A DNA stretch of 62,935 nt, filler included, from Craspedostauros australis (Eukaryota), in NCBI GenBank assembly GCA_030167865.1. It is 11 parts of 11 records of this genome, joined end to end, with 100 filler letters (N's around TTAATTAATTAA, not from the genome) between each part and the next. Parts side by side here need not be neighbours in the genome. Positions count along the whole stretch, not along the records: positions 43,669 to 44,890 come from JALAGF010002536.1; 10 more parts are not named here. One strand, 5' to 3'. Each line of letters starts with the position of its first letter. Within the stretch, counting starts at the first letter, position 1. Shown in pieces: positions 1 to 62,935 of the stretch. The notes beneath the pieces are model-generated. The model worked only from the letters and a program-made list of their open reading frames with translations, was not told where the DNA came from and did no database searches. The position numbers and the translations under genes are program-made.

Positions 1-1010
1 AGAGGCAAGGAAGAAGCAAACGCTGAGGGGCTCCAATCCGCCACCAGCAGTACATGTTTACAACGCACAACATCCGCGCACAAAATGTGATGTGTGATTT
101 TTGAGAGAGGAAGGTGGAAAAACCGAAGTCTGGACACCCACCCGTCAAAATCCCCGTGAATGCGAAACACGAACCAAGCACACAACGCGGAAAACTGCGA
201 GAGGGGAAGGCTAGGGGCATCAAAATAAGTTATATCATATCTCTTGAACCACATCTTCAATGAAGCTAAAAGTCTCCAGGTATAGGTTTTAGAAGATTGT
301 GAAGACGTCTATGTGGTTTATATTGTGTTTAGAGACAACAAACCTCGAGCTCCTCACGAGGTCTCTCGATGGGGCATATGTGGTTTATCTGCAACAGGGT
401 CATATGCATGTAAAATGAAGGGGCTGGTTGACTTCATCCATGATGTCCACATCCCATCTTCCCAAAAACAATCGTTCAGCATCTGCGCATTCCTCGTACT
501 CACACGACTGCTCTCTCCCTTGAGAGAGGGAGAGATTATTGATGCGCTGCCACGATCGTGGATGGTTGGCATCGCTCCACATGGAACGATTTTGGCATGA
601 ATCCCATGGTCACCGAAAGGAACAGAAACAAGACGGAGATGACGTGTCTCAATACTCTCGTGAGTAGCTCGCACTTGCCGAAGAACAGGAACTTGGGCTC
701 CACTTTGAACACCACTTTGAACACAGCAGAACGAGCAGCGCATGAAGTGCTATCTCATCCGATGTTTCGCATTAGGCTTTATTTGTCGGTATCAATTGGA
801 TTTAATGTAAGTCCAGGGCTTGTTGAAACAGGTTCGTATTGCATCATAATTCTTCGGAGTACCGGAATGCATTCATGTTGGAGGGGTTTTTCTTTAGATT
901 CATTTTGATTTGACTTGATTCGGCGGCGCGGGGTGGATGGATGAGGGTGCCGTTGCATCCTTGCTTGGCGCTTTCGCCGGTTCTCATCAGCCATACTTGT
1001 ACCAACGCAA

Positions 1011-3785
1011 TCACGCACGGATAGCTGCTGGATTGCGTCTCAGAAGATTGTAGATGACAGAGGCGTGGGCGACACCGCCATCGTCATGCTTGGTGGTATC
1101 CGCATCGGCTTTGCCTTGCGACCGCGCAGCTGCAGATTGCAGCAGATTCTGACGCCACGAGAACAGCTTGTGATTTCGAACGCGTTGCGGGATGTCGGAG
1201 TCGTCCACGATCGACGTACCGTGATCATTGCTGGTGCCTGCGGCTGTGGCGGTTGCACGAATGTTTCTGGATTGCGGTGAGGTCCCCCTTGTGGTTTTGG
1301 GCGTTGCCGCGGCCAAAATGGCGAGCGGAAGTCCCGAGTTTGGATCGATGGAGTGCAAACATTCCGGGGAGAGCCCGAACAGCCGCTCCACCCCTTGATC
1401 CCAATGCTTGCCAGAACGCAAGCACGCGGCGACGGCCTGCGTGACAACCTCGTTGGAGATGACGGCCCCGTTACGCTGGATCGCCTGCGAAAGGATGCCA
1501 AGCACCTGATCGCATGCTGTCGGTTCTGTCGCCTTGGCCGCGAGAACCATCGGATGGAACCCGGAGAATGGATCATTTCCAAAGTCTGTGGTGGACAACG
1601 CGTGTTCGACCGCCAAGCGGAAGGCCGGGAGCGGGAGGTACTTTAGCATGGTGATGGCAGCTGGGAGGAGGGAGAAGCGCGTTCTGTTCTCCACGTTGTC
1701 GTCGAGGCTGAGGAGATGGAAGAAGGCCACCTGCAACAGGAGGATCGCCTTGTCCCACTTCTTGCCCGATCGGCGTTGCGTGGTTTGGTACTCACGCAGG
1801 ATCTCCATCCAGGCAATGTACAGTGGAGTGATGATGGGCTTCTGCTTCTGCTCCTGGTGCTGCTGACGCGCGTACGTTCTAGTCTTGGAGGCGTGGCAAG
1901 AGATGAGGACGGTCTGCGGATTGGCCTGTGCCAAGGTCTCAACCACGTCCATCCTGGCACCTTTGGAGATGGCGTGATGCAGCGGTGTGCGCCCGTAACG
2001 ATCCTGCATGCCGACGGCCGCCGGGTTCTCGCGGAGCAAGGCTTCCACCACAGCGGCGGATGCGCCGTAATGGCAGGCAAAGTGGAGCGGGGTGGATCCC
2101 TCGGAATCGACCCTATATGCCGCCTTGCGATAGAGCTTGAGGAGGGTGTTAACGGCCTGAACGGGCGGACCACCAGAGCAAGCCCAGTGGAGCGGGTGAA
2201 GACCATCGGCATCCACTTGCTTGGCTGCAGATCTGGTGCCGTACTGCTGGATGGCATCCCATTGCTGCATCCTGGCCATGTCCAGCAATGACGTCTGCGG
2301 TGGTGCTGTGGTCTTGAGTCTTCTGTTGTGGCGGTGTCGACGGGTGCTTCGGTGGTGTTGATCATGGTCGTTGTCATGACGTCGACGACGATGCCCATCC
2401 TTGCTGCCGCTCTTCCTGTTACTCTTGCTGCTGGTGCTGGTGCTGGTGTTGGTTGTGGTAGTCTTCCGGATTCTGTTCGTTGCTTTGCTGTCACCATCCT
2501 GATGTTGACGATGACGACGACGGTGAGAACGGCGTTGTTGGTCGTGTTTGTCGCGATGAGTGATCGGAGGCAAGTTTTCACTTGTTTCATTTTGTTCTTC
2601 ACCAGGTTTCGTCGTGGTTGAATCATCACGCGGTCTGACTTTGCTGGTCGCTGCTGTGGCAAGAAAGAGGGAGGCACCTCGCAGGGCCAGCGGAACGGAG
2701 TTTGGATTGATCAGCTGCAACATGGTGTTGATTGTTGATGAGAGACTGTTGTTGTTGTTGTTGATGATGTTGCAAGGGTGGGTGGTCCTGCTATTTGCTT
2801 CATCGTTTGCGCTCCTGTTTTGTGAGGCCGCCGAGGTGGATCGTTCTTTTGATTTTGGTGGAGGCGGATCCCACTCCACCGTGCCAGCGCTGATGCCCGT
2901 TGCGTAATTGTCGCGATGGTGCGGAGACGTGTTGGTGTGGGCACCGGTACTGGATCCAGCACAAATACGAATTTGATTGGCGCCTCCAGGTTTGTGGCGC
3001 AAAAAACGTCGCGGTTTGACACGAAGGAAGATGAAATTCAAAATCGAGCACGGCCAAGTCGCCCCCTCCTCCTCAGGGTTCTTGTCCGAAGTGATGCTGG
3101 GTGTGGAATTTTTGCAGAAGCAGTTCCCATCTTGTGGAAACGTGCACTTTGCTGCTCCTCTGCGACGGCGCAAAGGCAGCGGCGGTGGCATGCACAGCAT
3201 GGTGACGACGGCATCGATGGGGCAGTCAGAGCAGCCGCATGACAATTTGGATCGGAAGAAAGAGCAGGGTTGCTCTTGACCTCTCGTCGTGCAGCGTTGT
3301 GCGGTGGCGGCGGCAGCTGCTCTGCATTGGCGCACCTTGCGTCGCCTCGCTTCACACTTCAATTCCCGGGCCCATCTGGATGGACTGCAGCCCGCGACAC
3401 GCGGCGTGATCTTTCGGAACTTGAGACGCATGAAGAACATGGCCGGCAGGAGCAGGAGCACGTGCTGCAGGACGGAGAGGATGGTGAACTCCGCCGACAA
3501 GGGGGCATCGGGGATCATGCATGCCATTCCATGAGCGTCTTCGTATCCGTAGTCACACTTGTAGTCACAGTCGTAAGCATGAGCATGAATATGAGGACGG
3601 ACATGTCCTTGCGTTGGATGATGCGCATCTGCATGCGCTTGCATCCGCGAGATGGATGGCATGCTGAAGGGATGATCGAAACTGGTGTCACCTGTGATCT
3701 CCGTGACCATGGTGGGTGCTGCGTATCCGATGTTGCCGCGGCGGCAGGGAATGATGTGATCGTCTGCGTTCAAGGCGATGATCAT
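1011..3785 (-). CDS. Ankyrin-repeat protein (start uncertain; could begin at a downstream ATG such as 2723)
   Basis: 924-aa ORF with three consecutive ankyrin repeats (DADGLHPLHWAC, DSEGSTPLHFACHYG, DRYGRTPLHHAISKG) and a diatom-style C-terminus (DPNSGLPLAILAA...IYNLLRRNP). The N-terminal half is low-complexity. Confidence 0.8.
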   Translation of the reverse strand: MIIALNADDHIIPCRRGNIGYAAPTMVTEITGDTSFDHPFSMPSISRMQAHADAHHPTQGHVRPHIHAHAYDCDYKCDYGYEDAHGMACMIPDAPLSAEFTILSVLQHVLLLLPAMFFMRLKFRKITPRVAGCSPSRWARELKCEARRRKVRQCRAAAAATAQRCTTRGQEQPCSFFRSKLSCGCSDCPIDAVVTMLCMPPPLPLRRRRGAAKCTFPQDGNCFCKNSTPSITSDKNPEEEGATWPCSILNFIFLRVKPRRFLRHKPGGANQIRICAGSSTGAHTNTSPHHRDNYATGISAGTVEWDPPPPKSKERSTSAASQNRSANDEANSRTTHPCNIINNNNNSLSSTINTMLQLINPNSVPLALRGASLFLATAATSKVRPRDDSTTTKPGEEQNETSENLPPITHRDKHDQQRRSHRRRHRQHQDGDSKATNRIRKTTTTNTSTSTSSKSNRKSGSKDGHRRRRHDNDHDQHHRSTRRHRHNRRLKTTAPPQTSLLDMARMQQWDAIQQYGTRSAAKQVDADGLHPLHWACSGGPPVQAVNTLLKLYRKAAYRVDSEGSTPLHFACHYGASAAVVEALLRENPAAVGMQDRYGRTPLHHAISKGARMDVVETLAQANPQTVLISCHASKTRTYARQQHQEQKQKPIITPLYIAWMEILREYQTTQRRSGKKWDKAILLLQVAFFHLLSLDDNVENRTRFSLLPAAITMLKYLPLPAFRLAVEHALSTTDFGNDPFSGFHPMVLAAKATEPTACDQVLGILSQAIQRNGAVISNEVVTQAVAACLRSGKHWDQGVERLFGLSPECLHSIDPNSGLPLAILAAATPKTTRGTSPQSRNIRATATAAGTSNDHGTSIVDDSDIPQRVRNHKLFSWRQNLLQSAAARSQGKADADTTKHDDGGVAHASVIYNLLRRNPAAIRA

Positions 3786-5164
3786 GGTGCTCTCTGAGGC
3801 ATCGGTTGGATGTTGTTGGTGCGAGTGTGATGCTGTGGCAAGCCGCGATGTAGTGTCGGAGGTGTGCCAAGTTGTCCAGCAAGATTTGCGGTGACGTGGT
3901 GGAATTGATGTGATGCGGTTGTACTTGTAATTGTACTCTCAGCAGCATTGCACCCAGTGCGGAATTGAAACGTGGCACGGGGCGCTTTCGACGCCTGCTC
4001 TCCTCTGCGCTGCTTTTGGCTCGATTTGTGATCGTCCGCAGATGGTGGAGGTGATTTTGTGAGCTTCGTGGAGGCGCCTGGGGTAGTTCGTTCAATGTGT
4101 GCGTGTGGATGTGCGTGTGTGGATGTGCGTAGATGTAGTCGTATGACACCAGTACGGGTACCAACCAGTGCGAGTAAATCGTACAACCACGTATGACAGT
4201 CACCCTCTGTGGTTGGGTTTCCACAATTCAGGAATCACGATCTGATCCAAAAGATATCACACAAAGCAAAGCAGCAACGAATGAGCTGCTGAACCGAGTC
4301 TTCGCAGAGTAGCTCGTGTTGGTGTTGGTGACGATGGCTGTGCAGTTTGTGAATTCAGTTCGTGCAGTTCGCCCAGTTCGTGCAGATCTATTCTGTTCTT
4401 GTTCTTGTCGTTGCTGTTGCCGTATTTGGTGGCGGCTTTGTTGGATTGAAATGAGCGCACTGTCGTCTATTCGTACTTCGGATGGGACGGTATCGTCAAG
4501 TGCGGAGTATGTATTGGCGCGGGCCCGGGTTTGTTCACAAGATGGGCAGTGGGCAGTGACAAGGCACAATCCTTGTGCGATACCTGCGCGATACTTACGT
4601 GCGCACAGGAACAACGCTCCGGCAAAGGCGCCAAAATGATCTGACTTACTGACTTCGCCCCCTGACAACCCCCTCACAAAATCGAAGCTTGGGTTTGGAA
4701 CGTGTCTGTGTGTGGGGCGCACTCATCGTCATGTTCCACCAACAGGTTGTACACATCTTGATGTGCACATTTCCATTCACCAACCAACGCCAACGCCATC
4801 CGCCCCACCGTGAAGTTCTGTCGCTTGTGTTTCTGCATCGCGCCTGTTCGCACGTGTTCGTCACGCAATTTTGCCAGCACGTTGGAACAACAGAGAAAGG
4901 CAACCACGACTGCGCATGGACGTGGCGCGCGCAAGCCGGGTATCACCACGCCCCTTCCATCACGAATCTTTGATCACCATTGTTCTTCCACGTTTCAGTC
5001 CATCGAGTCAATCGACCCATGATCCATCCGACCGCACATCAATACGAAGTATCTTTGGCATCAAGAAATCGCAGCGACAAAGTTCTTGTGACAAACCGCC
5101 CACCGGCCTCTTCTGTTCGCACCTCGTATCGTGCGGGTAGTCGCCCGCGCACGAGTTTTGATAG

Positions 5165-5325
5165 GAGCCCGATCAGTGAGTCGACCAATCGTTTGAAATA
5201 GACCTCCAGAAATTTTCTCTCCTACATACTAACCAAGCACATATTCGTAATCCTTGTAGGTCTAATACAAATAATTAACCATTACATTTTTGAATCAGAT
5301 CCTACTTTAAGTTTTATGGACGGAT
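5165..5325. repeat. Dispersed repeat segments, probably transposon termini
   Basis: 5165-5207 (GAGTCGACCAATCGTTTGAAATAGACCTCC) matches 42486-42530 in reverse orientation. 5265-5320 (ATAATTAACCATTACATTTTT...TTTAAGTTTTATGGA) matches 50905-50957. Confidence 0.55.
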
Positions 5326-6665
5326 GGATATGCGCAATTTTCGATCTCTTTCGTGTTTCGGCCTCTTGCCTACGACTACATCGATCCAATTTAACCCTTT
5401 GCTGTTCTTCGTTTCAGCAAGGTTGTTCCGATTTTGAATTGTTTAGTCTCTTTTTCAGGTGTCCGGATGAGACCATCCAACAGTCCATCCACGATAGCAC
5501 TAGTAGTAGAATGTTGGGGTAAGCGGCGAATGCGTATTTACGTTACTTACACCATGTGCTCGTCCAATCCGTCATCGACGTCACGAAATTGGATACTGCG
5601 TCATGAAACACCAATGATATCACGATGCGCAACATCAGCAGGTCTGCTTCGTCGTGGTGAAGTGGTTGAGCGGGGTTGGTACTCCTCAAGTGTTTTGTGT
5701 TGTGCTCCTTTCGGACAGTTACTACAATTGAAGGCAAATCTCCACATCCCCCAAAATGTGAGGCCGGTTGAGAGTGGCGAACTCGACACACCAAGATGAA
5801 AATGGAGCAACACCAAAAAAATACCACAATGGCCGTCGAACGGTATGCTTGGCGCCGCAACAACCAGCCGGCCAATTCAAGATCCAAGAACATCGCCGTC
5901 ACCTACACGCAACGTTTGGTGGGTGGACGAACGGAGGCGGGAAGAGGGGTTGATTTGGGGCCGTCGTAGGCCCCAGAAATACGATCACGATTTGGCTCCA
6001 AATCGGCTCGTTGGTGTTGGCCTATGTGTGCCACACACAGGTCAAATCAGCGCCTGCGGATACGCAAGACGCCTCATAAAAGGCAAGAAGAAGGCGCCCT
6101 CAAAGTTTGAGGCTCGCGGAGCACCGGGAAGGTCTCCGCGCGGAGGAAAAGGTGGTTCTGAGGAGTTTTGGTTGAGGCTTGCGCGGCACTGGTCGCGTGG
6201 CTTTGGCTGCGAGGAGCGATGGGACGACGCCCCTCAATCGCCAAGGCCCCAATACAAGGTGCGTGCGACATCAATTGAAGATGCACGTCGTGAAGTCTGT
6301 GCCACGGATATGGTCTACAAGAGGCTGCATCCAACCATATCTGCAGAATGGTCATTGTTGGTGGGAGCAAAAAATGCACCACCACATCATCTTGTGGAGG
6401 TGTATCACGTCGGCCATGCACGCCCAGCCCATTCTGGATGCATCCGNNNNNNNNNNNNNNNNNNNNNNNNNNNNNNNNNNNNCTTGGAGGGGCTGAAAGG
6501 ATCGTATGGACGAGATACGGATCCAAATCTGCATTGCAAGCGGATTGAAAGCGTTTTTTCGAAATCGTTCTGTTTCAGTGTGTGGGTGCATTGCTGCATG
6601 CAGAGCCGATATCTGTGGCCATCCTTCATGGAGCGGATAGCTGGGAGGTATGCAGAGCGAATGGT

Positions 6666-6765
6666 NNNNNNNNNNNNNNNNNNNNNNNNNNNNNNNNNNN
6701 NNNNNNNNNTTAATTAATTAANNNNNNNNNNNNNNNNNNNNNNNNNNNNNNNNNNNNNNNNNNNN
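6666..6765. other. Artificial contig linker N44-TTAATTAATTAA-N44; the 12-mer also starts at 36314, 40949, 43613, 44935, 47108, 50846, 52263, 58754 and 61672
   Basis: The identical 12-mer, which has stops in all six frames, is centred in 100-bp N gaps ten times. Confidence 0.95.
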
Positions 6766-9700
6766 AAATAAACCAGGATGGCATCCCCCTCTCGCTCATC
6801 CACCAAAATTTACATGGCGGTTCCGCCTATGCGCTCAGATCTTGCACTGAACCGCTGCTTGTCGCAGTGACGATGATGCCGTTCGACGGCGCTTGAGGAG
6901 TTTTGTTGTGTTTCTCCATTGTCGTGTTGTTGTGTTGTGTTCGGTGTTCTCAAACAGTTTTTGCTGTTGAGGCCATGGAGAAAACCCACAATTCTACCGA
7001 ATGTGCCCATCAATGAGAACACTTTGCGAGTCCCGAATTTCGCCTCCACTCACACGATGTCTCTTCCTCTGTTGTGACTCGTTTCGCATGACGTGGAATC
7101 CTTCCCCTGTGACGTAGAAGACGGATCAGCGAGAGTAAACACGAAATAGCTCTAAATATNCAATCGCCGTTTCTCCCAAAAGCAAGCAAACCAGTGGCAA
7201 CAAGGGGCCAAAACTCTACAACTAGCGTTATCGTGACCCAGTTTATGGTTTGGTGCAGGTCGTACTCTACGGCAGTTCGATCACATGCGGAGAGGGACGC
7301 AGCAAGCAACGACAAGGATACATACGCACGAGTACATGCAGACCCACAGGTTCGAGGCAAGAATGCTGGAGCCTACAGCATACTGAATTGCTCTGCAAGA
7401 GAATAGAAATACCAAATCAATTTGACGTCGACGATGGTGACTAGATACTTCAGCTGTAATGGTGTGGTATTGCAGTACGATTTTGCAATTATCCTCTGCT
7501 GATGTTCTACTACATGCGAGTAGTATCGTTAGGCGCGAGACCCCTGCGGGATGGAAGATTCGACCAGTGGAGTTGATGACGGTCACCTTTTTCGCACCCT
7601 CCAGATGTCGAAACTCGACACAATGGGCAAGTCATCATTTTTTGGGCTGCACATGATTTCTTGTGAATGCGGAGGCGCCTGGACCTCCTCGTTTTACCTC
7701 GTATTTCTATCCACCTGCATGTTGAGTGGAGGACACCCACGATGCCCGCCTGCTCCATCTGAAGGAATTAACCTAACCTTGCATAGGCACAGATATGGCA
7801 ACGGTGGAAAGCAGCGATCAAGTTGAATTGGTCTCGAGAGCCCAATTCGCCCACGGGCGGTCTTGAACATGACGGAATCTCTTGATTACGTGGGCAAGCA
7901 CCAACGATGCCGGGCACATTGCGTTCTTTTTTCTGCCATAGGAGATCATGTGCATGGCAGTATGTATGCTCCGCAGTAATTTCGTCGTCAATCGATGTTG
8001 CAACCATGGTCGCGTCTCGAGATTCTGCTCGATTTTTGTAGTCAGCACGTGCTATTTTCCGCAGAGCATAGTATTCCGTGCTGCTGTTCTTTTCTTGGTA
8101 GCGAGAATCGCTGCGACGAGAACTCTCCTTGGATGCCGCTGTCATGTCTTTCCGCGAGGATCATGATCCACTCCTCCTGATGATGGAGACGGCGAGAGAG
8201 ATAGAGAAAGTGGGGCTGTACGTATGCTTGGTGGTGGAAATGAGAAATGATGTCTTGGTCCGTAGATTTGAAAATTCCGTGCCATCGATTGTGGGGACAC
8301 GGGTATTCACTTGGCGTGGCACTCAATTCTTGGTGTTTTGGTCGTGGCCGTTCGTATTGCTCACATCATACCATACTCCGGTCTGCAGTAGAATAGAATA
8401 CTTGCAGAATTGGAAATGGGAAGTGCCATGGCATCAAAGAGTGTGGGAAGTGGGACTATCCTCTTGGAAGGATCTTGCCAAATTCGACAGGAGGATGGTT
8501 GGACGTCAGCCGCATCTTGGTTGGTCAATCGTGAAACAATCGTTTCTGGCGATCGCAATCCCCCCAAAGGACGATGATTCTGTTGAGAGTTGACCTGCAG
8601 ATGCATGCCCTTTGATGAGCTCTCAAAGAGTGGATCTCAGTGGACGCAGGAGCTCTGGACGATGGTGAAGAGTTGGATGAGATATGCCCTGCGAGTCTTC
8701 AGCGATCAGCAACTGCAGTTGCCGTCGCCATGGTCAATTTCATTTTCTTGCCGATGATGCTATGCTGTTTGGTGTTGATATTTCTGCCGTCGCCGTCGCC
8801 GCCACCGTCGTCGTCGCCGTCGTCGTGTTCTTGCCTTGGCTGGCGTTGTTATTGTTCTGTCTGGCCATCGCTCAACTCGTACGTTCCTGGCTGGATCTCC
8901 TTGTGTTGACGTCAACGTCGGGGGGAGCTGCCTTCACACATTTGGTTCCGTCCTGGAATCCAGAGATGATGTCAATCAATCAGTCGTCATCACGAGATAC
9001 GACCATGCGACAGGGCATACGTGAGCGTTGTCTGCCACCTCCTCCCTCTTGAAGATCTTGCCCATCTCCTCTCTCTTGATCACGTCATCCATTCTCCCTT
9101 TCATTCGTGCTGGAGATCAACCGCTGTTGCTCTACTCATAGGCCCAGGCACTGCGTCTCACCAATCCATCTCGTCGCTCTTGATTCCGTGCATTGAAGTT
9201 GTCCAACATCGCACTCGTCACACCAAGTTCGAATTTCGATGTTGATGTCAGAACGCGGATACTTCCCTCATACCTTTCCCAAATCGTTTCCGGGTGGAAG
9301 ACATGACGTGACATGGAACTGCAACTGCAACTACGACATCATACCGGCATGGGCAAGCAGTATTCGCCTTCAACCTCACTACCGCTCTGTCGACGAAGTG
9401 TGAACAGTCGTGCAGAGCAGCAGCGAGTGTTGTCTGGCCACGCACTGCTCCGAGAGTATTGGTATCGGGACCCCAACGGACTTCTCCGCTACTCGTACTC
9501 TTCACTGACGCATGTGTTCATGCTCGTTCAAATCTTGCTGTGTATTCTGACACTCGTGCTTCACCGCGCTTCACCGCGCTTCACCGCGTGCTTGGTCCCA
9601 TCATTCGGACTTGATTCTCCCAAATCGTTTCGTCCCAGTTGTGTTCGTGACGTCATATGCTGCTATTCATGACGTCATGAATTGGATTCCGACGAAACAT

Positions 9701-10520
9701 CACGTCGCGTTCGTCTCCATTTCGTGATCCAGCCAACACAGGAATTGATTGGTTCTGTGTGCAGATGTGTCTGAAGCGGACGGCTTCCAGCGCCACCACA
9801 CACCCGCACTGTCGCCCTTCAGCGATGCCGCGCACACGTGTCGATGTGCCACGAACGACAATTTCTTCGGAAGCTTCTCCGATTCTGGAAGATCGAATCG
9901 TCCGCACATGTCGCAATCCGTGTCGCATATCCTACATTACACTATTATTACATCACCCTGAGTGACGTAGGAGGCGTTACTTGTCCGGAAATGAACCTGC
10001 ATGGTGACGCCATCGTACTGCAACAAGGGATAGTTCCTCCAGTTACGTCACATTTTGGCGCAAACCTCATCGCGGACAAATGCCGCATACTTCCTTTTTC
10101 TCAGGCCAAACTTCCAGCATCGAGGCCGCAGTCTGCATGTGCGAAACAAATCGAAACAACTCACCTCGTCTCACGCGCTAAAGATACTCACCATCATCCG
10201 TCATCACGACGATTGCGCCGCACCACATCGCAACACATCGCATGTCATCTCAAGAGCAAAGCAACGCACCAAAGCAAGCATCGATCGTGAAACGCCCAAA
10301 TCCAACAACGTCCAACCTCATTCATCATCTCACAAAAACCAAGAACTGCCAAAGGAAACACGAAGCCAAACTTCAGCACTTTCCTCTCCCAGTTTTCAAT
10401 ACAAGAACCGCCACCTTTTTGCTTGCATCCTCAGTTTTGCATTCAGAAAACAAAGCCAGTCTTCGTCGACATAAAAAACAAACAAACAAACACAAAGAAC
10501 AAACCAACCCAACCACCATC

Positions 10521-13500
10521 ATGTCTCAAGGTCAACAAGCATCCGATGAGGGTCCACAGTGGCACGCCATGTCCGCTGAGGACGCCTGCGCCGAGCTCGG
10601 TCTCAAGCTGGAGCATGCCGTCAAGAACGGTATCACCACCGCCGACGCCAAGCAGCGCTTGGAACGCTACGGGCCAAACGCCTTGACCGAGAAGGAGAAG
10701 ACCACCCTCCTCCAGCGCATCTGGAAGCAGGTCAACAACGTCCTCGTCGCCATCCTCGTCTTCGTCGCCGTTGTCTCCCTCGTCAAGGGAATCATCACCG
10801 ACAAGGCTGAGGACCGCGTCACCAACTTCATCGAGGTTGGACTCATCACCTTCGTGATCACGTAAGTTTCCTCATCACGCTCGCACAGCACCTTGTCGGA
10901 ATTCGAAGATGAATGATTCGATTCTGGTTCGTGTTTGCTTTCCTTTCGTCCTTTTCCGGCAGCACCGCGCGCCACGACTACAACCGGCGATCGGATTCGC
11001 ACATGAATCTTCCCGTTTGTGTCAATCTCGGAACAACGACAAAATCAACAACTGCGAACCAAACTATCACCACACAGGAACTGACAGCATCATTATTTCT
11101 TCCTCTCCCACTCACTCCCAAACACACACGATGAAATCAACAACACAATCATACACGCATCTCGACCGCACAGTCTCAACACCGCCATTGGTATCTTTCA
11201 GGAGGGTTCCGCCGAGAAGGCCGCCGAGGCCCTCAAGGGTATGCTCTCCAGCGATGCCGTCGTCCGCCGCGACGGCAAGGAGACCAAGGTGCCAGGTGCC
11301 GAGATCGTTCCAGGTGACATCGTCATCATGAACACCGGAGACCGTGTCCCAGCCGACATCCGCATGCTCGAAGTCAACAACTTGGCTTGCCAGGAGGCCG
11401 CCCTCACCGGAGAATCCGTGCCAATCGACAAGATGACCGACCTCATCGTGCCTGAGAACGGAAACCCAAAGCAGGTCCCGCTCGGAGACCGCAAGAACTT
11501 GTGCTTCTCTGCCACCCTCGTCGCCCAGGGATTCGGTGTTGGACTCGTCGTCTCCACCGGTGACTTCACTGAGATCGGAACCATCAACAAGCTCGTCAAC
11601 AAGGTCGAGACCAAGAAGACCGCCGTCCTCGAGCAGATCGACTTCGTCTCCAAGATCCTCGCCTGCTTCATCGCCGTCACCGCCATCATCACCTGGTGCG
11701 TCGCCTTCTTCATGGTCGGAGAAAGTGCCCTTGACGCCCTCTCCATCGCCCTCGTCTGCGCCGTCGCCATGATCCCAGAAGGACTCGAAGCCATTGTCAC
11801 CATGACCTACTCCTGGTCCGTCAGCAACATGGCCAAGCAGCAGGCCATCATCCGCGTCCTTCCAGCCGTCGAGACTTTGGGAAGTGTCACCGTCATCTGC
11901 TCCGACAAGACCGGAACCCTCACCAAGAACGAAATGTCCCTCGTCGCCTTCGTCACCTCCAACGCCCATTACAAGTTCGATGTCGACAACAAGGACCGCA
12001 CTGTCACCAACTTCACCCGCGATGATCTCTACCTCCGCGAGCGCGCTGCCCGTGGCGGAGCCTCCAAGTCCACCAGCAAGTCTTCCTCCGCCTCCAAGCC
12101 AATCAGCAATGATTCCACCCCAGTCTCCGCCGGCCAATCTCCAGAACTCTCCTTCGTCCGCAACGCCCTCGCTGGCGGTGTCCTCTGCTCCAAGTGCACT
12201 CTCGGTGTCAACGGTACTCGCGAAGGCGAGATCGGAAACCCAACTGAACTGTCCATCCTCCGCGCCTCCTACCTTGCCAACATCGATGTCGGTGGCATGA
12301 AGGACGAATCCCCAATCATCGCCGAAGTCCCATTCTCCTCCGAGTACAAGTTCATGGCCACCGTGCACGAGCCAACCCCAGAGAACGACGGATCCGGATA
12401 CGACGGAAAGTATGTCATCCACGCCAAGGGAGCCCCAGACCGCATGATCAAGCTTTGCAAGTACCAGGCCAAGGCCGGTATGCTCGGAGAGGAAAACCAG
12501 GAACCAATCGAGATGGACTTTTGGGCCGATAAGATCGCCGTGCTCAGCTCCCATGGACTTCGTGTGCTGGCCTTGTGCCGCGGATCTGCTGACAAGAGCG
12601 AGATCGAGAAGGGTGCCCAGCTCAAGCCAGGATTCATCAACGAACGCTCCGAGCCATGGCTCACAATTGTCGGACTTTGCGCTATCATGGACCCACCGCG
12701 CCCAGAATGCGTTGACGCCATCGCTATTGCCCACCGTGCCGGAGTCCGTGTTGCCATGATCACCGGAGATCACAAGGGTAAGTGGCATTCCTGCTGCGAC
12801 TGCTGTTGCTGCAAAATCTCAATTCGCATCGGATGGGGCGATGACAACAATCGCAGCCGAAACCTGATTCTCACACTTCCATTCCTCGCGCTTCGCTCAC
12901 TCCACTCGCTGACGAACTCGACTACGCACCACTCATCTTGCAGATACCGCCCTCGCAATCGGAGACCAGCTCGGACTCGTCGACGCCAAGTACCCAGATG
13001 CCATTACCGGACCAGAATTCGATGCCCTCTCCGAGCAGGAGATGCTCAAGGCCGTCCAGAAGTACAACGTTTTCGCCCGCGCCTCGCCACAGAACAAGAT
13101 CCAGATCGTCAAGGCCCTCCAGGCCGAGGGAGAAGTCGCCAGTATGACCGGAGATGGTGTGAACGACGCCCCAGCTTTGAAGGCCGCCGATATGGGAGTC
13201 GCCATGGGCAAGGAAGGAACCGATGTCGCCCGCGAGGCTTCCGAGATGATCCTCGCCGATGATAACTTCGCCACCATCGTTTCCGCTGTCCGTGAGGGTC
13301 GTGTCGTCTGGGACAACCTCCGCAAGGTCCTCCTCATCAACACTCCAATCAACAACGCCCAGGGAATGTCCGTCCTCTTCGGTCTCCTTTGCGGTTTGGA
13401 TGATGCCCCACTCACCCCAATCCAGGTCCTCTACTGTAACTTGATCTGTGCCGTCACCCTTGGATTCGTCGCCGCCGTCGAACCAGCTGAGGATGGTATC

Positions 13501-14019
13501 ATGGACAAGCAGCCACGCATGGTCGGAAAGCGCATCATCGGACGCTTCCTCCTCCTCCGCATCATCATCGCCACCGTCGTCCTTGTCGCCACCACCGTCG
13601 GAGCCGTCTTCTGGGTCCAGGGAGAGGGATACAACCTCGAGGAACAGCGCGCCCAGGCCCTCAACACTCTCTCCTTCGGTGCCATCTGCGTCACCCTCTC
13701 CGCTCGCTTCGCCTACAACTCCAGCTTCCACCCACGCATCTTGGGAGGAAACCCAATCTGCTGGTACTCCATCGGTGTCATGGCCAGTCTCCAGGTCGCC
13801 ATCACCTACATCCCAGGCCTCAACGAGGTCGTCTTCGGTATGGCCCCGATGGATGCCTTCCAGTGGGGTATTGTCATCCTCTTCATGGGAGTCACATTCG
13901 TCGTCATGGAGGCCGAGAAGACCATCCGCCGCTACCTGTCCTCTTTGGGCGAGGATACCGATGATACCCAGATGAACGAGACCTTCGACCGCGTCGTCGA
14001 GCCAACCCACCACATGTAA
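10521..14019 (+). CDS. P-type (P2-class) cation-transporting ATPase; 3 exons: 10521-10861, 11174-12777, 12944-14019
   Basis: Motifs [33 protein letters not shown] and [12 protein letters not shown]. Introns 10862-11173 and 12778-12943 (GTAAGT...CAG) splice in frame (FVIT-LNTAIG; TGDHK-DTALAI). Strong C-ending codon bias. Confidence 0.96.
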
Positions 14020-15426
14020 ATCAGCCTTTGGCAATTGGTCAAAGCACGCAAGCAAACAAACAAAGTAACAACCAGCACAATTTTGGATGGAATGGCCCAT
14101 CCCATCTCGGAGCATCACACGAATGACAAACTCGGCGCCTGGCGCTTGTCTCGTGAGCTCTGATGGAAGATGATGGGAATGTAGGTATGCCATTCACACC
14201 ACAACATGGAAAACAAAGAATAAAGAAAGAAAAACAAACAAACAAACAAACAAAAAAGAACGCCCCTCTGTTTTGAAGCAAGAGGAGAGCTGCCAGAATG
14301 ACAACCCAAAGTGTCCAACAGAAATGAAAATGAGAGCTCAAGAGAAGAATCAACCGCAAGGTATGCCCCTTGGACCGCCAAGGAGCACCAATGAAAATAC
14401 GAGCAAACAGTGAACCACAACAGTGAAAGATAACCAAAAAGTAGAAACACATGCATAGTGTTAACCAAAAAACGACTCTCTCCTTGCCTCAATCGTTGAT
14501 GATCGTGGCTGATGCTCTGCCAATATCCCCCGCTTAGACAACCAAGTACTTGCGAGTGTTCCTTGCCATTGCAAGTGCTCAATAGAATCTCAGTCTGACT
14601 AGTAGTAGTACTGGTACGATATGATAACTGTTGCCTTGTCTTGGCGTGGTAATAGGTACTAATGCACAGATCTGTTCTCTCCAGAACATTCGGAAACTTG
14701 GATGATACCGTGGCTTGGCGTCATGTTTCGAGATTTGGGACGAATACTGACATTATTGGTGGGACTGCCAAGCACGACTGGAGCAACACAACACAACGCA
14801 ACGAAACAGAACCCATGCCAAACACAACCAGAACAAGATGCGATCTCTTGGGACGACAGACATCAACCACAAAAGAGAAGCAGAAGCTGAAGCGAGACAC
14901 AACGCAGGTCAGGGAGGAGAGGTGTATGACCCCATTCAGGACAAAAAGGTAGTATCCTGCCGATTTTTTATCGGACAACATGACTTTTTTGGCAAACGAT
15001 GTAGCGTCTTGTCCAATAGGGTCATATTTAATTAGCTAGCTTCTACGACACAAATACCTGGCTGACTTGTCTTCAGCGTGGACGACAAAGCTGACGTCAA
15101 CGACGGTCGATGTCAGACCACGATTGTATTCAATGGTGTGGATGGTGATGTTGTGACAGTTTCGGTGTCGCGTTGATTCCTCACGTTGTCGATGATTTGG
15201 CTCGGTTGTGTGTTTCCTCCTTCGCGCGTGTTGCGCAAAGCAGCACAGCGTTGGTGGTGACACCCCTGCGCGTCAGCTGCAATAGCAACACTTGCGAATA
15301 CCGCACACCACAGAATTATATTATATAATGTCATGGAGCACAATGGCTTTTTCTTTGGTATGCAAAATAAATATATGAATGAATAATAATAACTCAGTGA
15401 TTACATCATAGACATGCCAAAAGGCT

Positions 15427-18400
15427 TTACCCTCGCCTCCACGTCCCCGTGGGGCAATGTTTTGAGCGAGCTGTCAAGTGTCCCTTCTCAAGCTTTCCCC
15501 AGCCACGACGCCATGCTCGCCTCTTGGCTTGTATCGTTCGCGATCGTCGCCGTGCTTTCATCACTGCTTGGATGGCTATCATAGAGTTCACCCACTGTTT
15601 CATTTGTTCCTCCGTACCGTACTTGATACTGCAGCCTTCTTGGAGTAGATGTAGCTCTGATTCGTTGATGTCCTGGCTCGCACCTTGTATCAGTCTCCGT
15701 ACCTGCCTACACAAGTCCCTCGCGGCCGGGTGTTGTTCTTCGTCGTGCACTTTGGCGTTCCTGGCCATCTACACCTCCCAGGGCACTTTCCGTATCCATC
15801 GCACCATTTCCCGAGCCCATGCTTTTGCGTCTGGATATTGGCACTCGTGCGTCATCATCCAGTGCTCCTACTGGCTTTCTCAGTCCTTGTGCAGAAGCCC
15901 TACCAGTAGTGGGGACCATCCAATGGCACTTTGTGCGTCATTCGAGCGTACATTCCTCCTCCTTTTCACCAAACCCACTCTCATGTTCCTTACCAATTGT
16001 GGGGACATTCCAATCTCCATCATGAAATCCACTAGGTTCGAGGTGGCGATCGTCCATGCCTCGTGATGTTCTGGGCATTGCAACACATGCTGGGTGGTGT
16101 CGTCATGCCTGCAGAACTTGCATTTGGCCAATGACATCTGTCCGGTCTGGAGCAACTTCTTGTTGACCCCAATGAATCCAGAAGCCCACTTCAAAATGAA
16201 CACGGTCAAGCTGCAGTTTTGCTTGGACTGGCGCATCGCCTTGTCCGTGCGCCAATCGACCTGGTCCAGCTGGTTGCTGTCCCACTGGAACTTCGAGGAC
16301 CAATACTTCATCGCCAAGGCAGACTGAAGGAGCTCATTCATCGCACCTGGGTCCACGCGTGAGTGGTTGTCTTTGCAAAGCTGGAGTCGCCACCTGCTGG
16401 TGTCAGTGGACCAGGTTCGCACGGAGGGTCTCTGACAGGTGTCTTCCCAGAATTGCTTGGCTTTCTCGTCGGCCTCCACGTTGAGCTGCTCCAGCACTGT
16501 CGGCTGTTTTCCGGTGGCGTCTTGGTGCTCCTTCACCTATTTCCACTTCAACAAAGTCGGAATCTGCCATTGGAGCCTCCTGATTTCCATGAGAACATCC
16601 CAGTCCTTCTGGCTTGGTAGCAAGTTGTCCTCCTGCGCTTGCAAGAGCGCCTGCTTGCCGTCCAGGGCAATGGTGATCACACTGTCCTTGTGAATGCCTG
16701 GAATCTCCAAAACGATTGCAAGGGGCGCCCATATCCCAGCTAACTCACTTCCATAGGCACTGTGAACTTCTGGGGCCCAGAACGAACATTTGGCAGTACA
16801 TGTGCTGCTGGGATTCGACGTCAAACGCAATCGATACTGATGTCCCTTGCCTGTCTTTGAATGACCCATCGCTCACCATCAAAAGTCTGCTGCGGTTTGC
16901 TGCCCTCATCGCCTCGTGGAGCACCATGTCCCCACTAGGTTTTCAATCGGATCATATGCGGAGGTGGGCTCGTCAGGAGGCTTTGTGAGTCCAATATGCC
17001 TGTCCCATTCAATTCTGCATTCAGTGGAAACCACAGAGACTCTCTTGGCGTTCGCTGGAGCTTCAGCCACTGTCGCGATTTGGGTGTACTGCTTCCTTTG
17101 GGTCCGACTTCGTCGATACAGTCGATACCATAGAATCGGAGAGGCAGCCAGGTCCCAGATGTCATCTTGATATGGCTCCTTCCACCATCGCCACAACCTG
17201 TCATTGCAGTGCCACTTGCCCAATGGTCGGTGTAGTGTTGTACCTCGGTACCACATTGATCTGCACCACTGTTGCCACTCCTTCCACCAACCACTTGGTA
17301 ATCTCTGCGGTTGCTTCGCCCATCATCTTGGTATGATGAACGCCCGTATTCCGTCGTGCGCCTCCGACAAGATCCTGGTACCTTCGACTGACACGATGTC
17401 TGACAATCACAACACCCCTAGTTTTTGATGCACATGTTCAAGTGGTAGAGCTGCGCCCCCTTCACCTGCCGCAGGATCCATATATCCATCAGAAAGGAGT
17501 CACCTTCACGCTGCATTTCGCTGGACATCGTTGTTTTGCACACCTCAATGCCAGTACACTGGAGTTGACCCCACAGACCAGCAATCCAAAATTTGGTTGT
17601 GCAATGTCTGAGCCAAGCATACAAGTATTAGAATAGGGAACTCCCTACCCCTAGCTCCTCCTTGAGTGCTTGCACCGAGCACTTGATCATCTTGCCGGTC
17701 TGGGCCCCCGATGAACCTCATCGAAAGCCAGCTGAATCTGAGCCATCAGCTGGGAATTGGCAGGGTTTGCGAGCAGCCCATCTTTGGCAGGGACGCTAGT
17801 AGCGCCGGCGCCATGATGTATCGCCACTGCGTCTGGGTGAGCTGGACTAGCGGCAAGGCGTACTCAATCATCTTCCTGAATCTCAGTGTAAACGCCGATC
17901 TTGCGTCCTCTGGGGAGATCTGCGCAGTACGCATCCTTCCTCTGACACCATTGGCTTTCTTCTGCAGCCGCTGTACTTTCTCCCCATTGTCTCTGTCGAA
18001 CTCAATGAGCACGCCCAGGGTGAACAACGGCTGATCCATTGTCTTGTTGGGGATCTCCGCTCTTGTACCTTGTCCTTCGTCGATGCGAATACTGGTGGTG
18101 GCCTCGGCATCGCGCCGTTCCCATTTATCGGTGTTGAGATCGGGTTGGATGGCCCACCATGCTGACTTCTCTGGTACCAGTGCTCCTCCTGTGACTTACA
18201 GCAGTTGGCTCTAATCCTGGACTGTCTGTTTCAAGGCTTCGGTATCGGCGCCGTCGTGCTCCCGTTGCTCGAGTCGGATCAGGTTGGTATCATCAACCAA
18301 TTCCGAGCCTAGCACTGGTATGAACTCTCCCAGCAGACTGGCCAAGGCCAACATGTGACCCAGCCTTGTCATGGCCTTAAACATGACAGAGATGATACCA

Positions 18401-20939
18401 GCCCAGATTGCAGGGCCTAACCCATTGTCTTGTCCAATGTCATGCATGTCACAGTCAGTGCCTTTTTTGTAGCACCTGCTGGACACTCCGTATGCAGTGC
18501 TGATGTGGTGTCTGGCATCGTGTAGGGTTTTGAACATGCTCCTTGTAGCCGATCCGTTCGCACTCGCAGCCATTATCGCCGCAGCCGCAAGGTTGGGTAT
18601 GATCCTGTTGTAACACGACTTCGCATCATTGGAACATAACACCACTGTTACCTTCTGTTGGAATCCGAGGACAATGGTGAGCTGCTTGCTCAGTGCAACA
18701 CTCATCGCCGATCTGCGCTTTCGGCTCCAGAACTGAAATCCCGACAGCCAGCTGGCCTTCTCCGCCGTCTGCATCATCTGCTTGCCGAGCCGCTTGTTGT
18801 TCAGGTTGAACTGCGCGTCCATGAGCTGTATCGTACACATTTTCAATGTTGAACACTTGCACCTTCTTGAGAATTTCCACATTGGTAACTCGTTGCCACA
18901 GTTTTGGGGGAATGCCTGGTCTGGTATGGTGCCTCCTTCAGCATTGTATCCATGTGAGCCAGTGCCTGAACCGTTGCAGCAGCCTTGTAATGACCAAAAT
19001 GGGAACAGCTCAGCTCTGAATTGGTGAGCTCCGTTTGCTTTTTCCAGGCCTTCGAATGCTCCATTACAGTGAGTTCCGACTTGTCCTGCACAATAGACTC
19101 AAGGGACTCCAACAGAACCCTGATCATGGGGTCAATTGTCTCTGGTATGGGTGCCTCCGTCTCAACGAGCTGTCGTCCAAGTTCTGGTATCCATATACGC
19201 TCCATGAGTTGCTTGCCCTGGCCGATCATACAGGGGGCGCTGTTGACCTGGGAGAACCTCTTCTTGTTTTCCTGGATACATGCCATGACTATCTTGTACT
19301 GCTCATTACATTCATGCAGCTGTCCTTTGTTGTCCATTAACAGAACGTTGGTGGTCATCAATTTGCCTTGCCCGAACGCCGCTCTGAAGCAGCCGGCTTG
19401 CTCTTGCTGCTTCTCCCTGTTCAGGAGCATTTGTAGAGCGGCTTCGTAATCCTGTTCGTTCGAGTCATGTCGTTGTCTCGCCATCCGCAACAGGTGATCT
19501 TGCCTCGCTTGCGTGTGCTCTATATTTTGCGTCTAGTAGGCTTTGTATGCTTCAGAGCACATTTGCTGCGCTTGTTGGAGGTTCATGCCTTCCTTGAGGC
19601 CTACCCACTTTCTGGCTCGCCGCTGAAGAGAGGAGTCCACTTTCACACCCAGGAGATGCTTCACCTCAAGTGACCAGAGTTGAATCATGTCCTGAGAGCG
19701 TTGTATCTCTGGTGACCATGCAACTTTCCCCATTTTCAACTTTCTGCACCCTTTCTCTGCAAACTGCCTGATCTGGTTCGTTTGTTCCAGGAGCTTGTCG
19801 AACTGGAGGCGCTGCTCTCATGTCATGGTCCATCCTTGGGCCTTTGCTGTTGCCAACAATTCCTCCACGCGTCTGTGTATGTTGTGTTTGCTGTATTCTT
19901 CGAAAAGAGCATTGTTGTAGTGTTGTACAACCCGCAAGACACTGAGCACCAGTCTATTGGGCATGCTGGATCGAACTGGCTTTATGCCAGTCCCCAGAAT
20001 CTGCGCTAAGCTGATGTCCATCCAGACGGCTTGGTGGTCCAATGGGATTGCGGCTCCAAATGCCAGATATCCGGCTTTCTCCACCTGTACTCCCTCTGTG
20101 ACGTAGATTGCGTTGATGGGCACGTTGCTCCTGTTCCGTTGTTTTGTGACTTGTCGGGATTCCTCTCCTATTCTGTCTTCCACCGCGTTCTTCATTCCGA
20201 TCTCGCCCAGTTGTTTGGATATGTTGCTGTCCAGCATGTCGATGTTAAGGTCCACTTGGATCACGATGGTGTTTCCTTCCATATTCCATCTGTGTAGTCC
20301 CTCCAGCAAGCCTATGGTCCATTCTTTGTGCGGATCGTCCTCTCTTCCTTCAGTGTCCAGGACCCTTGAGTGCTGTGCCCACACAGTACTGTGTCCTTTG
20401 GTAGATTGCCATGGCCTGTAGGCGAAAACCGCTCACAGTAGTGTGCCTCCTTTGCCCTCTGATAGAGTCCACCACCATCTCCCCATCATGCTCTCGTCAA
20501 ATCCACTTTGGAATGTGCGAGCCGCCAACTGCGCAGTCACCACAATTCCTGCCCCGCCGTAAATCCTCGGGTCCCGCTTTGCTTCGTGCGCGTTGTACAA
20601 GAAAATGTGCTTGGACCTGGAGATCCGATGTCTTCCTTGCTCCGACCATTGGTCCATGGGTCGCACATGGCCCCATCTTGTGTTGGTCTCAGCCATGAAT
20701 AGTATGGCAAGGCCGCTCATCCTGATGAAGTCGAAGATCTCTTTTTTCTGTTGGTATGAGTGTATGGGTATCTGGGATGTGTTCTGGAAGACGATGCGTA
20801 TCGTTGCTCCAGTCTTGTTGTTCGTCGCATCCTCGCAAGCATTGTTCAGCCTACTTGCTTCTGTGTGGACAGTCACGTCTGTCATTGTGCTGTCCCTAAT
20901 ACACTGTGGTATAGTCCAGTGTATCTGGCCTGTGGCCAA
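15427..20939 (-). pseudogene. LINE ORF2: AP-endonuclease, reverse transcriptase and RNase H; frameshifted
   Basis: APE: IRIVFQN, MAETN, YGGAG, GRW, VDLN, PINAIY, DHQAVW. RT: CSNDAKSCYNRI, GQDNGLGPAIW, LVDDT. RNase H: VSDGSF, SAYGSELAGI, DGKQAL, LNVEADEKAK. Zn motif CKFCRHDDTTQHVLQC. Split over many short ORFs. Confidence 0.9.
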
Positions 20940-21135
20940 TATTCGTTGTTGTCTTGCTCCACTTATTTTAGTGGTACTAGCTTCTTTCCTTGTTCTCTGT
21001 TGCTTTGTTTTGGTGAGAAAGTATTGGCGATCACCGTCGTGATCCTTGAGTTGTGTTGGTGTGTTTCTGTATTGTTGTGTTATTGGTTCTTATTGTCTTT
21101 GCATTTTGTTTGCTTCTGCTCCTTTTTAATGTTTT

Positions 21136-23770
21136 CTACTCCTGTCGCGTGGCTCCTTGGCCTTCGGATGTGATTGGATCTGTGTCCATGGGGTCTTCCA
21201 TCTCATGGTCTCCTTGACTGCCCTTGTCCTCGTCCTCGTCATCGCTGTCAGTCTCGCTTGATCTGTCACCACTGTCCTCATCTTCTCCCAACCTCTGGGC
21301 CTTCATCTGGTCACTCTTGTCAGTCTCATGCTCGTCTTCCTCTGGGATGCTGTTACTTGGGTTGTCTGGGTCGAAGTCTGTTTTGGCTGCCGGGTCTGCT
21401 GCGAATTGCTGTGGCCTGGCTGACTTGTGTTTCGCAGTGTTTCTGATTGTGGCCCCAAGATGGGCGGTCTGCTGGGCCACTGATGCTGTTGCGAAAGCTG
21501 CTACCATTCCGTTGTCTCCATTCTGTGTTCTTGGGTTGGATGTCATTTCAACCTCGAATTCCAGGAGCGGCACTGGTTTCATGTTGCCTTGTTCATCCAT
21601 GTTGCCTTCCCATCCAACATCCTCCACGGATAGCTCGATCATCTCTTCTTCATCGAGATCGAGAAAGTGAGCACCCCTCTTGCGCAAGTTGCCCCATCTC
21701 CAACTCCTCCTTGCTTCTGACCAATCTGATTTCCTAGTCCACTTCAGAGTATTTGTTTTGGGACCATGCCTCTGGAGTAAACTATCCTTGGCATTTGTGG
21801 TCCAGCTTTTTGCTGCAGAAAAATGGTAGTTTGGAAATCAGTTCCCGCGCTTCCACCTGTCGTTTGGGATGGAAGACGAAAAAGGTGCGATTGCAGGTGG
21901 ACTTGTCTGTATCCACTGACACAAACAAAGTGTAGTCTGGGTCTTCGAAAGACCAAAGATTCAAGATGACCTTGCACAGAGTGAGTCTTCATATCAGCAC
22001 TTCCACATCCAACTGTATGATAGAGTACATGCCCTCTGTCACCATTTTCTTTTCAAATGCGGCCTGATGTGCTACCATCGAACTCAAGTTCGCGAGTTCC
22101 AAGGGTGGGTGATAGAACCGTTGGTCAAGAGCGTCCAGCATGAACCTCATCTGTTTTCCGAGGATGAGTACCGTGTCCGCGCGGTTGTTGAACATGTCGT
22201 TCATTGCGACATGGCAGGATCTGGGCTTTGACTCGCTGCACATGATGTGGGTGGCCCTTGGCCAGTTGCGGTAGCTATCTAATTCGGATCGTTGTCCTCT
22301 CTTCTTCACCAGTTGAATCTTATGGATGTGAAGTTGAACTATGCATTGGTTCTTCACAACCTCATGCTCATGGATTACTTCTGCCAAATCTTCCGTATTC
22401 ATGGTGCTGTGGCTGCCAAACAACCAGCCTGCTGCCACAATGTTGTGTTCCTGAATGCCAGACTTCCTGAAAGCCATCGCAGCTGTTACTAGTGTTCCAT
22501 CATCCTCAAAAGTGTCGAGGTCCTGTTTGTGGGCAACCCAAATGAATGTGTAGGTCATGAATCCTGTTCTTGCATAGAGACTCTCTACAAATTGCTTCAG
22601 CATCTCACAGCTGGTCCACGCAACGTCCGTGGCCATCCAGGGTCATAGCTTTTTGCTTTTCTGTCATGCCAGGACTTTCGCCTTGGAGTCAGTGCGGAAA
22701 ATGTATGCGCGTAACGCATTCAATCCTGCGATGACTTGCACCAACAGAGTATCATTGCCCTCCCTTGACATTGGCAGACACACATCAAAGAAGCTCTTGT
22801 GAATGTTGCTGAGGACATCATTGATGCTCACCAGTTCTCAAGCTTGTGGGTTCTTCCTTGGGTACGCCGTTACTTTGTTTTTTGGCTTGTATGACTTCTT
22901 TTTGGATGTGGGGTTTGGAGAGTTGGCCTGTGGAACGTCTTCATCTTCGTATTGTCGAGATGGATGCCCTTGACCTCCATGAATACCATCCTTGCTTCAA
23001 TCCACATGGCTGTCACATGTGTGGATAGGATCTGTCCAAATTCCACATCAAAGAGGAGAAGATGTTGGATGTTGCCAACAGTTGCACCATGATTTGCACC
23101 ATCAGCAGGTTGGATTCTGCAGTTAGTTTGTTGTTGTATGCATCGCTGAACAGCTGCTTCCACTGTTTGCAGGATGCCCCGTCTGCCAGATCGTCCCTCA
23201 TCTCCTTTACGAAGGCAATGGGCTCGTCAAATGCGCCCTCTTCCCCAGATGCAGCTTGGAAAGGTTCCAAGCCCCATGTCATCAGATTCCTCTTGCGGAG
23301 GATGTCACCCCAACTTCTCTCATGCTGATGACTCCAAGTCCAATGGTTCTCGTTTTCAGTGGGTTGCTTTTTTGTCGTCTTGTTGCCTGGAGAGTCGCTT
23401 GCCACCTCGGCCTCCTTGTCCTGGACATCCTTGCGCCATGGTCGGCATCGATCGAGCGCTCTGGTTGACTTTGCCAGAGCTGTTTTGTGCGCCTGTGCAC
23501 ACCATTGTCAAAGATTTTGTTCTAGTACTGATTCTACAGGTTCTACATGAGAATTTTTGTGCTGGTCCTACGTACGTCATCAACTGTGGAAGAGCCATGG
23601 GACATTCTTTAGTATGCAAAATTTAGCATTATTTCACACTAAGCTTAGTGTGTTAATACAAAGTCCTGCGCAACCTGCTTTGCTTCCATTGGACAGGGGA
23701 TGCTGAGGTCATCTGCTGAGCTGTTGGCATGGTGCGGAAAGAGCCTGGTGGCAGTGGTGTTGTTTTCCAT
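21136..23770 (-). pseudogene. LINE ORF1 (gag-like position), disrupted
   Basis: Collinear ORF fragments upstream of ORF2 (AAGWLFGSHSTMN, LFVSVD) with an acidic low-complexity C-terminus. The start is tentative. Confidence 0.65.
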
Positions 23771-24630
23771 GTTGTTTTCGTGTTGTGATTCGTGTGCTTC
23801 CAGATTCATTGACACCAAAATAACAAGCCAAGAGGAGAGCAGATGAACAACAGCCAGCAGCCAGAGATGGCTGTTGGCGACGACGAGCAGAGAGGAGGTC
23901 CAAAGGAACAAACAGAGAATAGATCTGAAATGAGGACAAGGCCGCAATAAAGAGTAGGCATATGGAGGGAAGGCAGTGTGTGCTGATTGGGACATGGACA
24001 AAGATCGACGTCCTGGAACATAAACGGCAGCAGAACCGAGAACAAGACAGTGTGAAAGTCAAGCTGGGGGTCAAGATCTGGATTACCCACTAGCCCACAA
24101 CTCTGAATTTTGACAACTGATCCATGGCCCAGATGAATCAGCATCCTTGGCATGCCTACCGCTGCCACGCAATCCTCAACACTTCTTCGAAACCAGCCGC
24201 CTCACCAACGCTAAATGTGAGTGTGTCGATGATGGGCACGACTGGACATCAAATTGAAGCACGACTGGCGTTTCCAAACCCAATTGCACGTCTACGTCCG
24301 TATTCCCAACGTGTTTAGTCATAGACTAATGCGAAAAATATAAACTTTTTAACTACAAGGCTCAGGAGCTTATCACTTCACACATATACTCTCTACGGCA
24401 TTATAGGATGAACGAAGTCCTCAAACTAAAAATCGGCACGATAATACCTTTGTATCCTGAATGGGGTCGTATGGGTCGCAAGCTACATGCATCGTATTAT
24501 CAACCACAGCAAACAGCAGCAATACTCTGAACACCAAGGACGAGAACCCAGGCTTCAAAGCAGTGCTCGTACGAGTGTCGAGTGAGACAAACACACGCAC
24601 AATACCCAAAGCCCCAAAGGATACCATTCA

Positions 24631-24680
24631 CCAACCAACCAACCAACCAACCAACCAACCAACCAACCAACCAACCAACC

Positions 24681-24722
<42 letters not shown>
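24631..24722 (+). repeat. Compound microsatellite (CCAA)n(CTAA)n
   Basis: Directly visible; ends 11 nt before the transporter ATG. Confidence 0.95.
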
Positions 24723-24723
<1 letters not shown>

Positions 24724-24733
24724 AAGCTTAACC

Positions 24734-25975
24734 ATGAGGCCAATCACATCCGTGGTATCGATACCGACCGCCGCGTCCCAAAGCACCATGATAGCATCAG
24801 CATCAGCAACAGTGGAGGACGCGAAATCGGATGCCGCGTCCCCCACATTCAAACTCCTGCTACTGGCGGCAATGGTGCTGCAAAACTCGACGACTGTTCT
24901 GGTCAGCAGGTACACGAGGACGGCGGTTCCCAAGGAGGAACTGTACCAAGTCGGCAACCTCATCCTCATCACGGAAGTCGCCAAGCTCATCCTCAGCGCC
25001 ATTTTGGAACAATTGACAGCAGACTCCGCTTCTGATTGTGATGATGGACAAGGCGGTGGCGGCGGCGGTCTGCTTCATTCCATCCAGGTGCACATCGTGG
25101 AACATCCCATGGACGCCCTGAAGAGCTTGGTCCCAGCGCTGCTGTACATGTTCCAGAACTCCCTGTACTACGTCGCCCTGTCGAACTTGGCCGCCCCGAT
25201 CTTTCATGTCACCTACCAGAGCAAGCTCGTCACCACCGCACTGGTCTCCGTCGTCATGCTGAAGCGCAAGTACAGCCCGCAGCAGTGGGTATGCATCGTG
25301 GCGTTGAGCCTGGGGGTGGCCATCGTCGTGCTGGATCAGTCATCGCAGCGGGCCAAGTCGATCGCCACGGCGGCCGATACGGCATCGTTGGTGAAGGGAT
25401 TGTCCGCCGTCACCATGGCGTGCTTCTCGAGCGCGATGGCGGGCGTTTACTTCGAGAAGGTCGTGAAGGCTGGCAGCAATCGTGCCGTCGAGACGGCGGC
25501 CAACGATCAAGCGCGGCCGCCGCCCGTGAGCGTGTGGATGCGCAACATCCAATTGGCATTCTTCACGATCTGCACGAGCATGGCGCGGACGGCATGGAGA
25601 AAATACGCCAGCAGCACGCATGCGGCTGTTGAGAGCACCGCCGACGTGGGCCTCCTGTACGGTTTCACGGGATGGGTATGGCTGCTCGTGTTCTTGCAGG
25701 CCGTCGGCGGGATGCTGGTGGCGGCCGTCATCAAGTACGCCGACAACGTCATGAAGGGTCTCGCCACGGGCGTCTCAGTCTGCGTGTCGACGCTGGTATC
25801 CGTGCTGGTGCTCGGCGAGAAGGCCGGTGGCTCGTCGCTGTCCACCCAGTTCGCCGTCGGGGCCGTCATCATTCTCGCCAGCGTCTACTTCTTCTCCAAT
25901 CCGATCAGGCTGTCGTCGTCAGCAATGAGCGGAGGCAGCAGTGTTGATGGTGGTCGCAAGAACAAGAAGGAGTAG
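24734..25975 (+). CDS. Nucleotide-sugar transporter, SLC35A-like (UDP-Gal/UDP-GlcNAc/CMP-Sia family)
   Basis: 413 aa, about 10 TM segments. Motifs VPALLYMFQNSLYYVALSNL, VTYQSKLVTTA, AGVYFEKVVK, SVWMRNIQL and GGMLVAAVIKYADNVMKG. Confidence 0.93.
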   Translation: MRPITSVVSIPTAASQSTMIASASATVEDAKSDAASPTFKLLLLAAMVLQNSTTVLVSRYTRTAVPKEELYQVGNLILITEVAKLILSAILEQLTADSASDCDDGQGGGGGGLLHSIQVHIVEHPMDALKSLVPALLYMFQNSLYYVALSNLAAPIFHVTYQSKLVTTALVSVVMLKRKYSPQQWVCIVALSLGVAIVVLDQSSQRAKSIATAADTASLVKGLSAVTMACFSSAMAGVYFEKVVKAGSNRAVETAANDQARPPPVSVWMRNIQLAFFTICTSMARTAWRKYASSTHAAVESTADVGLLYGFTGWVWLLVFLQAVGGMLVAAVIKYADNVMKGLATGVSVCVSTLVSVLVLGEKAGGSSLSTQFAVGAVIILASVYFFSNPIRLSSSAMSGGSSVDGGRKNKKE

Positions 25976-26837
25976 AGATCAATCTGCAGCACAGCAATAT
26001 CATCATCATTATTATGGAGCAACAGGCACAAGGCAGTCTCACACACATTTGAATGCGTTGAACGAGCATGAGTAGATGATAGATTGTTCCAGCCGTGCAT
26101 GTAGCTTTTTTGAATCGTGCACGCTCCTCATGGACGAAGCTGATCAAGTTCGTATTTAGTCGACGTAGTCTTTCGATGGAATATCATGGATTACGATTAG
26201 ACGTGCTTACGTCACAGGAGAAACATGAATCCGAACCGTTGGAGATTCCCGCCGTGATTCTGGTGGTCTTGGGAAAGCTCGGAGAAACAGCATCGTCACA
26301 GCTCAGCGACGCGAAGATTCCTTTGGTATCTTCTGTTGTCACTGGTTGCGCTAGCTTGAGCTACCGGAATTCGGAATGGGAGAAGGTAGTAGTATCGCAT
26401 GTTGAACCGCAATACGTCAGCAGCTGACGTAACCCCGAAAACAAGACAGAAAAGAATGGAAAGATGATGATGTCAGCACAGCCGTTGCGTCACGCGGCCA
26501 ATCGAAGCGGAGGCTTGGCTGTTTTGTGCCTGCAGCGTTGCGTTTTCGTTTCCGCATCGTCGATGTCACAATTGCTCTGCGTTGCGATCTCGTTTCCGAA
26601 AGCGTTCCACCTGTGTCACCGCTGGTGATTGAGTGATCTGCTGATCAATCGGCCGAGTTTATCGCCACCCACTCCTTCTCGATTCATGGCATCATCGTTC
26701 CATCACAAATCATAGAATATTTCCCTAGGACAAACAACTACAAACAGAGTTCCATTCTTCTGTCGCATCGCAACAACCCGCGGCCATCCCACATCTAAAC
26801 ACACAACTTCCCAGTCTACTGATACAGACCTGCCAAC

Positions 26838-27689
26838 ATGACATCCATGGCAACGTACTCCGACCAGGCATCGGCCAACGCGGTGCTGTCGCTGAAGCGC
26901 AAGCAAGAGGAAGCGGCTGTCGCCATGGGCTCCCACAAGATGATGAAATTCGAGAACCGCAGCGGCATCACCACCGCCCTCCTGCCAAAGGTCCCATGCG
27001 CAACGACCTCCATGTCCCACACAGCTCCGCTGATGCCGCATCCCAAGTCCGCGAGGCCCGTGAAGCGCCGCGTGAGCACCTCCAAGGCCCGCGAGATCAG
27101 GCTGGAGCAGAACAGGAAGGCAGCGAAGGAGTCGCGTCGACGCAAGAAGGGCATGGTCGAGGAGCTGCAGCGCAGCGTCATCTTCTTCTCCAGGGCCAAC
27201 GGCGCCCTCAAGCAGCAGAACGACGAGCTCACCCGCATCCTCCTGCAGGCGCAGGCCAAGGTGGCCCTGATAGAGCAGCACGCGCTCCTGCAGAAGCAGC
27301 AGCAGGAACGCGCCAAGCAGCAGCAGTTGAAGGAGCAGGCGGCATCGGCACCAGAGCACTCTGGCGCGCAGCCCGCGGCTTGCAACAACAGCGCGCAGGG
27401 CACCATCAACGAAGCCTTCGCCATGCCGCAGATGCAACCGGGTGCATCCATGAAGGCCATGGCCAGCTTCCAGCAGGCCGCAACCGCAGCGATGCAGGCC
27501 GCTGTGCAGGGCATGGGGCAGCAGGCAGCACCGCAGCCGGCACCGACCCACACCGCACTCATCCAAGATGCTGCAGCTGCCATGATCACGGCGCAGCAGC
27601 ATGCGGCCTTCAACAACGCGGTTGCCAGCCTCGTCATGCAAGCGGCCAACAACGCCAAGGAGATGAACGGCGATAGTCGGAAGGCCTAA
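26838..27689 (+). CDS. bZIP transcription factor
   Basis: Basic region RLEQNRKAAKESRRRKK followed by a heptad zipper (LQRSVIFFSRANGALKQQNDEL) and a Q/A-rich tail. Confidence 0.9.
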   Translation: MTSMATYSDQASANAVLSLKRKQEEAAVAMGSHKMMKFENRSGITTALLPKVPCATTSMSHTAPLMPHPKSARPVKRRVSTSKAREIRLEQNRKAAKESRRRKKGMVEELQRSVIFFSRANGALKQQNDELTRILLQAQAKVALIEQHALLQKQQQERAKQQQLKEQAASAPEHSGAQPAACNNSAQGTINEAFAMPQMQPGASMKAMASFQQAATAAMQAAVQGMGQQAAPQPAPTHTALIQDAAAAMITAQQHAAFNNAVASLVMQAANNAKEMNGDSRKA

Positions 27690-29336
27690 GGCGACACCGC
27701 GGTCGCTTGCCATCCATCGCGTTTGCAGCGCGGCGTCATTCTCGTTACGTAGGCTGAACATTGTGCGTAGCAACAACGGCTTCGAATGGGACACGCCCCG
27801 AATGGCTTTGCTCGTACTCTTTTCTCCAGTTTTGGTTCCCAGGTGATACTTACTCTCTACACGCTCATATCATACACACCGGTGTACTCCCAGGGAGCAC
27901 ATCGCCTGTATGGTGTGGCCATCCACGATACGGCATGCATCATCTCAAACATTAAATCATTTTAGCTTCTGTGTCACATTACCACAACAACGACGGCAAC
28001 AGTAACACAACAGTTAGCATTTCATTCGAGGCCTATCGCATTTCACATGTGCAACCCGTTCCAATGCAGAAACGGCAACTGCCTCCCATGCTCATGTTGA
28101 CGCTGAGGTTGCCGAACCCAAACTGCTGCTGATGTCATCTCCCGAAAATGTCAACACAGATGACGTCCTACTCGCTCCACTTGCGTAGTTTTCTATGTTT
28201 GATGGAAAGCTAGGACGATAACATGTGTTCGTCGGAAACCTTCGGGAGTTGCGGTAGTATATATTCAATTTGTAACGACAACGCCCAATCTCAACAAGTG
28301 AACACGTGGTCAGCTGTGACGTCGCGAAGCGATTATTTGTTGCGCATCAACAAAGAGTCGAGCAAGTCCAAAGGGAGAGTTTAGTCACGCGCTTTCTTGT
28401 CTTTCGATGGGGCACTAGTAACTGCATTGGATAAATGTCATGACAACTCGGGAGTGCACAAGAGTCCCAAGGGATTGGTCATGGCTGTGGCGAATCCGCA
28501 CAACGACATGAAAAAAACGACCACATAAGTAACACATGCACAATTCGCATTCTTCTTGGGTCCTCAATCAACGACGGATATTTTTGGTCCTGGGTGTGTT
28601 GTTGGTCGTTGTTCGTTGTTTGTTCACCGCGGTAGCAATTGTCACGCCGTTCACTAATTCCGGTTGGGCTTTTCCATCTCTCGCATTGGCACCGCGGGAG
28701 AAACACGCGTCTCACTCGCTCTGGTCGCAATGGTCATGCGCCCCGCCGGTGTGGGAGCGAGAAGTTTGCGCCTCCTCCCTCTTTGCCATACATGTTCTTG
28801 GTACCGTCGTATTATCCGGCAACGCAAACAGATGGCACCCACCGACGGCAGCAGCAGCAACAGTAACGACAACAACAACAAGCTTCTCCCCGCTCAACAC
28901 ATAGCGCAGCCTTCGTGGTCAACGAGGTACCCATCGGCCGTGCCCCTGCCTCCCTCACCATCCTTGATGCCATTCGTCCAACAAAATTTGAAAGTTCCGT
29001 CGCTGCTGACCATCATTGCTCATCAACGAGCTCATCGACGAGTGTCAAATCCCCACATCGACTCCACAGCCCACAGTCATCGCAGAGCAGGCCAGAGCGC
29101 TGCACCTAACCAATACTCTGCTGTCTTGCCCACCAATACACACCTGGCAGTCACAGCATCGAAGAGTCCCCATCGCTCGGCTCCAAATACAAGTAGAGTA
29201 GAGTAGAGTAGAGTCATCTGCATTGCCACCAACATCAGAAGTGCATAAGCAGCAGTAGTTGCAGCAGCCACCAACAACACCACCACCACCAACAACAACA
29301 ACACCCAGAGTGCTTGACGAGACGACCTGGATAGCC

Positions 29337-31010
29337 ATGGGGCAACACACAACTGGCCAGTATGTCGCCCTTGCGGTGGCGCTGACGACCAGCAGTCTGC
29401 TGTCGATCGTCTGCTCGATCCTGATCATCATGCAAATCAAGAAGGACCTCAAGAAGGTGTACCATCGCATCCTGCTCATGATCTGTCTGGGAGATCTGGT
29501 GATGAGTATATCCAATCTATTCCACCCGTACCTTCTGGACTCCGAGAGAAGTCCCGCTCCGTACGCTGTTGGGAACGCGGCCTCGTGCTCTGCCATGGGC
29601 TTCTTCCTCTACGGTTCGTTCATCTTCCTCTCGATCCACAGCTCCCTCCTCTCCATCAACTTCCTTCTGCAGATCCGTTTCAAGTGGACGGAGGAAAAGA
29701 TCAAGAAACGGGCGGAGATCATATTCCATATCATCGCCACGACGGTTGGTTTCGGAATTCCACTCGCTGCAATCGCGACGCAGGGGATATCGGCATCGGA
29801 TCAGATTGGACTTTGCGTGATGATCGCCTACCCGCTCGGTTGCACAACAGATGACGACGTAGAATGCGAGCGCGGAGAGATTACGGAGACGTATGTGGCA
29901 CCCATGCAATCCTACACGACCTACTTCTTCGGACTGCTGGGCTTCATCTGCACCTTTATCCTTTACCGCACGGTCCGCAGCATTACCCTTCAGAGCGGAC
30001 GTCATGCATTCGGTGGCGAGGCAGCGACGCCGGACAACGCGCAGCAGAAACGGCTGCGGCTGGTGTCGAGACAATGCGTCATGTACGCTCTGTAAGTTCC
30101 ATCGCTGATTGAATCTTGCTTGGGTTGCCACGAGTCAGGCCCTGTTGTTTGTGCTGGAGACGCCGTCGTACATTGCATTGTGCTGCCTGGCGTGGTGCAC
30201 GCAACAGTCCAGACTGCAGCCTTCAATTAGGCAGGAATCTACTCCCACAGAAATTCGCGCTGTCCACAACTCGGCTGGACTCAACTCAACTCACACCGAT
30301 ACCTTCGTCACATCCACATCAACACTTGCCTCTTCCAACTGCATCGAATTGAATCGAATGGAATGGAATGAACACCAAACATCGCTGTCGTCACCAATTT
30401 CATCCGCAGCGCATACTTCAACACCATCCTTTGGCCGGGCGTGACTCAATTAGCATTGACCATGATTGACCTCGAAGAGCACGAAGGCGAATTCGGGATC
30501 TTTGCTCTGAAGTTCGTGGCATTCCTCTTCTACCCGCTGCAAGGATTCTTCAACTTCATCATCTTCATCATACCAAGGTATCAGCAATGGAGAAGGGCGC
30601 TGCCGGACGAGCCATGGATGTACGTTCTGCGGTGCTCTATATCCAGCCAGGATGTGCCCAAGGCTCGCGGTGTAGGGTCGCGGACAGGTTCCGCAAGATC
30701 CCAGTACACCTCAGAAACGTCGCATAGGTGCACCTTCGGCAGACCGGGATCAGGTAGATGTCAGGTATCTGAATCGTTCAGCGCTACAAGGCATGCGCCA
30801 CAGGCATCGTCACCGCCCGCAACAGAGCAAAAGGAATGCAACAGCCCTGAGAGGTCATCAGATGAAAACGAACCAGATATGAGCAAGGTGGTGAAGGAGG
30901 AGGAGAAATCCAACTGCGCAAGTCGGGACCACGAGGAAGCATCCAATTCAGGCAGCCCCACAGAATCACTTGACGACAGCCAGCAGAGCACCGATGATGT
31001 GCGCACATGA
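29337..31010 (+). CDS. GPCR-like 7TM receptor (cAMP-receptor/Git3-like), copy 1; exons ~29337-30091 and 30410-31010
   Basis: VYHRILLMICLGD, GNAASCSAMGF, YPLGC..C and TM7 FYPLQGFFNFIIF. A phase-2 intron at 30092-30409 (GTAAGT...CAG) restores MYAL-AYFNTILWP. The start is uncertain. Confidence 0.85.
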
Positions 31011-32973
31011 TGGTCCGGGATGGTCTCCATCCATGCAATGGCATCTACATGCTGATCATGACCAGTGATCGTGCTCGTCGCTTGCCCAGCTTCTCTGCCG
31101 CCGCCGCCATCATCGCTTCCTCCTCCAGTCGCCAGCTCCGGATCCGATGTCGATCGTAACAGCAATTGCATTCACGTGACATCAGATCGCGCTCGCCGTA
31201 CCAGCCGTGGTCCTCATTCCCGATCGGCAAACTGTCCAGCTCCCTCATGCCTGAGCACAAACGTGATCCGATGTTGACGAAGCCAAGCTCCGCTCGGGGC
31301 TGAATCTGCAGGAGGCTGTCAACTCCAGCACATATCGATACGATATTCAGAGTATTCACGAGTGCAATCAATCAACTCCGCGCTCGGTGCTACCGCAGGG
31401 AGGCTCCTTTGGTATCACAGCAGCAGCCTTTCGAGCATTGCTGAGCCGTATGCGAGATCGACGATCAAGGATGGGCTCAAGACACGTGACGGCCAAGCAA
31501 GCACCACATTTGCATCCATCGGCGTGCACTCGACACGGCTACGGCCAACCAAGTACCGCGTTTGCATCCATTGGTCCGCAACACACAGATAGACCATGTG
31601 GTACTGCGAAAAGGAGAAACGATATGGCAGCTCTGCAGTAGGAGCACGCTCTGCCACCTGTGCGTGTCGACCCTTTGGCGATCCCATTATGCCAATACTC
31701 GTACGGCCGTGGAAATCATGCTTTGCGCTGACGACGTGTCCTGCATGCGGAGAGAGCGCTGACACTTGGGATGCTGTGGAGCGAAGGCCTCGGACCGCCA
31801 TGCTCCAGCCAACTCCAAATGCAAGAAGAAGGACTGCTCTACGTCTTATGCTGGGACTCTAGACTGGGACTCATGCCGTTGCCTCGCACTTGTGCTATGA
31901 ACTAATCTTTGCTCGGTCTAGAAAGACGACTACGGTTTCTTCCCACACATCATGTGGGAGCTATGTGGAATGTACTAAATAATCATAAATGACTTAGCTA
32001 TCTGAGACGTGCATGGTGAGTCACTATGCCATCTTGCTCGAAGTTGGTTCTTTTGGGGATCTTCAGCAAGCTGGAAAAGGCCACAAAGACGTGTTTTTCT
32101 CTGATGACACTTATTCTCTTCTCAACACAACACTCGAAGAACAAAACTGAAGATCTTGACATCTTCCAAGCAAAGCTGGTGACAATCGATGGGTCATGGT
32201 CGCAAGGAACCATATCAAAGCTGTTGAAGAGAATGATGCACTAAGTAGAAATTCATATGTAGTGTAAGTTGCATTCTTGTTCTTCGCAAACATGTAGTGC
32301 CTTAGTATGGGAAAATGTTTGTGCGCGGGAAAATGTTGCTCGCAAGTTGATCCCGATTACATCATGCTTCGTGTTGTTGTCGCTTAAACAATTGACTCCG
32401 TTGCGAAACGTGATCTGTCGAGATGGAGGCGAAAAACTTTTTTTCACCGAAGGGGACGGGAATTCCTGTCACGCCCAACGCGCTTTGGGTTGTTGCCTGT
32501 TTCTTGGTGCCTCCTGTGTGTGTTGGTGTGCTTGTTGCTTTCTCTTGTTCGCACGACAGCATCACAATGGACAGCACACAGGTTGTGGCTGCCACCAACG
32601 TGCTTCTCCTGCTTGCATCCACACACACACACACTTCACGGTCCGCCCCCCTTGGCGTTTGTGCTGCTGTTTGTTCAACAAACTGGAAGCTCCATCGCTG
32701 TCGATCATCTTTGCCCATCACATCCTCGCACTCTGGGCTGCATGACGGAGCAATTTCCAGGACTATACCGTACGAGCTGCTCTGTTGACTTGCCTGCACA
32801 CGCCTGGAACTCACAGCATCACAGAGTCCTGTTTCTCTGGCGTGGCTCGTAGGTGCTCGCGCCATCCTTCGCGCCAATCTTGGCCGTGATCATCAGCAAC
32901 AGAAGCCATAGAAACAGCAGGAGCCGCTGCTGTCAACACCCACACCCACAGAGCAATCGACGAGACGACCTGG

Positions 32974-34724
32974 ATGGTCACGAAACTACATACAACTGGC
33001 CAGTATGTCGCCCTTGCGGCGGCGCTGGCGACCAGCAGTCTGATGTCGATCATCTGCTCGATCCTGATCATCATCCAGGTCAAGAAGGACCTCAAGAAGG
33101 TGTACCATCGCATCCTGCTCATGATCTGTCTGGGAGATCTGGCGATGAGCATGTCCAACATAATCCACCCGTACCTCCTCGACTCCGAGAGGACCACCGC
33201 TCCCTACGCAATTGGGAATACGGCGTCGTGCTCCGTTATGGGTTTCTTCCTCTACGGTCCATTCATCTTCCTCTCGATCCACAGCTCCTTCCTCTCTATC
33301 AGTTTCCTCCTGCAAATCCGCTTCAAGTGGACGGAGGACCAGGTCAGGAAATGGGCCGAGACGACATTCCATATATTCGCCACAACGGTCGGTCTCGGCA
33401 TTCCAATCGCAGCAATTGCGACGCAGGGGATGACAACCTCGGAGCAGATCGGGCTTTGCTTGATGATCGCCTACCCGCACGGTTGCATCATAGATGACGA
33501 CATTGAATGCGAGCGTGGAGAGATCACGGAGACGTATGTGGCGCCCATACAATCCTACACGACCTACTTCTTCGGATTGCTGGGCTTTACCTGCACCTTC
33601 ATCCTTTACCGCACAGTCCGCAGCATCACTCTTCAGAGCGAACGTCATACATTCGGCGGCGACGAATCTGCGCTGGACGATAGCAAGAAGAAACGGCTGC
33701 GGCTGGTGTCGAGACAATGCGTTATGTACGCTCTGTAAGTTCCATGGCTGATTGAATCGGATCGGATCCGGTGGTTGCGCTGGAGGTGCTGTCACGTACG
33801 CATCGCATTGCTCTGCACTTCACTGTCTTGCTTTCTATTGCATTACGCTGCGCCCGTGGTATGCGTGCCATTGTGAAGGTTGTTACATTCTGCAGCACAG
33901 TCGAAGACGATGGCGTTTGTTGGAACAATAGGACAGCAACGCAAAGAGCACGAACTTTACCCTGTTCACCATCCAGCTTACCCCAAGCCAACTCAATTCA
34001 ACTCACACTGATGTCTCTTGCCACATCCACATTTGTCTTCTCCATGGAATGGGATGGGTTTGACGTGGATTGGAATGACAATTCCTGTACCACCGATGCT
34101 GGTATCGCCAACGCCATCTGCAGCGCATATTTCAACACCATCCTTTGGCCGGGCGTGACTCAACTCATTTTGACATTCATTGACTTCGACGAGCACAAAG
34201 GTGAATTTGGGATCTTTGCGCTGAAGTTCGTGGCATTCCTCTTCTACCCACTGCAAGGATTCTTCAACTTCATCATCTTCATCATGCCGAGGTACCAGCA
34301 ATGGAGAAGAGCGCTGCCTGATGAACCATGGATGTACGTGCTGCGGTGCTCCATATCCAGCCGGGATGTGCCCAAGGCTCGGGGTGTAGGGTCGCGGATA
34401 GGCTCCATCAGATCCCAGTACACTTCTGAAGTTTCGCAGAAGTTTACCTACAGCAGACCTGTATCTGGTAGATCACATGCATCTGAACCGTTCAGAGTTA
34501 CAAGGCACGCTGCGCAAGCATTGTCGCCATCTGCAGCAAAGCACAAAGAATGCAGCAGTCCCAACAGACCATCACGTGAAACTGAACCCGGTGCGAGCAC
34601 TGCAGAGGAGGAGGAGAAGGAATCCAACACCACTGATCGAGAGCATGAAGAGACATCCGATTCAGTCAGCCCGACAGAGGCACTTGACGATAGCCAACAG
34701 AGCACCAATGAAACTCGCACATGA
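32974..34724 (+). CDS. GPCR-like 7TM receptor, copy 2 (tandem paralog); exons 32974-33734 and 34124-34724
   Basis: Highly similar to copy 1, with the intron at the same position (33735-34123). Confidence 0.85.
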
Positions 34725-36369
34725 TGGTCCTGGCATGGTCTCCATCCATTGAGTTCAACGGTATGTACGTCGTGGTCATGACACAAATCATGCTCCTGAT
34801 GCGCCCAACTCATTCGCCTCCTCCACTCGCCGGCTCTGACTTTGACGGCGACAAAGATCAGGGCTGCATTTGCGTCGCATCTGATCACGCTCTCCGTACC
34901 GGTCATGATCCTCACTTCTGATTGGGAGATCATTTTGTGCCGAACCATCTGAGTACAAACGCAAGATCCGATGTCAATGGGAGCAAGTCGACGTCGAAGT
35001 TGAACCTGTTGGGAGTTCGCGACTGCAGCGCTTGCCGACAAGACATCATGAGTGTTCACGAACGCAATCAATTGAATGTAGCCTCGTCGCTGTCGCAGAA
35101 TCCCGCGATGAACCAAATGGCTCAGAGAGGCTCGCTCTGATACCACAAAAGCATGTGGCATTGTGAGAAGAAGAAACAATACGATGGCGCATCCTGACAC
35201 ACAAGTCATGCAGAATGCTCCGCTACACCCTTCAGCACCTCCGTTGTCGACGTGCAGGACACTGTCCGGAGACAGGAGAGGCGACATTCTTTCACCTCGA
35301 CTGGACCCTTGCCGAATCTGCATCTGCTGCTGCGCGACAAGATGATTCGAACCAGGGAACTGCGGCTTCGTGTGGGACGGTGGGAGAAGCAAGGAGAGGA
35401 CGACCTTGCTCGGGAGTGGACGAGTCGGCCAGATTCTGGAAGGGTTGTCACTTGGAGAGAGACTGTTGAGACGACTACCACAGCACAGGCTCGGTCCTGT
35501 TGGGTTTCTTCGAATTGAAAAGGAAGTTGTCGATGGCATCCATGCTGTCAGCAACCGCGCATGAGGGCAGGCTGGACAACAAGCTCAATGCCTGCGATGT
35601 TTGGCGAAAACTATACCTCTCTGGAACAGGCAAGATGTTGACCTGGCGACGCTGTGATTCATGAAGAGGATGTGCACGACCTCTAGCCTCGAGCAGAGTC
35701 TCCATCGGGTTCATGACATGACCAAAGATAGAGCTTTTCTCCACACAAGCATAGCAGAGCAACAGCGCTTCGACATGCACGCAGCCGTTCCCATTAGTCC
35801 TCTGTTCATGGCTCGTACCTCAGCCCGATAGACGTTGCTGTTACGACATTTCCCTTTGTCCGCATTCGCACACACGTGGCTCTCGGGCTGGATAATAGAT
35901 TAATTCTCCACACAAACAACCACGAGGGGCGTGGCCATGCTGGGAATGGAGCCTTTCGGCGTTCAGTGTTGCCGATGTGGGGAGATTGCGTGGTGGTCGT
36001 GTTTCTCGGTGCCGGTTGCTCGTTCTTGTTTTTGCGTTCTGTGGCGGGAATTCGTGAATGCCTATGTGGCAACAACCACAGAGAGAGTAGAGGCCTATCG
36101 CATTTCACATTCACACCCCTGTGCTCATGTCACATGTGGCACTCACGTTCGGATTTCACATTGGTACTCGTGACTAGTTCGTGATCTACTCAGAAAGACG
36201 ACCAACATGACTGAATCGGCTTCTCTTCTGTAGAATAGAGCTCTAGTTTAGACTGCTCTGATATGAATGNNNNNNNNNNNNNNNNNNNNNNNNNNNNNNN
36301 NNNNNNNNNNNNNTTAATTAATTAANNNNNNNNNNNNNNNNNNNNNNNNNNNNNNNNNNNNNNNNNNNN

Positions 36370-36795
36370 GAGATCTGACGGTGCATGCTTGTCAGGGATG
36401 GATACATATGGGGTATATGGAGACAATGAGATGCGCAGGTGGTCGAAACGAGATGGTTATGGGCATCATCTTGGATGGCAAAGTGATGGCACCATGGTCC
36501 CATCCAGAGTTTTGCGGCACACACAATCCCACGTTATCAACAAAAATGCTGTTAAATTTGAAGTTAATTTTAATTTAAGTTCAATATTCCTATACATCGC
36601 AAGTTNNNNNNNNNNNNNNNNNNNNNNNNNNNNNNNNNNNNNNNNNNNNNNNNNNGATATAGCATCATAAGCACTTTTTGGGATGGATTGCATTTTTGCT
36701 CTAGACTGGACTACGCAACACGACTAATCCCACGTTGGAGGGCAAAAAACTCTACAACTAGTGCTATCGCTTTGCCGAGTGAGTGAGGTGGAAGG
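36370..36795. mobile_element. Terminus of a TA-targeting DNA transposon, inserted into a transposase gene
   Basis: Near-identical to 61992-62417. Both copies end ...GAGTGAGGTGGAAGG followed by TA, after which the flanks diverge. Confidence 0.8.
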
Positions 36796-37283
36796 TAATG
36801 TGCCTTGCTGATTGGGAGATGAGGGTGTTTTGGTTCCCAGGTGCGAAAATCGGTGCCATCGACGGTCACTGCGAAGACTGGCGCGTTGGGGTGATCCAGC
36901 GACCTCTTCTCCCAGACGATCTTCTTTTCGCGGAGTGCTGCGATCCGCTTGATCCACTTCCAAATCGCCTTTCCTCGTGCGTATCTCTCGCAAACACCGA
37001 AGCGGGATACGATGACACCCGAGTTTTTTGGGTAAGTCCACAGGAAGAAGTGGGCAATCATGAAGAATTGGAATCCTTTCATTGACTGTTCTTGTGCGTC
37101 GATGGCTGCCGCACGGATGGTTGTGTGACACAAGTCATACCAAATCTCTGCGACGTCCAGTGGGTTGGAACCATAATGCTGACGGAACAGAACCGTCAGG
37201 GCTTCAATGGCCTTCCACTTCGTGTCCTGGATCCCCACCAACTCGAGCCCAAGCGTGAGGACGGTGTTTGCGCTGAGGAACAT
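36796..37283 (-). pseudogene. PIF/Harbinger-like (DDE_Tnp_4-type) transposase, N-terminal half, interrupted by an insertion
   Basis: FRQHYGS, FLWTYPKN, TVDGTDF. Homologous to 41005-41760 and 43669-44246; the homology stops at the TA at 36796. Confidence 0.85.
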
Positions 37284-37414
37284 GATGCGTAGAATAGATG
37301 AGATGATGTTGACTATCGTGATTGATCCTGTGAATTGGTGGAGTTGTTGTTCTTATGATTGGTGCATTGACTGTTGCTGCCATGTTTGTTTCCGTCGTAG
37401 TCGTAGTCGCAATC

Positions 37415-37449
<35 letters not shown>

Positions 37450-37837
37450 CCGTGCTGCGACGTTGATGTTCGTCTTGTTGTTGCTGCTGCTGATAGCGGT
37501 GATGATGATGTTGGCTCTGAATTAGCGAGCGTGTTAGGCATGCGCCGGCCGCTGGCAACACATCAGTCCAAAATAACGGAAAGACGGGAAATAGCAGCGT
37601 GCAAGCATTCAACTACATGTATGCACTATGACAGGGATAGAGCAAGGTAGTTTGGCGACGTGTAGCAAACACGGGAGATGCCATTCTGCGACGGTTGCTC
37701 GTTGGTTTCGATGAACCCATTGTCGCCAAGTGGTAGGCATGACACAGATCGTCGTGATTGCGCCCGTTGTTGCTGTTGCCCATGTTACTGTCGAGGAACG
37801 CACGATGCCATCACAAATCAACCAATTACAGAGCAGG

Positions 37838-38275
37838 ATGGTGATGAAAGGCAAACCAATTTCCGTCATTGGCGGCAAGTACAAGGGTCTGATTGGGTGG
37901 GTGAACGTGGACAAGAAGCCAACCAAGACTCGCCTTCCAGTCGTCTTGCAGCTCCACGATGGCGAGCAGAAGGCGACTGCCATCAACAAGGAGAACGTCA
38001 AGCGCCGCAAGATCCCAGCAAACAGAGCCGAGGCAATCATGCAACAACAGCCTGACATCAACAAAATGGTTAAGAAGCTCGCGATGGCGTTGTGCGACTG
38101 CTGCAATCTCGGTGTTGTGGAGGGGAACAGCCGCATGACTCTCCGTAGCGGGGATCTTCTAAGCTTCAATACAATTCTCCTGCAGAAGATCCACGAGGCC
38201 ACAGATATTCGCAAGGAGCTTGGCGATGACGCAAACATCCGTGTGGTTGATGTGAGCGAAGTCAAGATGGGGTGA
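37838..38275 (+). CDS. Transposon-associated small protein with an N-terminal KOW-like motif
   Basis: MVMKGKPISVIGGKYKGLIGWVNVDKK; a homolog starts at 44808 next to the other transposase. An upstream ATG at 37805 is also possible. Confidence 0.7.
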   Translation: MVMKGKPISVIGGKYKGLIGWVNVDKKPTKTRLPVVLQLHDGEQKATAINKENVKRRKIPANRAEAIMQQQPDINKMVKKLAMALCDCCNLGVVEGNSRMTLRSGDLLSFNTILLQKIHEATDIRKELGDDANIRVVDVSEVKMG

Positions 38276-38452
38276 CGGGCAACAGCAAAGCGCATCAAAC
38301 ACCAACCCCACCATGTCAATAGGAGACTAAAATAGGCAACAGACCAAGCACCATTTCTCTTCACTTGTTCACTAGTTATTATTGTTACGATTGTGCTGAC
38401 TGCTCATGGCAGTTGCTCCTTCCTCTTGCTGTGCTACTCGTCTGAGCTGCCC

Positions 38453-39805
38453 TCATGCGCCAGCGCCATTGCCATCCTCTTCGTCAAACAACTCGAGGTA
38501 CTTTGCCATTGCGGTCGGTTTGGGCACTGAATTCAAGCGGCCGCCTTGCAAAGCCACCTTCCAATACACAGAAGCTCCGTAGGTCACACGCCCAAGCTCT
38601 GTTGTGCCTTCACTGGCACGCTGGAGAGACAAGTGGGTCACGATGGTGTTGTCAATGAGCCGTGGGAACACGGTGTGATCGAACCGGACGTTGATCGGAA
38701 AAATCACAAGCCAGTACGAGAACTGACGTTCTTGGGAGGCCTGGATGCTTGCGATCGTAGAACCCAGGGCGTTTTTTGCCGTTCCGCAATCTTCATCCCC
38801 AGCGTAGTAGCGCTCTGCGTCGCGATGCCAGCCGGAGGTGCTTGGGCCGCGAATCATGATTGCACGCTCGGAGAGGCTGGGGGCGGATACAGGGATTGTT
38901 GCCGTCCACTCCTTGATGTCGTGGAGGGAAGTCGGCACCCGAATGTGATAACCCGAGAAGTTCGCATTCTTCACAGCAACGTCATTGACGTGGTCAATGA
39001 GAAAGGGACCGTTGCGTTCGGGGAACCTGGTATTAACCGGGATTTTGTACGGGTTCTCTTTTGTTCCGTCTTGGGCATTGGCAAAAAGAGAAGCGAGCGC
39101 ATCGTTTCCAACATTGGCCTCCCCAAGTCCACGGGCAGACATGCCAGGGGAAGCAAAGGAAGGGGCCGGCGAAGCGAACGATGGCGGTCCGAAGGCGCGC
39201 TGTGGCGTCTCCACCCGGTTTGGCAAGAGCTGATCCTTGCTTGGGGTGGACATCCCGTCGAGATTCATGTGTACAGTGTTGCGTTGGAGTGGTGGTTTGT
39301 GAATGGCAGCTGTTGATGGCGGAGCTCGGACGGAGGTTTTGTTCACAGAAGAAGGAGCAACGGGCGGTTGTAGTGAGATGCCATTAACCGCGTCAACAAG
39401 ATCATCAACACTGTCACCGACATCATCCGTGTGCGACCCATCTGAACTGCCCAAGCCATCTGAGTGATCCGAGGCATCCGAGGCATCCGAACTGTCCGAG
39501 TCCTTCTCCTTTGTCTTCTTCTCATGCTCCTTGAGCTCGGCGAGAGTCCCTTTGCCGACTTCGATTTGCGATTTGCGAAGGAGCGACATGTAGCTCGTGA
39601 TCGTCCGCTTCTTGAGCCCGCTGAACAACCGACTGCTCTGCACGCGACGATTGGATCCTGGTGCACCAAACAGAACGTTGTCGTCGTCACAAACTTCTCT
39701 TGAGAATCTAACTTGCTGTCGACTCTTGCCAATCTTCTCAACGGCTCGAGCGATGCTTTCGGCCAGACACTTACGATCGTTCTTGCTGAAGCTGGTGTCT
39801 TGCAT
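38453..39805 (-). CDS. Hypothetical 450-aa protein, probably transposon-associated
   Basis: Intact long ORF. A globular-looking N-terminus and C-terminus (GTKENPYKIPVNTRFPERNGPF) are separated by an S/D/P-rich linker. Confidence 0.7.
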   Translation of the reverse strand: MQDTSFSKNDRKCLAESIARAVEKIGKSRQQVRFSREVCDDDNVLFGAPGSNRRVQSSRLFSGLKKRTITSYMSLLRKSQIEVGKGTLAELKEHEKKTKEKDSDSSDASDASDHSDGLGSSDGSHTDDVGDSVDDLVDAVNGISLQPPVAPSSVNKTSVRAPPSTAAIHKPPLQRNTVHMNLDGMSTPSKDQLLPNRVETPQRAFGPPSFASPAPSFASPGMSARGLGEANVGNDALASLFANAQDGTKENPYKIPVNTRFPERNGPFLIDHVNDVAVKNANFSGYHIRVPTSLHDIKEWTATIPVSAPSLSERAIMIRGPSTSGWHRDAERYYAGDEDCGTAKNALGSTIASIQASQERQFSYWLVIFPINVRFDHTVFPRLIDNTIVTHLSLQRASEGTTELGRVTYGASVYWKVALQGGRLNSVPKPTAMAKYLELFDEEDGNGAGA

Positions 39806-40433
39806 TATCGGTGGAGATTATGAGATGATGTTGTTTGGAAGCGCTGCTGTTGAGGAGTTGGCCGTGTTGTTACTTTCCGCAGAGGTTGTGAACGAATCAT
39901 CGCGTGGTTCCAGCTTCACATCATACGAGTGCTCGCGACAGCTTGCGATTCCGTCGGACAAAAACCATCAGCGAGGGAACCAATGCTGCATTTCAGACCG
40001 GATGCCCGCCAAGTCTGAACGGAAGAAGGACCATGAAATTGGGAGGATTGTTCACCAGACATTCCAACCAAATCAGAGCTATTGTGGTTTCTGTACAATG
40101 ATCTCGGCATGTATGTGCAAAACTATTCAGCAGGTTGCTGCACATGACCAAGACTGCCGTGGCAAGAAACACATGAGCCAGCTTTCTGTTGTGAGATTGT
40201 GAACGGGGAGGGAAAGATGGAGCATTGGGTCCAGCTTTGTGGCTGTGTGATGGTGTGAACAAACACACGACTGCTTCAAATTGTATTGTTCTAAGCGTCA
40301 CTCTAGAGCACCTGCGTGCGCGCCATCATTGGCGCCAGTACTGATACTGCTATGGGCAAGGAACCAATGGAGACACTATTAAATTGCAATGCATTTGAAA
40401 TCATAATCGTCACATGAAGGGCAAGCTGGAAAG

Positions 40434-40904
40434 ATGGCATCCAACACGCCGAAATTCACCTGGCGCTGCAATCCAGCTGGCGCAATGATGAAGAACGACT
40501 TCGACATTGGCGGCATCTTCCACGAGGTGGATGTGTCTGTGGACGAGGCGTGGGCGCACTACCGCGTCCTGGAGCAATTCAAGGTTCCAGGGATGACGCA
40601 AGCTGTGTTCGCGAGATACTTCAAGCAATTCGAAAAACGCGTGAGCAAGAATCGTGGCCGCTCTGCCACTGAATTGCGTGCGCTTGAACATGACCGAACG
40701 TTGCATCCTCAGCAACGACGCAACATCCGTGGGAAGCCCGTCATGTACCTGTCTCCCGCGAAGCCCCTTGCTCGTCCAAGATATCAAGCAATCGAAGCAT
40801 TTGGAAATGACACCAGCCGAACTCAAGGCTAGCAGACCAGAGTATGCTGCGTTCGATTTGGTGCAGTTCAAGCAGCACATCTACCAAGAAGCCAAGGCGC
40901 AGAA
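40434..40904 (+). pseudogene. Transposon-associated protein with an internal repeat; +1 frameshift near 40768, truncated by a gap
   Basis: WRCNPAGAMMKND is echoed by YLSPAKP/LLVQD, followed by RPEYAAFDLVQFKQHIYQE in the shifted frame. Confidence 0.6.
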
Positions 40905-41004
40905 NNNNNNNNNNNNNNNNNNNNNNNNNNNNNNNNNNNNNNNNNNNNTTAATTAATTAANNNNNNNNNNNNNNNNNNNNNNNNNNNNNNNNNNNNNNNN
41001 NNNN

Positions 41005-41760
41005 TGTCACACAGAGATTCCTGAGGCCAACCTCAACACAAAAGATAAAACGATGAAGGGCTTTACATTCTTCATGATTGCGCACTACTTTCTGTGGCTT
41101 TATCCCAAAAACTCCGGCGTCATTGCGTCTCGGTTCTGTGTGTGTGAGCGATACGCACGAGGAGAACACATCTGGCGATGGGTGAAAAAAATTGCCGCGC
41201 TTCGGACGAAAAAGATCGTGTGGGATTCGTCTCTGGACCACCCCGACTCCTCTGTTTTCGCCATCACGGTTGATGGCACTGATTTCCGCACTTGGGAAAA
41301 AAAGCACCCGACTCTGCCAATTGATCGCGCGCAGTACTCACACAAGTTTAACCACGGCGCGGTCAAGTACGAGATCGCGCTTTCTGTCTTCTCTTCCAAA
41401 TGCGTGTGGATCAGTGGGCCATTTCCTGGTGGCACCCACGACCGGGCTATTTTCCGTCATGGTCTCATGGACAAACTGGCAACAGGGAAACTTGCCATTG
41501 CCGATCGTGGATACCAAACCAGCGTGGCGGCTCAACGCGAACAACTGTCACTTCCAAGCGGTACCGACTCGTGGCGGCTCGCCAAGTTCAAAAGTCGGGC
41601 ACGATGTCGTCACGAAAGCTTCAACGGGCGGATCAAGAAATTCAAGTCGATGGACGACACTTTTCGCCATGGGTACGAGTGTCACATGCATGCTTTCGAA
41701 GCAGTGTGTGTCATCATACAGTACCAAATGGACAACGGATCAGAACTCTTTGCAGTGTGA
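41005..41760 (+). CDS. PIF/Harbinger-like DDE transposase (5' end in gap)
   Basis: TVDGTDF, YSHKF, GPFPGGTHD, IADRGY, RARCRHESFNGRIK and FRH; the catalytic D-D-E appears intact. Confidence 0.9.
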   Translation, partial: CHTEIPEANLNTKDKTMKGFTFFMIAHYFLWLYPKNSGVIASRFCVCERYARGEHIWRWVKKIAALRTKKIVWDSSLDHPDSSVFAITVDGTDFRTWEKKHPTLPIDRAQYSHKFNHGAVKYEIALSVFSSKCVWISGPFPGGTHDRAIFRHGLMDKLATGKLAIADRGYQTSVAAQREQLSLPSGTDSWRLAKFKSRARCRHESFNGRIKKFKSMDDTFRHGYECHMHAFEAVCVIIQYQMDNGSELFAV

Positions 41761-42000
41761 CCACGAACTCTTTCTACAGTCTGTTTCACATGTATACAGT
41801 AGTCACCACATTAAAACGTAGACAACAACACTCCAACTCCACACTCGTCTCTGTTGTGATCTGTCCAGAGCAGGGCAGAGCTGAGGCGAGCCACCATTTC
41901 GTGGTCTGTTTGTGTGACCAAGTGCACTTGATTAGTTCGATCACTTCCCGACCTTGTCTTCTTGGGTCACGAGTGACAAAATTGTGCGATTTATTTATCC

Positions 42001-42160
42001 GTCATTAGATATATTTAGACGTCATTTGATTTATTTAGACGTCATTAGATATATTTAGACGTCACTCGATTTAAATAGCCCTCATTCGAATTAAATAGAC
42101 GTCATTTGATTTATTTAGACGTCATTAGAAATAAATAGTCGTCATTCGACTTATTTAGAT
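42001..42160 (+). repeat. 8 x 20-bp tandem array (consensus GTCATTAGATWTATTTAGAC), probably transposon subterminal repeats
   Basis: Exact 20-bp period, 240 bp downstream of the transposase stop. Confidence 0.85.
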
Positions 42161-43320
42161 TTAGGCGCTGATTGTCATCGGTATTGACGGGACTCGGTCA
42201 TTTGGGCCAGCGGCATCGATGCCTCGTTGTATTTGTCCGAAGTAGGNNNNNNNNNNNNNCTCACTAAGTTCTTCGAAAGGAGGTTCGTTCTTCGCCAATC
42301 GCGGAATGTCAATTGCGGCTTTCTTGTGTCTGGTGACAAAATCGGTGTTGGATGTCAAATTAGTCGTACTAGTCGAGTTTCCGTCTCCGCTGCTTTTTGC
42401 CGGGTGTCCCTGAGGAATCCACTTAGCCGTAAGTGGACTCCTCAGTCCCGAAAAATTCCTTACGGATATCGGAGATACAGAGTTAGGAGGTCTATTTCAA
42501 ATGATTGGTCGACTCGCTCACCGGGACCATATTCATCACAGATTCCGACTTGTATTGTACGTATGGATCGTGAGATAGTCGATGTAGTCTAATATTCCAA
42601 GATACGTTCGTGCAACGTCCGCAAGGTCGCCAAGGTCCGTGTTATTGGCTGGCGACTTTTCTCTCGCTGTCTGTGTCCTTGTGTTGTGTCTGTTGCGGAG
42701 GTTTGTGATCCTTGTGCGCGGAATCCTTCCCTTCCTTCGAATGGTGATGTGTTCGTGTCCGTGAGTTTGTGTCTGTGTCGTCCACGCTTCCTCTGCTGGT
42801 GTCAGTGTCGGTGTTCGTACTTTTGGTGGTGCGCCGCCTTCCACGTCCAACGTACATGGGTACAGTATCGTGGGGGCAGAAGGAGCAATTCCACGAAGTA
42901 TTCGATGCGGATCGTTCCTACTTTTGACTGCGGCGATGTTGTCCTGCGTGGCGCGCGAAAACAAACACGCCATGGCATCACGAGCCTTCGCTTGACTTCC
43001 GTCTCTGTTGGGTTCACAGACTTTCCGCGAGAGCGCTCTTCCCCACTTCACCGCATTCGTGCAGCCACTCAAACCAGAGCATAGTACTTTACTTTAGATC
43101 GTACCAACAGACTGAAGGGATAGCGGTAAGCCCAACAAGGAGGCACAATCAGAGCAGAGCATCGCGCCATCGTCCGAATGTAACTCCCGTTCCTCTCTTG
43201 CTCTCTTACGATCTATTATATCAGCAGTCGTCGACTCGTACCACTACTAATAGTCGTATCCGCATTAGTGCTGTGCTGTGATACGCTCTGCACCAGAGTA
43301 CGAGCAGAGACACAGCAAGA

Positions 43321-43568
43321 TGCCCGCGTCGATGACGGAAGACATGCTGACGGCGACGGATCATGACCTCATGGACGCCGCAATGAAGCCGCGCTCTGCT
43401 TCCGGCGGCGGCGCAGATCCCAACGCAAAGGAAGCGGACTCCGTCAGGACGAAGTCATCCGAAGCCAAAGATAGCGATGGTTCCGACGGTGCTACGAACA
43501 GCAGTGGTAACAACGATGCCTCAAAGCAGCGGCAAGGCGACGAGGAGCAACAGGAAAGCAAGGACTCC
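43321..43568 (+). CDS. N-terminal fragment of a low-complexity protein, truncated by a gap
   Basis: Open frame MPASMTEDML...ESKDS running into Ns; no recognisable domain. Confidence 0.4.
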
Positions 43569-43668
43569 NNNNNNNNNNNNNNNNNNNNNNNNNNNNNNNN
43601 NNNNNNNNNNNNTTAATTAATTAANNNNNNNNNNNNNNNNNNNNNNNNNNNNNNNNNNNNNNNNNNNN

Positions 43669-44246
43669 CCAGGAAATGGCCCACTGATCCACACGCATTT
43701 GGAAGAGAAGACAGAAAGCGCGATCTCGTACTTGACCGCGCCGTGGTTAAACTTGTGTGAGTACTGCGCGCGATCAATTGGCAGAGTCGGGTGCTTTTTT
43801 TCCCAAGTGCGGAAATCAGTGCCATCAACCGTGATGGCGAAAACAGAGGAGTCGGGGTGGTCCAGAGACGAATCCCACACGATCTTTTTCGTCCGAAGCG
43901 CGGCAATTTTTTTCACCCATCGCCAGATGTGTTCTCCTCGTGCGTATCGCTCACACACACAGAACCGAGACGCAATGACGCCGGAGTTTTTGGGATAAAG
44001 CCACAGAAAGTAGTGCGCAATCATGAAGAATGTAAAGCCCTTCATCGTTTTATCTTTTGTGTTGAGGTTGGCCTCAGGAATCTCTGTGTGACACAGATCA
44101 AACCAGATCTCGGCGATGTCGAGAGGACTGGAACCGTAGTGCTGACGAAAAAGCGCAGCAACAGTGTCGTTCGATTGCCGAGCTGATGGGTGAACCCCAA
44201 CCAACTGGAGGCCTGTCATCAGCACATCATGAGGACGCAGGAACAT
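43669..44246 (-). CDS. PIF/Harbinger-like transposase, N-terminal part (3' end in gap)
   Basis: MFLRPHDVLM...TVDGTDF...GPFP. 43669-44093 is the reverse complement of 41005-41429. Confidence 0.88.
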
Positions 44247-44263
44247 GGTANGGCTGATGTTGT

Positions 44264-44298
<35 letters not shown>

Positions 44299-44807
44299 TG
44301 ATTGATGATGAGATGCTGATGCTGATGTTGTGATTGATGATGCAGTTGTTGTTNTTCCTTCATGCAACGTGTCTGTCACAAGAAGGGACGATCTCGTCCG
44401 CGAAGAGACCAATCCTGCAGCAACAAGCACTTCACCAAACACGGCACAACGACTTGGCGACACAACAGTCATGGATCGAGGCCCAGTTAGCGAATAGTGA
44501 TGGCATGTGCTCAGAACCAAGAAGTATTTTCACGCAAAATGAGAGTGCTTTGTTTGTCGATGTGAATGATGGTCGTGATTTGGCGACTGGACCCAGACAC
44601 GCGAAAATGACGAAACAGTTTCGTGTTGCGTTGTCGTGAAGCACCACGGCAGAAAGGAGAACACAGCGAGCGCTGGTACTGGCGTTTCCGATGTTCGCTG
44701 ATTGATCAACCAACACATCCAACGACAAGCCCACAACATCACTCATCAGATCACAACACCAACACCAACACCACAACAACAACAGCAGCATCAATTGCAG
44801 CATCACC

Positions 44808-44890
44808 ATGGGCACGAAGGGAAAGCTCATCGCCATCACTGGAGGAAAGTACAAGGGTCACATTGGCTGGGTGAATGTGGACAAGAAGCC
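44808..44890 (+). CDS. KOW-motif transposon-associated protein, second copy (truncated by a gap)
   Basis: MGTKGKLIAITGGKYKGHIGWVNVDKK, homologous to the 37838 ORF. Confidence 0.7.
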
Positions 44891-45143
44891 NNNNNNNNNN
44901 NNNNNNNNNNNNNNNNNNNNNNNNNNNNNNNNNNTTAATTAATTAANNNNNNNNNNNNNNNNNNNNNNNNNNNNNNNNNNNNNNNNNNNNTTCGCCGAAA
45001 GTTCGCGGAGACCACATGCGCAAGACTCCAATCAGTCCGGTCCCGTTCACAACCACGTCAAAACCCCAATGAGTTGGACGGGGAGACCGAGTCCATGTGT
45101 CCCGACGTTAATTAGACGTTATAGACGTTAAGAGTAGTATTGC

Positions 45144-45276
45144 TACTTTCATCGAAGTGGTGTTACTTTCATCGAAGTGACATTACTTTCATCGAAGCGT
45201 GACTACTTTCATCGAACCTGTGTTACTTTCATCGAATGGTTGCGACCATCATTGGCGCGTGCGTACTTTCGTCGAA
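45144..45276 (+). repeat. 20-bp-period array with invariant core TACTTTCATCGAA
   Basis: Cores at 45144, 45164, 45184, 45204 and 45224, plus a variant at 45264; the 7-bp linkers vary. Confidence 0.9.
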
Positions 45277-45699
45277 ACGCCACCAACCAATTTTGTGCGA
45301 AGCTGTGAGTCGTGTTATTCTGTTGGTTCACGAGGAAATCCACGAACCAGCCCTTTCGAAGTCCCGAATTCTGCCAGCCAGTTGATTTTCACAGCACTCA
45401 GTTGCACAAAACGTGTGAGCGACATCTCGTGGACACAGAGATCCCACATCGACCTCCAAGGCCAGAATATAAATGTAGACCACCTGTATCACACAGGAAA
45501 AGTACAAGCCACATCATACGTGTTTGTCATACTGGTAACATTAACCAGTACATATGAACATACATCATCTAATGAAAGGAATGAATGCCTACTATAGTTG
45601 TAGATATGTGCATCATTCACCTGTTTGCTCCAATTCTGTGCGTTGTGGATCGTATTCTGACCAAGTCTTCATTGAAAAGTATAACAATATTCCATCTAA

Positions 45700-46740
45700 A
45701 CAAGATCAGAACATTGAGATCATTCCAATGGTTATACTGCCAGCTTGCGAGTGAATGGATCCATCTAGAAGATGTTGCACATCGTACGCGATCAAATCAC
45801 GTGATAGCGCACGGCGACTCTGCGCGGTATGCAGGGTTTGGACCCAACCTTCATATGAAAGATCCAACATCTGAAATTTTACCAACATCGTCATAGTGAA
45901 AGCACTTCAATGGGTATGGGGGTGGTTTCCAAGTATCTGGATCCGTCTGGAAGGAATCCTGGTATCCAAACCTATGAACCTCATCATACTGTGCGGTACG
46001 CTTGACTCTGTACTGCATTACGCATATCTATGCATTTGGCAGGCTGTTTTGAGAGATATGATCAACTGCGTAGCTCCAAACACGCTCCAAAGAGTACAGT
46101 CATGGAGTTTGAAGTCTTAGCTCCATTTGGAAGGGATCTAATTCTACAGATGCTGATATCACGCAGTACTGAACAGTACGTGTCGCACTGGGCAGTGATT
46201 TGGATATTTGCGCATGGGAACTGTCGATCGTATTCTGATCCAACGCTACAACCACTCCAACCATACATCACGGAATATGGGCATGGAGTTGGAAGCCCCT
46301 AGATCCATCAGGAAGGGATCCAATTTCATGGATGCTCATATCACGTGGTGCTGAACGATACGCCTTGCGTTGTACAGTGTTCTGCACATATGTGCATAGA
46401 CAACATCGATTATACTCCACACAAACACTTCAGTCACTCCGCATGCAATCTAAAGAGTACGCAAATGGTGGTGGAAATGCAAGGCCCATCTGTATGGGAT
46501 CCAGTCTTACAGATTCTGTTGTCATGCAGTACTTCCTGGGATGCATCTCTACAGTAGGCATCGCCTTGCGCAGTATTCCACACATCTATGCCTTTGGTCG
46601 GCCGTCTTGAGACATGCCACTTCTGAACACTCCAAGTAGACTTCAATGGCTATGGCCGTGGAGTTTGAAGTCCATGGTCCATTTGGAAGAGATCTAATTC
46701 TACTGATGCTGACATCAAGCAGCGCTCAGCAGCGTCGTGA
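45700..46740 (-). pseudogene. Degenerate repeat-protein relic (LRR-like)
   Basis: About five diverged ~185-bp units (near 45915, 46101, 46282, 46465, 46657). Fragments such as YCSVLRDISI, ACLELRS and LVKFQMLDLS, with many stops. Confidence 0.4.
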
Positions 46741-49700
46741 CATGAGGTTCACCTGAGGGCATGTTGATGCGCCTTGCTAGTGGGTGTGTTGGAAATCCGG
46801 GGTACCCCAGTCTCTAGTAGTAGTATCTGGTTACCTATTCATGTTATTGCATTGTTGGAACTGTGAGTACAACATCTTCATCACTTTCNATTCCATTTGC
46901 CAAAGCATACATAATCCACAGTAGCACACAGTCTTGCCCTTGCTCATGCAGTGCTGTCCTCCTGCTTCATCATGTTATACAGCATGTACTCCATGTACAT
47001 CTCATCTTGTAGTATTGGTGCATCTCATCATGCATCTCAGATATTCCATCTCCTGCCCTCTACNNNNNNNNNNNNNNNNNNNNNNNNNNNNNNNNNNNNN
47101 NNNNNNNTTAATTAATTAANNNNNNNNNNNNNNNNNNNNNNNNNNNNNNNNNNNNNNNNNNNNCTGGATCGTCCGAATGAGTGTGATGCGCGAAAAATGG
47201 AACGGCACAGGCGGCCATACTCACCCGGGAGAGTCAACACGTCCAGAAGGGAAGACAAGAGAATCAAGTCGAAGTGCTCTCTCTTTACTATCCAGAGTCT
47301 CTCTAACTGACTGCATGCTCATACCAGAACATGGTATCCCAAAGTACAAAAGGAGAAATCGAGTTGGATTTGCAGTGTTGCAGTCCTCGTTGTGGCCGAT
47401 GCCGCTTGCTACATCCCATGCGTCGTCATGCTGCAGCCTGTTGTGTTGCTTTGCGTGTTGTGGTGCATCTTGCACTGATCTATAATACGTGTAACTCCCT
47501 TTGCGGCTCTATTGCACTGCCGTACTCGTGCTGTCATTCACGGTCACAGCCACGATTGCTGCCGTCGTCACAGCCACTGTCATCGCGACATCGTCCAACA
47601 CTTACGCACGGCGTGGCCTGGTGACATGCTCGTGCACTTACTCTGTAATGGGTGCGTTTCTCCTTTCTCTCGTCTCCCCCGAATGAGTGCCATGATCAAT
47701 CACGCTCATCGCGTCAGCTTCATTCCGCGTGAACGAGTCATGCATCCTGAGTTCATGGTCGAGATAGCTTGCTGTGTCACCATCTTGTGCAAAGGCTCCG
47801 AACCATCGCAGACCAGGTTGTAGGTCTCTTGGAAGATGGGGTCGCACTTGACTCGTCAGTTGCGGTTGCGGCTGTTGCTGTTTGCGTTGGCACATCGACG
47901 GCCGCGGGATTTGTTGCCTTCTTCCCTAGCACAGATGCGCTTGTAGACGTATCCCAGATGTCCCTCCTTCTATCCATGCATGAAGGTTGGCATGCAGGAC
48001 ACCAGCTCAAAATCGAAGTTGGAGATTTTGATGAGATCATGTGGATTCAAGTAGCAGATGAGGTACTTGGTGGAGCTCATGTTCCACATGTTCAAAAGGC
48101 GATCCCACTGGTCCGGTAGAAAGCCTGTTTGTAGTGTTGTTTGTTTTGTTGTCATGAATGATGTGTCCAGTGAGTGAATGAATGAGTGAGTGAGTGTGAC
48201 ATTACCATGCCACGTGCACATGATCACATACAGAATCAGCCTGCAAAAGCTGCACACACATCAACTTACCAATGCTGAATGTTGGAAATCTGGGGTGGTG
48301 GTGATACTAGAAAGCAAATCGTTTGTTAGAATCTACTTCTCTGAACTGTGAGCTCTTCATTGCTCTCAACTTCCAAAGTTTGATCTCCTCCTGAGATCTC
48401 TGTGGGTCCATCCATTGGTCCAGCATACATTCAATTTTCATTCATCTCGAATTCACCATGGACATGCATGCACCACCAAGTTCCCCATGTCCATGCACTC
48501 ATCACACTTGTTGGAATGTGTTTACTCGGATGTGTATGCATCAGTCACACTTGCGTGCCAGCAGGAATATTTGTTGGCGCAATCATGACCCAAAATTGAT
48601 GACAGCACAATGATACTACCACGATACCATGAGGACACTACGATACTACAATGCCAGGATACTGCAATACCAGCGGATACCACAGTATCCACCGCATGTG
48701 ACATCACATCAAGGCCTTACCTACCAGGTCTACAGAGAATGAAATATGTTTTAAATAATCCATCAGATTCCATCAATCATCAGATTCAACAAAACCTGAG
48801 AATGGAACAACGACGAGACAACGAGAGAACAACCAGATCAACAACAACAGAGACAACACCAACGAGCAACAAGGAGAGCCATGTGCATGAAGGTGCAAGA
48901 GTATTGCACCAGCAACGACCGTGGAGAGGAGATGGATCAAGAGAGCATCTTGATCATCTCATTCTGCATGCTCGCTCATCAACAATCGATAACAGTAACA
49001 GTAACAAGTAACGGAAACACTTACAGCCAAAGAGTGTGACTACTACCAATTCTCCATGCGCGGAGCCTTCCAACACTCTCTCTCTCTCTCTCTCCATGTT
49101 ATCAGTGCGCGATACTCTGTATTCGATACGTACTCAATCGTCCTGTCTCATATTGACCTACTGCTTCATGCGGAGTTTTCAATGTCTTGGTTGAACTCCT
49201 CCTTTACATATAGTTGAGATTCAACAAGGGACAGACTATTACCGGACACGGTATCCACCTCTGACGGGAGAAATTCTTGTTTTGGCGCGAAATCTTCCGA
49301 CTTGACTGACCACCAAATCTTTTCCCCCTTCTTTCTCTCCTCCATTCATGAGTCCATCATGACTCAAACATGACCGACCTGACTCACACCTCACCTTGGG
49401 ACTATATGCTCCTCAGATCATTTCACTAGAACACATCTCGATTCCCTCCATGCTAATGACTACTGCACTATTGCTGTAGTCTTGACACATGTATCCAACC
49501 AGCTTCAACTCGAGCAATGGAATCTGAGAGTGAGCTCCAGCCACAGCCATTGCTGTATGACCATTTCAACTGAATTGTCATGACCTACACTGCAGTGTGT
49601 CTATGTGTGTGGAGAGCAAAGAACTGCAATAATTGCTTACCCTCAAGCACTGAACCAAGTACATCAGTGCAGGGTCCTATCAAGCTGTGTGACATCGTTT

Positions 49701-51450
49701 CTTCACCCTACTAACACCACTAAGCTAACTCATAATTATCAGACAAGGATTAGCTACAAAGCACTCATCTACTCATCATTACAGTAACACATCTACAATC
49801 CAGTACACCTCTCTTGAACTGCATTACACGGCTATCTCGAAGCTGGCAGATTCACAAGGCATCCTCCACCGATTCGCGTCGCCTAAGCCCGAATCCTAAC
49901 TCATATCCATGATCTCCATGATGCCACAGTAATAGAATCTTTGGATTCTGTTCTGATGTGGAGTCAGCTGTTGATGTGGGGACACATGACATCGTGTCAG
50001 TGCCAGCTGTCATTCCATACTCCTTCACATTCCATATTCCGTTGATGATGTTGATGGGAGGCAAAGGTATTGTCATTTTGGGTATAGTTGTGAAATATTT
50101 CGACCTGAACTTGATGTCACTTGTTTCTGTCGAATGGATGGACAGACCAAATATCTGATGCTCTCAGATAATGGTGTTCACCCATTGCCTTCCGAAATGG
50201 TGAACACATTGGCACGCGTAAATTCGTGATGTGATTCACTCAATCACGCTTCATTGATGACATGAATGTTAGCGCCGTTTGCACAGAGAGTACAAGAGAA
50301 TAATGGGTGAGTAATGCACATACACCTATGCACATTCCGACACACAAACAACACGAAAAAAGATGCAAAAGACTACTCTTTCCCATTCAGTGTGTCAGGA
50401 ATCGGGGGTACGCTTTTACCAAGATACCCATGATTGCCGCACCTCCCAATAATATCTTCACAACTCGACGAGGTCAACTTCGTTGGTAACACTCGGACCA
50501 CCTTGCAGCCTGTCCCCCATCAACCCTCTGTTCATGAATGATATCAACATCAGTCATGTCCCACCATGGAGCCTATCCATGTACCACCGCTGTGATGAGG
50601 GCGAACCTATGGGTCGACCTCTAGGGATGTATTCGCACATGAGCCAAGACTATGGGCGAAACTGTCGATATATATCAGACATGTCGATGCACATCGACGG
50701 ACAAGGGATCGCTTCTTTGAGAAAGAGAAACGGAAGCGATGCCCCTATCCGCTCAAGAGCACGATTGACGACGCGACATGGAACGAACATGACCGGTGAG
50801 TNNNNNNNNNNNNNNNNNNNNNNNNNNNNNNNNNNNNNNNNNNNNTTAATTAATTAANNNNNNNNNNNNNNNNNNNNNNNNNNNNNNNNNNNNNNNNNNN
50901 NTTATACATAATTAACCGTTACATTTTTTGTTAGATCTTTATTTTAAGTTTTATGGAGTGATCTATGAGTGCATAGCAGTCACGTTGGTCCAACAGCACA
51001 AAACCCGTTGTTGTTGGCAGAAGGTTCTATGATGTTCTCATTTATTTATCGTGAGGTGATCAGTCACGGACTTGCTTCCGAAGGTCTCAGTCGTTTGGTA
51101 CGCGTTAATTACACGTTAGCATGTGGCGCATGATTCCACATTCTGCTCGTCACAAAACAGATGACACAAAACACATCACACAAAACACATCATCTCCAAC
51201 ATTTCGCAAAATCGCGCCACACTATGGCTCCATTCACAACTTTCCTCGCCAATGCCATGCACACTCGCCCTTTCGCTCCATGCCCGTTCTCGTCACACTA
51301 GTAGTAGTAGTAGTGGTTGCTGCTGTTGTTGTTGTTGTCACCAGGTGGTTGGCCTTTCATCGTATGCTCTCCTTCCTCACTTCGTCTCAACCTCTGCAGT
51401 TCATCACATCCAACGAGCAAACAGCACTACTCTCCACCAACAACTCCACC

Positions 51451-51977
51451 ATGCCTCTCTCCACCACCACCAAGGCCCTCTCCAAGGATGCTAACCCCTC
51501 CCCCAGTAAGAAACCCCGTTCTGCTCGCCTTGCATCTGCTCCTCCTGCCGACTCCAAGGGAAACTTGCTGCCTACTGTCGAGCAACTGTTGCCTGACAAG
51601 CCGTCCGCTGCGTTGAGGAAGCCGATCACCATCACGCGAGTGATCGATGTGAAGCCGATGCATGCAGTGGATGGCAACCTCGTCCCGAACGGTACGCATG
51701 CGCACGCTCGCGAGCTGCATGTGTTCGTCCACATCCTTGACAACAACGGATGCGTCTACGACGACTCCCACGTCGAGGTGCGTTCGGAGGGACGAGGTGT
51801 CGGCGATGGGACTTCGGTGAGCGTTATCGTGAACGTGCCACCCCCGCCTGCTGCAGCTGGTGTTGCATCACCTGTCGCGCCGACCCCACCAGCGAGGCTC
51901 CCTCGTCGCTGCAATGCTGTTGTTGCTGGGGGCTACGCAGATGCCTCTGGCGACAGTGACAGCACGTACGACGACAA
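51451..51977 (+). CDS. Hypothetical protein, probably transposon-borne; interrupted by a gap
   Basis: Open frame MPLSTTTK... on a short contig that begins with a dispersed-repeat motif. Confidence 0.4.
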
Positions 51978-54900
51978 NNNNNNNNNNNNNNNNNNNNNNN
52001 NNNNNNNNNNNNNNNNNNNNNNNNNNNNNNNNNNNNNNNNGGAAGAGGCGGGAATCTGGAGGCGCGACGCCATCGTTCGTGTGATGGCAGCGCTTCGATC
52101 TAACCTAGATCCAAAACTGTTGCAGCTCATGCCGAAAAAGGGTTCGTCCTCGCAGGCAGACATGATCGAACCGTCTGGAGCTATGTGAAACAGATGTGGA
52201 ATGTCGTATCGTCCGCGCNNNNNNNNNNNNNNNNNNNNNNNNNNNNNNNNNNNNNNNNNNNNTTAATTAATTAANNNNNNNNNNNNNNNNNNNNNNNNNN
52301 NNNNNNNNNNNNNNNNNNTACCAACCATCTACATACTTCATTGTCGGATCTGATCAGTCTCTATTTGAAGTAAGTACCCTGTATTGTATTCTGTTCTATC
52401 AAGGTGAGTCTGGATGAGGTCTCAGGCATGAAAGGATCCTGATGAGATATGGGCTGGCGGAACCGGTCCCTGTGGCATGCATTCATATTTATGCTCAGCC
52501 CCGTGCTCTACTACAGTGCTATACTCGCACATTACCATGCTACAGTCCGCTCATATTGTCTGTGTACGTGAATGTGAATGTGAACGTGAATGTGATGATT
52601 ACCAACGAATACACTGCAAAGGCATGTTGATACGGCCTCCCATTGCACAGCCTGGACGTGTCTGTTTCGGTGCGCACCCCGCAAACGCAACATCGTGCGA
52701 ATGCTCTGCCCCTTGCAGCGAAGTGAAGGGATGCAGTGATTGTTTCCTCCCAAACAGTGATGCGTGTGGGGACAATCACGCCTTGATGTTTCCAACGTTT
52801 ATACTAGGCACGATAAATGCGCGGGAGAAGAGGATAGGGAGTTGTACTCGTGCTCTGGTATGTACGATCTGTGACCACGAGCATGGCGAGGTGGGTGGTC
52901 CAATCACAACGCTATTCTTGCGGAAGTTCTCCTCGAGGTTTCTGATGCGCACAAGTTGGGATGAATTCAACCACGCAAAGACATCCATCACAAGAAAACG
53001 CATTTGCGCCGACTGTTTTTGTGCGTCACGAGTTCTGGTTCTGGTTTTTCATTGCGTCCCTTATACTTCACAGATGATCCACACTTATTCGCGAACAAGT
53101 ATCAACATCACGTTCCATCGCACGTAGTCGATCGTACTCGTGTGCGAGGTGCTGCCCACGCGAAGCAGTTTTTGCGAACGACCTGGGGCCTCACTTTATT
53201 TCTTGCGCCTGAGTCGGTGCTGACATTAGCACAGACCAATTTTTTCAAACCTCAACAGGCACGACCGACGAATCGATCCACAACCGCAAGAGATCAATTC
53301 CGTCAACAAGTGTCCGAGTTCACCGGAGGCAAGCCGTCTCCCTCCATTCCACCAAAGTAAGCCGTTGCTGAAACGAACACGTTTGACATGCGAGTACGAA
53401 CATAACACTACGCATAGGTGTATTATAGTCTGCGCGTATCCACACCAAGATCTATGAATCGGTGATGTTCTTGTTTTGGTACTTCGCGTCTCGAATGTTT
53501 GGTCCAGTAGGCTGGCAGTGTCAGCCCTGGGAAGGATCGATCCGCGTCCGTCGAGAAGCCTCCCACTCCTTCTCCATGGCCGACCCCACACATGCTACCA
53601 CCACCGTCATCACTGAAAACGAAGCCGTCGAGACCATACTGGCGCGGAGCTTACGTGTGGAATGTGCGGCACCTGCAGCATTTGCGGCATGTGCGGCATG
53701 TGCGGTATGCGCGGTGTGTGTACCACCTCTTCACCTTGCCGTTGGGGACGTTTCTGTGCTCGTGGGTGCTGCCATTGTCGTCCAGCATCTCAGAATCGGA
53801 CTTGCTGACCACGTCTGGTAGGAGAGGTCTCCTGCTGCTGTGGTTACCCCTCCACCCCCTTCACGATCATCAGTTCGTGTTCGTGCCGCTATCTACACCA
53901 TCCAGATGTGAGGTCTTCACAACCCACCATCGTGGTAGCCTTACCACCAGATGAATTCGCGGATCGGTCTGGATGTGGCATGATACCATCAGCGTACTCT
54001 TGGATGGATGGTACAAACTCTCCCTCGCCAGTATCGTGTTGTTCTATGCGGCTCTCGAGAGAGACAGAGAGAGGATAAGGAGATTGCGAGTCACCTTCTT
54101 TGCTGTGCTATTGTATGCAATAACATTGAAAGACCAGCCGCCCGCAGTCGTACTATTCTGGAGAGGATTGCCAAACTACGCGGCTGTACGATACATACCA
54201 CACAGGTCCAAGTTTCGCAGCTCTTTGCGAGTTGTCGGCTTCGCACCACATTCGCCAGTGCCTATTGCGGTGCACGATAACATGTTGGCGGGATCTTCAC
54301 ACGTGATCCTTCATTCACAACTTGCGACAGGAGACGAATGCATCTCTCCCCAAGCCTGGGCTGGTTGCGTTGCGATTTCACATTTAGCAGCGGGAATGTC
54401 AAATGCGGGAACACAGCGACAAGAAGAGATCACGAACAAGGTGAAAGCGATGGGCTGTTGTTGAGCAGACACTGTGATGCTTCCTTGGGCTTAACTGTAA
54501 CATTTATCCGCTGTTGTGAACACAGGGTAGAATCACGAAACAAGTGCAACAACCTTTTGGACGAAGAGAAGAATGGTGCAGCCGCTGCCATTTTTCACGT
54601 CTTGCCCAACACACAGAAGTAATACAACATCACAAGAACAGATGAAACAATGGAGAGCTGTCCAAAAGTTTGTGAAGGTGGTTGAGTGTCATGTCGAACA
54701 GCATTCCACCACCTCCATGTGGTCACGGAGGATGCATGACGACGCTTCCTTGGCACGGATGTTTCGCGCTTCCTCTCTTGTTGGGGCGTTTGGCACAGAT
54801 TCGTTTCGTAACGAAATGTCCCAGAAACGCTGCGAAAGCAGGACATTAGCCATTCGTGTTCGGTATTCGTTACATGGTCGAGAGCACATCAGGTCTGCCT

Positions 54901-55998
54901 TCGTCCTTCACACAGAATCTCAAAAAGATGGTCGGCAAGACAGAGCTCGCTGGGCGTGTGTGCATGTGTGCATGTGTGCATGTGTACGCGCAGCGAGTGT
55001 GTGTGTGGTGACTCGGATGTGTCAGAACGAGGACAAGCGCGTCGTACGCGCCTGTCTCAGTTCCATCTCTTGGGTCTTCTGATCATTGATCGGATGGGGA
55101 TTGGACTCTGTGGCTCTTCTCACTCCCAAGCACGCGCCAACCTTCTGATTTGCTTGGACAACGGCACATGAAAGACTCCACGACGCAGCCATGCATGCAA
55201 CAGTGCGTATTAGTACACTCGCAGAATAGCGTGCACTGCAAACGCATGCGTGCGGTTGTGGAGGACGCCGTGTGGCTGTGATCACAACGCACCACCAACG
55301 AAGCGCACCAAACATCCCCACTGGACATTGGGTGATGTTCAGGGGATCCAACTCTTTCGAAGTGGTCGTCCTCTGAGAGCACGAGGAGTTACTCTTTTGG
55401 TGTTCCAAAAAGATCTGTGAAATAGCACATCCCTGCATCGACCAAGCACACAACAAGCTGCGTTCTCTCACAGGATGCAGACAAGGGACCGCCACATGTC
55501 TCGAGCGATCACGACACCGAACAAACAACAAAACGGTGGCATAAGATGTCCGGACCGGAGATCAGATTGGCTTGCGTCTGCTGCTGACAGCCATTGGTGC
55601 CAATAACCAGCCTCCAGCAATGATGTGATCGAGTGCCGACCAACCGTACTCACAGCACAGAAGAGTGAATTCGGCCGATGATTGGGCTCTGTCATCAGTG
55701 ACAAACCATTGATGCGACAAGAGAGAGGTGGCAACAAGATGACAGCAAGACGACAGCGAACGAAGGAACGAGGAGACGAAGCAACACAAGGAGGCAGCTG
55801 CTATGGAACCACATGAGCGGACATCAGGGGCAGTTCCAGCGACTTGCGACACCTTGCGACAGTTGCGAGTGACAAAAGTTCACGGCCCAACCAAGACAAG
55901 ATCCGCAATCACCATGACCGCAAAGACAAACGCAAACCAAGGTGACAGGCTGATTCCGCACCTGCGAGCGCCATTTGTCGTACATAGCTCGTACTGGC

Positions 55999-56080
55999 AT
56001 ACTACGAGTACGATACATACTACGAGTACGATACATACTACGAGTACGATACATACTACGAGTACCATACATACTACGAG
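55999..56080 (+). repeat. 18-bp minisatellite (CATACTACGAGTACGATA) x ~4.5
   Basis: Directly visible. Confidence 0.9.
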
Positions 56081-56300
56081 CTGTACCAAGTCGTGCACAA
56101 GGGAAGAGGTGCCAGACATGGTGCGATAAAGCCCATCCAAGACATCTCGCGACTGATCCATCCTACGGAAAGTTCTGTTCAAACCACTACCACAAGGAGC
56201 AATGTCTCGCCAGACATTCGCAGCACGATGTGCGTGTCTTGGACACGAGGTCTTCCACACACATCGACGCAACGTGACAGAATACGATGCAAAGCGCACG

Positions 56301-56353
56301 AAGCGGCACAAAGCAGCACAAAGCAGCACAAAGCAGCACAAAGCAGCACAAAG
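56301..56353 (+). repeat. 10-bp tandem repeat (AAAGCAGCAC)n
   Basis: Directly visible, about 5 units. Confidence 0.85.
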
Positions 56354-56882
56354 GGACGCAAGATCGTCTGCATTTACCTGCTTGCCGTCCCAACGGACAG
56401 GCCAATGGAGGGGAAGGCAGACGAGAAAGCGCATGAGAGAGAAGCACTCTCCGCTGGGCACTCCATGCTGGGCGCTGAACCGTCGGAAAGCGACGATGGC
56501 AGGCCTCATTCGATTTGACACGAAGAAAAGCGACGAAGGAGGAGAAAACTTCGCCACTCGCGCTCGTACTCGTACTAACACCGGTACGAGCTCCACGGGT
56601 GAGAACAGAAAGGAGGCGAAGGAAAAGAGATTCAGAATCCATTCTCGCCACCCTCCATTCTCATAATCACAGATGCAGACAGAAACAACCAGAATCGCAA
56701 TCACACAGCAGCACCAAACACTACAATACCGCACATCATCAACATCATCATCATCAACAGCAGCAGGAACAGCACTGGAGTAACAACACACACTGCTCCT
56801 CAAACAGATACTCACTCTGTCGGAGAAAGAACTCAAACCATCGCAAATACTACTGCAAAGACCATCCCCAAAGACCATCACA

Positions 56883-58703
56883 ATGACAGGACACTCCAAG
56901 AGCACATTACCACCCTCCCTCACGGCGACAGAAGCAACCGCCATGTCGGCTGTGACCACCACGGATGCACCTAATGCACCTAATGCAACCAACGACAACA
57001 ATGAGGGAGGCGTCAACCCGTACTCGATGATGCACAGGACGTTGCAGAGCAAGGAGGCCAACTACGTCACGCACATCCTCCCCAACGACGTCCTTCTCGG
57101 ACGTGGAACTGGCCCCAACGACCACCCCGGCAACGTCACCTTCCGCAACCTCATCAAGGACCAGTTCAACAACTACAAGACAGCCTGCATCCGAGGCGAG
57201 AAGACCAAGATGGCCAAGAGGGTCGTCACCTACATCCGTAACCAGAACGGGCGCTTCCTGCGTCGTCTGGATGCCCACGAGATGCCAGCCGCCTTGGCAG
57301 ATCCCCAGCGCGATCACCACCTGGTCGAGGATGCGGAGGTGTACCTGGAGATCAAGGATGATCGGCTGCTGGTCCAGAAGACGAAGCAGGCCTTCCGGCA
57401 CTTGATTCGCCAGGCAGGACAATCCACCTCGCAATCCCAGTCGCCATCCACATCCCAGGGTGCAGGTACAGGCCAGGATCAAGGGCAGGGCCACTTCGCC
57501 CCGCTGTCCAGGAGGAGCAAGGCTCGATCCGCTTCGATGTCCATGCGATCACGGTCTAGATCGAGATCCCCTGACACGGTGTCATCCGGCGAGAGCGGCG
57601 TGGCACCAAGATCGTACGGCAGGGCCCGACGGCTCTCCGCAGCCGCATCGGCATCGACGTCGGGTTCTGTCTCCGCCTCTGTGTCCACCAGCCACAGCCG
57701 AGCGCAGCTCGATGGTGATGGCGCTGCCGGCTTGGTGGGCCACACTGGGACCAACATGGACGTGGAGATGAATGCGGGCATGGGCGTAGGTATGGGCATG
57801 GGCATGGGAGCCAACGGCCATGCCCAGGCAGGCGCTGGGGCAGCAATGGGCGAATCAGGTGCGCCACCAGTGAGCATGATCTCCATTCAAAAGTCCGCCC
57901 TGGCCCCTACCTTCAGCACGTCATCGCTGGACTCGTCGGTCGGCACCAACTCGGTGACGCATCGTCATGCCACTGGTGCTGCTGCCGGTGTCGGTGCCCC
58001 CAACGCCATGCTTGGGGCAGAAGCTGACATCGATGCAAGGCTCGCAGCGCTCAGGGTGTCCGGTCTGCCCGGCTTGTCAGCTGCGGCAGCAGCAGCAGCA
58101 GCATCCAGACCATCTCAACTGTCCTCGCTCGCCCTCCAGCATCAGAGGCAGCAACAGCTGCAGCTCCAGCTGCGACAACAGCAACAACAGCAACAGCAAC
58201 AGCGAGACTCGCAGCTACTCAAGCTGATGGCAGTCAACGATGCCCAGCTGCGATCTCGATTGGCCAAGGCCCAGCTTCTGGACGCTCTATCTACCCCAGG
58301 TGTGTCCGCTGGCGGTATTGCCAACGCTGCTGTTGGAAATGGCACTGGCAATCCATCCGCCCTTGCCCAGCTGGCGTTGGCATCGCAGCCTTCCCAGCTG
58401 GCCGCGCCGATGTCTGCGCCGAACACGTCGGATGTTCTGGATGCGGCGCTGCGTCTTGCTGCATCTCGCAAGATGGCGGCATTGCAGTCGGCATTGGGAG
58501 CAACCGCGGGCGTAGGTGCCGGAGTCGGAGCAGGCGGACTGGGAGTGGGTGCTCCTGTGTCCGCGACGGCGGCGGCGGCTGCATCAGCGGCTCTGGCAGC
58601 CAGATCAGGAGGAGTTGTTCGTCCAGGCATGGGAGATCGTCACAGCTTGCTGCTGGAACTCCTGGCTGCGGAGCAGACGATGCGGCAGCCGGCCTTTCGT
58701 TAG
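56883..58703 (+). CDS. DUF6824-type diatom protein with a polyQ/Ala-rich tail
   Basis: NDVLLGRG...HPGNVTFRNLI...Y...K...GRFL...KTKQAFR signature in a 606-aa intact ORF. Confidence 0.88.
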   Translation: MTGHSKSTLPPSLTATEATAMSAVTTTDAPNAPNATNDNNEGGVNPYSMMHRTLQSKEANYVTHILPNDVLLGRGTGPNDHPGNVTFRNLIKDQFNNYKTACIRGEKTKMAKRVVTYIRNQNGRFLRRLDAHEMPAALADPQRDHHLVEDAEVYLEIKDDRLLVQKTKQAFRHLIRQAGQSTSQSQSPSTSQGAGTGQDQGQGHFAPLSRRSKARSASMSMRSRSRSRSPDTVSSGESGVAPRSYGRARRLSAAASASTSGSVSASVSTSHSRAQLDGDGAAGLVGHTGTNMDVEMNAGMGVGMGMGMGANGHAQAGAGAAMGESGAPPVSMISIQKSALAPTFSTSSLDSSVGTNSVTHRHATGAAAGVGAPNAMLGAEADIDARLAALRVSGLPGLSAAAAAAAASRPSQLSSLALQHQRQQQLQLQLRQQQQQQQQQRDSQLLKLMAVNDAQLRSRLAKAQLLDALSTPGVSAGGIANAAVGNGTGNPSALAQLALASQPSQLAAPMSAPNTSDVLDAALRLAASRKMAALQSALGATAGVGAGVGAGGLGVGAPVSATAAAAASAALAARSGGVVRPGMGDRHSLLLELLAAEQTMRQPAFR

Positions 58704-59274
58704 AGCAGANNNNNNNNNNNNNNNNNNNNNNNNNNNNNNNNNNNNNNNNNNNNTTAATTAATTAANNNNNNNNNNNNNNNNNNNNNNNNNNNNNNNNNNN
58801 NNNNNNNNNTCGCCACTTGGTGATCGATCTTCCGTCACACCAATGCTCGTTGCTTTGTGATGTGGTTGGCACTCATGCCAATGCAAGTGCAGACGCAAAC
58901 GTAGTGCGAGCACGAGCGCGGGTTCGAGCGCAAGAGGGATACCAGCAATGTGGGCGTTGTTCCTTTCAATATTTGTCGTCTCTCTCTCTTCTTCCCGAGG
59001 GAGAGAGGGGGAGAGGAAAGAAGAACAGATTGGAGTCGAGGTGGGGCAGCATAGCATTCTTAATCTAGATAGAGATAGAGTTGTTGCTTTGTTAACACTA
59101 CTGGTATCGCACCACCAGTAGAGCACCATTCACTTCCCCACGAATGTGTTGTGTACTTTGAATCGCTTGCTTCACTCGATTCATGAGCGAGATGTTGAGA
59201 ATTGGTTTCACCGGTCAACGATCTCGCCTCAGCGGCCCATCTTCTCTCTCTCATTCTCTCTTTTCGTTCGCCGT

Positions 59275-60207
59275 TCACGGCATCCAGGCATCTCTGTGAT
59301 CCATCATGCCAATGTGCTGCGCGGTGACCTGCGACATGATCGTCGATTCAGTGTAGACATCGGCAATCGCATCTTCATCCACGATGGAGTCCTTGCGCAG
59401 CTGCTCCTGCTTTTTCAGCACGGCATCTCTGGCGGTCTGGCGCACCAGCTTCCTCTGCTCGGCTTTCGCTGGCAGCTGGATCTCCAATCCGCGTCGGCAG
59501 TATTCATGCGTGTCGTAAGGAAGCTCATCTTTGTGCATCATCATGACGGTCTCCCTGGCATCGCGTCGCAGCCCTTTGAGCTCTGGCTTGGTGTACCAGA
59601 TGTCATGAGCAACGCAGCGACTGCTGTTGTTGCTGCCCTCAGCTTGCTCGGCATTGTCACCGTGGGTCTCAGCGTTGGTGCTGCTGTCAACATCAACGCT
59701 GCTCTCGCCATCGACCATTTCGTATCGCGGCATTGTCTTCACTCGCACGGATGAGTAGAAAGTGACGTTCCTTCGCTTCTTCTGCTTCTTCTTGTTGCTC
59801 TTGCTCTTGTTGCTGCTCTTGCTCTTCCTGCTTTTGTTGTTGCTAGTGATGATGTTGTCAACAGCGTTGATGCTGATGCTGGTGGCTTTCTTCATGCTGC
59901 TTCGGAGGCCATTGTTGGCGTTGCCATCACCGTCATTCTCCTTGTTGCTATCGTTGGCATCCACGCTGGCATCCACGCTGACATCATAGTCGGCATAGCC
60001 ATGTCTGGCAGATGGCAACGGAAGGTCGGATGGTGGATCGAGAGGACGTCTCTTGGATGATGTCGGCGACTTCCTGCCATTCTTTGGGATAACGGAGACA
60101 GTTGAATGCTCAGAACGGCCAGAGTCCGAGTCGGCGATGGCGATCGCAAGTGCAAGTGAGAGCGATATGGGACGTGCTTGGTGTTGGTGAGAATCGTTGC
60201 GAACCAT
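59275..60207 (-). CDS. Diatom-expanded hypothetical protein (VxF...WY...CxRGLE family)
   Basis: KKRRNVTFYSSVRV, DIWYTKPEL, YCRRGLE, AVLKKQ, IADVY...MD; 310-aa intact ORF. Confidence 0.82.
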   Translation of the reverse strand: MVRNDSHQHQARPISLSLALAIAIADSDSGRSEHSTVSVIPKNGRKSPTSSKRRPLDPPSDLPLPSARHGYADYDVSVDASVDANDSNKENDGDGNANNGLRSSMKKATSISINAVDNIITSNNKSRKSKSSNKSKSNKKKQKKRRNVTFYSSVRVKTMPRYEMVDGESSVDVDSSTNAETHGDNAEQAEGSNNSSRCVAHDIWYTKPELKGLRRDARETVMMMHKDELPYDTHEYCRRGLEIQLPAKAEQRKLVRQTARDAVLKKQEQLRKDSIVDEDAIADVYTESTIMSQVTAQHIGMMDHRDAWMP

Positions 60208-61727
60208 CTTTGCGTTGTTGTTGTTGTCGTGCGATCTGGAGTTGTTGTTAGAACGTTGTGTGTTACTGTGTGGTTGTTGTGATTCGGTTGATCCTGTTAA
60301 AATTGTGAGAGATAGATGAGGCGAAGCTCCGACTGTCGGTTGTTGTTGGAGGTATCCTTCAAGTATTTGAAGGTATGTGTTGATTAGCGCTGAGTATTGC
60401 TACGTATTGGTATGTACGCTCTCTCTGTCTGTCTGCATTGTGTCGTGCAAAGTATTGGCAGAGGGTGGCTATTCATGCACAACGACCAGCGGGATGTCAC
60501 TTCGTTGGGTCACGCACACCTACGTCAGGCGAAAAGCAATGCTAGCGCCAACGACAACAAGAACAACATCAACGAACGTCCCTGGTTTCTCATGGGGATC
60601 CAAGTTTCTCTTCTTGTTTCGCTCTTCTCTGTCGTCTTGTCGGCCACCCAAGCCAATGCTCGTAACACCGCCAGGCCAACAACTGTAGTTTCACGGACAG
60701 GGAAAACCATGACAACGACAACAAAAACGAAAACGACCACAGCAGCACAAGTTACATGGCTCGTAAGACCACTCCACGCTGATGAACACTCGTACGTACT
60801 TACGCTCTCGCCCACACCAAGGACGAACAACTCACGCGACAGCGATCACGACAACAACAACAGCAACAACAACAACAACACGGAAAAGAAAGTGAGACTG
60901 GATTGCCTGCGTACAGAACACGGAGGTTCCAAGACAATCCAAAACAATCCAGACACAAGCAGAAAATATCTCCATTCCACCGACGCTTCGTTCTGTTTGC
61001 TACTGAAAACCATGTCGCATTCTCTTTGCATTTCTCCGTCTTTGAGTGACACCTTGGACGCATCTTGTTTGAATCCAATACCCATGCCTCAAGCATAAAT
61101 ACTATCAGAGGGGCTTGTCATTCCAAACGTCACGACACCATGATCACTCACTACGACATGTTTGACAGGTCACAATAATTATGCTTCAGAGCCTTCTATT
61201 CGTACTCGTAACCCACGTTCTTCGCGTGACGAGAACGGACTATCCGCTGTGACATTTAAAACACCGAGCAAACAACACGGATCGAGAGACAGCACAACTT
61301 TGAAAGTAGCGGTAGAATATACATAAAGACACGAAACAGAGAAAGCGAACACGAGAGTGAATGAACAAAACGGACAGCGAAAACACAAATACGAACAACT
61401 CTACATACACGTCTCAATGGCACATCAACCCAAACGTGCCATGCCAACACCACAAACAAACCAACAACCGGACTTCAGCAAATGAAGATGTCCCAGCGAC
61501 CCATTGGTGAATGCATTGAAGATCCTCCACCGTTGGATAGACAATTACAGTTACATTTTACATTTACAGTACCATTGACATCGGAACATTAATCTGCGAC
61601 TGTTGCGTCTGCACTTCCGATTGAACANNNNNNNNNNNNNNNNNNNNNNNNNNNNNNNNNNNNNNNNNNNNTTAATTAATTAANNNNNNNNNNNNNNNNN
61701 NNNNNNNNNNNNNNNNNNNNNNNNNNN

Positions 61728-62417
61728 ATCTACGAAACAGATTGAAGCGCCGAGAGCATCGGGCAAGAGAACGGGCGTACACCAAGAGGATCGGAGTAGC
61801 CAAGTAATGAACTAGCAAACAGACGACTATCAACCAACACCATCTTCCACGATCGTAGGTTACCGTGAGCGGAACTTGCCAACAATGGTTGTGAGCGGGA
61901 GATATGATCGGATGAAGCAGCTGCCTTCGGACCGTCCTTCATTTTCAAAAATGTTGGATTTCAGAAATGGGCTGCCAATGTGCATTGAACGGAGATCTGA
62001 CGGTGCATGCTTGGCAGGGATGGATACATATGGGGTGTATGGAGACAATGAGATGCGCAGGTGGCCGAAACGAGACGGTTATGGGCATCATCTTGGATGG
62101 CAAAGTGATGGCACCATGGTCCCATCCAGAATTTTGCGCCACACACAATCCCACGTTGACAACAAAAATGATGTTAAATTTGAAGTCAATTTAAATTTAA
62201 GTTCAATATTCTTATTCGCAGGCAACGATTTGTTCCCATGGTACACTTATTTTTAATTGTGAATGATGTGGTGTTGCGATATAGCATCATAAGTGTTTAT
62301 TGGGATGGATTGCAATTTTGCTCTAGTCTGGACTACGCAACACGACTAATCCCACGTTGGAGGGCAAAAAACTCTACAACTAGTGCTATCGCTTTGCCGA
62401 GTGAGTGAGGTGGAAGG
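61728..62417. mobile_element. Second copy of the TA-targeting transposon terminus
   Basis: Matches 36370-36795; TA at 62418-62419. The left part is lost in a gap. Confidence 0.8.
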
Positions 62418-62621
62418 TAGGCAAAGTGTGCACGAGCGGCAGAGTCGTCCAAGACACCAAGCTGGGCAATAACAAAAAGCAAGACCACAATGCACGGAAT
62501 GTTCAGGTGAAGGAGGGCATATGAATAAATGTGCCCTTTCAGTCGCAAACCAACGAGTCGCGGGAGAGAGCGATATTTCTGGCCAGTTGGTTCGTCCTTC
62601 CGATACTGGAGGTGGTTGTAA

Positions 62622-62804
62622 GGGTCATAATTTCATAATCTGGGCCTCTCGGCCAATCATATCGCTCCATTTAGGGCACAAGATACCTTTCGGCTCCTCG
62701 TTGAATTGGGGGTCAACGTCGACATAACGTCAATCGAAATAATTATGAACTCATTGTCCGCGAATATGAACGCTCCTCAGAGACCGTTCATAATTTCATA
62801 ATCT
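62622..62804 (+). repeat. Possible Harbinger/MITE terminus with a repeated 17-mer TCATAATTTCATAATCT
   Basis: 17-mer at 62625 and 62788, inverted partial AATTATGAAC at 62741; begins TAA|GGG. Confidence 0.4.
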
Positions 62805-62935
62805 CTCTGACGAGTCGTGGTAGTCCAAAATTCGTTCTCAACGGCTACATCGGATGTCGAGATGTACATGTGAGTATATGTCAAGATGTACGTGTATATG
62901 TGCATCGTTCACCCGCTATTCTCTCATACGCACTT

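Follow-up and report, generated by a model that had tools for sequence, protein, structure and literature searches.

The textbook example of a transposon whose transposase needs a separate DNA-binding partner is provided by PIF/Harbinger elements, the TSDs of which are 3 bp in length and of the TWA type. ISL2EU and Spy have transposases of a related DDE superfamily, and Spy elements contain a single ORF and produce no TSD. According to the available part of one source, the partners in PIF/Harbinger (PHIS) groups carry a Myb/SANT or a MADF domain (PMC4482050). In Ectocarpus, the genes of Harbingers are oriented tail-to-tail, as far as the accessible text of the respective report goes (PMC12477816). 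The accessible part of another report describes that PHISTA elements of Puccinia encode three proteins, the third of which has no Myb/SANT domain, that PHISTA and HarbingerS elements carry TET/JBP or SET domains as cargo, and that it is SET which is present in HarbingerS of the stramenopile Phytophthora; this part of the text makes no mention of a KOW-like partner (PMC12730594). Harbinger lineages with extra genes of non-Myb type thus already have a precedent in PHISTA and HarbingerS. DNA-transposon biology in diatoms is barely described, and Harbingers of diatoms receive only passing mention in the open-access literature searched.

The window, i.e., the whole stretch of 62,935 nucleotides from Craspedostauros australis that was analysed, consists of 11 contigs joined by artificial linkers of the form N44-TTAATTAATTAA-N44. 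A sequence-only reading had described four ORFs on one of these contigs (36370-40904; 4.5 kb), encoded in the order minus, plus, minus, plus, and this layout is correct: the arrangement is compact and strand-alternating with all four ORFs inside 4.2 kb, and the GC1/2/3 pattern is coding-like in all four frames. With a probability of roughly 0.6, the contig at 36370-40904 carries a copy, now damaged, from a diatom lineage of cut-and-paste transposons of the PIF/Harbinger superfamily (DDE_Tnp_4), the core of which is formed by a transposase gene and a gene for a KOW-like protein in head-to-head orientation.

The damage is apparent at the left side of the contig, where an unrelated repeat (36370..36797) adjoins and truncates the transposase gene. 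This 428-bp repeat recurs at 61992-62419 with 95-96% identity (94.6% to 61992-62215 and 95.8% to 62278-62419), the point from which the two contigs diverge is the same base in each, and the 22-nt string at its terminus is found exactly twice in the window while zero occurrences are expected. The transposase breaks at 36795-36798 against this repeat, by which a 5' fragment of 163 of approximately 302 codons is left (36795..37283, minus strand; tblastn and family alignment). The 190-aa transposase ORF read earlier therefore has family homology over residues 1-163, but it is a fragment instead of a complete gene, as its final 27 residues are read from the repeat. The earlier suggestion that the termini fall into gaps does not apply either: the N50 scaffold gap at 36606-36655 sits within the unrelated repeat, and position 40905 represents the contig end and no gap. 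The left end of this copy was replaced by another repeat and its right end lies off the contig. Being nested and truncated, the copy cannot encode its own transposition, and its gene content is not to serve as a map of the element.

Pfam does not yield a domain match for the fragment at 36795-37283 when searched alone, and its assignment to DDE_Tnp_4 is solely by homology to an intact copy and to relatives. In tblastn searches, it shows 64% identity to 44246-43761 and 70% identity to 41005-41337. It keeps a VDGTD motif with the first conserved D only; aligning it with 55 members of the family shows D142, G143, and D145 to be invariant, the columns with the later conserved D and E falling past the end of the fragment. 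Of the second copy, one contig contains the 5' part of the transposase gene (43669..44246, minus strand, 192 codons; tblastn) and another contig the 3' part (41005..41760, plus strand). These two contigs can be assigned to the same element because 41005-41429 overlaps with the contig of the 5' part over 425 bp at 100% identity, and joining the halves via this overlap restores an open transposase gene of 302 codons. Altogether, two diverged copies are spread over three contigs of the window. The intact copy (41053-41760) matches DDE_Tnp_4 (PF13359) with E=2.4e-12, and three full-length relatives match the same domain with E=3.4e-12 to 2.7e-8. The family is large: 280 of 426 candidates are found at E<=1e-3, these proteins are typically 300-305 aa in length, and the best relatives are 50-65% identical to the transposase. 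The sole species-named relative among the 120 matches listed is from the diatom Fistulifera solaris (56% identity). The DDE_Tnp_4 matches support the previous placement of the transposase in the PIF/Harbinger/ISL2EU superfamily. A segment at 62336-62575 was considered as a third transposase copy and was rejected, as it is composed of the shared repeat tail and noise.

Upstream of the transposase fragment, a divergent intergenic region of 554 bp (37284..37837), which contains a (GCTGTT)n microsatellite, extends from the transposase ATG to the ATG of the second ORF. This ORF (37838..38275, plus strand) encodes a KOW/SH3-barrel-like candidate accessory protein as judged from homology to the second copy, Pfam, and Atlas. 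In the second copy, its counterpart (44808..44890, plus strand) is preserved by homology for the first 27-28 codons before the contig end cuts the rest, and the 561 bp between 44246 and 44808 contain a similar hexamer repeat. Identity between both ORFs amounts to 78% at the nucleotide and 75% at the amino acid level from the ATG onward. As the similarity to the second copy begins approximately 15 nt upstream of the ATG at 37838, the protein likely starts at this position and has 145 aa rather than 178 aa. Two copies that are approximately 28% apart in DNA thereby agree in gene order and head-to-head orientation, with 554 and 561 bp, respectively, between the genes, and similarity resumes at the ATG of the KOW-like ORF. 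Over the 27 codons that can be compared at the start of this ORF, dN is much smaller than dS (pN 0.118 vs. pS 0.606). Since a second, diverged copy repeats layout and spacing and dN is much below dS, the two-gene transposase/KOW core is probably real.

The assignment of the 145-aa protein to the KOW type is weak. In the Atlas, the ten best matches are all KOW-type clusters, at values of only 0.78-0.81 and with a 'recognition' of 2335, while the best Pfam match, KOW5_SPT5 (PF23290; E=0.11), remains below threshold with 12.5 bits compared to a cut-off of 27. KOW (PF00467) itself does not match in Pfam, and PDB sequences do not give a match. The N-terminus contains a glycine/lysine-rich motif followed by predicted beta-strands, GC1/2/3 values are 0.55/0.34/0.70, and a single-sequence AF2 model was unusable (pLDDT 36.6). 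A word-index search resulted in 78 candidates, none at E<=1e-3, a short motif being below reach in a database of this size. A degenerate KOW pattern did not find anything in genome contigs, and neither did the KOW-like ORF, the ORF3 family (see below), or the transposase in viral contigs.

The purifying selection suggested for the start of the KOW-like ORF would also suit transposase/KOW pairs that are immobile, i.e., domesticated paralogous genes by analogy to HARBI1-type genes with a partner. The transposase family is moreover widely found on transcript-sized contigs, and the sole locus with context that a transposase-alignment search of genome contigs returned outside the window (L001) holds a solitary broken transposase adjoining host genes, including a ubiquitin hydrolase gene. 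No KOW-like gene or ORF3 is present there within 10 kb, and its 4.8-Mb bin gave no match to the ORF3 family, the KOW-like ORF, or ORF4. We nevertheless judge domestication to be very improbable: another repeat truncates one of the copies, the contigs on which they are located are short and fragmented, which is typical of repeats, the transposase has hundreds of diverged relatives in clusters of up to 29 members, and a subterminal-like tandem array follows the intact copy downstream. This array (41988..42159, plus strand; TRF) consists of 8.6 units of 20 bp with a GACGTC core and follows the stop codon of the second copy's transposase gene at a distance of 228 bp. A motif scan for the unit in the window gave 6 matches, all of them within the array, with 1.1 expected, and we infer that it is a candidate subterminal binding-site array. 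Comparing the flanks of both copies did not reveal a candidate pair of inverted TIRs, and TSDs could not be defined for either, both copies being incomplete.

The partner domains known from described elements were searched with Pfam. Myb/SANT or YqaJ were not found at E<=10 on the KOW-like ORF, ORF3, and ORF4, nor at E<=0.05 in 18 ORFs flanking both copies, which are incomplete. That neither of these two partners is detectable is supported for the contig and for the flanks of the second copy. Similarly, a MADF partner was not detectable, within the limited sensitivity of Pfam and with neither copy being complete.

The third ORF (ORF3; 38453..39805, minus strand) had been described as an ORF of 450 aa, and it is real and intact, with 319 relatives. 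These are 319 representatives at E<=1e-3, of which 174 reach E<=1e-10, and at least one is a diatom protein. The protein consists of a helical N-domain (8-106), an acidic disordered linker, and a beta-sandwich C-domain (232-420), and AF2 models both domains with a pLDDT of approximately 95 using 45 sequences; the N-domain is possibly DNA-binding. Pfam did not detect a real domain in any of 45 family members (45/45), 2 of which gave low-complexity matches only, and the profile has no match among PDB sequences. Foldseek searches of the pdb and viral sets returned nothing at E<=0.001. The highest Z obtained with VIA-align was 6.9, 28 chains had a Z>=5 and no chain reached Z>=8, and the best fold matches of the C-domain are HSP20/CS proteins at Z 6-7. 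ORF3 alignments found nothing in metagenome contigs, and two alignments of the family found nothing in genome contigs. ORF3 stands for a large, multicopy protein family that is modelled to fold confidently, occurs on chromosome-scale contigs, has diatom members, and is not represented by a Pfam family.

Such elements may plausibly include ORF3 as their third gene, at slightly less than even odds in our judgement. Its end lies only 177 bp from the stop of the KOW-like ORF, and for 3 of 30 ORF3-family clusters looked up, several members with at least 90% identity are located on different contigs of 0.2-1.6 Mb. A linkage to the transposase elsewhere is hinted at by this multicopy spread on Mb-scale contigs and by contigs of equal size: comparing the 120 and 103 contig sizes of the two families, 4 exact coincidences were obtained. 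Two of these, at 1,727 and 1,542 bp, are due to chance since such contigs are too short for both proteins. The two others are a JGI contig size of 8,026 bp, at which ORF3-family protein P0326 and transposase-family protein P0216 are found, and an ENA contig size of 1,410,145 bp, common to P0314 and P0237 of the same two families. The short distance to the KOW-like ORF, the spread over Mb-scale contigs, and the two longer contig sizes in common speak against a reading according to which the transposase/KOW pair alone is the transposon, with ORF3 and ORF4 being host genes beside a decayed insertion and the ORF3 family a lineage-specific expansion. We consider this reading a possibility of some weight, albeit not the favoured one. 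ORF3 may be a neighbouring host gene, as it is intact, in contrast to the truncated transposase and the frameshifted ORF4, and as both ORF3 and ORF4 are single-copy in the window; the ORF3 family HMM, which matches positions 8-402 of 405, detected no second copy in the six-frame translated window. Furthermore, ORF3 has diverged from its relatives much further than the transposase has from its own (25-37% identity for the best ones vs. 50-65%), and many ORF3-family proteins are encoded on contigs of 1.4-2.5 kb that hold little beyond the gene. Its GC3 is not distinct from that of host genes, and the GC3 comparison did not separate TE genes from host genes in general.

For ORF4 (40434..40904, plus strand), the internal repeat reported earlier is not supported. 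The translations show two overlapping frames, frame A at 40434-40832 (132 aa) and a +1 frame open from approximately 40640 to the contig end, and BLASTP between both parts gives E=1.5. With GC1/2/3 being coding-like in both parts, ORF4 is probably a contig-truncated gene with what looks like a 1-bp frameshift. It has no Pfam match, neither frame matches PDB sequences, and it occurs once within the window; that it belongs to the element is unlikely. This bears directly on the original proposal that the four ORFs together make up a single autonomous Harbinger-like transposon of four genes with an accessory module of its own. The compact alternating layout within 4.2 kb, the coding-like GC1/2/3 pattern in four frames, the indirect evidence for co-occurrence of ORF3 and transposase, and the multi-gene Harbinger lineages PHISTA and HarbingerS known from the accessible part of the report (PMC12730594) would agree with it. 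However, termini were not found, ORF3 and ORF4 have no second copy in the window, and ORF4 is frameshifted, runs off the contig, and is without Pfam or PDB relatives, so that we regard a four-gene transposon as quite unlikely. From the idea of a distinct lineage with an accessory module, the head-to-head pairing of the KOW-like gene and the transposase gene, seen in two diverged copies, is retained; the four-gene unit is not, with ORF3 and ORF4 seen once in the window and no termini.

According to the explanation we prefer, the core of the lineage is a compact DDE transposase of approximately 302 aa and a protein of approximately 145 aa with a KOW-like start, encoded head-to-head approximately 555 bp apart, and in the copy on 36370-40904 the transposase is cut after residue 163 at the junction with the unrelated repeat. 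The KOW-like protein would take the role of the Myb/SANT partner of canonical elements, and it could guide the transposase into the nucleus and/or to subterminal repeats like the 20-bp array. An extended version remains tentative and is in our view rather doubtful: a diatom-specific PHIS group in which Myb/SANT is replaced by the 145-aa KOW/SH3-barrel protein, transcribed divergently from a minimal transposase of 302 aa, together with ORF3 (HTH-like domain, acidic linker, and novel beta-sandwich). Both would jointly target the element, for example to 20-bp subterminal repeats or to transcribing chromatin, and the group would be expressed and reach high abundance in communities of marine diatoms. 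If the preferred explanation is true, a small KOW-like protein as partner would show that proteins of another fold can serve in this role, and the transposase/KOW pair would be tractable for excision assays in diatoms.

Compared to known systems, the individual proteins show partial resemblances. KOW/SH3-like barrels as in Spt5/NusG and in ribosomal L24/L26 share the glycine/lysine-rich motif and the beta-strands with the KOW-like ORF, which however scores below every Pfam cut-off and has a helical C-terminal half that matches nothing. HSP20/CS (p23-like) domains align with the C-domain of ORF3 at Z 6.1-6.9 (4rzk_B: Z 6.3, rmsd 2.9, 79 aligned; 2xcm_C: Z 6.1, rmsd 3.2, 81 aligned); as these Z values are below 8, the likeness may reflect merely a common arrangement, and ORF3 differs by the lack of a sequence or Pfam signal, by extra helices, and by its own conserved polar residues. 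At the level of the element, ISL2EU is distinguished by its YqaJ nuclease ORF, which was not found here with Pfam, and the Harbingers of Ectocarpus by their tail-to-tail genes in the accessible text (PMC12477816), as opposed to the head-to-head pair described here. As PHISTA and HarbingerS are presented in the available part of the report (PMC12730594), they differ by TET/JBP and SET domains, which Pfam did not find in the ORFs of this locus, and, as members of the Harbinger superfamily with extra genes, they provide precedent for non-canonical accessory modules. Canonical PIF/Harbinger, Pangu, and Nuwa elements combine a DDE_Tnp_4 transposase with one accessory ORF, as is the case here; compared to canonical PIF/Harbinger, the transposase is short with approximately 302 aa, and the accessory ORF has a KOW-like start in place of a Myb/SANT or MADF signal. 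While the four-gene unit is unproven, the locus plausibly represents a new lineage within the known PIF/Harbinger superfamily.

The 11 contigs of the window are joined by ten artificial N44-TTAATTAATTAA-N44 linkers (6666-6765, 36270-36369, 40905-41004 and seven more), and adjacency across these linkers is without biological meaning; copy number and termini were studied within the window and via protein databases. The contig with the four ORFs spans 36370-40904 (4,535 bp, with a single internal N50 gap at 36606-36655), and the arrangement of the ORFs on alternating strands was borne out, though details had to be corrected. Eukaryotic genes on other contigs of the window include a P-type ATPase, a nucleotide-sugar transporter, ankyrin repeats and a 639-aa ORF at 56784-58700 with DUF6824 (E=1.5e-18), a domain characteristic of stramenopiles, diatoms included. 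A tandem segmental duplication (29293-31062 and 32934-34782; 86% and 78% identity) contains a gene with a weak match to a Frizzled/Smoothened-type membrane region (PF01534, E=1.1e-4, just under the cut-off), the neighbour of which is duplicated too.

The contig at 36370-40904 shows a truncated copy of a Harbinger-superfamily element. In the minus-strand ORF at 36711-37283, read previously as the transposase, family homology holds for the first 163 residues (36795-37283; tblastn), to which the match is confined, while the final 27 residues come from a different, unrelated repeat. The transposase fragment shares 64% identity with 44246-43761 and 70% with 41005-41337 (tblastn). The repeat, at least 428 bp long, lies at 36370-36797 and again at 61992-62419 on the last contig (95-96% identical), and both repeat-bearing contigs part at exactly the same base, leaving a sharp common boundary (...GGTGGAAGGTA). 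Exactly two occurrences of the 22-mer at the repeat's end are found in the window (0 expected), and the last dinucleotide common to both contexts is TA. The simplest reading is that the transposase gene was cut by nested insertion of another repeat or by a rearrangement at the repeat's end; the repeat is possibly one end of a further mobile element, and an inverted copy of its terminus was not found within the window. Aligned with 55 members of its family, the fragment still has D142, G143 and D145 of the VDGTD motif, all invariant, and ends before the columns of the two later conserved residues, D (IADRGY) and E (RHETFNGR). These conserved D/D/E residues we take to be catalytic, as is general for DDE_Tnp_4 enzymes, and an active transposase cannot be made by this copy from the content of its contig.

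A second, diverged copy is spread over the contigs at 41005-43568 and 43669-44890, which overlap by 425 bp at 100% identity. Read across this overlap, its transposase is open for 302 codons (44246 to 43669, then 41430 to 41760), and the 3' part matches DDE_Tnp_4 (E=2.4e-12). In a collection of 5.8 billion proteins, 280 of 426 candidates are transposase relatives at E<=1e-3, with 47-65% identity among the 120 matches listed; they are mostly 300-305 aa long, PF13359 is found in most and lies at residues about 140-289 in three full-length relatives, and the sole species-named relative among the matches listed is from the diatom Fistulifera solaris. Together with an ORF3-family member from Attheya sp., this makes it likely that the window is of diatom origin.

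The start of the KOW-like ORF recurs at 44808-44890, where the contig with the 5' half of the second transposase ends (tblastn), and there it stands head-to-head with the transposase as in the first copy, the spacers from ATG to ATG being 554 and 561 bp. The intergenic DNA of the two copies is without similarity except for hexamer microsatellites; similarity returns about 15 nt upstream of the ATG at 37838/44808, so that the ORF probably starts at 37838 and encodes 145 aa. Over the 27 codons that can be compared, pN is 0.118 and pS 0.606, the mark of a protein under constraint, and the codon-position GC is coding-like. The sequence-only reading had assigned a KOW motif: the constrained ORF holds, and in Atlas, a language-model protein cluster search, its ten best matches are all KOW-type clusters (scores 0.78-0.81, below the 0.9 taken as meaningful by the tool), but Pfam returned only KOW5_SPT5 under its cut-off (E=0.11, 12.5 bits versus 27). 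A PDB sequence search gave no match, a word-index protein search found no relative, and the AF2 model from the single sequence, without alignment, was unusable at a pLDDT of 36.6. The KOW label is thus a lead, not a result.

No inverted repeat linking the flanks of the two transposase copies was found. A tandem array at 41988-42159 (8.6 x 20 bp, GACGTC core, consensus GATTTATTTAGACGTCATTA) begins 228 bp downstream of the intact transposase stop. Other cut-and-paste elements have binding sites in subterminal arrays of this kind, and by analogy this one is a possible candidate for a subterminal protein-binding array. A second 20-bp tandem array (4.9 copies, unit TACTTTCATCGAAGTGGTGT) lies at 45144-45240, near the start of the next contig. 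Elsewhere, 40 bp at 5168-5207 match 42486-42525 on an unrelated contig in inverted orientation (90% identical), and the nearby 5271-5320 matches 50908-50957 at 84%; dispersed short repeats or regulatory motifs are possible readings of both.

At the other end of the four-ORF contig, ORF4 is open in one frame at 40434-40832 (stop TAG) and in the +1 frame from about 40640 up to the contig end; its natural reading changes frame around 40755-40770, and the GC pattern is coding-like in both parts. The internal repeat attributed to it is not supported by BLASTP between the parts (E=1.5), and Pfam and PDB searches gave no match.

ORF3 (38453-39805, minus strand) is an intact, real ORF. A HMMER search of 1.84 billion cluster representatives yielded 319 relatives at E<=1e-3, of which 174 reach <=1e-10 and 9 reach <=1e-30, with 25-37% identity and end-to-end alignment in many; one member of the family is from Attheya sp. 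The family HMM matched ORF3 over positions 8-402 of 405 and found no further copy in the window. None of 45 aligned members carries a real Pfam domain (two have low-complexity matches only), and the profile found no relative among PDB sequences. With the 45-sequence alignment, AF2 predicts an N-domain of six helices (8-106) and, beyond an acidic disordered linker, an alpha/beta C-domain (232-420), both domains with confidence (pLDDT about 95). Foldseek of this model against PDB and BFVD gave nothing at E<=0.001; in a Foldseek-independent search, the nearest structures were HSP20/CS beta-sandwiches for the C-domain (Z 6.1-6.9) and helix-turn-helix proteins for the N-domain (Z 4.1-4.6), both in the range of common arrangements by the tool's calibration. 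Near-invariant polar residues of the C-domain in the family alignment (a PERN motif, HIR, GPS..W, and a Cys followed by T-K..H) suggest a site for binding or catalysis, in a fold that has no clear known relative.

The evidence on whether ORF3 belongs to the element is indirect and comes from outside the window, from the clusters of 30 among 150 listed representatives of its family, most members of which lie on metagenomic or transcript-like contigs of 1-8 kb. In each of three clusters (P0049, P0064 and P0118), 4-8 members at >=90% identity are found on different 0.2-1.6-Mb contigs, a dispersed multicopy state typical of mobile DNA, although several assemblies or haplotypes could give the same pattern. 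When 103 contig sizes from the ORF3 family were set against the 120 listed for transposase relatives, four coincided exactly. Those at 1,727 and 1,542 bp are chance, since such contigs cannot hold both proteins. The other two sizes are feasible: 8,026 bp is listed both for P0326 (ORF3 family) and for P0216 (transposase family), both JGI and both in 17-member clusters, and 1,410,145 bp both for P0314 (ORF3) and for P0237 (transposase), both ENA. Contigs longer than 6 kb are rare in both lists, so these two coincidences, which are of size and not of distance or orientation, are unlikely to be due to chance. That ORF3 is instead no part of the transposon is favoured by its intactness beside broken neighbours and by relatives that are much more distant than the transposase's own. 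It is also favoured by L001, the one outside locus with context, where the transposase is solitary and broken and no ORF3-family member occurs in the bin. This locus is 20.5 kb of a 442,783-bp contig with eukaryote-type genes, among them a fatty-acid desaturase and a ubiquitin C-terminal hydrolase family 1 gene (E=3e-47) adjoining the broken diatom-type DDE_Tnp_4 gene; its bin is labelled Desulfobacteraceae bacterium (MAG), and a binning error that placed eukaryotic DNA in a bacterial genome is the probable explanation. On balance, we put the probability that ORF3 is part of the element at about 45%.

The four-gene Harbinger-like transposon originally proposed is supported in part: what remains is a Harbinger-superfamily element, probably a real and new variant, in which the transposase and the KOW-like ORF form a conserved pair; the four ORFs as one four-gene unit are unproven. 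A KOW-like partner for Harbinger was not found by a full-text literature search, apparent matches in PMC3212892 and PMC12477816 being names of species and authors, and a catalogue entry for such an element may already exist. As excerpted, PMC4482050 assigns a Myb/SANT partner to the PHIS groups PIF/Harbinger, Pangu, NuwaI and NuwaII and a YqaJ protein to ISL2EU, with Spy lacking a partner, and the abstract of a 2026 preprint states that a transposase plus a MADF DNA-binding protein is typically required for Harbinger mobilisation. Ectocarpus Harbingers have two genes arranged tail-to-tail according to a passage of PMC12477816. According to passages of PMC12730594, PHISTA elements encode three proteins, none of the three with Myb/SANT, and HarbingerS of Phytophthora, as cited there, carries a SET gene; the gene content of these two shows that non-canonical cargo has precedent.

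Follow-up and report, generated by a model that had tools for sequence, protein, structure and literature searches.

A KOW-motif gene set head-to-head with a Harbinger-type transposase is a probable accessory gene of diatom transposons with four core genes

The window, a stretch of 62,935 nucleotides from Craspedostauros australis, consists of short contigs joined by N44-TTAATTAATTAA-N44 linkers and holds two copies of a divergent transposase/KOW gene pair, designated elements A and B (Table 1). The nearness of the two copies in the window may reflect contig concatenation and not physical linkage. The pair of element B fills one whole contig of 1222 bp (43669-44890), with the transposase ATG at 44246 on the minus strand and the ATG of the KOW ORF at 44808 on the plus strand; the corresponding ATGs of element A lie at 37283 (minus) and 37838 (plus). 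The ATG-to-ATG distances of 555 bp (A) and 562 bp (B), at which the first-pass annotation of this DNA had placed a divergent KOW-motif gene, were thus confirmed. The two transposases, which had been judged by eye to be roughly 60-65% identical, are 65.4% identical over 156 codons, and the intergenic DNA has otherwise diverged, as had been stated; the spacer cores of A and B are unrelated, with a local alignment score (22) inside the range of shuffled sequences (17.7 +/- 2.4, maximum 28, n=300). The motif GGKYKG[L/H]IGWVNVDKK is present in both KOW ORFs, whose starts are identical at 20 of 27 residues. Over these 27 codons, 2, 5, and 11 nucleotide changes were counted at codon positions 1, 2, and 3, respectively, giving a dN of 0.13 and a dS of 1.13 (Fisher p 2e-4).

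Table 1. Features of elements A and B in the window and transposon loci bounded by terminal inverted repeats (TIRs)
Feature	Position or size	Strand	Basis or remark
Element A transposase, first 157 codons, broken by another repeat	36811..37283	-	alignment to B
(CAACAG)n tract, transposase A leader, 5.8 copies	37415-37449	-	tandem repeat scan
Element A KOW protein, 145 aa, barrel (residues 3-58) and three helices	37838..38275	+	model
Element A accessory ORF450	38453..39805	-	homologues in 20 of the best 80 of 140 loci
Element A helical-repeat ORF ('HIYQE' family), divergent from ORF450	40434..40904	+	homologues in 26 of the best 80 of 140 loci
Element B transposase remainder with DDE triad, neighbouring contig	41005..41760	+	DDE_Tnp_4, E 2.4e-12
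Element B subterminal 20-bp tandem repeats, 8.6 copies, putative protein-binding sites	41987..42159	.	repeat scan
Element B right TIR, then TG	42390..42410	-	near-identical to L043/L045 TIR start
Element B transposase, initial 192 codons, up to the contig end	43669..44246	-	start fits MLLSPxDVL
Element B divergent intergenic region, putative bidirectional promoter with two CA-rich leaders	44247..44807	.	C+A gradient
(CAACAG)n tract, transposase B leader, 6.8 copies	44258-44298	-	tandem repeat scan
Element B KOW-barrel ORF, initial 27 codons, up to the contig end	44808..44890	+	motif, alignment to A
L027	10.2 kb		four genes and cargo
L040	4.9 kb		four genes
L069/L070	8.7 kb		without KOW
L043/L045			decayed element with TIR pair
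L029			transposase only, TIR pair

The remainder of element B was found on a neighbouring contig (41005-43568). Positions 41005-41429 are the exact reverse complement of 43669-44093 (100% over 425 bp); this contig thus overlaps that of the gene pair, and the joined transposase B would be ~302 aa. A GACGTCA-containing word similar to the subterminal repeats of element B also sits in the TIR of L043. In element A, the helical-repeat ORF has a frameshift near 40765 and is cut by the contig end. A separate repeat, present at 36370-36797 and 61992-62419 in ~95% identical copies, abuts and truncates transposase A. Elsewhere in the window, a 20-bp repeat array at a contig start (45143-45276) may belong to the subterminal part of another element, the fragmented ORFs at 15427-22636 (minus strand) resemble, by eye, a decayed non-LTR retrotransposon, and 29293-31062 and 32934-34782 hold a tandem pair of membrane-protein genes that are 78-86% identical. 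No Rfam match was found in 36300-45400.

The transposase of element B scored 47 bits against the DDE_Tnp_4 profile (cut-off 24.8). Its family consensus is a protein of ~300 aa that starts with MLLSPxDVL, and the triad D90, D167, and E204 is invariant in 61 sequences. The transposase is Harbinger-type, and by transposase and TIRs the element belongs to the PHIS superfamily. Named organisms with relatives are Fistulifera, Epithemia, and Attheya for the transposase and Ditylum for one KOW protein. No relative was found in the viral contigs searched, nor by sequence among solved structures with the transposase, helical-repeat, or ORF450 profiles. Three transposases of one 90% cluster (P0101, P0291, and P0292) lie on different scaffolds of Epithemia clementina, a distribution that suggests recent mobility.

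The occurrence of the KOW gene was assessed in the best 80 of 140 metagenome loci that encode transposase relatives (numbered with L), the set on which all counts out of 80 are based. The 145-aa KOW ORF of the window alone matched 16 of these best 80 loci at E<1e-3, and a KOW profile matched 20, a count that is partly circular because the profile grew from those loci. In 17 of the 20 KOW-bearing loci the gene lies head-to-head with the transposase, the other arrangements being those of L039, L040, and L031; the transposases of the KOW-bearing loci have a median pairwise identity near 46%. Forty of the best 80 loci carry no helper gene, and most of these do not reach far enough to include one. 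Of the 27 loci that extend 700 bp or more upstream of the transposase, 13 have KOW as the nearest upstream gene, 3 the helical-repeat gene, and 2 ORF450; the remaining 9 have none. At 50% identity the KOW profile gathered 843 representatives, 600 of them at E 1e-10; these clusters were counted from sequences alone, and not all need lie in transposons. The family has a median identity of 32% and ten nearly invariant positions. In P0121, P0122, and P0139, two or three tandem KOW barrels stand ahead of one helical domain, which makes the barrel a module. The KOW gene is not obligatory for the element; it is absent from the complete but distantly related element L069/L070, which has the other two helpers. 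A word-index search with the KOW ORF alone returned no relative among 30 candidates, and an Atlas search gave a weak lead only (0.75).

The first-pass annotation had drawn on the near-equal spacing of the two pairs and on the (CAACAG)n tract in both transposase leaders as evidence of selected linkage. Neither extends beyond elements A and B: in 16 other loci the transposase and KOW genes stand 189-423 bp apart, and the tract is absent from all 16 spacers. The tracts themselves do occur in both leaders, but they lie 132-166 bp upstream of the transposase ATG in A and 12-52 bp upstream in B, and are thus not at an equivalent place. Three or more copies of the unit are also found at window position 58185 and in L024, and of 9 other window ORFs checked, one of them with an approximate start, 8 follow a CA-rich leader (C+A 0.58-0.78); such leaders are common in this genome, and the (CAACAG)n tract is one variant of them. 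Moreover, since A and B are sister elements, traits common to both may simply be inherited. What stood of the claimed linkage is that the ORF is under selection and that the head-to-head arrangement recurs. Along the element B spacer, plus-strand C+A climbs from 0.17 to 0.88, and a shared bidirectional promoter would fit the strand-flipped CA-rich leaders of this copy; the pattern is weaker in element A, whose KOW leader has a C+A of 0.49. The word TCGCC, the top 5-mer of the spacers (12 of 17, z 3.2), was rejected, the best words of shuffled spacers reaching z values of 2.4-3.6.

An AlphaFold2 model of the KOW protein was built from 133 sequences (pLDDT 89; pTM 0.64, the orientation of barrel and helices being uncertain). 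It has a five-strand barrel (strands 4-10, 19-23, 32-38, 44-50, and 54-56, pLDDT above 90; residues 3-58), and three helices follow. The best structural match was NusG (Z 7.8, rmsd 2.1, 52 aligned), and other matches were Spt5 KOW6-7 (Z 7.3), RfaH, unrelated SH3 domains (Z 6.5), and the integrase of RSV (Z 5.8, rmsd 2.8, 51 aligned). The 50 listed fold matches are of KOW and SH3 types, with no Tudor entry by title among them, and Foldseek returned no match to the model at E 0.001. The KOW/SH3-type fold class is secure; the Z scores are middling and may reflect only a common fold. The barrel is basic, with a median net charge of +5 over the 133 sequences, and a Trp after the KOW motif is conserved in 97% of the sequences. 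In Pfam, the KOW ORF of element B reached E 8e-4 with KOW5_SPT5 and E 7e-3 with KOW, in each case below the curated cut-off (PF00467 and PF23290; best 16.5 against 22.3 bits and 19.2 against 27). Three of 20 family members matched Pfam KOW weakly, and none of 26 further members did so at E 0.05; among named profiles, uL24 (E 0.02) and Spt5 KOW5 come closest. The profile and fold search proposed in the first-pass annotation thus bore out a KOW/SH3 barrel by structure, whereas the Pfam KOW scores stayed under their cut-offs.

Homologues of the other two accessory genes of element A occur in 20 (ORF450) and 26 (helical-repeat) of the best 80 loci. ORF450 (450 aa) is predicted to comprise a helical N-domain, a low-complexity linker, and a C-domain with an alpha-crystallin/CS-like fold. 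The C-domain was modelled from 14 sequences as a beta-sandwich (pLDDT 71), and domains of the small-HSP or CS type fill the top 16 places of its fold search. These matches are modest (best Z 6.2 with rmsd 9.7 over 106 aligned residues; SGT1 CS, Z 5.3, rmsd 3.2, 80 aligned; Foldseek E 0.5 or worse), and the C-domain had no match in Pfam. With Z scores of 7.8 for the KOW protein (6.5 to SH3 domains) and at most 6.2 for ORF450, both resemblances may be only those of common folds. Weak Atlas leads (0.86-0.87) hinted at a capsid-like ORF450, but the fold search did not support this. The Myb/SANT profile of Pfam matched none of 18 helical-repeat proteins, 14 ORF450 N-domains, and 20 KOW proteins; this search was by sequence profile. 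The helical-repeat protein of L027 (459-1187, plus strand) has an added N-terminal SAP-like motif (E 0.011), which is consistent with DNA binding. A complex prediction for the L039 transposase with the helical-repeat protein, the ORF450 C-domain, and the KOW protein scored 0.01, in a run with alignments unused and the partner fold uncertain, and speaks neither for nor against such a complex.

Taken as whole elements, the core consists of four genes, encoding a DDE transposase of ~300 aa, a KOW plus helical protein of ~140 aa, an ORF450-type protein of ~400-450 aa, and a basic helical-repeat protein. All four are present in 6 of the best 80 loci and in element A of the window, and L027 and L040 hold them inside TIR pairs. 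Gene order in L064 equals that of element A; it is shuffled in other loci, with the divergent pairs mostly kept. Five independent elements are bounded by TIRs (Table 1). The TIRs begin with GG, and one such end lies in the window at 42410. The flanks of the five elements (CT|TG, CT|TG, CA|TG, CA|TG, and CT|CG) fit a C-W-G target; a perfect CTG repeat is present in two (L027 and L069), and the middle base differs in the other three; collapsed assemblies can mix flanks. It is very probable that the KOW ORF is a conserved accessory gene of diatom PIF/Harbinger-type (PHIS) cut-and-paste transposons with these four core genes and GG-starting TIRs.

Some loci carry further ORFs as cargo; enzymes were seen among them in a few loci only, a different one in each. 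The four-gene element L039 has a SET-domain ORF (2846-3481, plus strand; Pfam SET E 5e-5) between ORF450 and the helical-repeat gene, the only SET domain among 11 cargo ORFs scanned from 7 loci; none is present in the complete L040 or in the window elements as far as assembled. Endonuclease-III-like cargo was found in L075 (1190-1660, minus strand, E 5e-4), and the ORF at 2874-5063 (plus strand) of L069 is weakly endonuclease-III/HhH-GPD (glycosylase)-like; L069 and L075 are without a detected KOW gene. An ORF of L027 (3972-6203, minus strand) resembles endonuclease-III/HhH-GPD by eye only and has a SUMO-like stretch (E 0.1). A role of such cargo in DNA demethylation, or as a decoy, is possible. 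The C-half of a 363-aa cargo ORF of L042 (1783-2871, minus strand), which had no Pfam or PDB match, has an HxD...H...R pattern that we take to be like that of 2-oxoglutarate/Fe(II) dioxygenases.

The evolution of the pair was examined on a quick, midpoint-rooted tree of 54 rows, with 27 loci of broken or partial transposases excluded. Elements A and B are sisters (SH-aLRT 99), and a split with support 100 separates 46 rows, among which are all those that bear KOW, from 8 rows in which none was seen. The dN/dS comparison that the first-pass annotation had called for gave a divided answer. Selection on the KOW gene is purifying in A/B and in L005/L047, where dS is far above dN (p 1e-10), but in the subfamily of L026, L030, L033, and L036 its dN/dS of 0.7-1.2 comes near 1, whereas the transposase has 0.17 and the helical-repeat gene 0.27. 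Given the strong purifying selection in A/B (27 codons), fast evolution of the KOW gene is not general. The KOW frame is open in the L026 subfamily, for which a neutral survival of 2-4% is expected under point mutation. Changes between L026 and L033 do not avoid the columns conserved in the family (26/39 against 58/91 kept, p 0.84), so that relaxed selection fits as well as an arms race. Pairwise identities of transposase and KOW protein gave a Spearman correlation of 0.50 over 99 non-independent pairs. In L050, the KOW fragment is near that of L010 (dS 0.32) and the transposase near that of L011 (dS 0.35); these fragments are short, and module swapping or a chimeric assembly is possible.

Standard accounts describe Harbinger transposons as systems of two genes in which the partner of the transposase is Myb-like. 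In the available text of PMC4482050, PIF/Harbinger elements have two ORFs, for a DDE transposase and a Myb/SANT protein, and a TWA target site duplication (TSD). The diatom element shares with them a DDE_Tnp_4 transposase, short G-starting TIRs, separate accessory ORFs, and a core of 4-5 kb (L040, 4.9 kb), but it has three accessory genes, among them KOW-barrel and alpha-crystallin-like folds, no detected Myb/SANT profile, and C-W-G in place of TWA flanks; it probably works like a PIF/Harbinger element, but on a strict definition by two ORFs and a TWA TSD it falls outside PIF/Harbinger. The NuwaI group of PHIS in animals has a CWG TSD, GGG-starting TIRs, and a Myb/SANT second ORF, as described in the same text (PMC4482050). 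Compared with this description, the diatom element has flanks of CWG type and GG/GGG-starting TIRs but differs in its hosts, its four core genes, the lack of a detected Myb/SANT profile, and a perfect TSD in 2 of 5 elements. In the supplements of that source, as far as available, Thalassiosira and Phaeodactylum are named among the genomes screened and nowhere else.

The available part of PMC12730594 describes HarbingerS of oomycetes, with a SET domain, and PHISTA of rust fungi, with TET/JBP and a third protein without Myb/SANT. These share with the diatom element a multi-gene PHIS structure, chromatin-modifying cargo, and the lack of a Myb partner. In that account the SET gene of HarbingerS is a core gene, whereas among the diatom cargo ORFs scanned SET occurs in L039 only; the cargo of the diatom loci differs between elements, being SET in L039 and an endonuclease-III-like protein in L075, and the core is made up of three helpers that are not enzymes. 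The available text makes no mention of KOW; it gives TE-borne SET and TET enzymes and VANDAL anti-silencing as precedents (PMC12730594). Of the Harbinger_TP families, which are likewise diatom Harbinger-like elements, only Harbinger4_TP of Thalassiosira pseudonana was compared; it differs in size (~3.7 kb) and in its TTA/TAA/TGA-type flanks, as given in the available supplement of PMC12730594. The KOW protein shares a KOW-like glycine motif and a five-strand SH3-type barrel with uL24 and the KOW domains of NusG, Spt5, and RfaH. Unlike NusG/Spt5, it is a stand-alone, transposon-encoded protein of 140 aa with a helical C-half, the nearly invariant Trp after the motif, and no NGN-sized N-terminal region, its barrel starting at residue 3-4. 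In literature searches outside Repbase, the Kojima review, and Kapitonov and Jurka 2004, we found no account of a four-gene diatom lineage, and neither a KOW barrel nor an alpha-crystallin-like fold was found as a Harbinger partner; an earlier partial description is possible.

In the reading that we prefer, to which we assign a probability of about 0.45 as a whole, the accessory KOW gene and the transposase would be co-expressed from the short divergent spacer acting as a bidirectional promoter, and the helical-repeat protein would stand in for the Myb-like partner and read the subterminal repeats. The KOW protein would be a non-catalytic adaptor whose basic barrel touches nucleic acid or the host transcription/chromatin machinery and whose helices bind a partner; its likeliest job would be to keep up element expression against host silencing. 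The alpha-crystallin-like protein may serve as a scaffold, joined in some elements by SET or glycosylase-like cargo. That the KOW protein is such a non-catalytic factor keeping the element expressed, by anti-silencing or by expression support, has in our view slightly less than an even chance; it is favoured because the KOW gene is optional, its fast evolution is episodic, the cargo includes chromatin enzymes, and a partner is alpha-crystallin-like, all of these grounds being indirect. Against it weigh the middling fold scores and the KOW scores under the Pfam cut-offs, the fit of relaxed selection to the L026/L033 changes, the purifying selection in A/B, and the scarcity of cargo enzymes, two of the loci that carry them (L069 and L075) having no detected KOW gene. 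The available text of PMC5339849 offers an analogy, in function only: the Harbinger-derived HDP1/HDP2 act with the alpha-crystallin proteins IDM2/IDM3 of the Arabidopsis IDM complex in anti-silencing. The IDM proteins are host-encoded, whereas the alpha-crystallin-like protein here is carried on the element. The VANC anti-silencing proteins of VANDAL are a further analogy in function. A more elaborate form of the preferred reading is unlikely, namely that the element encodes its own anti-silencing complex, with the helical-repeat protein as sequence-specific reader, the alpha-crystallin-like protein as scaffold, a KOW protein that mimics Spt5/NusG and engages RNA polymerase II or nascent RNA, and swappable enzymes (SET, glycosylase, or dioxygenase).

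Retroviral integrases bind DNA with an SH3-like C-terminal domain. The KOW protein could in the same manner be a subunit of the transpososome that binds DNA at the element ends or target and is co-expressed for stoichiometry, and the tight head-to-head coupling (17/20), the basic barrel with RSV integrase among its fold matches, the shortness of the transposase, and the correlated identities of the two proteins all point that way. We nevertheless hold this to be somewhat unlikely, in that a complete element keeps the other two helpers without KOW, the gene is free in position in L031, L039, and L040, and the divergence of KOW in the L026 subfamily runs at three to four times the rate of the transposase, which would be unusual for a core subunit. 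The confinement of KOW-bearing rows to one clade, the dN/dS near 1 in that same subfamily, and the proximity to uL24 and Spt5 KOW5 profiles would also suit a captured host KOW fragment (of Spt5, KIN17, or ribosomal type), a passenger of one subclade whose ORF is kept open by weak or host-directed selection and has no role for the element. This is quite unlikely, since the gene is retained across hundreds of clusters that have a median identity of 32% but keep ten positions nearly unchanged, it has a conserved helical half of its own, and dS is far above dN in two pairs. As copy B has only 27 KOW codons, A and B are sisters, and the window is a concatenation of short contigs, the pairing might even be an accident of two copies or of assembly, the ORF being no element gene; this is hardly credible, and the head-to-head pair in 17 independent metagenome contigs, together with two TIR-bounded elements, already refutes it.

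For annotation, the lineage matters in that it assigns to transposons three large families of 'hypothetical protein' from ocean metagenomes and the genomes of diatoms. Should the helpers counter silencing, as in the preferred reading, they would offer a testable system of conflict between diatom transposons and their hosts, and possible tools for targeted de-silencing. A self-encoded anti-silencing complex, if true, would be a selfish and independently arisen counterpart of the plant IDM complex.
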